Below are positions 1-64,000 of a stretch of 64,000 bases of DNA, piece after piece. Position 1 is the stretch's first letter; the number at the start of each line of letters is the position of its first letter. The stretch comes from Macrostomum hystrix. Its lineage: Eukaryota > Animalia > Platyhelminthes. The notes beneath the pieces were generated by a model. That model saw nothing but the letters and a program-made list of their open reading frames with translations. It was not told the DNA's origin and did no database searches. Location of the stretch: NCBI GenBank assembly GCA_950097015.1, contig CATNEN010000008.1, positions 3,410,001-3,474,000 of the forward strand, written 5' to 3'. The translations under genes were made by a program, and so were the position numbers.

Positions 1-1345
1 TACCTACAGTTCATTTGACGTCTAGAAAGTGCGTTAGTAAATGCTATTTATTATAAGACCTAAATTATTTTTAGCTAATAATATTATATTATACAATAAC
101 AATATATAAAAACAATTATTTTACGAGCATTCGATGCACGATTAAAAAAAGAAGCTTTCTTCGTTGTTTAAAAAGTTCCATATGACCAAGAATATGTGCG
201 TTGACTTATTATAACATTAACAACATCGTTTTGCATCAAAAAGCTCAAAATTCTTAAAGAAATCTTTCTGTACTAGTCAGATTAAATTTATTTTTAACTT
301 GATAGCAAGCAAATTATTTTTAACGATTCTATATCGCATCAATAGGATATTTAAATACAAGGAAATGCGCAGCTTTTTTAATGAATTTAAGATAATTAAA
401 GTCACCTTTCTTTGTCTAAAGGGACAAGATAAAGACATAATTATATACTATTATTTTTTTAAACATTGTTGAGGACCTTTTAATTTTTAAGCTTATTTTG
501 GACTCAATATTTAATTTTAGAAATATTTATGAAATTAATACTTTTTTTGTAGTATCAGTTTGTAGGACAGTTTCACAATCCCGAAACTATTTGTAAATGG
601 AACGGAAGGCTTCTTCTATTGGCTTACTGTTCGATTTTATTCAGTGATTTTTGTCTCATATCTTATTATTTTATCCTCACTTAGTAGTTTGTACTAAGTT
701 ATATAAGCCGGCCATTATATATTGTGACTTTGTGTCTTTCTTGTCTTTCGAATATGGAAGTACCTTATGTAAAACTTTGACGCTGTTTCTAAAGAACATG
801 CAGCTCATTTATCTTGGTAAGCATGCAGTGAAGTATTTTTTACTATTATTTGTTTTGTTTTCTTTTTTTTAGTTTATGGTGACTTTAAAACAAGCAAAGT
901 AATATTCTTTTTATGTATATCTTACAAGATTTGCAATTACCCACGTTAATATAAAGTAATAATAAATAAGTGGTGCATACTTTTGATTTTGTAATGCAAG
1001 TTAGTTTTTACCATTTTAGTTTTGCAAGTCAAAGATGGGCTGAAATGTACATCACCGTCTCGTGCAATTTATTTCAGCCAAAATGAAATTACTTTGATTT
1101 GAAAGTAACTTCACCATTTTTGTGCTTTGCTGCTAAATGATGCTTTGATGCTAACTATGAAACCTCTCTTTATTTAGCTGTTGTGGATATATTTGCGACC
1201 CATTTTACAACTTCTTAAATACATCCATATACCTTAATTAAAGTGCAAATATCTGTGACTGTAAACTAGAAAACAAAGATGTTTGTCTTAGCCGCATATA
1301 ACAGACCACTTATGCATGAATTTTTACTGTCTCCCTTGCAGTCAA

Positions 1346-4300
1346 ATGGCCGAAATTTCAATCGGCATTGACGTATCGGGCGGCGAAGCTCGCAAAAAGA
1401 AACGCTCGTCTCGTCGCGCCACAGGCGATGAGGGCGAGGAAGCTGCCGAGAGGCGGCACCGACGGAAGAAGCAGTCTGGAGACGCTGAGGGCGCCGGCGG
1501 CGACGGTGAGAGGCGCAAGAAAAAGAAGAAGAGCAGCCGCGAAAACGAGACTCCCGAAGAGAGAGATGAGCGACGTCGCAGGCGACGGGAGAAAAAACAG
1601 GCAAAGGAGGCTGCTGCTGCTGCTGCAGCGGCGGCGGCAGCGGCTGCCGCAGGCGTGGCTCCAACTGCAGGTGACAGCGAGGACGATGACGACGACAATG
1701 AAGATCAAGACTTTCGGGGAGGGGCCGGCTTCACTCAGCCAATTGCGGCTTTCCGTCCGCCGCCGCCCCCGTTGCCGCAGCAGCCGCCGCCACTGAGGGC
1801 TCCGGCCCCAGACTCCGAGTCCGAGGAAGAAGCTATGGGGTTCGACGAGGAGCCGCCGAGGCGTCAGCAGCCGCCGCCACCGCCGCCGCCTCCCGCGCCA
1901 AAACCGAAGCCGAAGCCAGCTGCAAAGCCTCATATTCCACCGCCCGCATCGCCATCGCCCCCTCCGCCTCCGCCACCGCCACCCCAGCCGCAGTACTATG
2001 CGGCCGAAAGTGACCCAGAAGATGACGACATTGAAGTTAACATCGACGAGAGCGCCAGACGGGTTGTAACACCACCGTTGCCGACTCCACCGCCACCGCA
2101 GCAGCAGCAGCAGCAGCCGCAGCCAAATTTGGAGCAAGGCTACAGCGACGAGGACGAGGACGACTACCGGCCTCCGAGGTGGCAGCGGCCACAAACGCCG
2201 ACTCCGCCGCCAACTCCGCCGCCTCCACCTACGCCACCATCGCAGCCGCAGCTACCAAATCCCGCCAATCCACATGATCTGCACCGATACCTGGCCGCCA
2301 CCCTGGACGAAGACGGCGGAAGTGATGTTGGCTATAGCCCCGAGCCGTCACAGCGCCAGCCGCAGCAGCCACTCATTGAGCAACATGATGCGCCGTCATA
2401 TGCCCAGGGCTTGGTGTCAGCCTTCGACCGGCCCGACAGACAAACATCGTCAGTTGGCGGCCCTGGCGACAGACAGTCGGGGACTATGTCGCTACCTCGA
2501 GAGGATCCAAATCAGCAGCCGCCCATACCTGAAGGCAAGAAGCCGGGTGGCGGACTTCTAGGTCGCCTGTTTGCCTCGTTCCGTCGAGGCGGCTCTACAA
2601 AGCGCAAAGGTTCCAGCGCCTCGGCCAAGAAGGCTCCGGGAGCTTCTACAGCTGCTCCAGTGGCTGCAGGCGTGCCGTCCTCATCGGGTCAGTCGGCCGG
2701 CCTGGGCGAGCATGATCGGTGGAATTCGAATCCGGGTCTGTTCAATGCCAACGATACACCTGGAAATACGTTTGACCAGCGATTGCAGCAACCGCAACAG
2801 CCCGTAGCTCTTAGACAACCTGTTCCGGGAGTCAGACCACTAGCCGACACTGAGGTTCGCGTCATTCTACTCGATGGCGAAGAGATAGGCGTGCCAATAC
2901 CGCGTAAGGCCACTGGTGGCGAGTTGATGTCCCGAGTCTGTGAGCATATTGACTTGCAGGAGACCGACTACTTTGGTCTTACGTATGTTGACGGAAAAGA
3001 GCGCATGTGGTTCTGGTTGGACAGCGAGAAACGCGTTCTAAAGCAGTTAAAGCACTGTGAGAATCGTATGTTAAACTTCCAGGTAAGCCAAAAAATAACT
3101 CACTTTACGATTTAGAAAGAAACCTGAAATGTTTTAGGTGCCAATGATAGTAGAGTGTTGCGCACATAAAATCTGAAATTGTGAGCGGTTTTACGTGAAT
3201 GAGGCTCTCTACGTTCTGAGTTTAGTCCTTCTTTTAATCAGTTTTTTGCTCTGATGTTTACTGAAATATTTTTTTTTAGAAATTTAGCATTCAAGATGAC
3301 CATAGTTTACTGAACCAAAAATTTATTAGAAAAACTTTTATTTTATCGCCTCTGCTTGTTGTCTTCTATTTTTATTTGCTACTCGTAGTTTGTTACAAGC
3401 TGATGCCGATCTGCTAAATCAGTTTTCTCATTGTCAGCTCTCTAGCTTTGGAAATAGTGTTTTTCTAGTCATATCATCTTATAAGTGAAATTCCTCATTG
3501 AATGTCAACTAAACTGATCGTTTTTATGGCTTGATTATCGAAGTACATGTATGAATTATTTCCGTTTAAAATTTCAATTGCCTCCTGCCATGCAACAGTA
3601 TGATGTGATGTTTCCTATAGTATTGATACAAACTGTATGTAGCTTTGTAAAGGAAAGAATTCTTACAGTCGTGAGCCTCAGAGGCTCTCTAATGCTTCTC
3701 TTTCCTCACTCTACAGGTAAAATTCTATCCACCTGAGCCGAACATGCTAATGGCGGACGTGACCCGCTACCAACTTTGCCTACAAGTGCGACAGGACATC
3801 TATACTGGCAAACTGCCGTGCACTTGGGTTACTCAGGCGCTGCTGGGCTCATTTCAAGTTCAATCAGAGCTTGGCGACTACGATCAGGCCGAGCACGGCG
3901 ATATTGAATCCGTGGACTATTTGCAAAATTTCGAATTCGTGCACAATCAAACTCCGGAGCTAGTTAAGAAGATCGCCGAACTGCACCGCGGTCACAAGGG
4001 CATCACACCTGAGGTGGCCGACCTGCGCTATCTGGAGACGGCTCGCCGCCTGGAGTTCTACGGCGTCGATCTGCACCCGGCCAGAGATCTGGACGATGTC
4101 GACATCACGATTGGCGTTTGCTTCGGCGGAGTTCTGGTGTACAAAGATCGCATGCGAATTTCACGCTTCGCTTGGCCAAAGATTCTGCGCATCTCCTACC
4201 GAAAGAATTTGTTCTATTTGAAAATTCGCTCAGACCTGTACGAGAATGTCGAAGCGGTGGTTGGCTTCAAGATGATGAATCATCGGTTAGTTTCTCCCGT

Positions 4301-5891
4301 GTGTCCATGAGATTTTGTCAGTTAAATTAGATTGTTATAAGTGCCTATGCTGCTAATCTATTTGCGAGTCTTACATATGCATGCAACTCGCAATCTTCAG
4401 GTGGGCCAAGCGTCTCTGGAAAATCGCCATCGAGAATCACTCCTTCTTCCGTCTGAAGGAGGTTCAGCTAGAGAAGTCCAGCAGTAAGCTATCGCTGAAC
4501 TTCATCCGCGGCAGCAGCAGTCACCGGTTCTCGGGCCGCACAATGCACCAGTACCGCACTGAGGGCGGCACCATGCGCCAGTCTGGCACCTTTGATCGCT
4601 CCCTGAGCAAACGAATGTCTGCCAGCCTGCCCAGCTTGAAGGGCTCGCAGTACGGCTCATTCCACAGCCTAAACAGGTCGCATCCGAGAGACATGCGGCC
4701 CCAGGCCATCAGCGGAGGCGGCGCCGCTGCGGGAGGACAGCCTCCGATCAGGCCAGCTGGCAGGACTGCCAGCGTCAGCGTTCTGCCGACAGCGGCGTTC
4801 AGTCGCGGCGACAGGCTGTCGGTGAGTTTCCCGTAGTCACCTGATGGACTCAGGATAGCTGAGCACCTGATGGATTCAGGATAGCTGAGCACCTGATTGA
4901 CTCAGGATAGCTGAGCACCTGATGCACTCAGGATATCTGAGCACCTGATGGACTCAGGATAGCTGAGCACCTGATGGACTCAGGATAGCTGAGCACCTGA
5001 TGGACTCAGGATAGCTGAGCACCTGATGGACTCAGGATAGCTGAGCACCTGATAGACTCAGGATAGCTGAGCACCTGATGGACTCAGGATAGCTGAGCAC
5101 CTGATGGACTCAGGATAGCTGAGCACCTGATAGACTCAGGATAGCTGAGCACCTGATGGACTCAGGATAGCTGAGCACCTGATGGACTCAGGATAGCTGA
5201 GCACCTGATGGACTCAGGATAGCTGAGCACCTGATAGACTCAGGATAGCTGAGCACCTGATGGACTCAGGATAGCTGAGCACCTGATGGACTCAGGATAG
5301 CTGAGCAACTGATGGACTCAGGATAGCTGAGCACCTGATGGACTCAGGATAGCTGAGCACCTGATGGACTCAGGATAGCTGAGCACCTGATGGACTCAGG
5401 ATAGCTGAGCACCTGATAGACTCAGGATAGCTGAGCACCTGATGGACTCAGGATAGCTGAGCACCTGATGGACTCAGGATAGCTGAGCACCTGATAGACT
5501 CAGGATAGCTGAGCACCTGATGGACTCAGGATAGCTGAGCACCTGATGGACTCAGGATAGCTGAGCACCTGATGGACTCAGGATAGCTGAGCACCTGATA
5601 GACTCAGGATAGCTGAGCACCTGATGGACTCAGGATAGCTGAGCACCTGATGGACTCAGGATAGCTGAGCAACTGATGGACTCAGGATAGCTGAGCACCT
5701 GATGGACTCAGGATAGCTGAGCACCTGATGGACTCAGGATAGCTGAGCAACTGATGGACTCAGGATAGCTGAGCACCTGATGGACTCAGGATAACTGTTG
5801 CTGACTATGAGAACATATCAAGAGTTCTGTGCCATTCGACCATCCTTTCCAGACTCGCTCATCATCAACTGCCAATGACGACCTGCTGTGA
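1346..5891 (+). CDS. EPB41: Protein 4.1/coracle-family FERM + FERM-adjacent (FA) domain protein with a long low-complexity N-terminus (~921 aa). Exons 1346-3082, 3717-4285, 4401-4821, 5853-5891
   Basis: Translation gives typical 4.1-family FERM motifs (VILLDG, LQETDYFGL, FWLDSEK, VKFYPPEP..RYQLCLQVRQDI, LEFYGVDLH, FAWPKILRISY, AKRLWKIAIENHSFFRL) and an FA motif (HRFSGRT..FDRSLSKR). The GT/AG junctions keep phase (0, 2, 0). The last short exon (TRSSSTANDDLL*) is the least certain, and orthology within the 4.1 family is not resolved. Confidence 0.88.
4838..5793. repeat. 26-bp minisatellite (CACCTGATGGACTCAGGATAGCTGAG), ~37 copies, in FERM intron 3
   Basis: Tandem periodicity read directly; starts 16 bp after the donor at 4822. 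Confidence 0.97.
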
Positions 5892-7307
5892 GGGTGCAGT
5901 TCCTGTTGTTTCTACACCGATTCGAACTTTGAACAGGTGATTTTTTCGCTTGGAGAATAACTCTGTTTAACACTTCCCATGCACTTTTTAAACCAAAGTG
6001 TAATCATTGCTACTATATAAGTACTCTGGGAAGCGCTGAACTGACCGCAGCTCCTGTGGTGCTGCAGACTAAAAAATATTCGCTAATTAATTTACCAGTT
6101 TGTTTCTAGCCACTGTCAATATGCTCATAAAACTCCTAGGTGAAAGAGAAATTAACAAAATTTCACTAAATCGTAGTAGCTTATTTACAAAGAAATAGTC
6201 CTTCCCTACATAGGTCTCATAGACTTTCCTGTTTCCGGTTCTGATATGTCATAGTTGACTCATAAGCGAATTCTGTTTTCATCGCGTTTGCCAAGCTTTA
6301 TCACATACTTCTAAGCCGTGTCGAAAAGCTTTAAAAAGTTATTATAAAGCATGTACCAAGTGTTGGTTCTAGCTATATTTGCGGTGTTTAAGGCTTGCTT
6401 ATTTATTGTTTTTACAAATGCTCAATCAAGGTGCTGTGGTTTTCTCTCATAGCTTTACATTCCTTTTATTCATCATCTTACTAATTTTGATTATGTTTAC
6501 ATTTGATATGTCGATTTTATATTTTAATAGTTTGCGCCTAAATTATAATTTACTAAAATGTGATAGATGTAAAACACATCCCTTTTTTAAAGTGTTGTTA
6601 CCTACGGATGTACTAATCCATTTATTTTAGAAGTCGATAACATGTTTACAGCCCATTTAGGAATACGAAATTATCAGAAAATATGCGATTCTGACGCTGA
6701 CAAAAGAGAGTAGTCTGATGCGCAAATGTTGTTATTTTACACATTCCTGCTGTGATTCTTTTAAAATTATTTTGTTTGTAGTTCAGAGAGTTTCACGTAA
6801 AAGCTGCTTCCATTTTTAACTTATTTAGTTTTTTAATTCTTTTTCGGCTGGTCCTGATGAAGCAAGTGTACTATTTATCACGCCTTCTAAAGTACTGACT
6901 TTTCTTTTTTCGCTTCACACTAAGCCTTAAATTGTACTGCTTTTTTCTACTAAGTTTTTCGTTTTGTTTGTCTCTGTGTGACAGAGTTTTCCTCTGCAGG
7001 CTCCCGTCCCAAACTCATTACGTCATCTGTTTATTAACCTGCATGGCTGCCATCTGTGATTTACCACCAAGACTCGCCAAGTTCTATACCCGGAACATTT
7101 TTTGCGAATTTCTCAACCCCCCTAAATCTGGCCAATCAACGAACAATAAAGTGCCTTGAATTTTCTCTAATCTAAATAAAATCTGTTTGAGCAAGGCTAG
7201 TGAGATAATTTGTAGTTCATGCGAAACGAGTTTCAGCCACTGAAACTTTCATTAATTTCTGCGAGCTAAAATAATGTATTCGACATATCGTTTGCACTCA
7301 TTGTTTT

Positions 7308-9118
7308 GGAGATGGAACCAGGTAGCTGAGCCACCAGCTGGTCTGTATTAGGGAGATGGAACCAGGTAGCTGAGCCACCAGCTGGTCTGTATTAGGGAGA
7401 TGGAACCAGGTAGCTGAGCCATATTAGGGACATGGAACCGGGTAGCTGAGCCATATTAGGGAGATGGAACCAGGTAGCTGAGCCATATTAGGGAGATGGA
7501 ACCAGGTAGCTGAGCCATATTAGGGAGATGGAACCAGGTAGCTGAGCCATATTAGGGACATGGAACCAGGTAGCTGAGCCATATTAGGGAGATGGAACCA
7601 GGTAGCTGAGCCATATTAGGGACATGGAACCAGGTAGCTGAGCCATATTAGGGACATGGAACCAGGTAGCTGAGCCATATTAGGGACATGGAACCAGGTA
7701 GCTGAGCCATATTAGGGACATGGAACCGGGTAGCTGAGCCATATTAGGGAGATGGAACCAGGTAGCTGAGCCATATTAGGGACATGGAACCAGGTAGCTG
7801 AGCCATATTAGGGACATGGAACCAGGTAGCTGAGCCATATTAGGGACATGGAACCGGGTAGCTGAGCCATATTAGGGAGATGGAACCAGGTAGCTGAGCC
7901 ATATTAGGGACATGGAACCAGGTAGCTGAGCCATATTAGGGACATGGAACCAGGTAGCTGAGCCATATTAGGGACATGGAACCGGGTAGCTGAGCCATAT
8001 TAGGGACATGGAACCAGGTAGCTGAGCCATATTAGGGACATGGAACCGGGTAGCTGAACCATATTAGGGAGATGGAACCAGGTAGCTGAGCCATATTAGG
8101 GAGATGGAACCAGGTAGCTGAGCCATATTAGGGAGATGGAACCAGGTAGCTGAGCCATATTAGGGAGATGGAACCAGGTAGCTGAGCCATATTAGGGAGA
8201 TGGAACCAGGTAGCTGAGCCATATTAGGGAGATGGAACCAGGTAGCTGAGCCATATTAGGGACATGGAACCGGGTAGCTGAGCCATATTAGGGAGATGGA
8301 ACCAGGTAGCTGAGCCATATTAGGGACATGGAACCAGGTAGCTGAGCCATATTAGGGAGATGGAACCAGGTAGCTGAGCCATATTAGGGAGATGGAACCA
8401 GGTAGCTGAGCCATATTAGGGACATGGAACCAGGTAGCTGAGCCATATTAGGGAGATGGAACCAGGTAGCTGAGCCATATTAGGGAGATGGAACCAGGTA
8501 GCTGAGCCATATTAGGGACATGGAACCAGGTAGCTGAGCCATATTAGGGACATGGAACCAGGTAGCTGAGCCATATTAGGGACATGGAACCAGGTAGCTG
8601 AGCCATATTAGGGACATGGAACCGGGTAGCTGAGCCATATTAGGGAGATGGAACCAGGTAGCTGAGCCATATTAGGGACATGGAACCGGGTAGCTGAACC
8701 ATATTAGGGAGATGGAACCAGGTAGCTGAGCCATATTAGGGAGATGGAACCAGGTAGCTGAGCCATATTAGGGAGATGGAACCAGGTAGCTGAGCCATAT
8801 TAGGGAGATGGAACCAGGTAGCTGAGCCATATTAGGGAGATGGAACCAGGTAGCTGAGCCATATTAGGGAGATGGAACCAGGTAGCTGAGCCATATTAGG
8901 GACATGGAACCGGGTAGCTGAGCCATATTAGGGAGATGGAACCAGGTAGCTGAGCCATATTAGGGACATGGAACCAGGTAGCTGAGCCATATTAGGGAGA
9001 TGGAACCAGGTAGCTGAGCCATATTAGGGAGATGGAACCAGGTAGCTGAGCCATATTAGGGACATGGAACCAGGTAGCTGAGCCATATTAGGGAGATGGA
9101 ACCGGGTAGCTGAGCCAC
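7308..9118. repeat. 32-bp minisatellite (GGA(G/C)ATGGAACCAGGTAGCTGAGCCATATTAG), ~56 copies, with 44-bp variant units at the ends
   Basis: Tandem periodicity read directly. Confidence 0.97.
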
Positions 9119-10039
9119 CATCTGTACTGTATTAGCAATAAGTTTCAGCCAATCTATTTATTATCTTCTAAAGCATTATGAGTTTATTTTGAAATGCTAA
9201 ATTCTTTTATATTTATTTATATCGAGGCTTGCAAAAGTTAAGCAGAATTTCGTTAAAGTAAGTTTCACATTGAGGACTTCAACTCAATGCAGTTTGAAAG
9301 GGAAAAATGAAGCTGGCGACTTGTGTCAGTGCTGTAAAGCCTACACACTTTCACAGGCAGACTAAAAATAAGATGCAGCATCTTCTGTGTGGGAAATGAA
9401 ATATTCGCGAAGGTTTGGCAAAACAGGCTTGTGATGCAACCCGCATAAAACCTGGCTAAAAGTACACACTGAAATGAAGCTGAAAAAGCTGCAAAGTTTG
9501 GAAATTAAAAAGATCGGCCAGAAGCAGACAGATAAAACTAAGATTTGTGTGTGGCGGTTAAAACTCAAAACAAAACTCACCAGTCAATCAAACAGTAAAA
9601 CCAGAGAAAACAGGCAATGTGCTCTGCAACCCGGACTATATGCTCACTCAAAGGTTCGGTCACAAAGTGCGCAGAACAATTCTAAAATCGATGAGAGCAG
9701 ATTGACTAGCTGAATCACTCACTGAGGTCTAACATTGTTTCCTTTAAACAATTCAATGTCTAGCATTCAATTAAGCTGTCAGTCAGTCAGCCTACAATGA
9801 GTCAACCTGAGCTCTCACTATTAAATGAAATCAGATGGGATAAAAAGCAGGATAGATTTTCGGTGCGAACTGTACAAAAACCGAATGCTAACAAGTAAGC
9901 TATAACAAACAGAATGGCAGTAAGTTCTTGTTATTTGAATTAATTGTTGAAAAGCAATCTTTGAGTTGACAAGCAGACACCAATTTCCTATCGGATGCCA
10001 AGTACGCAAGATCTTTACAAAACTGACGCAGGTCCTGCT

Positions 10040-11289
10040 CTACTGCATTCGAGATTCCATCATTGGTGTGCTGCTGTTATTGTTGGCTATGAACTCCGCA
10101 ATGTACCGCACCCTGGGCTGTTGCAGCGCTGTTCCCAAACAAGTGGGACTCGAACCGTTGGCTGAACAAGCCGCAGCGACAAACGAAGGAGTCGCTGAAG
10201 GAAAGTCCGGAGTTAAGGGGCTCGCAAACTGATTTGGCTGAGGCAGCTGATAGCGATTGCTGTGCTGCTGCTGCTGCTGCTGCTGATAAGCCTGAGAATT
10301 GTAATAGGAATAATAGGACATGTAGTGCTCGTGACTCGGGTGTTGGTACAGTTGCGATAGTTCATGCTGCTGCTGTTGGTACCAAAGCTGTTGCTGCTGC
10401 TGGGGCAGAGGACTGTCATATTGTGATGCTTCTTGGTGCAATGACGGGTCATTGGCTTCGACGGCAGCTACTGCAGCTGCGGCTGCGGCGGCTGCGGCGG
10501 CGGCTGCGGCCGAGGCTGCAGCGGCGGAGGAGCCAGAGACAAAATCTTGCGGTCCGTAGTCGACCTTGCGGACGCGCTTGTCCTTGGCTCGTCGGTTCTT
10601 GAACCAGATCTGGCAGAAAAAGTTTTAAAGGTTCGATTTTATGCATGCATTTCTTTGAACAAGTTCACTTCCTTGCTTTGCTACCCTCTATCCCCTCCCG
10701 ATACCCTCTCCCCTCCGCTACCCTCTCTCCCCTCCCGCTACCTTCTCTCTCCTGCGCTACCCTCTCTCCCCTCCCGATTCCCTCTCTCCCCTCCGCTACC
10801 CTCTCTCCCCTCCGCTACCCTCTCTCCCCTCCGCTACCCTCTCTCCCCTCCGCTACCCTCTCTCCCCTCCGCTACCCTCTCTCCCCTCCGCTACCCTCTC
10901 TCCCCTCCCGCTACCCTCTCTCCCCTCCCGCTACCCTCTCTCCCCTCCCGCTACCCTCTCTCCCCTCCCGCTACCCTCTCTCTTCCCTCAACCCTCTTTC
11001 CTACCCTAACCCTACTCACCAGCGCTTTCCTGTAAGGAATTCCCACGGCCCTGCTGAGCGACTCGAGCTGCCGGTAATCCGGGTATTTGAACTCAAGAAA
11101 CAGGCGCTCCAGTTCTGTCTTCTGAACGGAGGTCAGGTTGGCCCTGCGTCGTTTTAAAGTGCCTTTAGGTGTCACCTGGAATGCCGACGCTGATGATGAA
11201 TTTGAAGCTGTCGACATTAACTGGACAGGTGGAGCAGCAGCTGATGGGTTGTAATAGAAACCGTGCGGCATATCTGCGGTGCTCTCCAT
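10040..11289 (-). CDS. Divergent PRD-class K50 homeodomain protein (~279 aa) with poly-Ala and poly-Gln tracts. Exons 11289-11020, 10609-10040
   Basis: Splicing (CTG|gtgagt ... ctgccag|ATC, phase 0) reconstitutes a 60-aa homeodomain LKRRRANLTSVQKTELERLFLEFKYPDYRQLESLSRAVGIPYRKAL|IWFKNRRAKDKRVR. R5, Q12, L16, F20, YPD and WFKNRR are present, and the intron falls between codons 46 and 47. Confidence 0.88.
10680..10985. repeat. ~19-20-bp pyrimidine-rich minisatellite (CCCTCC(C)GCTACCCTCTCTC) in the homeobox intron
   Basis: Tandem periodicity read directly. Confidence 0.9.
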
Positions 11290-11848
11290 ATTTTATTTGC
11301 TGTCCTTCGTGGCAGTTTTAGTCGCGTCGTGGGCTGACAATGAACGGCTAGCACCTTGCACGCTTTCTGAGCAATCTAGTAGAATTCACCTTGTTTTCAC
11401 CGATGCATGTATATCCTGGCCCTATTCGTATTGCACCCGTTTACTCAAGACTTTGACTACTTTGGTGAAGCGGGCGTTAGGGTGGGTGGACTGTCATTCT
11501 CGGCATCAGCCAATCAGAGCGATTTTCGTAGGGTAGACATTTTTAGCATTGGCGCTGAGAATGTTAAAATCAATATTTAACTATATCAGGAGAGCAAAGT
11601 AGAAACGATAGACAATTATTGTACATGCGTGCAGAATGGAAAATCCATATTGTTCATTTAGTTCAGAGTAATAAAATTTACTTTCATAAATCATTTGATT
11701 ACTAATAGGTTAGATTTGAAGCCAGGTCATTTGAAACCAAAGCGGTGTGGGCGCTAAAGTATAAGACGAAATTGGCTGCTAAATAGGAACGTATTATAGT
11801 ACTTAAGACAGAGGATATCTCTCAAGGATAGGGCCAAGACAGGGATAA

Positions 11849-13806
11849 GGTAAGCTTTGAAGCACGGGGACAGGGTAAGCTTTGAAGCACGGGGACAGGG
11901 TAAGCTTTGAAGGATGGGGACAGGGTAAGCTTTGAAGGATGGGGACAGGATAGCTTTGAAGCACGGGGACAGGGTAAGCTTTGAAGCATGGGGACAGGGT
12001 AAGCTTTGAAGGATGGGGACAGGATAGCTTTGAAGCACGGGGACAGGGTAAGCTTTGAAGCATGGGGACAGGGTAAGCTTTGAAGGATGGGGACAGGATA
12101 GCTTTGAAGCACGGGGACAGGGTAAGCTTTGAAGCATGGGGACAGGGTAAGCTTTGAAGGATGGGGACAGGGTAAGCTTTGAAGCATGGGGACAGGGTAA
12201 GCTTTGAAGCATGGGGACAGGGTAAGCTTTGAAGGGTGGGGACAGGGTAAGCTTTGAAGCACGGGGACAGGGTAAGCTTTGAAGGATGGGGACAGGGTAA
12301 GCTTTGAAGGATGGGGACAGGGTAAGCTTTGAAGGATGGGGACAGGGTAAGCTTTGAAGCATGGGGACAGGGTAAGCTTTGAAGCATGGGGACAGGGTAA
12401 GCTTTGAAGGGTGGGGACAGGGTAAGCTTTGAAGCACGGGGACAGGGTAAGCTTTGAAGCATGGGGACAGGGTAAGCTTTGAAGGGTGGGGACAGGGTAA
12501 GTTTTGAAGCACGGGGACAGGGTAAGCTTTGAAGCATGGGGACAGGGTAAGCTTTGAAGGGTGGGGACAGGGTAAGCTTTGAAGGATGGGGACAGGATAG
12601 CTTTGAAGGATGGGGACATCATAAGCTTTGAAGGATGGGGACATCATAAGCTTTGAAGGATGGGGACAGGATAGCTTTGAAGGATGGGGACATCATAAGC
12701 TTTGAAGGATGGGGACATCATAAGCTTTGAAGGATGGGGACAGGATAGCTTTGAAGGATGGGGACATCATAAGCTTTGAAGGATGGGGACATCATACGCT
12801 TTGAAGGATGGGGACAGGATAGCTTTGAAGGATGGGGACATCATAAGCTTTGAAGGATGGGGACATCATACGCTTTGAAGGATGGGGACAGGATAGCTTT
12901 GAAGGATGGGGACATCATAAGCTTTGAAGGATGGGGACATCATAAGCTTTGAAGGATGGGGACAGGATAGCTTTGAAGGATGGGGACATCATAAGCTTTG
13001 AAGGATGGGGACATCATAAGCTTTGAAGGATGGGGACATCATAAGCTTTGAAGGATGGGGACAGGATAGCTTTGAAGGATGGGGACATCATAAGCTTTGA
13101 AGGATGGGGACATCATAAGCTTTGAAGGATGGGGACATCATAAGCTTTGAAGGATGGGGACATCATAAGCTTTGAAGGATGGGGACATCATAAGCTTTGA
13201 AGGATGGGGACAGGATAAGCTTTGAAGGATGGGGACATCATTAGCTTTGAAGGATGGGGACATCGTAAGCTTTGAAGGATGGGGACAGGATAGCTTTGAA
13301 GGATGGGGACATCATAAGCTTTGAAGGATGGGGACATCATAAGCTTTGAAGGATGGGGACATCATAAGCTTTGAAGGATGGGGACATCATAAGCTTTGAA
13401 GGATGGGGACATCATAAGCTTTGAAGGATGGGGACATCATAAGCTTTGAAGGATGGGGACAGGATAAGCTTTGAAGGATGGGGACAGGATAGCTTTGAAG
13501 GATGGGGACAGGATAAGCTTTGAAGGATGGGGACAGGATAGCTTTGAAGGATGGGGACAGGATAGCTTTGAAGGATGGGGACAGGATAGCTTTGAAGGAT
13601 GGGGACATCATAAGCTTTGAAGGATGGGGACAGGATAGCTTTGAAGGATGGGGACATCATAAGCTTTGAAGGATGGGGACATCATAAGCTTTGAAGGATG
13701 GGGACATCATAAGCTTTGAAGGATGGGGACAGGATAGCTTTGAAGGATGGGGACATCATAAGCTTTGAAGGATGGGGACAGGATAGCTTTGAAGGATGGG
13801 GACAGG
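11849..13806. repeat. 24-25-bp minisatellite (GGGGACAGGGTAAGCTTTGAAG(C/G)A(C/T) and variants), ~78 copies
   Basis: Tandem periodicity read directly; it accounts for the repetitive minus-strand ORFs. Confidence 0.96.
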
Positions 13807-14449
13807 GGTAAAGGTAATCTGTGAAGAATTGGGGCATGGGGTATGCCATGAAAACCATGTGAAGGTTTGTCAAATGTACTAAAATATTGTACTTTTAACC
13901 CATAAACTCTCTGGACTGTTTGGCTTTTTGTATTTTGCTGCTTAATTTGGGAGTATTCTCTTTTAGACCAGGATGAAGACTTGTCAGAATGCTGAAAACC
14001 AATTGATTTTCTGCAGGCACAGGCTAGTTTTTTGGACGAATCTGCATCTGAAAAGGGCTGATTTAACATTTTCTTAATTCGTCATAAAATCGACTTTATG
14101 TGTACGAAAAGTGTTGATTCCTAACTAATTCTAGAATGCTTTGCTTGACTTAATCTAGTATCTACAGATGACATACTGGAAATCTGTGAATACTAGACAG
14201 CCGTAACGAGGGGTGGTTCAGAAAAGAATTCTCGTTCGTATTTAGGACCTATATTGTTAAAGCCAGCAGTTGAGAAATTCGTCTTACTAAAACCGCTTAT
14301 AGTCTAAATTAATCCTTGAATATGGATAGCAATTATAATGACTTTTATAATTCAGGTGCTACTCAAATTTACAGCTATAAATATCTATAGTCATGCTTTC
14401 GTTGGTCCCCCCCGCCTGTCGGTGGGCGTTACTTTAAGTCAGACTCTAG

Positions 14450-14570
14450 TATAAAAGAGCCTCATTACAAGAGCGACAGAATTGAAAACTATTGCTATAT
14501 CCGAGGAATAGCCCGGTCACGTGACCTCGAGGAAGACTGGTCAAAGGAGTCTGAATTTTAAACGGAAGGT
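14450..14570 (+). promoter_or_regulatory. Candidate MTA promoter: TATA-like TATAAAA (~14450), 12-bp palindromic E-box GGTCACGTGACC (14515-14526), ETS-like ACGGAAG (~14563)
   Basis: Motifs lie 110-230 bp upstream of the MTA ATG. Motif matches only; the TSS is unknown. Confidence 0.4.
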
Positions 14571-14679
14571 GAAATATGCATTCCTGATCAGCAACTGGAT
14601 CATCAAATATAAATTTTGCATTACATTACAGTTACATTTTGTATGAAATAACTGTTTGAAAAGATCAGAACTCATCAAA

Positions 14680-17600
14680 ATGGCTGCTAACATGTACCGC
14701 GTTGGAGGTAAGAGCCTCATTTCTTGATGTTTGTTTGCAGAACTAAAGTATATAATTAATTGTTCTGTACCATATTAAAACTGATCTATCATGTTATCAA
14801 AAAGTTTTTTTATCATTTGTGCTTATTAGGGCTATTAAATAATGAAGTATGTTACTGCTTTACTAAACAATTGCATACAAAAATACTATATTTCCTTTTT
14901 TGCGATGGGCGCGCGTAGGGAGCCTCAAAGCCTAACCCGAACCATTCTAGCCTATGCTTTTGCGCGCAAACCTCAATGCTGAGGCTGAGGGGATACACTG
15001 GCCCAATGTCAATGAAGGCACTTGCTTTATACTTTATGTTCGAATTTACACCAAGCCTAATCACAATTATTTCTGTTTATTGCTTAAAGAACACCATCGA
15101 CTTAGAGCTATTTAAAGTCAAGACTGAACAATAAGGATTTAACATGAATTCGCTATAAAGCCAAGCTAATAGTAGTAATACCAATAGCTTGTCTAGCTAT
15201 CATAGCTCCATAAGCCAGGCCTAGCTATTATAGCAGCTAGCTAGCTGGTCATAGCCTAGCTTAATTGCTAATTGTTGGAAAGCCAATCAGATTTAGACTA
15301 GTTTTTATAAATTACAAAGTACATATTGACCTGCTACTGATAGCCAGCCTAGACTAAGCCTGCCCTGCTAAACCAAGATTAGCCTATTTTAGGTTAGCTA
15401 GTATGTAGCTACATATATCTATTTAGTTGGTATATTGAATAGCTATAGCTAAAATATTTTAGCCAACTATACTAGGATTTTTAGTCTAGTTAAGCCAAGC
15501 TTAAAATTACAAACTCCCAAATTCTAAAATCTGTCATTTTAACAACCAGAACCTAACCCAGAGTCCCAGAGCACTTTATGAGATATATGTGAACCTTTGT
15601 TTACTCCATAGATTGTTTATCTAATAAGAGGTTAGTTGTAATTTTCTACTATTATTAACAAGCTATTGTTGGGATATAAAATTTGATAATAGCTAAGCCA
15701 AGCTTTACAGAAAATTAAATAGCTATAGGTGTCTTTAAAAGATTGTCTATTGCTTAAACTAGCTAGCCCTGAAAACTTTTTTATGTTAACATTTGTAGAA
15801 AAATTGGCCTAATATCATATTTAGGCAATAAGTAGCATATGCTAGGCCTAAATATTATATATTGAGACAAGCCTAACAAGTAGCAACTATCTCAAGTTGA
15901 AGTTCTAAGCTCTTCTAGAGATTCTAGAGATTATCCAAAATAGAGCTGCTTTATAAGCAACAAACAAATTTTTGCTAGGCTAGCTAGAAAGTGTCTATAT
16001 GTAAGCATATCTCATTATTCGCCATATGATGAGATTGCTTTTTACTTTGCTTGTAATGCAAAAAATAAATAGGGGGCCTATTAATAAAAATTAGTGATTG
16101 CACCTGCCCAATTAGGCTATAATGCTATGTAGCTATTGCATGGTGCATATAAGGTAAATTGTACATAGTGGATAGCTATTGCTATTCAGTCTATGGACTA
16201 CAAGGGCTGCCATACTACCCTCAATTATCCCAGCTAATGCTGCTACCCATTTAACAGCTTGAACTAAAGACATGTATAACTAAGTGCCTTTCTAATGGAC
16301 ACAATTTGTTCCAGTTGGAGATTCATGAATGCAGAGCTAGAACTGTCAGCTCACATTTTCTAGACATTTTAGTCTGGTCACATTGTTTAGGAATGTGTTT
16401 TTTAATTGAGCCCCACCCATTATCCCCTCATCAATTTGTCACTATTTCCTTCCAGATTATGTGTACTTCGAGACCTCGGCCTCGGCGCCTTATCAGATTC
16501 GGCGCATCGAAGAGCTCACAAAGACACCAACGGGCAATGTTGAGGCGAAGGTTATGTGCTTCTTTAGGCGGCGAGATATGTCCAATACACTCATTAACCA
16601 GGTGGACAAGCATCAGAGTGAGTTTGTGAAAAAATTCTGTCAATTTTATGCCTCATAGACGGGTGTAGCTTATTGTGTGATATTTGACCATTCTGTAGCG
16701 AGAGAGCCATGTCCAAGCAGCTGCAGTCGAGAGCCTCATTTTCATTTTTGTCTTCCTGTAAGATTGTCGGATTAAAAAACCATACCCTCTACACGCCCAA
16801 CGCGTCATGAACTGCGTTCTCGATTATTATCGTAGAGAGCCTCACTCTCGGTAATTTAGTTTTGGGACGGCGCAAAGTTAGACCAGTTCTCGCTCGCACT
16901 CGACAATTTCTAGTTTCTTACTATTCGGAGCCTCTCTCTACTCAAGTTATTGTTTACTTTAAGGCCTCGGTAAGAAAATTACCTCTGTTGAGTACACGGC
17001 TATGGATACAGCGAAAGCAGAGGAGTAAGATAATAAAATTAAAAAATGAACATCGGAGTTTTTTTGCTAGCCGTCTGTTGGAACCATTAACACCTTGTTA
17101 TTTGTCTATGTTAGAGCCTCATGAGGTACCCAAACTTACATATAAAATCATTGGATCTAATAAAGGCTTGATTGAACTACAAATACGCTCGTAACGAATA
17201 TTCAGGCCTCGACGATGAGCCGGCAATCGACGGCGTTGACACTGGCAAATCCGAGGACAGCTCGGGTAACAGCGGCCTCACAGAAGTACAGCGTCACCAG
17301 TTGCGCCATCGAGAGCTGTTCCTATCGCGCCAGGTTGAAACTCTGCCGGCCACTACCATTCGTGGCAAGTGTGCAGTTACCCTGCTGAATGAGACGGAGA
17401 CTCTGACCTCCTATCTGAATAGGGATGATGCTTTTTACTATACTCTGGTGTACGACGCCTCGCAAAAAATGATGCTTGCCGATCGGGGCGAAATACGCGT
17501 GGGCGGACGCTACCAGGCCGAAGTCCAAGCGTTGCTAGGCAGCGGCGAGTCTGACGGACGCAATCTTGACCAGCTGGAGGAGCTCGTGTGGCGCCCGGAT

Positions 17601-20600
17601 CACGGCCTGGCTGATGCCGATATTGAAAAGTACCTGCTGGTGGCCCGGTCTGTTGGTTGCTTGGCTCGAGCTGTAGACGCCTATAGCGCTGTGCGTCAGC
17701 CGGCACTGGCTTCCTCCGCCGCTGCCGCAAGCCGCGATGTTACGCAGGTTGGCGAAATATTACAAAAACCTAGGGGTATCTTGGGATTCGGGGCTATGGT
17801 TAGGTTCTGGTTGTAAAATTGACAGATTTTAAAATTGGGCAGTTTGTATTAAGCTTGGGAGAATTTGGGATCTTAGAGTCTTTGGACTAGAAGAATTGGG
17901 GTCCTCTGAATCTTTGGACTAGGAGAATAGGGGACCGGGGTCCTCTGAATCTTTGGACTAGGAAAATTGGGGTCCTTTGAATCTTTGGCTAGGAGAATTG
18001 GGGTCCTTTGAATCTGCACTAGAAGAATTGGGGGTCATTTTAATCTTCGGACTAGGACAATTGGGGTCCTTTGAATCTTTGGACTAGGGGAATTGGGGTC
18101 CTTTGAATATTTGGACTAGGAGAATTGGGGTCATTTAAATCTTTGGACTAGGAGAACTGGGGTCCTTTGAATCTTTGGCTAGGAGAATTGGGGTCATTTA
18201 AATCTTTGGACTAGGAGTCTAGGACAATTGGGATCCTTTGAATCTTTGGACTAGAATAATTGGGGTCCTCTGAATCTTTGGACTAGGAGAACTGGGGTCC
18301 TTTGAATCTTTGGCTAGGAGAATTGTGGTCCTTTGAATCTTTGGACTAGGAGAATTGGGGTCCTTTGAGTCTTTGGACTAGAATAATTGGGGTCCTCTGA
18401 ATCTTTGGACTAGGAGAATTGGGGTCCTTTGAATCTTTGGCTAGGAGAATTGTGGTCCTTTGAATCTTTGGACTAGGAGAATTGGGGTCCTTTGAATCTT
18501 TGGACTAGAATAATTGGGGTCCTCTGAATCTTTGGACTAGGAGAATTGGGGTCCTTTGAAACTTTGGACTAGGAGAACTGGGGTCCTTTGAATCTTTGGA
18601 CTGGGAGAATTGTGGTCCTTTGAATCTTTGGACTGGGAGAACTGGGGTCCTTTGAATCTTTGGACTGGGAGAATTGTGGTCCTTTAAATCTTTGGTCTAG
18701 GAGAACTGGGGTCCTTTGAATCTTTGGCTAGGAGAATTGGGGTCATTTGAATCTTTGGGATCTTTGGGACAATTAGGGATCTAATGAGTAGGTGAACCGA
18801 GATTTATGTAATACTGTTTGTTTGTAAAGGTTAGTTTGATGTTGGCTTGTTTATCGTGGGAACGTTTTTCTCGAATTATGTGGATGCTGGACTTTATCGG
18901 AATCTGAAGAGTTTTGGGAAGGAAGACTTTATCGCATTGAAGTGGTTTGCCATTGACTAGGAATTTTGTAATTCTTGAATAAATCAATAATTGTTCTTTG
19001 CCATCCCCTCAGGCGCACGCCTACAAGCTGCTTCACGCGTCCAAGTACGACCTCGGTCGCGCCTTCTGTCAGCTGGTGACGGATTCCGGACCCGTTCTGT
19101 GCCGCGATGAGCTGGAGGACTGGTCAGCCGGCGAGAGCGCCCTGTTCGAGGAGGCCATGGACAAATACGGCAAGGATTTCAACGACATGCGGCGCGATCA
19201 CCTGCCATGGAAGTCTATGCGATCCATTGTTGAGTATTTCTACATGTGGAAGACCACGGACAGATATGTCCAGAAGAAGCGGCTCAAGGCTTCTGAGGCG
19301 GAGCGGAAGCTCAAGCAGGTTTGTGTTGATCCTATGAAAATAAGAAACAGTCTTGCACAGGGAATCTTTAACGATCTCTATGGGATCAATTTGCCATGGC
19401 GTCCTGATCCCGCACTCCCATGCCGGCCACACCCGCAGGTGTACATCCCCAACTACACCAAGCCCAATCCGGCTGTGCTGTACAATCGGTCCGATGCCAG
19501 CCGCGGCTGCGAGAGCTGCGCAACGAGCGTCTCCGCTACCGGACAGTGGTTCTCCTGGGGCCCGCCGCACCTGGCCTGTCGCCTCTGCTCAGCCTGCTGG
19601 ACCTATTGGAAGCGCTACGGCGGACTGAAGAGCCCCACCCGATTGGAGAAGTCGGCTAGCCCTGCCCCTGCTCTTGGCGCCTCCGCTGCTTCCCCGGCTG
19701 CGGCCACTGCTGGTAGCTTCCAATGTCCGCTCTGCGACAAGGAATTCCGCCTACGTCCGCAGCTGGTGCGGCACGCTGCCGCCGCGCACAATCTGGATGA
19801 GGCCAGCCTCAGCAGTGCCATGCTGACTGCCACCGGCAAGGTGAAGGCCGTCAAGAGTCTCCTGCTGCGGGCCAACGCCACCACCCGGCTGGCCAGGCTG
19901 ATGTGCGCTGACATGCTCCGACTGCGCCATCTCGCCCGCCGGCCCTTCAACGCCAGCTTCGATGCCAAGCCGGCGCTGCTGGAGCTGCCAAAGCGCTGCC
20001 AGGCCGACGGTCGCAGCATTCAAAAGCTGCTGAACGTCGCCGCTGATTTACGCGGTCGTCGGCGCGGCCGACTGCCCTCCGGCCAGCTGGACGCCAGACT
20101 GCGCCTGGCCTGTGCCAGTCTGGACACAACTGCCCGGCCGAACATCCTGCTGGAGCCGCGCTCCAAGATTGCCCAGAATGGACCGGACAGGCGACGCAAC
20201 TTTGCCCCGGTTGAGGCAGCCAAGCTTGCCGAGTTCTTTCGCCAGTTGGACGAGCGCCGGCCTACGCCAGCCACATCGGCCCCTGCCACCGCCGTAGCAG
20301 TCCCGATAACCAACGGCTCATCGATTTCGTCGCGTAAGCGTCAACCGGATCAACTGACTGGCAGCTCGGCCTTGCATTCGGCTTCCTCCGGCGCCAAAAT
20401 CCAGCGCCTAGACAGCACGGCTGGGGACCTGGGCAACAACAATTCCAAGCAGAATCCCACTGGCAAGTCTGCCAATCAGGGACTGTCGGCTGACACTGAG
20501 ATCTACCTGTTTGACACCAAGCGGTTCAGAGCCCACCTGACTGCTGCCCAAATGCGCCGCGCCGGTCGGCGGCCTTTCAAACCGATGCCACCGCCTCCAT

Positions 20601-20701
20601 CTACTAAGAAACTCGTAGTCAACGAGGAGTCGACCGCCGCTTCGGCTCCGGTGATGCTTCATCACGCCAATGGCAATGGCGTCGCTCTGAAGTCTGCTTA
20701 A
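14680..20701 (+). CDS. MTA1: Metastasis-associated protein (MTA; BAH-ELM2-SANT-GATA zinc finger), NuRD subunit, ~766 aa. Exons 14680-14707, 16456-16617, 17206-17747, 19013-19318, 19439-20701
   Basis: N-terminus MAANMYRVG|DYVYFE matches the MTA family start. Also present: [23 protein letters not shown] (BAH), [13 protein letters not shown] (ELM2), [27 protein letters not shown] (SANT), KLKQ|[11 protein letters not shown], and [12 protein letters not shown] (GATA-type finger). Phases are consistent. Confidence 0.95.
17868..18770. repeat. ~32-bp minisatellite (GGACTAGGAGAATTGGGGTCCTTTGAATCTTT) in MTA intron 3
   Basis: Tandem periodicity read directly, with degenerate units. Confidence 0.93.
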
Positions 20702-21080
20702 AAACATTACTGGATCACTTCTCACCTCTCCTCTCATAGTGCGGGAGGCTACTTACCATCGATTCATGCGTTTTAAAGCCTAAACTAACTTGTCTTATTC
20801 CCTCCGCCAATGGCGCTCCCGTCTCCAACCGATGCACTATTGTAATCTCCCTTGTTTGTTTTATCCTCACTCTCTTGCGTATGCAACAACCTGCAGCGAC
20901 TCGTACTACAAGCTAGAACTGTCACTGGATGTGGCTACTATGACTATTAGTAGACTTGCATTTCTTTCCTAATGAGCCTATGCCCCACCAACTGTTTCCT
21001 ATGTTATACTCTGCATACTATATTGAATGTAGTTGCTTGTCAATCTCAATTTCTTTCTTCGATCCTCAACTTAAATTCCT

Positions 21081-21446
21081 CCCTGTCATCTATCCGTGTG
21101 TCTCAGCCCCCTCTCTGTCATCTATCCGTGTGTCTCAGCCCCCCAATCTCACCCCCTCTCTGTCATCTATCCGTGTGTCTCAGCCCCCCAATCTCACCCC
21201 CTCTCTGTCATCTATCCGTGTGTCTCAGCTCCCAATCTCACCCCCTCCCTGTCATCTATCCGTGTGTCTCAGCCCCCTCTGTCATCTATCCGTGTGTCTC
21301 AGCCCCCAATCTCACCCCCTCTCTGTCATCTATCCGTGTGTCTCAGCCCCCAATCTCACCCCCTCTCTGTCATCTATCCGTGTGTCTCAGCTCCCCCAAT
21401 CTCACCCCCTCTCTGTCATCTATCCGTGTGTCTCAGCCCCCAATCC
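21081..21446. repeat. ~40-bp minisatellite (CTCTGTCATCTATCCGTGTGTCTCAGCCCCCAATCTCACCCC-like), ~9 copies
   Basis: Tandem periodicity read directly. Confidence 0.9.
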
Positions 21447-21968
21447 CATATTCTCCCCTCCGTATCCGTCTGTCTCAGAGCAGGTAGTTACTTGTGCAGT
21501 TTTTTATGCAAAATACTTACTAAGGAGCACAGCACTTGCTAGTTTTTTATTTCTCCTGTACGCATCTAGTAGCTTGTTGGCTATGCCAGATTTTATAAAC
21601 CAAAGCTGTTGCGAAATTCGCGCATTCTAATAATAATATATTACTATTAGTATGTACTATGTCTATTCCAATCTAAATTTAGTCGCTCAACTTGCTCATA
21701 CAAGCTAAGTTATGACGTAAAATAAGTTAGTCCTGTCAACTTTGTGCTCTCTGTTGTCTTTTGAATTCTCGCAAAAAAATAAACTGCGTTGGCTATACGC
21801 TGTCTGTGTGTTGTGCTATTGTTCATGCCACTACGATTTAACAAAATTCAAATCTGTTTCCAGCTTTCTACATTTCGCTTGACGTCATTCTACCATTCCA
21901 CCGCTTCCTTGTTTAATGGTAGAATGGTAGAATGGAATGGCCATTCCACCCTTCGCTGTCTGATTGGC

Positions 21969-22755
21969 CAGCCATTCCACCCCTTCCCTGTCTTGTAAGC
22001 CAGCCATTCCACCCCTTCCCTGTCTTGTAAGCCAGCCATTCCGCCCCTTCCCTGTCTTGTAAGCCAGCCATTCCGCCCCTTTCCTGTCTTGTAAGCCAGC
22101 CATTCCACCCCTTCCCTGTCTTGTAAGCCAGCCATTCCACCCCTTCCCTGTCTTGTAAGCCAGCCATTCCACCCCTTCCCTGTCTTGTAAGCCAGCCATT
22201 CCACCCCTTGCCTGTCTTGAAAGCCAGCCATTCCACCCCTTCCCTGTCTTGTAAGCCAGCCATTCCGCCCCTTCCCTGTCTTGTAAGCCAGCCATTCCGC
22301 CCCTTCCCTGTCTTGTAAGCCAGCCATTCCACCCCTTCCCTGTCTTGTAAGCCAGCCATTCCACCCCTTCCCTGTCTTGTAAGCCAGCCATTCCACCCCT
22401 TCCCTGTCTTGTAAGCCAGCCATTCCGCCCCTTCCCTGTCTTGTAAGCCAGCCATTCCGCCCCTTCCCTGTCTTGTAAGCCAGCCATTCCGCCCCTTCCC
22501 TGTCTTGTAAGCCAGCCATTCCACCCCTTCCCTGTCTTGTAAGCCAGCCATTCCACCCCTTCCCTGTCTTGTAAGCCAGCCATTCCACCCCTTCCCTGTC
22601 TTGTAAGCCAGCCATTCCACCCCTTCCCTGTCTTGTAAGCCAGCCATTCCACCCCTTCCCTGTCTTGTAAGCCAGCCATTCCGCCCCTTCCCTGTCTTGT
22701 AAGCCAGCCATTCCACCCCTTCCCTGTCTTGTAAGCCAGCCATTCCACCCCTTCC
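21969..22755. repeat. 32-bp minisatellite (CAGCCATTCC(A/G)CCCCTTCCCTGTCTTGTAAGC), ~24 copies
   Basis: Tandem periodicity read directly; it generates 32-aa periodic pseudo-ORFs in three minus-strand frames. Confidence 0.96.
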
Positions 22756-23353
22756 ATGTCATATGAATTGATTCCTGTATTACTTGGGTATTACTTGTAC
22801 CGAAGTCATAGATTTTGTACAAATATAATAGAACTAGTTTTTGTTTTAAGTTAAGAGAAAAAACATATTGTTTGTCTGAATACCTTTCTATGTTAGGCAT
22901 TACATTAGGTATAGAAAAACGTTTTCTTAAATGTCGTGTTGATGATCTTATCACTGCCAGCGTGATTGAGAAAACAAGTTGCTGCTTCTAAAGGCTACCT
23001 TTAGACAAGGAAGCAAACAAAAATTATATTTTTAGTATATTAAGATCTTAGACATTTAGTATAGTAGGATAACTCTAAATTAAAGAACACGTGTAAGAGA
23101 TTATAAAATGTGTAAAGGGGTAAACTGTCCGATAGCAACAGTTTAAATACCAGGTAAACTACGAGTGTAAAGCACATAATTGCGCTTGAGTTTGTAATTC
23201 CAACATCAATTTCAAAGTGTAGCTTAGGAACGTAATGTGCAATACAATGTTCAGCATTAAAAGTCTTAAAAGTAGCTAAAACTGTCTCAAAAAGCACACG
23301 ATTCTAGAAAACGATACATACGAAATACTCGTAAATCACTTTCGCGCAACCAA

Positions 23354-26300
23354 TTATTTAAATTTGAGGTACCTTACAGCGGCCTGCTCAGGACGGTACA
23401 CGATGTACTCGTCGTTCAAGACGCCCTTGGTGGCCTTAGTGTTCCGCTTGGCGAACACAGAGTCGTAGCCTGCGTCGGTGACAGCCTTCAGGTTGAGGTG
23501 ATTCTGTGGCCTGTCGCAGACCATTGTCTTTCCGAGAAGAACGTCGCACAACAGAAGAGTCCGGGTGCCTGACTCGCGACAGTACTGCACGCTCTTTGTG
23601 GTGTCCGTGGCAAAGTAGATCCCGGCGCCGTACATTCCACTAGAGCCCACCTTGAATCCCTCTTTGATGATCAACTCGGCGATATCGCCTCGGGTTCCAT
23701 GAAAGAACTGCTCGGGAACTGAGTCCTTCTTCACCAACTGGCTGCGAACATCCAACAGACGACGGTCAAGAGCCATGTTCTCGATCTTCTCGATGCTCTC
23801 AATCTCTGTCACTGTGACAGAGTGTTCGCTCTTGATGTAGCGCATCACTCGATCGTACACCTTGAAGTACTCGACTGCCGTGTTCTCATCGCTCTCTGTC
23901 AGCACGCTTCTCTTGATCTCGTTACCTCGAGCTGTCTGCAGCTGCAGCAGCCTCAACTTCTTCTCAAGTCCCCAGCAGGAGGAGCAAGACTTTTTCTCCA
24001 ACAGTCTGGAAGCAGCGCAGCAAGCGAATTTCTCTTCGTGACCGCACTCAAACTTCTGAGATACAATGTCGAGGCACTCGTCCTCCAGCTCCCAGCAATG
24101 GCATTCGTGATTGCAGCCTTTCCTCTGTACCTTCACTGGGCATGGTGGACAAGGTGATTTTGAGCATACAAACTGGCACTTGTGCCCACAGGAGAGAGTC
24201 TTCTCGCATGGCTTCTGGCATGCTGTCTGCTTCACGAGTGAAACCTGGCTGCATTGTGTGCGCTGCGTGTGACCACAAGACAGGGTCACTAGCAAAAGAC
24301 GATCACATTGAGTCTTTTTCATTCCGCAAGGGCTCTCAAACTGAGCGCTGCATGTGATGCACTTTCTAGCAACCGTAACTGTACAAGAATTCTCGGAGCA
24401 GGTCTCAAAACACTTCTGGGCGCACCTGTGACCGCAGGACAGTGTCTTCGGACACTGCTCGACACATTTCACAGAACCATGCCCCCACTCAGTGCAAGTC
24501 AATCGCATCACATGACCACATGCTAACGTCTTAGCCGCATATTCCTCGCACGATAAAGTCGGCTGGTTACACAGCTTTGATTGAATGTGACCACAGGTCA
24601 GTTCGATATTTATTTTTTCGGCGCATAAGTTCGAATCGCATATCTCTCGGCAGCGAAGCTGGCAAGAATGCCCGCAACTTAATGTTTTGATGCATTTTTC
24701 AATGCAAATCTGTGGCTTTTTTAAATCACAGCATTTTATTTGCTTTGTGTGACTGCAAGGCAGCCTCACCGCAACGACCGCATCGCATCTTTGGTGCTTA
24801 TGCCATGGTTGGCACTTTTTGGGACAATTATGCTTGCCACACGGCATGTCTTGCATGCATACGCTTCTGCAGAAGACGCCCTTTGAGCTGGACAACTCTG
24901 CAGCAGTCCTCCAGCAGTGCTCTGTTCTGTGCTGCTTGCACACCACCGGAAACTCGTGTCGCAGCACTCCGTCCGCCTCAAACGCTGTCAGCAGGCAGTG
25001 CCACTCTGGGCAGCACTTTAGCAGCGACGCCTTGCCGATGAAGACGAGACCGCAGCGCGACCTAGACTGCGCCACACATCGACGGTTCAGTGAGGCCAGG
25101 AATCCGGGCTTCGCGCTGCGTACCAGTGACACTAGGACAATGTCGTTCTCGTCGCCTTGGTACACATCGATACTGTGCACTTTGATAAGGCCACCAGAGG
25201 CTCCAAAGTCGGCATTGTCTACTGCGTCCGTGACATCAGATGTGCCGTCCAGCTCGTTCTTCCATTTTTCCAACTTCGGTCGCAGTTTCTGGCGAATGAG
25301 CCGCACCTGGCCCTGATACGGTGTCAGAATCGTGATCTGGCTGGGCTTGTAGCCGAACCTCAGGAACGTCATCGCCAATTGAACTGTCAGTTCCGCCTCG
25401 CCTTCGTTCACGTAGCTTCGCTCTCCGGACTCCGGCATGTTCTCGACGTCCCCAAATGCCACAGCGTGCGGCATGAACGACGGAACTTGATGGTCTTTCA
25501 CGCTCTCCTCGTTGTCCTTCAAGTTCGGATAGACGTCAAGCCTCAGGTACTTGGAAATGTCAGTGCGCATTCGGTTCTGGAATTCGAGACAGTCGAACGG
25601 AAAGCCGCAGTTGATGAGCCTCTCCATCATTGACACGTCTAGATGACAGTGCTTCACCAGCTCAAAGTTCTCCACGTTAGGACGCAGCTGCTTGTGATCA
25701 CCGATAAGGTAGAGCCTCTCTGTCCAGTCTCCCAGACAGCCAAGAAGCATTGGCTCCATGATCTCAGCGGCCTCTTCGACGACAACTGTGTTGGGCCTGA
25801 GTCGCTTGAGTAGCTCATTGTTGATTGATGCTCCGGTGATGGTCATCGCAATCACGTCGACGCTCTGGCAGATCTGGACATCTCTGTTTAAGTTCGCTTC
25901 CTTCAACTCGTCTCGATGACGCTCGTACTCGCTGAAGTCTGAGTTCAATTTCGAGCACTGCATTCTCCATAGTTTCTCATAGTGGTCCAACAAGCAGCCC
26001 TGCATGAACAGAAATCGATCCTCAGGCTTCAGCTCCCACAGATTCTGGCTGTATCGCAGAGATGACCACCTCTCTGACACAATTTGAATGAGACGCAGGT
26101 CAAGCTTGAGACTGCTCGGCTCTTGCTCTGCCAACAGCAGGCTGATGTTTTCAATGCTGCGGCTGTCTCCACCTGAAACGAGAAGCCGTTCCATCTTCAT
26201 TTGCTCCTGCTCATCGTTGATCTCGTCCTCCTCGACGTCGTTTGCGTCAGGCGTCTTTGAATTGTCACTGCGTGGTGCGCCATCGCTCGGTTTCAGCGAC

Positions 26301-29300
26301 TGAAGCATAGCTGGAATAATTCTATTCATCATCTGCTGATTTGGAATCCAGCTTCGCAAAGCAATCCCTAGCCTATCTTTCAGCGGTTGAGGAGGCACAG
26401 TGCCCTGTCGACGCATTGTGCATGTTGGATGCTGAAGAAACTGCCTCCAGAACCGATCCTGATTTTGTTCGCTCCAGTAGACCGACAAGAAATTTGCACA
26501 GAACGAAACATTTTCCATCTTAAACAGATTGCTCAGCTGCATCAAAAGAGTTCTTTTCGATTGCTCAGCAAGGCGCCAGTGGTCTTTTGCCTCCTCGTCT
26601 GGCAACGTGTCTCTCCTAGATCGAATGTCAAGCCTTTTTGTAAGCTCGGTTTTTTTCGATCGACCACCAAGTCGAATCAGGTCTATTTGAGAATCGTATC
26701 GCGTGACAATCTTCCTAATGAACTCGTCGAGAGCGTTGTTCTTGTAGGTGACGAGAAGCACAGGACCCCGCCTGTCCATTCTTGTCTCATTCGCTGTGAG
26801 ATACCGCACCAGATGAGTCCCCACGAAGGTCTTGCCGCACCCAGGAGGTCCTTGGATGATTGAAATTCTGCGCCGCGTGCAGTTCTTGAAAGCCACTTTC
26901 TGCGACGCATCGAGTTCTTTGCAAATGCCTTTCAAAACTCTTCGACGCATTTCAGACAACTTTTCCGGTGCTACAGAAAGACTCTTCCTTGGCGAAAAAG
27001 GAAAGAGCAGTCGGTTAATTCGCAAACTTGACTGAGACTCGGGAGACACTGCCTCGACTGGAAGCTCTTCTGTTACCTTGACGGTAATCTCGTCGAAGTC
27101 ACAGGACACTAGTTCCTTCACCAGAGGCAGCTTCTTGCCCTCGAGGGACTGCACATTCTTGAGCACGTGTCGGTAGGCCTGGTAGTAGGTCGGAGACTCG
27201 GCCAGCCACAAAGGTGACTTTCGAACACGCAGCCGTCGAAGCAGATCTGACAGCTCGATGCTGTTGGATTCGCCGATCGGCTCAACGAAGATCAGACCAT
27301 TGTTGTTCAGCAAGTCGGAGTCTCGGTTGCTCACTGTGACGCACACAAACTCTGAGAATGCATCGTCGAACGAGAGACAAAGCAAATTGCCGAACATGAG
27401 CAGAGGAGACTTGTCCCAGTTCTTCACCTCTCTGTTGAATGGCTTGACCTTCAGCACCAAAGAGAGCTCTCTGTGGGTGATGTCGATGCCTCTGAGCTCC
27501 ACTTCGTGGTAGACGGTCATGTCTCTGCGGTTCAGTGTGCCGCCGACAAACTGCTGAATTCCCGATCTCAGCTTCTCAAAGCAGTCCGCTCGGAGCAGCT
27601 TCAGGTTCGTCTCAAGATAGTCAGCCACGGAGTCGTACGGAGCGTGAGTTCGCACAGATGGCAGCAGGCGGATCATCTCTCCCATGTCGGCAGAGACCAC
27701 AATCTCCTCCTTATTCAGGGTGACTGGCAGCTCATGCCAGCTCAGGTCGGAGGTGCGCTTTGGCAGAAATCTCTTGCACATCAGCATGGCCAGCTCGAAG
27801 GCCTCACTGTGGCCAGTAAAGTGGGAGGCATAGAACTTCTGGCAGAGCTGCATGATGAGGTAGCATCTCTCAGGAACCAGTTGACCAACCAGTTCGCAGA
27901 AGCTCTTGAGTGTGCTCACTTTCTCTCTTGTCCAGTTTCTGCTCGCCGCCTCATTGAACAGCTGGCGGCATGCGCCCCTGTCAAGCTGGAAGTTCCTCTC
28001 GTGCATCAGGTGTCCGAGGCTCAGGCCCAAGTTGGCCCGCTGGTAGGAACTGGCGCTGCTGCTCACTCGGACCATGAACTCGACTACGGAGTACAGAGAG
28101 TCAGCATTCAGTCGAGGCCACTGACCGACGATCGCCCATGCTGGAGGCACCGACAGGAGCAGCTGAATGTCTTTGTTGCTCGACTTGTGTTTGAGCGAGT
28201 GGATGAAGTCCCAGACTTCTTCGTCATCTCTCTCGACTGGCTTGTCCAGGCGCATGTCCATGCTGGACCTCTGACCTTGCTTCCCTTCTCGGGGCGTGCA
28301 GATCACCTGGTCACCTTGCTTCGGACTCCAGCAGCCGTAGTACAATTTTCTGGGGAGAACTGACTGCCTGCCAGTTGCAGTCAATACCAGGTATATCGTT
28401 GCATTTCCATCTTTGATTGCTTGTCTGCCAGTTATGGTGCCTGTGAAGATGGATATGGCAGCCGCCATCGGTGCAACGGGTTCCTTATCTTTTAGCGGTG
28501 CTTGGCTTATGTCCTTGGCTACGTCCTTCCCATTTTTGTTTTCGATCTGATATCGCAACCGGTCGCCAAGATTCAGGTTCAGCCGCTGGACCCAATGGGG
28601 CCAAAAGATGACGCCGTGACTGGCTGTCGGGCTGTCGTCGTAAGTGACGTAGCCGCACCCGCCAGGCTTGATGTGGACAACGTAGCCTGCAGTGTTGCAG
28701 TGGGAGTTTGACTTTTAAAACTCCTCGACGTATGTTACTAATTTGGGGGTGAGTGGCAGAGCAGTTAACGCGTTCGCCTCTCGCACCGAGGTCCCTGAGC
28801 TCGATTCTGCAGTGAGGCCTCATTAAATTAGGGCGCAGCCGCGGAGAGAAGGCTTGGGGCTTGACGTGTAATTTACGCCTTCGAAGTCCAACCTCCAAGG
28901 AACAGTGAATTGTACACTGCCTGACGATGAAAAAGTCAGGGTAGATGTACACACCTGTGTGACAGTGTGCCTTCGTACAGTATCTGCGCGGGTGTGTGGT
29001 CAGGAGTCAGCGGAATGGGGCAGAATTCTCCTCGCTGGCTGCGGGTCGACTCTCATTAAATTAGAATCATCATTATACATTTGCATTTTATATTTCCTAA
29101 GTAATTTTTCCTAGTTCTAACGATCCCACTACGAGAACGAACAATTTTAAAAAGTGTTTTGAGGATTGGAATAACAAGAGAGCATTGACGATCAGGCTTA
29201 CCGAACCTAAAGCGACCCTGACTTTCGTCTTTTTCGTCGCCATCGAATGCTTTGTCCGACTCTGAGGCAGCCCACGCCTGTTCACAAGATTCTGTGTCTG

Positions 29301-31047
29301 GCTTGGGAAAACCACCTGCGTTGGTTTTTTATTCCAGAGGAAAGCATTTATTTGACGATTCGTGTCTTTGGGACGACTTTCTCTGCTTTAACAGACCGGG
29401 GGTATTTCAAATACCCAAATTTTCCTTTTTTCTGTACCTCCCAAAATATTCAATCAAACACCACCAAAATTCTGAACATGAGCTAAAATTTTCCGCTCTA
29501 TCCGATGAAAATCACAAAACATTGGCATCGTCGAGATATTCAACGATTCTTGTCGAGGTTAGTCAGTTAATCGTGACTACTATCGTGAAGTAGTCAGTTA
29601 ATCGTGACTACTATCGGGAAGTAGTCAGTTAATCGTGACTACTATCGGGAAGTAGTCAGTTAATCGTGACTACTATCGGGAAGTAGTCAGTTAATCGTGA
29701 CTACTATCGTGAAGTAGTCAGTTAATCGTGACTACTATCGGGAAGTAGTCAGTTAATCGTGGCTACTATCGTGAAGTAGTCAGTTAATCGTGACTACTAT
29801 CGGGAAGTAGTCAGTTAATCGTGACTACTATCGTGAAGTAGTCAGTTAATCGTGGCTACTATCGTGAAGTAGTCAGTTAATCGTGACTACTATCGGGAAG
29901 TAGTCAGTTAATCGTGACTACTATCGGGAAGTAGTCAGTTAATCGTGACTACTATCGGGAAGTAGTCAGTTAATCGTGACTACTATCGTGAAGTAGTCAG
30001 TTAATCGTGGCTACTATCGGAAAGTAGTCAGTTAATCGTGACTACTATCGTGAAGTAGTCAGTTAATCGTGACTACTATCGTGAAGTAGTCAGTTAATCG
30101 TGACTACTATCGTGAAGTAGTCAGTTAATCGTGACTACTATCGGGAAGTAGTCAGTTAATCGTGGCTACTATCGTGAAGTAGTCAGTTAATCGTGACTAC
30201 TATCGGGAAGTAGTCAGTTAATCGTGACTACTATCGTGAAGTAGTCAGTTAATCGTGACTACTATCGTGAAGTAGTCAGTTAATCGTGACTACTATCGTG
30301 AAGTAGTCAGTTAATCGTGGCTACTATCGGGAAGTAGTCAGTTAATCGTGGCTACTATCGGGAAGTAGTCAGTTAATCGTGGCTACTATCGTGAAGTAGT
30401 CAGTTAATCGTGGCTACTATCGTGAAGTAGTCAGTTAATCGTGACTGCTATCGGGAAGTAGTCAGTTAATCGTGACTGCTATCGGGAAGTAGTCAGTTAA
30501 TCGTGGCTACTATCGTGAAGTAGTCAGTTAATCGTGACTAGTCAGTTCATCGTGACTACTATCGTGAAGTAGTCAGTTAATCGTGACTACTATCGGGAAG
30601 TAGTCAGTTAATCGTGACTAGTCAGTTAATCGTGACTACTATCGGGAAGTAGTCAGTTAATCGTGACTACTATCGGGAAGTAGTCAGTTAATATTTGAAA
30701 TACCCCGTGGTTTTTACCCAGGGGGAAAAATAGCAAGGACTTATTATTGTTAAAGGTATGAATTGTGAACTTCTGTCGCGCATTGGAAGACAGAGGCAAG
30801 ACATTGTTAGAGCTCATTTCTGACGTACCGGCCCCTCCAGCTCCTCGTCCAACGGGCGCACGGCGGCTCTTGCTGCATCCTCTTCTTCCGCCTCTGGACT
30901 TTACCGACTGTGGGTCTGAAATTAGTTTATTTTAGTAATGAATAAAACATAGCTCACATGCTATTGTGCCATTGTTATTTTGATACCTTCACTCTGAGCT
31001 TGTGCCCAAGGTGGACGATGACTTGATCGCGATCGAAAATGAGCCAT
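23354..31047 (-). CDS. ZNFX1: ZNFX1-like SF1 RNA helicase / NF-X1 zinc-finger protein fused to a C-terminal PARP-like ADP-ribosyltransferase, with N-terminal RGG-like and cold-shock modules; copy A (~1826 aa). Exons 31047-30987, 30915-30829, 28686-23354
   Basis: Helicase motifs: IIQGPPGCGKT, VTYKNNALDEF, LIRLGGRS, VVVEEAAE, LIGDHKQLRP, LDVSMMERL, LEFQNRM, ILTPYQGQV, YQGDENDIVLVSLVRS, NRRCVAQSR. Repeated C-x3-L-x-C-G-H fingers follow. ART motifs: FFHGT, GMYGAGIYFA, NDEYIVY. Two small upstream exons join by phase-1 GT-AG introns into one open frame (5481 nt). Confidence 0.9.
28745..29055 (+). mobile_element. tRNA-derived SINE, family 1, copy 1 (in intron 2 of ZNFX1-PARP copy A, antisense to the gene)
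   Basis: A-box-like TGGCAGAGCAGTT and B-box-like GAGCTCGATTC in a tRNA-like head. The body is shared with copies at 34121, 39797 and 49440. Confidence 0.8.
29396..30710. mobile_element. Putative non-autonomous DNA transposon bounded by terminal inverted repeats and carrying an internal 31-bp satellite
   Basis: 15-bp perfect inverted repeat GGGGTATTTCAAATA (29399-29413) / TATTTGAAATACCCC (30692-30706). The left ~165 bp recurs, diverged, at ~32903-33072. No clear TSD was seen. Confidence 0.55.
29561..30690. repeat. 31-bp minisatellite (AGTAGTCAGTTAATCGTGACTACTATCG(G/T)GA), ~36 copies, each with an 8-bp hairpin stem
   Basis: Tandem periodicity; AGTAGTCA/TGACTACT inverted repeat within each unit. 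Confidence 0.97.
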
Positions 31048-31342
31048 TTTAATCTCTCAGATTTCTGGAAGTGTTTGGTTGATGCTTTTATAGTAAAAAA
31101 TGGCTACACATATGCCGCTCTACCTCTCCTCACACGTTATACATTTTCTTCTCTAATTCTGAAACCCTTGAAGACAAAAATATGATGATAAAAGCATGTT
31201 TGAGGAAACCTTGCTAATAGCTTTTCGGCACACTATAGTTTACCAGATATTTTCATAGATACACACTTAAACGCATTTGCTTTGATCAAAGAGTGAAATT
31301 TCAGTCAGTCATGGCTAAGACATATTCATGTCTTAACAAATG

Positions 31343-31434
31343 GAAAAAGGAAAGAGCAGTCGGTTAATTCGCAAACTTGACTGAGACTCGGGTGTCACTG
31401 CCTCGACTGGAAGCTCCTCTGTTACCTTGACGGT
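31343..31434 (-). pseudogene. 92-bp orphan copy of internal ZNFX1-PARP coding sequence (matches 26994-27085)
   Basis: Near-identical by direct alignment (about three substitutions), same orientation as copy A, ~300 bp upstream of its ATG. Confidence 0.9.
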
Positions 31435-32488
31435 GAGGCCTCATTAACTTACTTTACACACGCTCATTATTCTATGGCCTAAACAAGTCCCGCAATCCAA
31501 TCTCTCCTGTGTTTATTCCAAGCACTAAAACTTCGTCTCTGGCTAATGTTTGTAGATAACTATGAGCGGTACGCAATGAGTAAATCTTTTCATTGCAGAC
31601 GATCAAATCGTATGAACTGTCTGTGGCATAGAAAAGTGAGACGCTCGTAGCAGGGGGGGTGTGAAGAAAACTTGAAGAAAACTTTGATGTCTATGGTAGA
31701 GTGTATTCATACCTCTTCTCATCTAGGTTCAATGCCGAATGGCAAACAAACAATGAATTGTAACGCATAAAAACTACAAATAATGATCGTCAAATAGTGA
31801 TATAATGAAAACATTTATGCGGTACGCAATAGTCGTGACGCAATGATTAGGCCATAGAATATTGGATCCGATGAAATCCAATGAACGCGAAGGACCACTT
31901 ACAATCGTTTGGCAAAGATACCATTTAGATGCTATTATATCTTACCTTTTACAATATAGTCGAACGGTCGAAACTTTCATCGTTTGCGCCTCTACGTTTT
32001 AAACCTGGGAGTTATCTAACATTTCTCTCAGAGATTTGTGCAGTTTTTATGGCTAAAATACGCTGACATATATAGAGTTGATGGCAAAAGCGAAATTGTC
32101 AGGCTTTCTTGGAAATTATCAAGGCCGCTGCGCGTGAGCACAGTACTTAGTGCACTGCGCGTACACCCACTGTTAGTTAGAGCGGGAACCGCTAAGTGCG
32201 GTACTGTGCCTATTATCTGAGCAGGTGGTACGCTGCTAGTGGCTAGAAGGCTTTTTTCGTTTTTGTTTTTCTATTTGTTTACGTAAACAGAATTATATTA
32301 AGCCAATCGAATGCAACGAATTTGGTCCCTCTACTCTTAACCACAGAATATTACAATATTGTTATATTCTGTGCTCTTAACAGCTTAACAGCTAACATCG
32401 TTAATTTCCAACGTCTAACGTTGCAGGCTGCCGTCTATCTATCAACCTTACTGTTGTACTCGTACTTAAACTAGCTTTGTTGTTAGTT

Positions 32489-32742
32489 GACCGATGCCGC
32501 TGCTTAAGCAGCCATAGACTGTTCTGACCGCTGCCGCTGCTTAAGCAGCCATAGACTGTTCTGACCGATGCCGCTGCTTAAGCAGCCATAGACTGTTCTG
32601 ACCGATGCCGCTGCTTAAGCAGCCATAGACTGTTCTGACCGATGCCGCTGCTTAAGCAGCCATAGACTGTTCTGACCGATGCCGCTGCTTAAGCAGCCAT
32701 AGACTGTTCTGACCGATGCCGCTGCTTAAGCAGCCATAGACT
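32489..32742. repeat. 37-bp tandem repeat (GACCGATGCCGCTGCTTAAGCAGCCATAGACTGTTCT), ~7 copies
   Basis: Tandem periodicity; contains the perfect 14-bp palindrome GCTGCTTAAGCAGC. Confidence 0.96.
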
Positions 32743-32902
32743 ACCCCACTTAACAAGTGCGCGAGGCCCAGCCCCTCGCAAATATATGCACCTTCTTGCG
32801 TTCCCTTCTGCTTCTCGCTTTAGCGACTTAGTTACACTTACATCAACCTTTTAGTCTGAATCGTTACCCTCGTAGTTTCGTTACGACTTTAAAATTCGAC
32901 CG

Positions 32903-33072
32903 ACCACGGGGATATTACAAATACTTACATTTTCCCCTATATCCTAAAACATTCAACCAAACGCCATGAAAATCCAGACCACGGGCTACAATTTTCCACT
33001 CTCTCTGATGAAAAAACTTTCAGAATCATAAAACATTGGCATCATGAAGATATTCAACGATTCTCGACGGGG
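32903..33072. repeat. Second, diverged copy of the left end of the TIR element at 29396
   Basis: Shared blocks such as GGGG..ATT.CAAATAC, CAAAACATTGGCATC and GATATTCAACGATTCT. Confidence 0.7.
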
Positions 33073-33262
33073 GTGTCTGGTAGCAAAGGCCACCTACATC
33101 GGCAGAATTTTTCAGCTCCAAAAATTTAAACAGTTAACCATGTCGGCCATTATTGTTGACCATATTGCATTGAATATATTGTTTATTGTTATGTATCTTA
33201 GCTAATATGGATTCGCTTTATTGGTTCATACATAGCAATTTTGTTTTTCTTGTCTCCGGTCT

Positions 33263-34115
33263 ACAGAAATGTACATTCACTCCAGAAATGTACATTCACT
33301 CCAGAAATGTACATTCACAACAGCGATGTGTGTGTATGACCACAAACCAGTCAGTCTTTCGCAGTCCGTCAGGCCAAGAAAATGCGCCGTGGCTATTTGG
33401 GGGGGTCCAGAGGTCAATGACAGAAAGGACGGTAGGCCGCATCTGAGAGGCAAACAGGTGCTGGGTGTCATGCGTGACTCGCCACAGTTAGGACAGCGGT
33501 CCTCTGCGACGCCGTAGCAGACGAGGATGGGAGACAGCCGGCTGAGCGAAGTGCGTGCGAGCGCGTCGCCTAAGCTTAGTCTCATCCGGCCACAGCCCAA
33601 CCACTCTGTTAGGCGGGAGGGAAGCGATGACAGCCTAGACTTCGCGTGTGTGCTGAGCTCTGCGGGCTACCTTGAGGACCTCCTCGTCGTCTAGGCCTTT
33701 CGAAACCGAAAACCCCGCGAGCCAGTCGGCGTTGCGGTGACAATGCGTGAAGAACTCCGTCTTTAGGGTATTTAGGGTCACATTGGAGTTTAGGGTCAAA
33801 TGTGACACCAAGAATTTTGGTGTGGGTCACCTGCGCCAGAACAACCCCCGTTGATGCGGACGTCCAGCTGGAGACTGTACTGTTTTTGGTCCAGCGTGAA
33901 CAGCGTTGATGAGAATTGATGACCAACTACAGCGATGTACAATCACTCCAGTGATGTAGATTCACACCAGCGATGTACATTCACTCCAGCGATGTACATT
34001 CACTCCAGCGATTTACATTCACTCCAGCTATGTACATTCACTCCAGCGATTTAAATTCACTCCAGCGATGTACATTCACTCCAGCGATGCACTTTCACAC
34101 CAGCGATGTACATTC
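33263..34115. repeat. 19-bp minisatellite (CAGCGATGTACATTCACTC), split into 33263-33320 and 33929-34115 by a LINE fragment
   Basis: The same unit is present on both sides of the insertion. Confidence 0.85.
33330..33928 (-). mobile_element. Decayed, internally deleted non-LTR retrotransposon (LINE) 3' fragment, probably I/Ingi/Jockey group
   Basis: The minus strand encodes KILGVTFDPKL (post-RT motif) and a frameshifted C-terminal Cys/His knuckle (RCPNCGES..HLF..DLW..AHFLGL). There is a (CA)n-like tail and a flanking 10-bp direct repeat ACAGCGATGT (33320-33329, 33929-33938). Confidence 0.7.
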
Positions 34116-34120
34116 ATTCC

Positions 34121-34820
34121 GTGGTGAGGCCACATTCATTTGGGACGCAGTCGTGGGGAGAAGGCTTGAGAGCAATTTACACCTTGAAGTCCAACCTCCA
34201 AGGCACAGTGAGAGTGACACTGCCTGACGATGAAAAAGTCAGGGTAGATGTACACACCTGTGCGAGCGTGTGCCTGCGTACAGTATCTGCGCGGGTGTGT
34301 GCTCACATTGTGCTCAACGCCGAGTCGTGGACGCTGACGGCTACGCTGGAGCGGCAGCTGGACTCGGCGCACTCGGGGCTGCTCCGTACGGCCTTTCAAG
34401 CTGACGAGAGCGTCGGGACCGAGACTCTGTACGAGAGAGCCCAGCTGCAACGCCCGTCCACCATCCTGCGCCAGCGGCGACTTCGACTAGCGGGCCATGT
34501 TATTCGGGCCGAGAGCTACTGCCGCCAGCCCGCCCAGGACGTCCTGCTGCTCACCCTGCAGGGCCCGTTCAGGCGCGGCCAGGCTCGGACCCGCCGCTAC
34601 GTCGACTGCTTGCTGAGCGACGCCGGGGCGCCCGACACTGCCACCGGTGCAGACCATGTTCGCGCGCTGGCTCTGCGGCGCGCCATCTGACGCTGCCTCC
34701 CTGACTTTTGGGGCTAGCGTCTTTTGTTGTTGTTGTTGTGTTGTTGCTCAGGAGTCAGCGGAATGAGCAGAATTGCCTCCTCGCTGGCTGCGGGTCCAAT
34801 GTCATCAAAATGATGTGCAA
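34121..34820 (+). mobile_element. SINE family 1, copy 2 (5'-truncated), interrupted by an RTE fragment
   Basis: 34121-34305 and 34745-34820 are colinear with the intact copies at 28745 and 39797. Confidence 0.8.
34306..34744 (+). mobile_element. 5'-truncated RTE-clade non-LTR retrotransposon 3' end
   Basis: ORF tail NAESWTLT..LD......LLR..LY..ILRQRRLRLAGHVIR..RRGQAR is typical of the RTE ORF C-terminus. Stop at 34688-34690, short 3' UTR, (TTG)n tail, 6-bp TSD TGCTCA (34300-34305, 34745-34750). Confidence 0.82.
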
Positions 34821-35285
34821 AGCATGTGTTATGAGCATTATTTGCGGCTCGTCAGCAAGTCTGGCCTTTGTTTATCATCGATGGACTTCTAAAAAATGGT
34901 TTATTAACCCCATAGCTTTCTCCTTTGGGGTTATGTCCGAGATTTTTTGCCTCTTGAAAGTCGATAACCTAAGGGCTAAAAAGCCTTTTGTCTGAAGTCC
35001 GTCGATGACAAACAAAGGCTAGACTTCTTGACGAGCCGCAATGCTCAAATCCGACTCACTCGTCAGCCATCAGCACGCAAGCATTGTTAGCCTTTCAGCT
35101 GATCATGCCAAATTTCGGCCAGACCATGTGGGACTTTTCAAATGGGGGGCATTGTGTGGGAATCGCTTCAGGCATTTCTTTGTTCGAGTTGGGTCACGCA
35201 ACGATGTGAAATTCTCGATACAATTCGGTATAAAGTCTGGTTTGGGATTACTTGAATATTGACGGCTGTCTCGCCCAGTCCCACC

Positions 35286-36389
35286 ATGACCACCAACAAT
35301 GACACGGCCGAGGTTGCTGCAGTTCGTCTATTCACAAACACTCCGGCCTTCCTATTCCTGGACTGCTGGAGCGGCGACCCCGACAGGGCGATCTTCTGCC
35401 AGTTCAACACCGCTCTTGGCGCCATGGCCAGCCTCGTCCTGCCAGTCATAATTGTCGGCGGCTTCATCGGTAACAGTCTCACAGTCTACATCTACCTGTG
35501 CAGTCTGCGACCCCTGACCCGACACGGAGTGTACTTAGCCATGGTGGGCGTCTCTGACAACTGCAACCTGTTTTTCACGGGCTTCATGTGGCTCTTCTTA
35601 GCCAAGGGCCTGCCCTGGATCAGCGGCGCCAAATACGGCTACTTCATTCTGAATGAATCAGAGCCAGCTTGCCGATTTATGAGAACTTGTGAAATGTTGT
35701 TTGGCTTCACCTCCGGCACCCTATTTATGCTGATGGTGATTGACAGGTGTCTGAGCGTGTACTTCCCGTTCCGATTCCAGAGAGTGTCCGGAAAAGCGGC
35801 CCTCAAAGCCTGCCTGGCCTTGACAGTTGTTGCCACAATTGGCACAATAGTCTATGGTCTGCCCATCCGCTGGCTTCAGGCCGGGGTGTACACCGTCTGC
35901 TCAGCTTCTCTCCCTGGCTGGCAGCAGTGGGCGTACTTGTCCGGACTCTTGCTGCTGTTCATGCCGCCAACTGTACAGCTCCTGATCATTCTGGTGGCCA
36001 ACGGCTGTCTCATTGTGAGGATGCGCCGCATTGCGTCAGATCAGGCCGAGATCAGGGCCGACGGAGACGAAGGCAAGCTGACTAACACCGTCATTTGCGT
36101 CGCCTTGTCCGTGATTCTCGTCATCTGCTCCCTGCCAGTGGAGTTCGCAATGATTGCAAATGCCTTCCTGGTGTTCTCCGGTGTCACAGCTGCTGCCGGC
36201 TTCACGAAGCTCATCTACGCCGTGAACGACATCGGCAGGATCCTGATTCTCATCAACCAGTCCGTGAACTGGATCATTCTGATCTGGAAGAGCGCCCAGT
36301 TCCGCAATGCATTCCTAAGCATCCTGGTTTGTCAGCGCAATCGAAAGGAGCTGGTCAGAACGGAGCAAACGGCCTCAAACCGTTGCTAA
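35286..36389 (+). CDS. Intronless rhodopsin-class (class A) GPCR, peptide-receptor-like orphan, 367 aa
   Basis: Seven hydrophobic segments with GFIGNSL (TM1), YLAMVGVSD (TM2), IDRCLSVYFP (DRY-like), ECL cysteines, VICSLP (TM6) and NQSVNWIIL (TM7). Confidence 0.88.
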   Translation: MTTNNDTAEVAAVRLFTNTPAFLFLDCWSGDPDRAIFCQFNTALGAMASLVLPVIIVGGFIGNSLTVYIYLCSLRPLTRHGVYLAMVGVSDNCNLFFTGFMWLFLAKGLPWISGAKYGYFILNESEPACRFMRTCEMLFGFTSGTLFMLMVIDRCLSVYFPFRFQRVSGKAALKACLALTVVATIGTIVYGLPIRWLQAGVYTVCSASLPGWQQWAYLSGLLLLFMPPTVQLLIILVANGCLIVRMRRIASDQAEIRADGDEGKLTNTVICVALSVILVICSLPVEFAMIANAFLVFSGVTAAAGFTKLIYAVNDIGRILILINQSVNWIILIWKSAQFRNAFLSILVCQRNRKELVRTEQTASNRC

Positions 36390-36435
36390 TGAGACATTGG
36401 GCACTGGTCGATATGACTGCTGACTTGAGCTTTAT

Positions 36436-37590
36436 CAGACACATGATTATCTACTTAGACATTATCCAGCACAATATTATCTACTTAGACATTATCCTGC
36501 ACAATATTATCTACTTAGACATTATCCTGCACAATATTATCTACTTAGACATTATCCTGCACATGATTATCTACTTAGACTTATCCTGCACAATATTATC
36601 TACTTAGACATTATCCAGCACAATATTATCTACTTAGACATTATCCTGCACAATATTATCTACTTAGACATTATCCAGCACAATATTATCTACTTAGACA
36701 TTATCCTGCACAATATTATCTACTTAGACATTATCCTGCACATGATTATCTACTTAGACATTATCCAGCACAATATTATCTACTTAGACATTATCCAGCA
36801 CAATATTATCTACTTAGACATTATCCTGCACTATATTATCTACTTAGACATTATCCAGCACAATATTATCTACTTAGACATTATCCAGCACAATATTATC
36901 TACTTAGACATTATCCAGCACAATATTATCTACTTAGACATTATCCTGCACAATATTATCTACTTAGACATTATCCTGCAAAATATTATCTACTTAGACA
37001 TTATCCTGCACAATATTATCTACTTAGACATTATCCTGCACATGATTATCTACTTAGACATTATCCTGCACAATATTATCTACTTAGACATTATCCTGCA
37101 CAATATTATCTACTTAGACATTATCCTGCACATGATTATCTACTTAGACATTATCCTGCACAATATTATCTACTTAGACATTATCCTGCACAATATTATC
37201 TACTTAGACATTATCCTGCACATGATTATCTACTTAGACATTATCCTGCACAATATTATCTACTTAGACATTATCCAGCACAATATTATCTACTTAGACA
37301 TTATCCTGCACAATATTATCTACTTAGACATTATCCTGCACAATATTATCTACTTAGACATTATCCTGCACATGATTATCTACTTAGACATTATCCTGCA
37401 CAATATTATCTACTTAGACATTATCCTGCACAATATTATCTACTTAGACATTATCCTGCTCAATATTATCTACTTTAGCGTTTTCTGACACATGATTATC
37501 TACATTGACATTATCCTGCACATGACTATCTACTTAGACATTATCGTGCACAATATTATCTACTTTGGCATTATCCTGCACATGATCTTT
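36436..37590. repeat. 30-bp minisatellite (ATTATCTACTTAGACATTATCC(T/A)GCACAAT), ~38 copies
   Basis: Tandem periodicity; starts ~50 bp after the GPCR stop. Confidence 0.96.
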
Positions 37591-38213
37591 TTATTAGATA
37601 ATATGAGGCACTGTAAGGTGTAATTAACCTAACAGTAAAATGGATTTCCTTCAAAAATAAATTCGCAATTTTTTTGTCCTAATTTTTCTTGAATTTATTC
37701 ACTCATGTTACTTTAACGTTATTGACTTGTAGTTTAGAAAGCAGCATTAATAGTCACAGTATTGCCACAATGTACTCGGCTGTATCCGAGATCCACCTAC
37801 AGGTGACAAGCTCCCTAACAACAGAACTGTCTGTCTGTCTGAGTACTCATGCTTTCATACTATTTATGCTCCAATGTATCCAAATTCACTGTCTCGACGC
37901 GTCAGTCTGGCAAAAATCTATTTATAGAACCAGAGAAAGTACAGCAGTGTACATATACTGTACAAGTTAGCATTTCAGACACGCAGAGGAATACGTACTG
38001 CAGTTGCTCGGGCAGTCGATTTCTAGGAAATACCAAGCAGTTCTTACAATGGTGATGCTATATATCTAGCGAGTCGTGCGAAAATATATTTATTTACTGA
38101 AATCCAACTGAAATATCAACTGAAAATTTAAGGACCTACTTACCGAAAATTAGGTAAGACATTCATTCTGGACATCCATACAGTTTTTTTATTAACTTAG
38201 ATTCATAAAGCCA

Positions 38214-39050
38214 TAATTCTCCCAGATCATTATTTTGTACACCCTTAATTATCCTAGATCGTTATTTTGTACAGCCTTAATTATCCCAGATCAATATTTT
38301 GTACACCCTAATTATCCTAGATCGTTATTTTGTACACCCTAATTATCCTAGATCGTTATTTTGTACACCCTAATTATCCCAGATTGTTATTTTGTACACC
38401 CTAATTATCCCAGATTGTTATTTTGTACAGCCTTAATTATCCTAGATCGTTATTTTGTACAGCCTTAATTATCCCAGATCATTATTTTGTACACCCTAAT
38501 TATCCTAGATCGTTATTTTGTACACCCTAATTATCCTAGATCGTTATTTTGTACACCCTAATTATCCCAGATCGTTATTTTGTACAGCCTTAATTATCCC
38601 AGATCATTATTTTGTACAGCCTTAATTATCCCAGATCATTATTTTGTACAGCCTTAATTATCCCAGATCATTATTTTGTACAGCCTTAATTATCCCAGAT
38701 CATTATTTTGTACAGCCTTAATTATCCCAGATCATTATTTTGTACAGCCTTAATTATCCCAGATCATTATTTTGTACAGCCTTAATTATCCCAGATCATT
38801 ATTTTGTACAGCCTTAATTATCCCAGATCCTCGTGTTGTAAAGTCTTAATTCTCAAAGATCCCTATTCTATATAGCCTTAACATTCCCAGATCCTCATGC
38901 TGTACAGCCCGAATCCTCCCAGATCCTCGTATTGTTTTGCTATAATTCGCCCAGATTATTATTCTGTACAGCCTTAATTCTGAAAGATCCCTATTCTGTA
39001 CAGCCATATAATAGTCCTGGTTCCTCATGCTGTACAGTCCCAATCATCCC
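38214..39050. repeat. 31-32-bp minisatellite (AATTATCCCAGATCATTATTTTGTACAGCCTT), degenerating after ~38830
   Basis: Tandem periodicity; ends ~120 bp before the copy B start codon. Confidence 0.92.
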
Positions 39051-39165
39051 AGATTGAAAATTCGTTGCCCAATTTGTAGGACAATCACAAAATTTGCATT
39101 GCAGATTTTCCGGACTGGACAGACTTTTAAGCCCTGCCTTGCCAAGCTTGAGTGTCTAACATTAA

Positions 39166-42100
39166 ATGGCAGAAAGTCTGCCCATTGACAAAAGGAAATA
39201 CGGTGACAGACAGAGCTGGAGAGGTCAGTGTAAAGTAGGCCTTTTAATGCATGTTTATTGATACCAGAGTTTTCGTAGAAACTGACCAAAGTTTTCAATC
39301 TTTGTGCCTAACCTAATTGTCACCAATAGGCGGTGAATTCAGAGGCGGCAGCAGAGGCGGCAGTCATGGCAGAGGTGGCGGCCGTGGCCTACGAGGTGCG
39401 TGGCGTGGTGGAAGCTCTGAAGTGCTGTTTCGCAAGGGAGCATCTACCGAGTTGCCCCCTAGGGCTGAGCAGAACTCAGCTGTAAATCCAAATTCTGCTC
39501 AAGAGGACAGCGATTTTCGATTTGGTGAGTTAGATTCGTGCTTTGAATTGCTATGCTCGATGAATAGAGATCATTAAATTAAACCTGATGTCAGTTGCAC
39601 CAGATCTACAGCCAGTGGTTCAGTCCGTGTACTGCGAAGGTCGACACAACAACTCAAATAGGAACCAATTTTACCTCCAGCTGTCTGAACTGAAGCACTG
39701 TGGAATTAATTGTCTTGCTTGAGGGCACAAGTTGATTGCGCTTGGGCTGAGATTCGAACTTGTGACCTCTCCGAAGCTATAACTCGCGTTTCTATAGGAG
39801 GTCAGTGGTAGACCGGTTGACGCACCGAGGTCCTTGAGCTCGATTCCGCGGCGAGGCCACATTAAATTGGGGCGCAGCCGCGGAGAGAAGGCTGGGGGGC
39901 TTGTCGTGCAATTTACACCTTTGAGGTCCAACCTCCAAGGCACAGTGAGATTGTACACTGCCTGACGATGAGAAAGTCAGGGCAGATGTACACGCCTGTG
40001 TGAGTGTGTGCCTGCGTACGGTATCTGTGTGCTGAGGACTCAGCGAAGTGGGCAGAATTGCCTCCTCGCTGGCTGTGGGTCTAGTGTCACTAAATGATGT
40101 GCCATTGCCAGCAGCAGATACTATGTATTATTTTTTATTACTTCAATAGAACGACTCTAGCCTTTGCTCAAAAGCAGGTTTAAAAAAATTACTCGAGTTT
40201 CCCTTTCATTTTTATACCTTTTACCTCGGAATAAACTGCTTCTTACACATAGCATTCTTACCTGATAGCACGTGAGCGCCGGGTTCTACAGTTTCAAACA
40301 AGCTAACAAACCTGTCTTCCTTCAGGTTACGTGGTCAAAATCGTGCCGGCCAAGTACAGCTTTGTATCGCTCGAGGACGACGCGTCTGCCCGACGAGGAG
40401 TGATCTTCTGGAACAGCTGGGTGGAGCAGCTGGGCCTTCAAGTTGGCGACCGACTGCGCTACAGAACTATATACAATGCGACGGGCAAGGTGTCAGCCAC
40501 GGATATTAGCCGGGCTCCAGTGCCAGCTGCAACTCAAGCAGTCACCCAGTCCGTCGTGTCGATGCACCAAAACCATGATCAAACCGCTCTTCAGGCCGCT
40601 GATCATCAGGAAGTTATCCCTGAACCGGAAGTAGATTCGATAATTGCTGGCGCCATAACTGGCAGACGAGCAATCAAAGATGGAAATGCAACGATATACC
40701 TGGTGATGACTGCAACTGGCAGGCAGTCAGTTCTCCCCAGAAAATTGTACTACGGCTGCTGGAGTCCGAAGCAAGGTGACCAGGTGATCTGCACGCCCCG
40801 AGAAGGGAAGCAAGGTCAGAGGTCCAGCATGGACATGCGCCTGGACAAGCCAGTCGAGAGAGATGACGAAGAAGTCTGGGACTTCATCCACTCGCTCAAA
40901 CACAAGTCGAGCAACAAAGACATTCAGCTGCTCCTGTCGGTGCCTCCAGCATGGGCGATCGTCGGTCAGTGGCCTCGACTGAATGCTGACTCTCTGTACT
41001 CCGTAGTCGAGTTCATGGTCCGAGTGAGCAGCAGCGCCAGTTCCTACCAGCGGGCCAACTTGGGCCTGAGCCTCGGACACCTGATGCACGAGAGGAACTT
41101 CCAGCTTGACAGGGGCGCATGCCGCCAGTTGTTCAATGAGGCGGCGAGCAGAAACTGGACAAGAGAGAAAGTGAGCACACTCAAGAGCTTCTGCGAACTG
41201 GTTGGTCAACTGGTTCCTGAGAGATGCTACCTCATCATGCACCTCTGCCAGAAGTTCTATGCCTCCCACTTTACTGGCCACAGTGAGGCCTTCGAGCTGG
41301 CCATGCTGATGTGCAAGAGATTTCTGCCAAAGCGCACCTCCGACCTGAGCTGGCATGAGCTGCCAGTCACCCTGAATAAGGAGGAGATTGTGGTCTCTGC
41401 CGACATGGGAGAGATGATCCGCCTGCTGCCATCTGTGCGAACTCACGCTCCGTACGACTCCGTGGCTGACTATCTTGAGACGAACCTGAAGCTGCTCCGA
41501 GCGGACTGCTTTGAGAAGCTGAGATCGGGAATTCAGCAGTTTGTCGGCGGCACACTGAACCGCAGAGACATGACCGTCTACCACGAAGTGGAGCTCAGAG
41601 GCATCGACATCACCCACAGAGAGCTCTCTTTGGTGCTGAAGGTCAAGCCATTCAACAGAGAGGTGAAGAACTGGGACAAGTCTCCTCTGCTCATGTTCGG
41701 CAATTTGCTTTGTCTCTCGTTCGACGATGCATTCTCAGAGTTTGTGTGCGTCACAGTGAGCAACCGAGACTCCGACTTGCTGAACAACAATGGTCTGATC
41801 TTCGTTGAGCCGATCGGCGAATCCAACAGCATCGAGCTGTCAGATCTGCTTCGACGGCTGCGTGTTCGAAAGTCACCTTTGTGGCTGGCCGAGTCTCCGA
41901 CCTACTACCAGGCCTACCGACACGTGCTCAAGAATGTGCAGTCCCTCGAGGGCAAGAAGCTGCCTCTGGTGAAGGAACTAGTGTCCTGTGACTTCGACGA
42001 GATTACCGTCAAGGTAACAGAAGAGCTTCCAGTCGAGGCAGTGTCTCCCGAGTCTCAGTCAAGTTTGCGAATTAACCGACTGCTCTTTCCTTTTTCGCCA

Positions 42101-45100
42101 AGGAAGAGTCTTTCTGTAGCACCGGAAAAGTTGTCTGAAATGCGTCGAAGAGTTTTGAAAGGCATTTGCAAAGAACTTGACGCGTCGCAGAAAGTGGCTT
42201 TCAAGAACTGCACGCGGCGCAGAATTTCAATCATCCAAGGACCTCCTGGGTGCGGCAAGACCTTCGTGGGGACTCATCTGGTGCGGTATCTCACAGCGAA
42301 TGAGACAAGAATGGACAGGCGGGGTCCTGTGCTTCTCGTCACCTACAAGAACAACGCTCTCGACGAGTTCATTAGGAAGATTGTCACGCGATACGATTCT
42401 CAAATAGACCTGATTCGACTTGGTGGTCGATCGAAAAAAACCGAGCTTACAAAAAGGCTTGACATTCGATCTAGGAGAGACACGTTGCCAGACGAGGAGG
42501 CAAAAGACCACTGGCGCCTTGCTGAGCAATCGAAAAGAACTCTTTTGATGCAGCTGAGCAATCTGTTTAAGATGGAAAATGTTTCGTTCTGTGCAAATTT
42601 CTTGTCGGTCTACTGGAGCGAACAAAATCAGGATCGGTTCTGGAGGCAGTTTCTTCAGCATCCAACATGCACAATGCGTCGACAGGGCACTGTGCCTCCT
42701 CAACCGCTGAAAGATAGGCTAGGGATTGCTTTGCGAAGCTGGATTCCAAATCAGCAGATGATGAATAGAATTATTCCAGCTATGCTTCAGTCGCTGAAAC
42801 CGAGCGATGGCGCACCACGCAGTGACAATTCAAAGACGCCTGACGCAAACGACGTCGAGGAGGACGAGATCAACGATGAGCAGGAGCAAATGAAGATGGA
42901 ACGGCTTCTCGTTTCAGGTGGAGACAGCCGTAGCATTGAAAACATCAGCCTGCTGTTGGCAGAGCAAGAGCCGAGCAGTCTCAAGCTTGACCTGCGTCTC
43001 ATTCAAATTGTGTCAGAGAGGTGGTCATCTCTGCGATACAGCCAGAATCTGTGGGAGCTGAAGCCTGAGGATCGATTTCTGTTCATGCAGGGCTGCTTGT
43101 TGGACCACTATGAGAAACTATGGAGAATGCAGTGCTCGAAATTGAACTCAGACTTCAGCGAGTACGAGCGTCATCGAGACGAGTTGAAGGAAGCGAACTT
43201 AAACAGAGATGTCCAGATCTGCCAGAGCGTCGACGTGATTGCGATGACCATCACCGGAGCATCAATCAACAATGAGCTACTCAAGCGACTCAGGCCCAAC
43301 ACAGTTGTCGTCGAAGAGGCCGCTGAGATCATGGAGCCAATGCTTCTTGGCTGTCTGGGAGACTGGACAGAGAGGCTCTACCTGATCGGTGATCACAAGC
43401 AGCTGCGTCCCAACGTGGAGAACTTTGAGCTGGTGAAGCACTGTCATCTGGACGTGTCAATGATGGAGAGGCTCATCAACTGCGGCTTTCCGTTCGACTG
43501 TCTCGAATTCCAGAACCGAATGCGCACTGACATTTCCAAGTACCTGAGGCTTGACGTCTATCCGAACTTGAAGGACAACGAGGAGAGCGTGAAAGACCAT
43601 CAAGTCCCGTCGTTCATGCCGCACGCTGTGGCATTTTGGGATGTCGAGAACATGCCGGAGTCCGGAGAGCGAAGCTACGTGAACGAAGGCGAGGCAGAAC
43701 TGACAGTTCAATTGGCGATGACGTTCCTGAGGTTCGGCTACAAGCCCAGCCAGATCACGATTCTGACACCGTATCAGGGCCAGGTGCGGCTCATTCGCCA
43801 GAAACTGCGACCGAAGTTGGAAAAATGGAAGAACGAGCTGGACGGCACATCTGATGTCACGGACGCAGTAGACAATGCCGACTTTGGAGCCTCTGACGGC
43901 CTTATCAAAGTGCACAGTATCGATGTGTACCAAGGCGACGAGAACGACATTGTCCTAGTGTCACTGGTACGCAGCGCGAAGCCCGGATTCCTGGCCTCAC
44001 TGAACCGTCGATGTGTGGCGCAGTCTAGGTCGCGCTGCGGTCTCGTCTTCATCGGCAAGGCGTCGCTGCTAAAGTGCTGCCCAGAGTGGCACTGCCTGCT
44101 GACAGCGTTTGAGGCGGACGGAGTGCTGCGACACGAGTTTCCGGTGGTGTGCAAGCAGCACAGAACAGAGCACTGCTGGAGGACTGCTGCAGAGTTGTCC
44201 AGCTCAAAGGGCGTCTTCTGCAGAAGCGTATGCATGCAAGACATGCCGTGTGGCAAGCATAATTGTCCCAAAAAGTGCCAACCATGGCATAAGCACAATC
44301 GGTGCGAAGAACTTGTCTCAATCATGCTGTCCTGTAAGCACACAGTTCAAGTGAAGTGTTACCTTTCTGAATTTCCGCCGAAGTGCGTGGAAAAATGTTC
44401 TCGAGTATTGAGCTGCGGCCACATCTGTCAAGGCAATTGCAGAGAAAAATGTGACAAGAAGTTCTGCACAGTTACGGTTGACGCCCAATTAAAATGTGGC
44501 CACGTTCTAACGAAACTCTGCAACCAGCCGCTTTCTACATGCGAAGAATCTGTGGCGAAGACTCTCCCGTGTGGCCATGTAAAACAAATGATGTGCTTTG
44601 ACTGGCAGAAATCGTCCCAACCAAAGTGTGTCGAGCAGTGTCCGAAGACACTGTCCTGCGGTCACAGGTGCGCCCAGAAGTGTTTTGAGACCTGCTCCGA
44701 GAATTCTTGTACAGTTACGGTTGCTAGAAAGTGCATCACATGCAGCGCTCAGTTTGAGAGCCCTTGCGGAATGAAAAAGTCTCAATGTGATCGTCTTTTG
44801 CTAGTGACCCTGTCTTGTGGTCACAGGCAGCGCACACAATGCAGCCAGGTTTCACTCGTGAAGCAGACAGCATGCCAGAAGCCATGCGAGAAGACTCTCT
44901 CCTGTGGGCACAAGTGCCAGTTTGTATGCTCAAAATCACCTTGTCCACCATGCCCAGTGAAGGTACAGAGGAAAGGCTGCAATCACGAATGCCATTGCTG
45001 GGAGCTGGAGGACGAGTGCCTCGAAGTTGTATCTCAGAAGTTTGAGTGCGGTCACGAAGAGAAATTCGCTTGCTGCGCTGCTTCCAGACTGTTGGAGAAA

Positions 45101-45742
45101 AAGTCTTGCTCCTCCTGCTGGGGACTTGAGAAGAAGTTGAGGCTGCTGCAGCTGCAGACAGCTCGAGGTAACGAGATCAAGAGAAGCGTGCTGACAGAGA
45201 GCGATGAGAACACGGCAGTCGAGTACTTCAAGGTGTACGATCGAGTGATGCGCTACATCAAGAGCGAACACTCTGTCACAGTGACAGAGATTGAGAGCAT
45301 CGAGAAGATCGAGAGCATGGCTCTTGACCGTCGTCTGTTGGATGTTCGCAGCCAGTTGGTGAAGAAGGACTCAGTTCCCGAGCAGTTCTTTCATGGAACC
45401 CGAGGCGATATCGCCGAGTTGATCATCAAAGAGGGATTCAAGGTGGGCTCTAGTGGAATGTACGGCGCCGGGATCTACTTTGCCACGGACACCACAAAGA
45501 GCGTGCAGTACTGTCGCGAGTCAGGCACCCGGACTCTTCTGTTGTGCGACGTTCTTCTCGGAAAGACAATGGTCTGCGACAGGCCACAGAATCACCTCAA
45601 CCTGAAGGCTGTCACCGACGCAGGCTACGACTCTGTGTTCGCCAAGCGGAACACTAAGGCCACCAAGGGCGTCTTGAACGACGAGTACATCGTGTACCGT
45701 CCTGAGCAGGCCGCTCCAAGGTACCTCGTCAAATTTCGCTAG
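39166..45742 (+). CDS. ZNFX1: ZNFX1-like SF1 RNA helicase / NF-X1 zinc-finger protein fused to a C-terminal PARP-like ADP-ribosyltransferase, with N-terminal RGG and cold-shock modules; copy B (~1889 aa). Exons 39166-39223, 39330-39524, 40326-45742
   Basis: Same helicase, zinc-finger and H-Y-E ART motifs as copy A. The upstream exons (MAESLPIDKRKYGDRQSWR|GGEFRGGSRGG...FRF|GYVVKIV) join through phase-1 GT-AG introns into one 5670-nt frame. Confidence 0.92.
39655..39790 (-). mobile_element. tRNA-derived SINE fragment, family 3
   Basis: The minus strand reads GAGGTCACAAGTTCGAATCTC (B-box region) followed by TGTGCCCTCAAGCAAGACA, which resembles the conserved body of many metazoan SINE2 elements. 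Confidence 0.5.
39797..40110 (+). mobile_element. SINE family 1, copy 3 (in intron 2 of ZNFX1-PARP copy B, sense to the gene)
   Basis: Homologous to 28745-29055; B-box-like GAGCTCGATTCC. Confidence 0.8.
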
Positions 45743-46480
45743 GCTTTTTTGGGCAGTAGAAAAAATAATTTTCAGTCACGCTTGCGCTCTTGACTTAACT
45801 AAACGTGTGGAAGTGACGCTGTCCCAATTGGGCTTATGGTTTGCTTCATCGTTTTGTAGAAGTCTGCATCACCATGATTCTGCATCACCATGGCTCTGCA
45901 TCACCATTTATCAACTGCTTCCATTCGGTCAACTGTGTTGCTTCTTAAATTATGTGCTAATTTTCTTGCACTTTTCTCGCTAGCTGCTAAAGTCATATAT
46001 ATTTTTTTTGTTTGAACACGCAACAATCATTTGTCCGTTTCTTAGTTGTGTAATCTAGCAAAAAAGTATAGCAATATTCTTTGCTATATTTTGACTATTT
46101 CGCAAATCTTCTTAAGCGGCGAAAGTTTTTTTTGCTTTTTTGCACGTTGAAAGCACGATTGAAAAAATTATCTTATCTTATAATAAAGAAGAAAATTATA
46201 AAGATATTTTTCAGCGTTTGTGGTTACGCATGGCTGAGATTATTATAATTTTTCTACACTACGCTGTATAATCTATACAATCTTAACACTAGTTCTCAAC
46301 AAAATTCAATTTTATCTATACACCTAACGTGTATTTTTGCCTCGAAACAAAACTCGCTTACTTATCAGAGCTGTTTGTCTCTCCCATAAATCTCCCATAA
46401 ATGAGCAAGACCTAAATGACAAGACTGCGCTTTATTTGTTTATTATTTTCCTTAAAAAATATTTACGTTTTAGAAGGCAA

Positions 46481-47065
46481 TCTCTTCTCTATCTATTTGC
46501 AGGGGGGCCCGGGGCACTTGTCGCACAAGCGACGGAGCGGCACGCCCCCAGACCGACGAACTAGGCGCTTAGCGCCCATCGCGCCGCCTCTGAGCAGGCA
46601 CCACACACAGCAGCACAGACCAGCCGGGGAGGGCAGGAGGCACCCAGAATTGGCAGCAGTATCCCTCACCCCAACCCCACACGCACAGAGCAGACCAAGC
46701 CGGGGGGAAAGGCTGATAAGAAATCAGTCCTCAGGGGAGCGGGTGATGAGTGTACACTTATCCAATCGCGCTGACGGAGATCCAGAAAGCGCGCGCCAGT
46801 GTACACCCGCCCCCCAGCCACCCCCCAAGGCCTCACGCCCCAGCGCCAACGCACCCAACTCAAACAACGCAGAACAGGCACACAGAAAGGTATAGCGAAG
46901 CTATTATTTCAAGCTTTGATTGCACGAAATATGGTGCACTCCGCCGGTCGCTACTGTCCAAACCCACCAACAAGTCCCGAAATTAATCGTGACTTGAAGG
47001 GAGAATCGAACTAGCGTCTATTGGAGTGCGAGGCAGCGACGCTAGCCGCTGACCCACTCGCCCAA
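46481..47065 (-). mobile_element. Full-length tRNA-derived SINE, family 2 (585 bp), with 13-bp target-site duplication
   Basis: Flanking direct repeats TTTTAGAAGGCAA (46468-46480, 47066-47078). The minus-strand head has A-box-like TGGGTCAGCGG and B-box-like AGTTCGATTCT. GC-rich body and purine-rich tail (ATAGATAGAGAAGAGA). Confidence 0.75.
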
Positions 47066-47757
47066 TTTTAGAAGGCAAACATTATTTGTAATTCCTCATC
47101 GGCTTATAAGCGATCGTAATTCAGGCTGTTGGAATTAGTCAACAATTTTAATTGGGGTTCATTTCAAAATAATTAAATACACACAGTGGGAACCTCGACT
47201 AAAGCTTCGTTCCTGCAATTTCAAGAATTATTTGTTTGTTTTATTGTATTCATACGAAGATTATTTTTACTTGATTGATTGATCGATTGATCGATTAAAG
47301 CTGGCTCCGGCAAGAACACCTGTTTCGAAAATCAATTGTTTTTATTTGTAGCAATATAAAATAGTTCGACTTAAAAAATAGTCGAGGACTATAACGAGGA
47401 AACAACGGTATATTTTATAAAACCATTTTTAAAGAAGGGATGACTACCAGTACAAGTGCTGAAGTAGTAAAGCGAAAAAGTTGGTGCACTGGAAGAAAAA
47501 CACAGCTAATTTGCGCTAATCAAAGATGATTAAATTCGAGTACGAGAAAAAGCAATAAAATTGCGACAGAACTAAGGCTACTGATTAGATCTAGGGTGTT
47601 AGGTTCCAGATTAAGGAGGTAAGCGAAATTATTTTGATCACACTAAATATATAAAGAATAGCAATACTTATTAGGCAAAAAAGGTTTAAAGATACATTAT
47701 AAATAAAATAACGATGAAATTTTTAATAAGTAAAAGTATTTTATACTTATACATATT

Positions 47758-47868
47758 AAGGACCACTAGAAGAAGAGTACTCTTCACATATTTGAATTTA
47801 GGACCACTAGAAGAACATGAAATAAAAATTCTATTGTCGTCATGTCATTTCTTCTTCTAGTGGTCCTT
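47758..47868. repeat. Short foldback element with an 18-bp perfect inverted repeat (AAGGACCACTAGAAGAAG) and an internal third copy
   Basis: 47758-47775 is the reverse complement of 47851-47868; a direct partial copy sits at ~47800-47815. Confidence 0.85.
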
Positions 47869-48184
47869 GATTTGAATGCGATAACTAGTTTGCTTTGGAT
47901 TTAAAGTGATTGAAAAAAAGCTGCAAATACTTTCTGCTAAGCGGAAGGAATATTTCTTAAACTGATGCGTTAGAAACAGTTTTTTTCGTTTTTAGACTGA
48001 GCTTGATAAAGCCTTTATACATTTGTTTGAATTAAAACAAGAAGTTTAAATTATTTGTTTTCAATGAAACGATAAAAAAGCGTGGGTTTGCAGTTGCTTT
48101 CTGTCCACGTTTATAGACGCAATATACTGTTCATACCAAAAAAAAAAGAAATAATTCTGTGCTTTTAATATAAAATAATTTAGC

Positions 48185-51100
48185 ATGGAGGGGCAAAGCA
48201 ATGAAGATGGAGTTGGTATTTCAGATTTTATTCTATATGACACACTGACAACTGAGGACATCGTTAGCAACCTGAAAGAAAGGTGAGCCCATGCATATTT
48301 GTTTGCGTTTTAAAAATAGAAATGAAAAAGGCAGCAAAAAATAAGTATTTCGATGTTTTTATTTACTTTTCAGTAATTTTTATACTTGTTATTATTATAA
48401 GGTGAGTATGTACTGTGAAAGTTGAAATTTTAAAGTAGAAAAGCTTCACTTCCAAATTATAAGTGGGGTCAAGTTATAAAAGTTGTGAATTTTTTAATTA
48501 GGCCTACTGATTTTTTCATATAAATGTAATCCTTTAAAATGCATTTATTTTTTGTTTGTTGCAGTTCTTTATTTGAAATAGTATCTAATTGAGGAAATAT
48601 GGCATTTCATTTGTATAAATTCTAGCTGTTTTCTTACAAATTAACTACCTAATAAAGTATTTATTGATGAATAGATGCTAGTGGTTTCTTAGCTTTTAAT
48701 TCTAGACGACTTACTTATGTTATATGTATAGTGCTTGTGGCTACAATTAATGAGCATGACATGACGACAATAGAATTTTGATTTCATCATTACAGAAGCT
48801 TACAAGGTCAGAATTCTGATAGTTGATGGCACAGTGCTTTAATTACCTTAATGAAGTTAATTTATTAGTTTCTTTTTAGGTTTAAATTGAGCCTTTTCAA
48901 ACTAGACGCATTGTTGCACCTGTGTAAATGAGTATGAAATTTGTTTAACTTTACAGATAAAAGTAACAACTTTATTGCTCATTGTCACAGGCCCTTAAAT
49001 AGAAATGAAAGTATGAAACTTATTTATTCATTAGCTCATTATTTTCTTACTTTGAAATTAAGATTCTCGAAGAACAAGATCTACACCTACATTGGCGAGA
49101 TCCTGGTCTCCGTGAATCCCTACCGGGATCTGCAGCTCTACACTGAAAAGTGCATCGCCGACTATCGCAACAGGGAGAGATACGAGAGGCCGCCGCACAT
49201 CTACTGGGTGGCGGACACCGCACACAAGACTCTCGCCAGATTCGGACAGGACACCTGCGTGCTCATCTCGGGCGAGAGCGGCTCCGGCAAGACCGAGGCG
49301 AGCAAAGTCATCCTACAGTACCTGGCTCACAATGCCGCCTTTGGGGTTGCCAGCGCCTCCGCCGCCGCGGCCGGCGGCAGACAGAGCAGGTCCTTGGACA
49401 GACAGCGAGTCCGCGCTCAGGTTGATCGGTTAGTGTACAGGGGTTGGTGGCAGAGCTGCCTCTAGCACCAAGGTCCCTGAGCTCGATTCTGCGGCGAGGC
49501 CACATTTATTTGGGGTGCAGCCGCGGAAAGAAGGCTTGGGGGCTTGTCGTGCAATTTACGCACTTGAACCAACCTCCAAGGCACAGTGAAGTGTACACTG
49601 CCTGACGATGAGAAAGCCAGGGCAGATGTACACACCTGTGTGAGAGTGTGCCTGCGTACAGTATCTGAGTGCTATTGCCATTGCAACTATTATTAACATT
49701 ATTGATCGGTTATTACTTGATCTTGACCTTGACTCAATTCGACCTTGACCAGATCTTAACTTTATCCGATTCGACCTTGACCCAATTTTATCATAAAAAT
49801 CCATCCATTCCCATGTGTTCTATGAAATATGGTCTTTGTCTTTAATTAAAAACTTTAAAAGAGACGTTGTTTTCCTCGTGACTGCCGCCTCACCTTTGTT
49901 AGAGCCTGCAGTGCCTACCCAATGTCCTCCAACTGTTACAGTCGTTTTTTATACAAAAGGACGCAGCTGTCTGAATACTGAATCCCGTTTCCTCAATCTG
50001 CCGCCGCAGAGTCGCCGAGATCCTCATCGACTCCACCAGCCTCCTGGAGGCGTACGGCAACGCCCAGACGACTCGAAACGACAACTCAAGCCGGTTCGGC
50101 AAGTACATGGACATCCTCTTCGACTTCAAGGGCGACCCGGCCGGTGGCAGCATGCGCAACTATCTGCTGGAGAAGAGTCGCGTGGTGCACCAGCAGGCCG
50201 GCGAGAGGAATTTCCACATCTTCTACCAGATGCTGGCCGGATTGGCCGAGCCGGAGCGGCGAAGACTTGGCCTGCCCACCGGCGGCCTGAAGGACTTCGC
50301 CTACCTCGTGCAGGGCGGCTGCTCCGCGCTCGGGGTGAGTCTTAAACCTTGCCGGTCTGAAATCTCTCTCCCTCTCTTGTAGAGTATAACGTAGATTATA
50401 ACGTACATTCTATGTACATTCTAAAGTACATTCTATGTACATTCTAAAGTACATTCTATGTACATTCTAAAGTACATTCTATGTACATTCTAAAGTACAT
50501 TCTATGTACATTCTAAAGTACATTCTATGTACATTCTAAAGTACATTCTATGTACATTCTAAAGTACATTCTATGTACATTCTAAAGTACATTATATGAA
50601 CATTCTATCGTATGTACAAATTCTTACTTTGCATATTCTAATATACATTTAGTGAAATAAGAAGGTCGTGCAATAAATTGAGTCTTCAAATTTAGAGTCA
50701 ATCTTTGAACATCTTGTGGGGGGTTGGTTAAAACGAAAACGGAGTGAGCACGGGCCAGAGGGTAAGAGACGAGATGGAGGGGGTGAGGAAATAGAGTCGA
50801 AGAGCGAGCCAATCAGAGACGAGGGGGAATAGATAGAAATAAAGCTTAGCTAAGAAGTTGAACAGACAGAGGGATAGAGGGGAAATCCTAATTACGTATA
50901 TTCCAATTAAAACTCAATCCGTTCTCAAATATTAGAAAGACGACGCAGCAAATTTTCGCAAAGTCAGCCAGGCCATGGACTCCGTTGCCTTCACACCCGG
51001 GGAGAAGGACAGCTGCCTGCGAGTCACTGCTGCCGTCATGCTGCTAGTGAGCAATTTTATTTCAACGTTTTAAGCGCCCAATAGAAATTCCTTACTAAAG

Positions 51101-54100
51101 TTAGTTGTTCTGTTTTCCTTACTAAAGTTAGTTGTTCTGTTTTAGGGCAACATTGAATACGAGTCTAATCCGGATGATCAGAGCAACAGCTCCGTGCGAG
51201 TGAAGTCGGCATGCCAGCAGTCCCTGTCGCAGCTGGCCGGCCTTCTCCGCGTACAACTGGACGAACTGACCAAGGCATTGGTCTCTAGGCGCATAACGAC
51301 AGCTAGCGACTCTGTGGACAAGGCCTACGACATGCCGCAGGCGGTCTATGCGAGGGACGCCCTAGCCAAGGCCATCTATGATCGGCTGTTTAATTTTGTC
51401 TTCGAGAAAGTCAACTCGGCGCTAGCTGCAGCCGGCGAGATTGACGGAGATGGCGACGGAGTCGGCGTCAGAGGCGCCGAGAAGGCAGCCAAGCGGCGCG
51501 CCATCGGCATTCTTGACATCTATGGCTTCGAGATCTTCGAGACTAACAGGTTGAACTGGGTCAGGTTGAATTCGGTCAAGTTAGATTGGGTCAGGTCAGA
51601 TTGGGCCTAGTCAGATTGGGTCAGGTCAGGTCAGATTGGGCCAGGTCAGGTTAGATTGGGTCAGGTCAGATTGGGCCAGGTCAGATTGGGCCAGGTCAGG
51701 TTAGATTGGGTCAGGTCAGATTGGGTCAGGTCAGGTCAGATTGGGTCAGGTCAGGTCAGATTGGGTCAGGTCAGATTGGGCCAGGTCACGTCAGATTGGG
51801 TTAGGTCAGATTGGGTCAGGTCAGATTGGGTCAGGTCAGATTGGGTCAGGTCAGGTCAGATTGGGTCAGGTCAGATTGGGCCTAGTCAGATTGGGTCAGG
51901 TCAGGTCAGATTGGGCCAGGTCGGATTAAGAAGGATCAGATTAAATTAGCTGATATTAAATTCTATTAAAGTACAAACTAATTTGGTACTTTTTCAGCTT
52001 CGAGCAGTTCTGCATCAACTACTGCAACGAGCGGCTGCAGCAGCTCTTTATTGAGCTCATTCTCAAACAGGAACAGGAGGAGTATGAAAAGGAGGGAATC
52101 CAATGGGAGCACGTAAGTTAGCGTGGCTACCAGGCTTGCATTGTGTCTAACCAGCTGTCCCCAATGTCTAACCAGCTGTCCCCAATGTCCAACCAGCTGT
52201 CCCCAATGTCTAACCATCTGTCCCCAATGTCCAACCAGCTGTCCCCAATGTCTAACCAGCTGTCCCCAATGTCTAACCATCTGTCCCCAATGTCTAACCA
52301 TCTGTCCCCAATGTCTAACCATCTGTCCCCAATGTCTAACCATCTGTCCCCAATGTCTAACCAGCTGTCCCCAATGTCTAACCAGCTGTCCCCAATGTCT
52401 AACCATCTGTCCCCAATGTCTAACCAGCTGTCCCCAATGTCTAACCATCTGTCCCCAACGTCTAACCATCTGTCCCCAATGTCCAACCAGCTGTCCCCAA
52501 TGTCTAACCATCTGTCCCCAATGTCCAACCAGCTGTCCCCAATGTCTAACCAGCTGTCCCCAATGTCTAACCAGCTGTCCCCAATGTCCAACCAGCTGTC
52601 CCCAATGTCTAACCAGCTGTCCCCAATGTCTAACCATCTGTCCCCAATGTCTAACCAGCTGTCCCCAATGTCTAACCAGCTGTCCCCAATGTCTAATTAA
52701 CTGTTTATTCAAAGGCTTTCGACAAGGATTTGATCAGTGTACAATTTACCTGCAATATCGGAGCTAGAAATCATTTTAGTTGTTTAGTTTCGACAGGTGA
52801 AACTAAACCAAACCAGGCCTTTTGAACCATAAAATCTTAACGTTTGAATGAGCCACCAGCTCTGTGAGCATGAGTAGTCGAAGATAAGATTAGGAGCAGA
52901 TAGGGAATTTTTACAAACCGACTCGTGCTGAATGTGTGTGCCCCAACTCTTTGAGTTTTGAGTAGGGACTGATTGGGACAAGGAGAGCTTGTGGACACAG
53001 TACCGAGCACTTGAGTCTGTTTGCTCAACACCTATGGATACTTATCGAAACAGTTAAAAAGTGCACTTCTCTTCGCTTTAGTGCCTTCCTCTGTCTTCCC
53101 CTGCCATCCTCTGCCATTCTCTGCCATTCTCTGCCATTCTCTGCCTTCCCCTGCCATCCTCTGCCATCCTCTGCGATCCTCTGCCTTCCCCTGCCATTCT
53201 CTGCCATCCTCTGCCATCCTCTGCCATCCTCTGCAATCTTCTGCCTTTCTCTGCCATTCTCTGCCATCCTCTGCCATCCTCTGCCTTCCTCTGCCATTCT
53301 CTGCCATTCTCTGCCTTCCTCTGCCATCCTCTGCCTTCCTCTTCCATTCTCTGCCATCCTCTTCTTCCATCCTCTGCCTTCCTCTGCCATTCTCTGCCTT
53401 CCTCTGCCATCCTCTGCCATCCTCTGCCTTCCTCTACCTTCCTCTGCCATTCTCTGCCTTCCTCTGCCATTCTCTGCCTTCCTCTGCCATCCTCTGCCAT
53501 CCTCTGCCATCCTCTGCCATCCTCTGCCATCCTCTGCCATCCTCTGCCTTCCTCTGCCATCCTCTGCCATTCTCTGCCTTCCACTGCCATCCTCTGGGAT
53601 CCTCTGCCTTCCACTGCCATCCTCTGCCTTCCTCTGCCATCCTCTGCCTTCCTCTGCCATCCTCTGCCTTCCTCTGCCATCCTCTGCCATCCTCTGCCAT
53701 CCTCTGCCTTCCTCTGCCATCCTCTGCCATTCTCTGCCTTCCACTGCCATCCTCTGGGATCCTCTGCCTTCCTCTGCCATCCTCTGCCTTCCTCTGCCAT
53801 CCTCTGCCTTCCTCTGCCATTCTCTGCCATTCTCTGCCTTCCACTGCCATCCTCTGCCATTCTCTTCCATCCTCTACAATCTTGTGCCATTCTCTGCCTT
53901 CCTCTGCCATCCTCTGCCTTCCTCTTCCATTCTCTGCCATCCTCTTCTTCCATCCTCTGCCTTCCTCTGCCTTCCTCTGCCTTCCTCTGCCATCCTCTTC
54001 CATTCTCTGCCATCCTCTGCCATCCTCTGCCATCCTCTGCCATCCTCTGCCATTCTCTGCCTTCCTCTGCCATTCTCTGCCTTCCTCTGCCATCCTCTGC

Positions 54101-57100
54101 CATTCTCTGCCTTCCACTGCCATCCTCTGGGATCCTCTGCCTTCCTCTGCCATCCTCTGCCTTCCTCTGCCATCCTCTGCCTTCCTCTGCCATCCTCTGC
54201 CTTCCTCTGCCATCCTCTGCCATCCTCTGCCTTCCTCTGCCTTCCTCTCCTATCCACTATTCTCCTGCTCCTTCTCCTTATTCCCTTCTCATTGACTCTC
54301 AGTGAGTAAACTTTCTCCTTTGGCTCACCAGGAATTTAAGCCCAGAACAATGTGACAGATATCTAACGCATAAAAGGCTGGGAATATAAAACTTTAAAAA
54401 GCTATTTGCATCAATTGGCACACTCTGAAGTGTGCAGTTCTTTCGTCCAAGAGGCTGTGCTTAAAACCCAGGCCTGCAGTTTAATATGCGAATGCACTCT
54501 GCCTATTCGTTCAACTCATTGCGACTGCTTTTTTGCGTTTGACTTGACAAAAGGCGTGCACAGCCAACTGCCCGGGCTAGCAACAGCCACCTCATTTAGC
54601 TCTGCTTTTGCTATAGCTTGGCTTTTTATTAGTTCTCAGCTCTGTTTCAGTGCTCATAATTTCTACTCTGTCTATTCTGTCTGGTGAGCTGAGCAGTCTT
54701 AAACACAAAAATAGGAGACAACGCCCCAGCTATGAGAATCGGAGGATAAAATGGCTTGAGGAGATCGGATTCAGGGCGGGTCCCATTCGTGCGACCTTAG
54801 TAGGCTCAGCTAATAATCTACGAGCTATGCACAACTCAACTCGCCTGGTTACTTGAGATATTGGGTTATTAACTAGACAACTAACTGGCTGCTTGCTTGA
54901 TGACCTGTTTCTCGGCACCTGAGCTTATTAGCTGTCTCACCTTCTAATATGCACTGCTTAGTGTTACTGACTGACCTTCCATACCTGACCTGCTTGTTCG
55001 ATCTATCCTCACCTAACTCTACTTCTTCCTGTACCTCTCCTCTCCTCTCCTCTCCTCTCCTGTCCTCTCCTGTCCTGTCCTCTCCCGTCCTCCCCTCTCC
55101 TGTCCTCTCCTGTCCTGTCCTCTCCTGTCCTCTCCTGTCCTCTCCTCTCCTGTCCTCTCCTGTCCTGTCCTCTCCTGTCCTCTCCTGTCCTCTCCTCTCC
55201 TGTCCTCTCCTGTCCTGTCCTCTCCTGTCCTCTCCTGTCCTCTCCTGTCCTGTCCTCTCCCGTCCTCCCCTCTCCTGTCCTCTCCTGTCCTGTCCTCTCC
55301 TGTCCTCTCCTGTCCTCTCCTCTCCTGTCCTCTCCTGTCCTGTCCTCTCCTGTCCTCTCCTGTCCTCTCCTCTCCTGTCCTCTCCTCTCCTGTCCTCTCC
55401 TCCCCTCTCCTGTCCTGTCCTCTCCTGTCCTCTCCTGTCCTGTCCTGTCCTGTCCTCTCCTGTCCTCTCCTCTCCTGTCCTCTCCTGTCCTCTCCTCTCC
55501 TGTCCTCTCCTGTCCTCTCCTCTCCTGTCCTCCCCTCTCCTGTCCTCCCCTCTCCTGTCCTGTCCTGTCCTCTCCTGTCCTCTCCTCTCCTGTCCTCTCC
55601 TGTCCTCTCCTGTCCTGTCCTCTCCTCTCCTCTCCTCTCCTGTCTTGTCAAATCCTCTCCTGTCCTCCCCTCTCCTGTTCTGTCCTGTCCTGTCCTCTCC
55701 TGTCCTGTCCTCTCCTGTCCTGTCCTCTCCTGTCCTCTCCTGTCCTCTCCTCTCCTGTCCTCTCCTGTCCTGTCCTCTCCTGTCTTGTCCTCTCCTCTCC
55801 TGTCCTCCCCTCTCCTGTCCTGTCCTCTCCTGTCTTGTCCTCTCCTCTCCTGTCCTCCCCTCTCCTGTCCTGTCCTGTCCTATCCTGTCCTCTCATGTCC
55901 TGTCCTGTCCTGTCCTCTCCTGTCCTCTCCTGTCCTCTCCTCTCCTGTCTTCTCCTCTCCTGTCCTCTCCTCTCCTGTCCTCTCCTGTCCTGTCCTCTCC
56001 TGTCTTGTCCTCTCCTGTCCTCTCCTCCCCTCTCCTGTCCTGTCCTCTCCTGTCCTCTCCTGTCCTGTCCTGTCCTGTCCTCTCCTGTCCTCTCCTCTCC
56101 TGTCCTCTCCTGTCCTCTCCTCTCCTGTCCTCTCCTCTCCTGTCCTCCCCTCTCCTGTCCTGTCCTCTCCTGTCCTCTCCTGTCCTGTCCTGTCCTGTCC
56201 TCTCCTGTCCTCTCCTCTCCTGTCCTCTCCTGTCCTGTCCTCTCCCGTCCTCCCCTCTCCTGTCCTCTCCTGTCCTGTCCTCTCCTGTCCTCTCCTGTCC
56301 TCTCCTCTCCTGTCCTCTCCTGTCCTGTCCTCTCCTGTCCTCTCCTGTCCTCTCCTCTCCTGTCCTCTCCTCTCCTGTCCTCTCCTCCCCTCTCCTGTCC
56401 TGTCCTCTCCTGTCCTCTCCTGTCCTGTCCTGTCCTGTCCTCTCCTGTCCTCTCCTCTCCTGTCCTCTCCTGTCCTCTCCTCTCCTGTCCTCTCCTGTCC
56501 TCTCCTCTCCTGTCCTCCCCTCTCCTGTCCTCCCCTCTCCTGTCCTGTCCTGTCCTCTCCTGTCCTCTCCTCTCCTGTCCTCTCCTGTCCTCTCCTGTCC
56601 TGTCCTCTCCTCTCCTCTCCTCTCCTGTCTTGTCAAATCCTCTCCTGTCCTCCCCTCTCCTGTTCTGTCCTGTCCTGTCCTCTCCTGTCCTGTCCTCTCC
56701 TGTCCTGTCCTCTCCTGTCCTCTCCTGTCCTCTCCTCTCCTGTCCTCTCCTGTCCTGTCCTCTCCTGTCTTGTCCTCTCCTCTCCTGTCCTCCCCTCTCC
56801 TGTCCTGTCCTCTCCTGTCTTGTCCTCTCCTCTCCTGTCCTCCCCTCTCCTGTCCTGTCCTGTCCTATCCTGTCCTCTCCTGTCCTGTCCTGTCCTGTCC
56901 TCTCCTGTCCTCTCCTGTCCTCTCCTCTCCTGTCTTCTCCTCTCCTGTCCTCTCCTCTCCTGTCCTCTCCTGTCCTGTCCTCTCCTGTCCTCTCCTCTCC
57001 TGTCCTCTCCTCCCCTCTCCTGTCCTGTCCTCTCCTGTCCTCTCCTGTCCTGTCCTGTCCTGTCCTCTCCTGTCCTCTCCTCTCCTGTCCTCTCCTGTCC

Positions 57101-60100
57101 TCTCCTCTCCTGTCCTCTCCTCTCCTGTCCTCCCCTCTCCTGTCCTGTCCTCTCCTGTCCTCTCCTGTCCTGTCCTGTCCTGTCCTCTCCTGTCCTGTCC
57201 TCTCCTGTCCTCTCCTGTCCTGTCCTGTCCTGTCCTCTCCTGTCCTCTCCTCTCCTGTCCTCTCCTGTCCTCTCCTGTCCTGTCCTCTCCTCTCCTCTCC
57301 TCTCCTGTCTTGTCAAATCCTCTCCTGTCCTCCCCTCTCCTGTCCTGTCCTCTCCTGTCCTTTCCTGTTCTGTCCTGTCCTGTCCTCTCCTGTCCTGTCC
57401 TCTCCTGTCCTCTCCTCTCCTGTCCTCTCCTGTCCTGTCCTCTCCTGTCTTGTCCTCTCCTCTCTTGTCCTCCCCTCTCCTGTCCTGTCCTGTCCTATCC
57501 TGTCCTCTCCTGTCCTGTCCTGTCCTGTCCTCTCCTGTCCTCTCCTGTCCTCTCCTCTCCTGTCCTCTCCTCTCCTGTCCTCCCCTCTCCTGTCCTGTCC
57601 TCTCCTGTCCTCTCCTGTCCTGTCCTGTCCTCTCCTCTCCTGTCCTGTCCTCTCCTCTCCTCTCCTCTCCTGTCTTGTCCTCTCCTCTCCTGTCCTCCCC
57701 TCTCCTGTCCTGTCCTGTCCTATCCTGTCCTCTCCTGTCCAGTCCTGTCCTGTCCTCTCCTGTCCTCTCCTGTCCTCTCCTCTCCTGTCCTCTCCTCTCC
57801 TGTCCTCCCCTCTCCTGTCCTGTCCTCTCCTGTCCTCTCCTGTCCTGTCCTGTCCTCTCCTCTCCTGTCCTGTCCTCTCCTCTCCTCTCCTCTCCTCTCC
57901 TGTCTTGTCCTCTCCTCTCCTGTCCTCCCCTCTCCTGTCCTGTCCTCTCCTCTCCTGTCCTGTCCTCTCCTGTCCTGTCCTGTCCTGTCCTCTCCTGTCC
58001 TGTCCTCTCCTGTCCTGTCCTCTCCTGTCCTCTCCTGTCCTCTCCTCTCCTGTCCTCCCCTCTCCTGTCCTCCCCTCTCCTGTCCTGTCCTCTCCTGTCC
58101 TCTCCTCTCCTCTCCTCGCCTCTCCTCTCCTCTCCTCTCCTTTCCTCTCCTCTCCTCTCCTCTCCTGTCCTCTCCTGTCCTCTCCTCTCCTGTCCTCCCC
58201 TCTCCTGTCCTGTCCTCTCCTGTCCTCTCCTGTCCCCTCCTCTCCTGTCCTGTCCTCTCCTCTCCTGTCCTCTCCTCTCCTGTCCTCTCCTGTCTTGTCC
58301 TCTCCTCTCCTGTCCTCCCCTCTCCTGTCCTGTCCTCTCCTGTCCTCTCCTGTCCTCTCCTCTCCTGTCCTCCCCTCTCCTGTCCTGTCCTCTCCTGTCC
58401 TCTCCTCTCCTCTCCTCGCCTCTCCTCTCCTGTCCTCTCCTGTCCTGTCCTCTCCTCTCCTGTCCTCTCCTCTCCTGTCCTGTCCTCTCCTGTCCTCTCC
58501 TGTCCTGTCCTCTCCTCTCCTGTCCTCCCCTCTCCTGTCCTGTCCTCTCCTGTCCTCTCCTCTCCTCTCCTCGCCTCTCCTCTCCTGTCCTCTCCTCTCC
58601 TGTCCTCTCCTCTCCTGTCCTCTCCTCTCCTGTCCTGTCCTCTCCTGTCCTCTCCTGTCCTGTCCTGTCCTCTCCTGTCCTCTCCTCTCCTGTCCTCTCC
58701 TGTCCTCTCCTCTCCTGTCCTCTCCTCTCCTGTCCTCTCCTGTCTTGTCCTCTCCTCTCCTGTCCTCCCCTCTCCTGTCCTGTCCTCTCCTGTCCTCTCC
58801 TGTCCTCTCCTCTCCTGTCCTCCCCTCTCCTGTCCTGTCCTCTCCTGTCCTCTCCTGTCCCCTCCTCTCCTGTCCTGTCCTCTCCTCTCCTGTCCTCTCC
58901 TCTCCTGTCCTCTCCTGTCTTGTCCTCTCCTCTCCTGTCCTCCCCTCTCCTGTCCTGTCCTCTCCTGTCCTCTCCTGTCCTCTCCTCTCCTGTCCTCCCC
59001 TCTCCTGTCCTGTCCTCTCCTGTCCTCTCCTCTCCTCTCCTCGCCTCTCCTATCCTCTCCTCTCCTCTCCTCTCCTCTCCTCTCCTTTCCTCTCCTCTCC
59101 TCTCCTCTCCTGTCCTCTCCTGTCCTGTCCTCTCCTCTCCTGTCCTCTCCTCTCCTGTCCTCTCCTGTCCTCTCCTCTCCTGTCCTCTCCTCTCCTGTCC
59201 TCTCCTCTCCTGTCCTGTCCTCTCCTGTCCTCTCCTCTCCTGTCCTCCCCTCTCCTGTCCTCCCCTCTCCTGTCCTGTCCTCTCCTGTCCTCTCCTCTCC
59301 TCTCCTCGCCTCTCCTCTCCTCTCCTCTCCTCTCCTCTCCTCTCCTTTCCTCTCCTCTCCTCTCCTCTCCTGTCCTCTCCTGTCCTGTCCTCTCCTCTCC
59401 TGTCCTCTCCTCTCCTGTCCTCTCCTGTCCTCTCCTCTCCTGTCCTCTCCTCTCCTGTCCTCTCCTCTCCTGTCCTGTCCTCTCCTGTCCTCTCCTGTCC
59501 TGTCCTGTCCTCTCCTGTCCTCTCCTCTCCTGTCCTCTCCTGTCCTCTCCTCTCCTGTCCTCTCCTCTCCTGTCCTCTCCTGTCTTGTCCTCTCCTCTCC
59601 TGTCCTCCCCTCTCCTGTCCTGTCCTCTCCTGTCCTCTCCTGTCCTCTCCTCTCCTGTCCTCCCCTCTCCTGTCCTGTCCTCTCCTGTCCTCTCCTGTCC
59701 CCTCCTCTCCTGTCCTGTCCTCTCCTCTCCTGTCCTCTCCTGTCTTGTCCTCTCCTCTCCTGTCCTCCCCTCTCCTGTCCTGTCCTCTCCTGTCCTCTCC
59801 TCTCCTGTCCTCTCCTGTCCCCTCCTCTCCTGTCCTGTCCTCTCCTCTCCTTAAAATCTCATTCATTGTCCAGTCTCCCTCACCTGCCTTTCCTTTCGCC
59901 TCTTACCCTTCATCCTCTGTTGATGCCGAGCCACCCCTGTAGGTCTGTGAATCTGGCATGAGTGACCGGATAATTAGCTTGCAGCTGCATTTTAGAATAG
60001 GCGAATGGTTCGCGTGTTCAGTTTGTTATTTCAAGTCAAGCATCCATTCGAGACGCGTGGCGGCATATTCACTTGCGCCACAGATGTTATCTTTCACTGC

Positions 60101-63100
60101 GGGTCCTGCCATTCTCTCACAAATGCTAAGTTTAGTTTGATAAAATAATTGTTTTCACTGAAAACCTATATCAGCCAATTAACTCTGTTCATACAGCTAA
60201 CCAAATTATCATTGTCTTTCTCGTTCGTTCGTGTATATTGCTGGACTTGTTTTAAAATGCTGACCGACAAGGGACCCAGCATTGACCCACTGCACTTTGG
60301 GGCATTTGATTCTATGCTTTTTTAACCTCTACTTATTTCTCTCTTCTGTTCATATCCTCTCTCTTCTCTCATCTAATTGTCTTTCCTCTCCTCGCCTGTC
60401 CTCTCCTCTCCTCTCCTCTCCTCTCCTGCCCTCTCCTCTCCTCACCTCTCCTCTCCTGCCCTCTCCTCTCCTCTCCTCTCCTCTCCTGTCCTCTCCTCTC
60501 CTCTCCTCACCTCTCCTCTCCTGTCCTCTCCTCTCCTCTCCTCTCCTGCCCTCTCCTCTCCTCTCCTCTCCTCTCCTGTCCTCTCCTGTCCTCTCCTCTC
60601 CTCACCTCTCCTCTCCTCTCCTCACCTCTCCTCTCCTGCCCTCTCCTCTCCTGTCCTCTCCTCTCCTGCCCTCTCCTCTCCTCTCCTCTCCTCTCCTGTC
60701 CTCTCCTCTCCTCTCCTCTCCTCACCTCTCCTCTCCTGTCCTCTCCTCTCCTCTCCTCTCCTGCCCTCTCCTCTCCTCACCTCTCCTCTCCTGCCCTCTC
60801 CTCTCCTGTCCTCTCCTCTCCTGCCCTCTCCTCTCCTCTCCTCTCCTCTCCTGCCCTCTCCTCTCCTCTCCTCTCCTGCCCTCTCCTCTCCTCTAATTTG
60901 ATAGATATGCTTTAAGCACAAGCCCACCACTGACCCCTGACCCATGTTCACATCAGATACAATACTTCAATAACGAAGCCATCTGCGAGCTCATCGACCG
61001 GCCGACCACTGGCCTGTTCGCGCTGCTAGACGAGACCTGCCTGCGGCCTGGACAGCTCACCGATCGCGAGTTCCTGGCCAGGTGCGAGCGGGAGTTCCAG
61101 CAGAAGCCCAGTCCGCACTTTGACAGTCGCAGGCTGACACCCGCTGACAAGGCCATGCAACACGAGAGGGACTTTCGCATCACCCACTATGCCGGAGCTG
61201 TGGTCTACTCCGTCGACAACTTCCTGGACAAGAACAAGGACACTCTGTACCAGGACTTCAAGCGCCTGCTGTACCGAAGGTGACTGTTGGACAGAATCAG
61301 TAACCTGTTAGACAGAATAAGTAACCTGTTACATAGAATCAGTAACCTGTTACACGGAATCAGTAACCTGTTACACAGAATCAGTAACCTGTTACACAGA
61401 ATCAGTAACCTGTTACACAGAATCAGTAACCTGTTACACAGAATCAGTAACCTGTTAGACAGAATCAGTAACCTGTTACACGGAATCAGTAACCTGTTAC
61501 ACAGAATCAGTCATCTGTTACACAGAATCAGTAACCTGTTAGACAGAATCAGTAACCTGTTACACAGAATCAGTAACCTGTTACACAGAATCAGTAACCT
61601 GTTACACAGAATCAGTAACCTGTTAGACAGAATCAGTAACCTGTTACACGGAATCAGTAACCTGTTACACAGAATCAGTCATCTGTTACACAGAATCAGT
61701 AACCTGTTAGACAGAATCAGTAACCTGTTAGACAGAATCAGTAACCTGTTACACAGAATCAGTAACCTGTTAGACAGAATCAGTAACCTGTTAGACAGAA
61801 TCAGTAACCTGTTACACAGGATCAGTAACCTGTTAGACAGAATCAGTAACCTGTTAGACAGAATCAGTAACCTGTTACACAGAATCAGTAACCTGTTACA
61901 CGGAATCAGTAACCTGTTAGACAGAATCAGTAACCTGTTACACGGAATCAGTAACCTGTTACACAGAATCAGTAACCTGTTAGACAGAATCAGTAACCTG
62001 TTACACAGAATCAGTAACCTGTTACACAGAATCAGTAACCTGTTACACAGAATCAGTAACCTGTTACACAGAATCAGTAACCTGTTACACAGAATCAGTA
62101 ACCTGTTACATAGAATCAGTAACATTTTAGGCAGTCGGCCAAATTCTATCAGAATGTTAAAAAGCAAAAATGATTCGCATCAGAATCAATTGCTTCTCAA
62201 AGTTCTTGTGTTGCAATTTGGCTTCAGGAAGCATTTCCATAAATGGAAACAAAAACCAAAAAACTCTTTTGCGCAGCTTCGCTTTAAGCGAAATTGCCTT
62301 GGAATAAAACAAAGAGTTTTAATTCTTTGGAGGCTCATTGCCAGCATGAAATGATTCACTAACAGCAAAGCCGCTGGTTCAACTTCGTCTCTCGCTACAA
62401 ATAGATTTTCCATCGAAACATTTCTTACGAACCAGAAACCTAAAAAAGCATGTCTGTGAACCAGTAAATGAACGAAGCTGTTACCTTTGAACACTGAAAT
62501 AAACCAACTTTATATCCGTAAACCCAAAAAAACTTAACCGTATTCTGTAAACCCCTAAATAAAATAATATAGATTAAAAAAATATACCAACACCATGTCC
62601 ATAAACCCAAAATAAACCAACCCCATGTCCATAAACCCAAAATAAACCAACCCCATGTCCATAAACCCAAAATAAACCAACCCCATGTCCATAAACCCAA
62701 AATAAACTGATTGTATGCCCAAAAACCCCTAAAATGAACCATTATTATGTCCATAAGCCCCCTAAGTAAACCATCCCATATCTATAAGCTCCAAAACAAG
62801 CCAGGCTTATGTCCATAAACCCCAAGCAAGCCAGGCTCATGTCCATAAACCCCAAGCAAGCCAGGCTCATGTCCATAAACCCCAAGCAAGCCAGGCTCAT
62901 GTCCTTAAACCCCAAGCAAGCCAGGCTCATGTCCATAAACCCCAAGCAAGCCAGGCTTATGTCCATAAACCCCAAGCAAGCCAGGCTTATGTCCATAAAC
63001 CCCAAGCAAGCCAGGCTCATGTCCTTAAACCCCAAGCAAGCCCCGGCTTATGTCCATAAACCCCAAGCAAGCCAGGCTTATGTCCATAAACCGCCAAGTC

Positions 63101-63647
63101 AGCCCCGGCTCTCCACCCAATCCGCAGCACTGACCGGCAGCTGTCCTCGCAGTGGCCGGAGGGTGCAGAATCAGCCAATCGGGTTCAGAAGCGGCCCCCC
63201 TCAGCAGGTCTGCTGTTCAAGCAGAGCATCCAGGCTCTGGTGCAGCGGCTGGCAGGAATGCGGCCTCACTATGTCCGCTGCCTGAAGCCGAACAGTTCCA
63301 AGCAGTCCGGCATATTCGATAGTCGCCTAGTGGAACACCAGGCCCGCTACCTCAACCTGCTGGAGAGTGCCCGGGTGCGCAGGGCGGGGTTCGCGATGCG
63401 CCTGCCCTACCAGTACTTCCTGCAGAGATACAAGCTGTGCGACTCGCCCGCCGTGTGGCCGAACCCGCCGCCCGGCATGCCGCTCAGAGATGCCGCCCGA
63501 AGCATCCTGGCCAGGCTGCAGTTGGACAGTGCAGATCGGGTTCGATACGGCCTCACCAAACTGTTTGTGCGCCATGCTAGGACCGTGTTCGCTCTGGAGC
63601 AGGCCCGGGTTCGAGCCCTGCCTGCTGTGGTCACCGTCATTCAGAAG
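48185..63647 (+). CDS. MYO1D: Unconventional class I myosin (Myo1D/G-like) motor domain, incomplete at the 3' end. Exons 48185-48282, 49063-49428, 50010-50334, 50936-51046, 51146-51549, 51998-52112, 60957-61279, 63128-63647
   Basis: Motifs: [22 protein letters not shown]-loop GESGSGKT, switch [37 protein letters not shown], switch [67 protein letters not shown]. All junction phases are consistent. Confidence 0.93.
49440..49690 (+). mobile_element. SINE family 1, copy 4 (internal deletions), in myosin intron 2 next to the donor
   Basis: Homologous to the other family 1 copies. Confidence 0.78.
50392..50605. repeat. 23-bp (11+12) repeat GTACATTCTAAAGTACATTCTAT in myosin intron 3
   Basis: Tandem periodicity read directly. 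Confidence 0.93.
51557..51922. repeat. GGTCA/GATTG-based 5-15-bp composite repeat in myosin intron 5
   Basis: Tandem periodicity read directly; starts just after the donor. Confidence 0.9.
52146..52696. repeat. 21-bp minisatellite (CTAACCA(G/T)CTGTCCCCAATGT), ~26 copies, in myosin intron 6
   Basis: Tandem periodicity read directly. Confidence 0.96.
53081..54247. repeat. 10-bp-based repeat (CCTCTGCCAT/CCTCTGCCTT) in myosin intron 6
   Basis: Tandem periodicity read directly. Confidence 0.95.
55035..59850. repeat. 4.8-kb pentamer satellite (TCTCC/TGTCC)n in myosin intron 6
   Basis: Almost purely pyrimidine on the + strand; source of the 1000+ aa pseudo-ORFs. Confidence 0.98.
60385..60894. repeat. 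Second pentamer satellite (TCTCC with TGTCC/TGCCC/TCACC variants) just before the myosin exon 7 acceptor
   Basis: Tandem periodicity read directly. Confidence 0.95.
61290..62123. repeat. 21-bp minisatellite (GAATCAGTAACCTGTTA(C/G)ACA), ~39 copies, in myosin intron 7
   Basis: Tandem periodicity; starts ~10 bp after the donor at 61280. Confidence 0.96.
62594..63091. repeat. Two related ~29-30-bp arrays sharing TGTCCATAAACCC (62594-62705; 62795-63091)
   Basis: Tandem periodicity read directly. Confidence 0.88.
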
Positions 63648-63661
63648 GTATTAGAAACTGG

Positions 63662-64000
63662 CGAGATGAAAGGAGCGGGGAGATGGAGATGAAGGGAGGG
63701 TGAGATGAAGGGACTGGCGAGAAGAAGGGACGGGGAGATAAATGGACGGGGAGATAAAGGGACGGGGAGATAAAGGGACCCGGAGATGAAGGGACGGGGA
63801 TATGAAGGGACGGGGAGATAAAGGGACCGGGAGATGAAGGGACGGGGAGATGAAGGGAGGGTGAGATGAAGAGCCGGGGAGATGAAGGGACGGGGAGATG
63901 AAGGGACGGGGAGATGAAGGGTCGGGGAGAAGAAGGGACGGGGAGATGAAGGGACGGGGAGATGAAGAGACGGGGAGATGAAGTGAGGGTGAGATGAAGG
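63662..64000. repeat. 16-bp G-rich minisatellite (GAAGGGACGGGGAGAT) in myosin intron 8, truncated by the window end
   Basis: Tandem periodicity read directly. Confidence 0.9.

Follow-up and report, generated by a model that had tools for sequence, protein, structure and literature searches.

A candidate divergence island in the finger arm of two inverted, otherwise largely near-identical ZNFX1–PARP genes of the flatworm Macrostomum hystrix

Two genes on one contig of the Macrostomum hystrix genome are nearly identical over most of their coding sequence and strongly diverged in a short in-frame block that encodes part of a Cys/His finger arm. How did a single reading frame come to hold segments of such different divergence, and what keeps the block distinct? 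An earlier note on this window (64,000 nucleotides of contig CATNEN010000008.1, assembly GCA_950097015.1, positions 3,410,001 to 3,474,000 of the forward strand; coordinates below are window positions) proposed that gene conversion homogenizes the catalytic domains of the two genes while arms-race selection keeps about three fingers apart as a specificity module.

Architecture of genes A and B

The large last exon of gene A encodes, in order, a cold-shock-like N-terminal domain, a ZNFX1 domain, an SF1 helicase, Cys/His fingers and a PARP catalytic domain, and gene B is built alike (Table 1). The Pfam models PF25396, PF13086, PF13087 and PF00644 scored above their cut-offs in both copies, and each copy contains the Walker A motif GPPGCGKT and the PARP motifs FFHGT, GIYFA and NDEYIVY (H-Y-E triad). 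The best solved relative is ZNFX1 (PDB 9q9z; E 5e-83), and we assign both genes to the ZNFX1 family by their ZNFX1 domain and UPF1-like SF1 helicase (AAA_11/AAA_12). PF00644 scored 70.7 and 74.4 bits in the two copies, with a cut-off of 26.7, and the closest solved relative of this domain is PARP4; the C termini are predicted to be PARP catalytic domains in which the H-Y-E triad is kept. PF20173, the RZ finger (E3 module) found in vertebrate ZNFX1, had no match in A or B, where PF00644 stands in its place. In the finger region, a Pfam scan gave no match to the NF-X1 finger model even at E = 10; the first finger of A nevertheless aligns to residues 1377–1397 of human ZNFX1, and homologs of A and B carry the NCBI name NFX1-type. 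Fusion of a ZNFX1-type helicase to a PARP domain is common to many database proteins. Both genes are intact, catalytic motifs included.

Upstream of its large exon, gene B has an RGG-rich exon that resembles the N terminus of the Macrostomum lignano protein P0001; a counterpart was looked for in gene A and not found. The RGG-rich exon and the large exon of B were searched separately rather than as a joined spliced model. The spacer between the genes contains the 5′ exons and promoters of both, minisatellites, a dispersed repeat and a fragment (96 bp) of the helicase gene. A and B are head-to-head (inverted) duplicates.

Table 1. Features of genes A and B, in window positions
Feature	Position	Strand	Remarks
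Gene A large last exon	23354..28686	-	ORF open, no internal stop; splice acceptor CAG|G at 28686
Gene A stop codon	23354-23356		TAA
Right tract in A	23366..24469	-	Distal fingers and PARP domain
Patch in A	24470..24793	-	108 codons, Cys/His finger arm; one CSH and three CGH knuckles
Left tract in A	24794..28441	-	Linker, ZNFX1 domain, helicase, first finger
Unconverted N-terminal coding part of A	28442..28686	-	Cold-shock-like domain and linker
Spacer between divergently oriented A and B	28687..40325	.	11.6 kb
RGG-rich upstream exon of gene B	39330..39524	+	Acceptor AG|G, donor G|GTGAGT
Gene B large last exon	40326..45742	+	Architecture as in gene A, no internal stop
Unconverted N-terminal coding part of B	40326..40648	+	Linker with 25-codon insertion relative to A
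Left tract in B	40649..44296	+	
Patch in B	44297..44625	+	109 codons
Right tract in B	44626..45727	+	
Gene B stop codon	45740-45742		TAG

Near-identical tracts, a diverged patch and a diverged N terminus

By BLASTN, A 24794-28441 and B 44296-40649 are 99.5% identical, with 18 substitutions in 3,648 bp and no gaps, and A 23366-24469 and B 45727-44623 are 99.3% identical over ~1,105 bp, with seven substitutions and one 3-bp gap. The near-identical tracts that had been read from the sequence are thus borne out, with two adjustments to their ends: the left tract begins 5 nt earlier than had been claimed (28441/40649), and the right tract extends to 23366/45727, ~10 nt before the stop codons. Differences in the left tract comprise 12 synonymous and 6 nonsynonymous changes (dS 0.015), a purifying-selection pattern. 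Those in the right tract comprise 5 nonsynonymous changes and no synonymous one, plus 3 changes within the last eight codons, and synonymous divergence there is 0.002. The nonsynonymous-to-synonymous ratio of 5:0 in the right tract differs from the 6:12 of the left (P 0.014). In all, 25 scattered differences separate A from B over the two tracts, and their density is alike in both (P 0.63), so that one discontinuous event and repeated ones would look alike.

Between the tracts, BLASTN of A against B returned no match. In a codon alignment of this patch (109 aligned codons), the copies are 58% identical in nucleotides and 48% in amino acids; they differ in length by one codon, which leaves the frame intact. 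Both edges are sharp: the left one lies at A 24793/B 44297 and the right one at about A 24470/B 44625, and differences are absent for ~400 nt before the patch and for ~156 nt after it. Of 166 differing sites, 138 fall within 327 of 5,088 aligned sites (hypergeometric P ~5e-148). Of 21 Cys/His positions, A and B agree in 19, and 19 are invariant across A, B and the two sister-gene proteins. The diverged block of about 325 bp in the earlier note, with its abrupt edges, its preserved frame and its Cys/His ligands, is therefore confirmed. Its label "hypervariable" does not fit, as only two versions exist.

In the patch, synonymous sites have reached saturation (pS 0.82), and pN is 0.32. This ratio, pN/pS ~0.4, falls short of a dN/dS above 1 and indicates purifying selection on the patch in both copies. 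Where the A and B patches differ, they do so preferentially at positions that are also variable when the sister gene is compared with its M. lignano ortholog (odds ratio 5.3, P 8e-5). The patch lies inside the gene, and the sister-gene window homologous to it is more conserved than 76% of windows, column conservation here being that of the C3/P0002 pair only, since distant ZNFX1–PARP proteins differ in finger number. Passive escape of the patch by fast drift is hence not the obvious cause of its divergence.

The patch is not the only diverged coding part. The N-terminal coding part, which lies in the same frame and was absent from the earlier note, is equally diverged, with 52% amino-acid and 58% nucleotide identity between A and B, pS 0.67 and pN 0.34. 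Beyond the coding sequence, comparison of the 3′ flanks of A and B showed no similarity, and the only element common to their upstream DNA is a dispersed repeat.

Evidence for gene conversion between old duplicates

Synonymous divergence of 0.015 and 0.002 in the tracts stands against 0.82 and 0.67 in the patch and the N-terminal part, a contrast of ~50-fold within one reading frame. Protein-level selection cannot produce such a contrast at synonymous sites, so the segments must differ in age. This upholds the proposal that gene conversion has homogenized the helicase and PARP parts.

The whole 220-Mb assembly was searched with both patches at the DNA and protein levels, and no third copy resembling either patch was found; the searches matched only A, B, a paralog on contig C3 and more distant ZNFX1-like genes. 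The C3 paralog, the next closest, is 31-35% identical in the patch and 40% and 37% identical over queries of 208 and 209 aa. An intragenic donor for the patch was also considered and rejected, as the only match was one of ~24 nt between B's patch and the next finger. Word-index searches with the whole protein, the patch region and a 309-aa piece chosen to catch fragments returned as close relatives in other species only the M. lignano proteins P0001 and P0002, the latter the ortholog of the C3 gene. P0001 is the one close outgroup protein, and its truncated gene model covers 78 of the 108 patch residues. The patches are 58-68% identical to P0001 and 31-40% identical to the C3 gene and P0002; the A–P0001 and B–P0001 patch identities are similar to that of the sister gene's ortholog pair (59%).

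Within the tracts, A pairs with B as its sister, the two tips being 0.001-0.002 long and their stem 0.13. In the cold-shock domain and patch, A, B and P0001 instead form a trichotomy in which A and B show the largest distance (51% identity versus 58% and 68%). The (A,B) grouping has support of 46/27 in the tree of these unconverted parts, and the AU test does not reject (B,P0001) (P 0.36); the duplication may have come before or after the species split. Three-taxon patterns of 7, 17 and 29 had raised the possibility that the patches of A and B are not sister to each other, but the maximum-likelihood (ML) tree and AU test give the trichotomy instead. A trichotomy in the unconverted parts together with near-identical sisters in the tracts is the signature of old duplicates that were homogenized.

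Thus A and B are probably old duplicates whose tracts were homogenized by interlocus gene conversion, with the patch left as a relic island and the N terminus as a second unconverted relic. That the conversion took place between old paralogs, as had been suggested, agrees with the equally diverged N terminus, the unrelated 3′ flanks and the lack of a third-copy donor in the genome. Recent non-reciprocal copying between the two arms has homogenized coding stretches of 3.65 kb and 1.1 kb, and the N-terminal domain, the 325-bp finger-arm block and everything outside the coding sequence have gone uncopied, at saturation-level divergence. Conversion was probably recurrent. Because sequences at the divergence of the relics could not start homologous repair, the tracts most likely never drifted far apart. 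Copying would now stop exactly where homology ends, which would explain the sharp edges and make the island self-sustaining. Base composition fits GC-biased conversion, with GC3 at 0.66-0.67 in both tracts but only 0.47 in the patch of A and 0.51 in that of B, and the single-copy paralog at 0.42-0.46; this contrast is only suggestive, as GC3 is uneven within the tracts (troughs of 0.53-0.57) and A's unconverted N terminus also reaches 0.68.

A different history, in which one of the patches was imported by conversion in one step from a lost or unassembled third member of the subfamily and A and B could be a young pair, we regard as improbable. Such an event would by itself account for the abruptness of both edges, and both patches do lie inside the A/B/P0001 subfamily by the identities given above. 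However, the DNA and protein searches of the 220-Mb assembly found no donor, two separate imports or boundaries would be required, and the equally diverged N-terminal part and unrelated 3′ flanks make A and B old in any case. It is very improbable that the near-identical tracts or the inverted duplicate are artefacts of assembly or polishing. Near-identical inverted repeats are hard to assemble, and the assembly has two copies of another ZNFX1-like gene, 99.45% identical, one of them at the start of a contig; however, the two loci here have unique flanks, distinct N-terminal coding sequence and distinct patches, the 25 tract differences persist with their purifying pattern on the left, and mis-polishing could not turn ~58% identity into 99.5% over 3.6 kb. 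Least probable of all is a recent duplication of the whole gene, after which the patch diverged by local hypermutation or very rapid protein change. In the ML tree built from the unconverted parts, the tips of A and B are indeed long and that of M. lignano is short, but synonymous sites are saturated in the patch and untouched 1 bp outside it, the N terminus and flanks are diverged too, and all shared Cys/His ligands are kept with pN below pS.

What holds the island apart

If A and B are old duplicates under conversion, why does an island persist between near-identical stretches of 3.6 kb and 1.1 kb? Selection may be preserving two distinct forms of the arm segment, as the island is internal and not intrinsically fast-evolving. 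That haplotypes losing one of the two versions are removed by selection has, in our estimate, slightly less than an even chance of being correct. Somewhat lower we place a chance seeding event after which the heterology barrier alone maintained the island.

The structure of human ZNFX1 bears on what such selection might act upon. Its fingers make up a rigid arm with protomer-to-protomer contacts, and RNA binding falls to the helicase core, the 1C domain and the ARM domain (bioRxiv 10.1101/2025.10.14.682297; PMC13710534). The N-terminal ARM domain and the first arm fingers touch between protomers. Like A and B, the human protein (PDB 9q9z) has a ZNFX1 domain and a UPF1-like SF1 helicase followed by a Cys/His finger arm; unlike it, those of the flatworm carry a cold-shock-like domain in their N-terminal part and end in an H-Y-E PARP domain rather than in a Miz and RZ ubiquitin-ligase module. 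By analogy, the N-terminal domain and the finger-arm block might together form a paralog-specific assembly code, a reading we consider unlikely. If the flatworm proteins polymerize as human ZNFX1 does, distinctness of both parts would stop A and B from co-assembling, and conversion of just one part would be selected against.

Still less likely is the arms race of the original proposal, in which diversifying selection would preserve some three fingers as a distinct cassette for pathogen specificity and conversion would homogenize the catalytic domains. Several observations are in its favor: the island is internal, has sharp bounds and does not evolve fast intrinsically, the other coding part that escaped conversion is a cold-shock-like domain of nucleic-acid-binding type, the right-tract differences are all nonsynonymous, and vertebrate ZNFX1 is an antiviral protein (PMC13710534). 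However, the patch shows no excess of amino-acid change (pN/pS ~0.4 with saturated pS), an outcome that the original proposal had itself named as refuting it. The sites at which the two versions differ tend to be variable in the sister gene as well, all shared ligand positions are kept, and the genome holds two versions only, with no third variant. The claim of a specificity module also finds no backing in the human protein, in which the fingers are structural and RNA is bound elsewhere. The case is best described as a candidate divergence island and not as a demonstrated selected one.

Inverted repeats on the human Y chromosome, the palindromes, undergo arm-to-arm gene conversion. Likewise, A and B are inverted arms on one chromosome, 11.6 kb apart, held at ~99.5% identity, apparently by intrachromosomal conversion. 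Unlike the palindromes, their arms span no more than portions of a coding sequence, an unconverted block breaks them up, and beyond them the remaining coding sequence is old and diverged and the 3′ flanks are unrelated.

Closer parallels are the "peaks of divergence" under interlocus conversion in human red/green opsin exon 5, RHD/RHCE and the protocadherin clusters (reviewed in PMC3924837) and the divergence island of the Tigriopus GOT1 paralogs (PMC3728101). As in those paralogs, A and B are old, mostly near-identical through conversion and diverged in a short coding segment. Unlike graded peaks, the candidate island here has saturated synonymous sites and knife-sharp edges. In the theory of Teshima and Innan, as it is cited in PMC3924837, a divergence peak is a candidate target of selection.

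The A/B mosaic is a real example of an already known pattern, concerted evolution with a divergence island, and the pair offers a clean natural example of conversion tracts that halt at an internal heterology block. It belongs to a family, ZNFX1-type helicases fused to PARP, that is uncharacterized but widespread. If selection does not hold the island, A and B are another case of concerted evolution. If selection does hold it, the island would mark the finger-arm part, together with the cold-shock domain, as the place where the copies differ in function and would provide an experimental handle on the role of the ZNFX1 arm.

Architecture and four-part divergence of the gene pair

Genes A and B, paralogues of the ZNFX1 helicase-PARP type, are two long open frames in divergent orientation. 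The large exons of both start at good splice acceptors, which implies at least one upstream exon per gene. For B, an RGG-rich upstream exon resembles the N-terminus of P0001, a protein of Macrostomum lignano, the species that is the source of the database proteins closest to both genes; in searches with the exons taken separately, a counterpart was not found upstream of A. Both genes encode, in order, a cold-shock-like domain (assigned by alignment to homologues with PF00313), a ZNFX1 domain, a UPF1-like SF1 helicase, Cys/His fingers and a C-terminal PARP catalytic domain with the H-Y-E motifs. Many database proteins from other animals carry the same helicase-PARP fusion, and the architecture is therefore not new.

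Alignment of the two genes bore out the earlier note's description of a diverged finger block inside near-identical DNA, with abrupt edges and with frame and ligands kept. The left tract is 99.5% identical (18 substitutions in 3,648 bp) and the right tract 99.3%, whereas the patch between them (108 codons in A, 109 in B) is 58% identical in nucleotides and 48% in amino acids. The patch is in frame in both copies, with the one-codon length difference at its right edge. Nineteen Cys/His positions are invariant in A, B, a third paralogue on contig C3 of the same assembly (the C3 gene) and its M. lignano orthologue, P0002, and the non-ligand positions are 38% identical. A and B agree at every position of the 400 nt that precede the patch and of the 156 nt that follow it, and the clustering of differences is far from random (P about 5e-148). 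The coding part 5' of the left tract, missed by the earlier note, is diverged to the same extent as the patch (58% nucleotide identity, pS 0.67, pN 0.34); it comprises the cold-shock-like domain and a linker, which in B has a 25-codon insertion. Where it meets the left tract the border is graded, with 4 differences in the initial 60 nt of the tract, in contrast to the ungraded borders of the patch. Similarity is absent 3' of the stop codons, and in the upstream DNA the sole shared element is a dispersed repeat of ~280 bp. Thus, the gene pair is a mosaic of four parts that alternate, from the 5' end, between diverged and identical.

Copies of the dispersed repeat adjoin both large exons upstream, in the same window orientation and at 85% identity, and others lie mid-spacer and downstream of B. 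The spacer also contains a 96-bp helicase-gene fragment whose 32 aa show 93.8% identity to A and to B alike (DNA, 96.7%); it probably derives from a further copy or was left by a rearrangement. Long minisatellite arrays are numerous in the window; the one of ~5.9 kb at 55-60.9 kb shows extreme GC and AT skew. Elsewhere in the assembly, another ZNFX1-like gene is present in two copies, 99.45% identical over >3.3 kb and one of them at the very start of its contig; this pair may have arisen by recent duplication or represent an uncollapsed haplotig.

Coordinates of genes, mosaic segments and repeats (window positions unless a contig is named)
Feature	Position	Strand	Remark
Gene A large exon	28686-23354	-	Open frame; good splice acceptor at 28686
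Gene B large exon	40326-45742	+	Open frame; good splice acceptor at start
Gene B RGG-rich upstream exon	39330-39524	+	Resembles P0001 N-terminus
Left tract	A 24794-28441; B 44296-40649
Patch	A 24470-24793; B 44297-44625
Right tract	A 23366-24469; B 45727-44623
Helicase-gene fragment	31342-31437	-	Inside spacer
Dispersed repeat	28782-29061, 39821-40095, 34116-34818, 49541-49667
Minisatellite arrays	4838-5797, 7308-9135, 11836-13811, 21940-22760, 29560-30692, 36423-37598, 53082-54276, 55003-60894, 61284-62134
C3 gene	C3:4524084-4529168 (L021:4084-9168)		Third, single-copy paralogue
Other ZNFX1-like gene, two copies	C6 ~9.8-13.7 kb; C24 ~6953.2-6957.0 kb

Age of the segments and probable gene conversion

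The left tract, with 12 synonymous and 6 nonsynonymous differences, has a synonymous divergence of 0.015; in the right tract the value is about 0.002, and in the patch synonymous sites are saturated (pS 0.82). A 50-fold synonymous jump across one base is beyond the reach of selection on protein, indicating that the segments differ in history. A tree of the tracts places A and B as sisters whose tips, 0.001-0.002 long, sit on a 0.13 stem; P0001 is at a distance of 0.19. In a tree of the cold-shock domain and patch, A, B and P0001 form a trichotomy in which the A-B distance is the largest of the three. Three-way identities in the patch are 51% for A-B vs 58% and 68% to P0001, a truncated gene model that covers only 78 patch residues; in the cold-shock domain they are 52% vs 60% and 65%. 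The C3/P0002 orthologue pair is 59% identical in the patch, much like A-P0001 and B-P0001, which puts the A-B split, in the unconverted parts, at about the depth of the species split. It may be older than that: in the tree of these parts (A,B) has support of 46/27, and (B,P0001) survives the AU test (P 0.36). At the DNA level, neither patch has a similar third locus in the 220-Mb assembly (42 contigs); the next protein-level relative is the C3 gene (31-35% in the patch; 40% and 37% over the whole 208- and 209-aa queries).

The best-supported explanation, in agreement with the earlier note's view of the catalytic parts, is that two old inverted duplicates have undergone interlocus gene conversion from arm to arm. 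On this explanation the patch and N-terminus are relics left unconverted, and conversion was probably recurrent rather than one event. Because divergence at the level of the relics is too high to start homologous repair, the tracts have probably remained alike all along. In both tracts GC3 stands at 0.66-0.67, as against 0.47 and 0.51 in the A and B patches and only 0.42-0.46 throughout the single-copy C3 gene, which matches A and B in architecture and number of fingers. Long-term GC-biased conversion fits this contrast, but only suggestively, as GC3 is uneven within the tracts and the unconverted N-terminus of A is GC3-rich as well. The two tracts carry differences at similar densities (P 0.63). 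Synonymous differences are absent from the right tract, with 3.6 expected at the left-tract dS (P 0.03), and this tract may thus be younger. Every difference in it is nonsynonymous: there are 5, and a further 3 fall in the last 8 codons. This composition is distinct from that of the left tract (Fisher P 0.014, on small numbers).

Constraint on the finger patch

Both patch versions are under constraint. Differences between the A and B patches are enriched at sites variable between C3 and P0002 (odds ratio 5.3, P 8e-5; excluding invariant Cys/His positions, odds ratio 2.9, P 0.03). Three observations speak for some selection to keep two versions: the constraint on both, the internal position of the island between near-identical stretches of 3.6 kb and 1.1 kb, and the conservation of the region described below. 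That selection keeps the two versions distinct is a serious possibility, falling a little short of an even chance. Somewhat less probable, yet still plausible, is a chance seed of divergence that then acted as a heterology barrier. Sharp borders are expected of tracts that run until homology ends and equally of an imported block, and so do not discriminate. Simple escape by fast drift is not the obvious cause, since the patch is not a fast region: the homologous window of the C3 gene exceeds 76% of windows in conservation, and the patch is better conserved between species than 34-45% of left-tract windows. Against the host-pathogen arms race proposed earlier stand a pN/pS near 0.4, which shows no surplus of amino-acid changes between A and B, the variable-site enrichment and the existence of only two versions.

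The first finger of A aligns to residues 1377-1397 of human ZNFX1 (PDB 9q9z), locating the patch in the finger arm. In the human protein the fingers build a rigid twelve-motif arm, whose first six motifs contact other protomers through ARM-finger and finger-finger interactions, and RNA binding falls to the helicase core, 1C domain and ARM domain (bioRxiv 10.1101/2025.10.14.682297; PMC13710534). The earlier suggestion that the fingers are a specificity module finds no support in current knowledge.

Divergence islands or peaks between converting paralogues are known from opsin exon 5, RHD/RHCE and the protocadherins (reviewed in PMC3924837) and from Tigriopus GOT1 (PMC3728101). A and B show the same pattern of a diverged segment between converting paralogues, but here the segment has unusually sharp edges and is diverged to saturation. 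The pattern is one already described, of which this gene pair is a new example.
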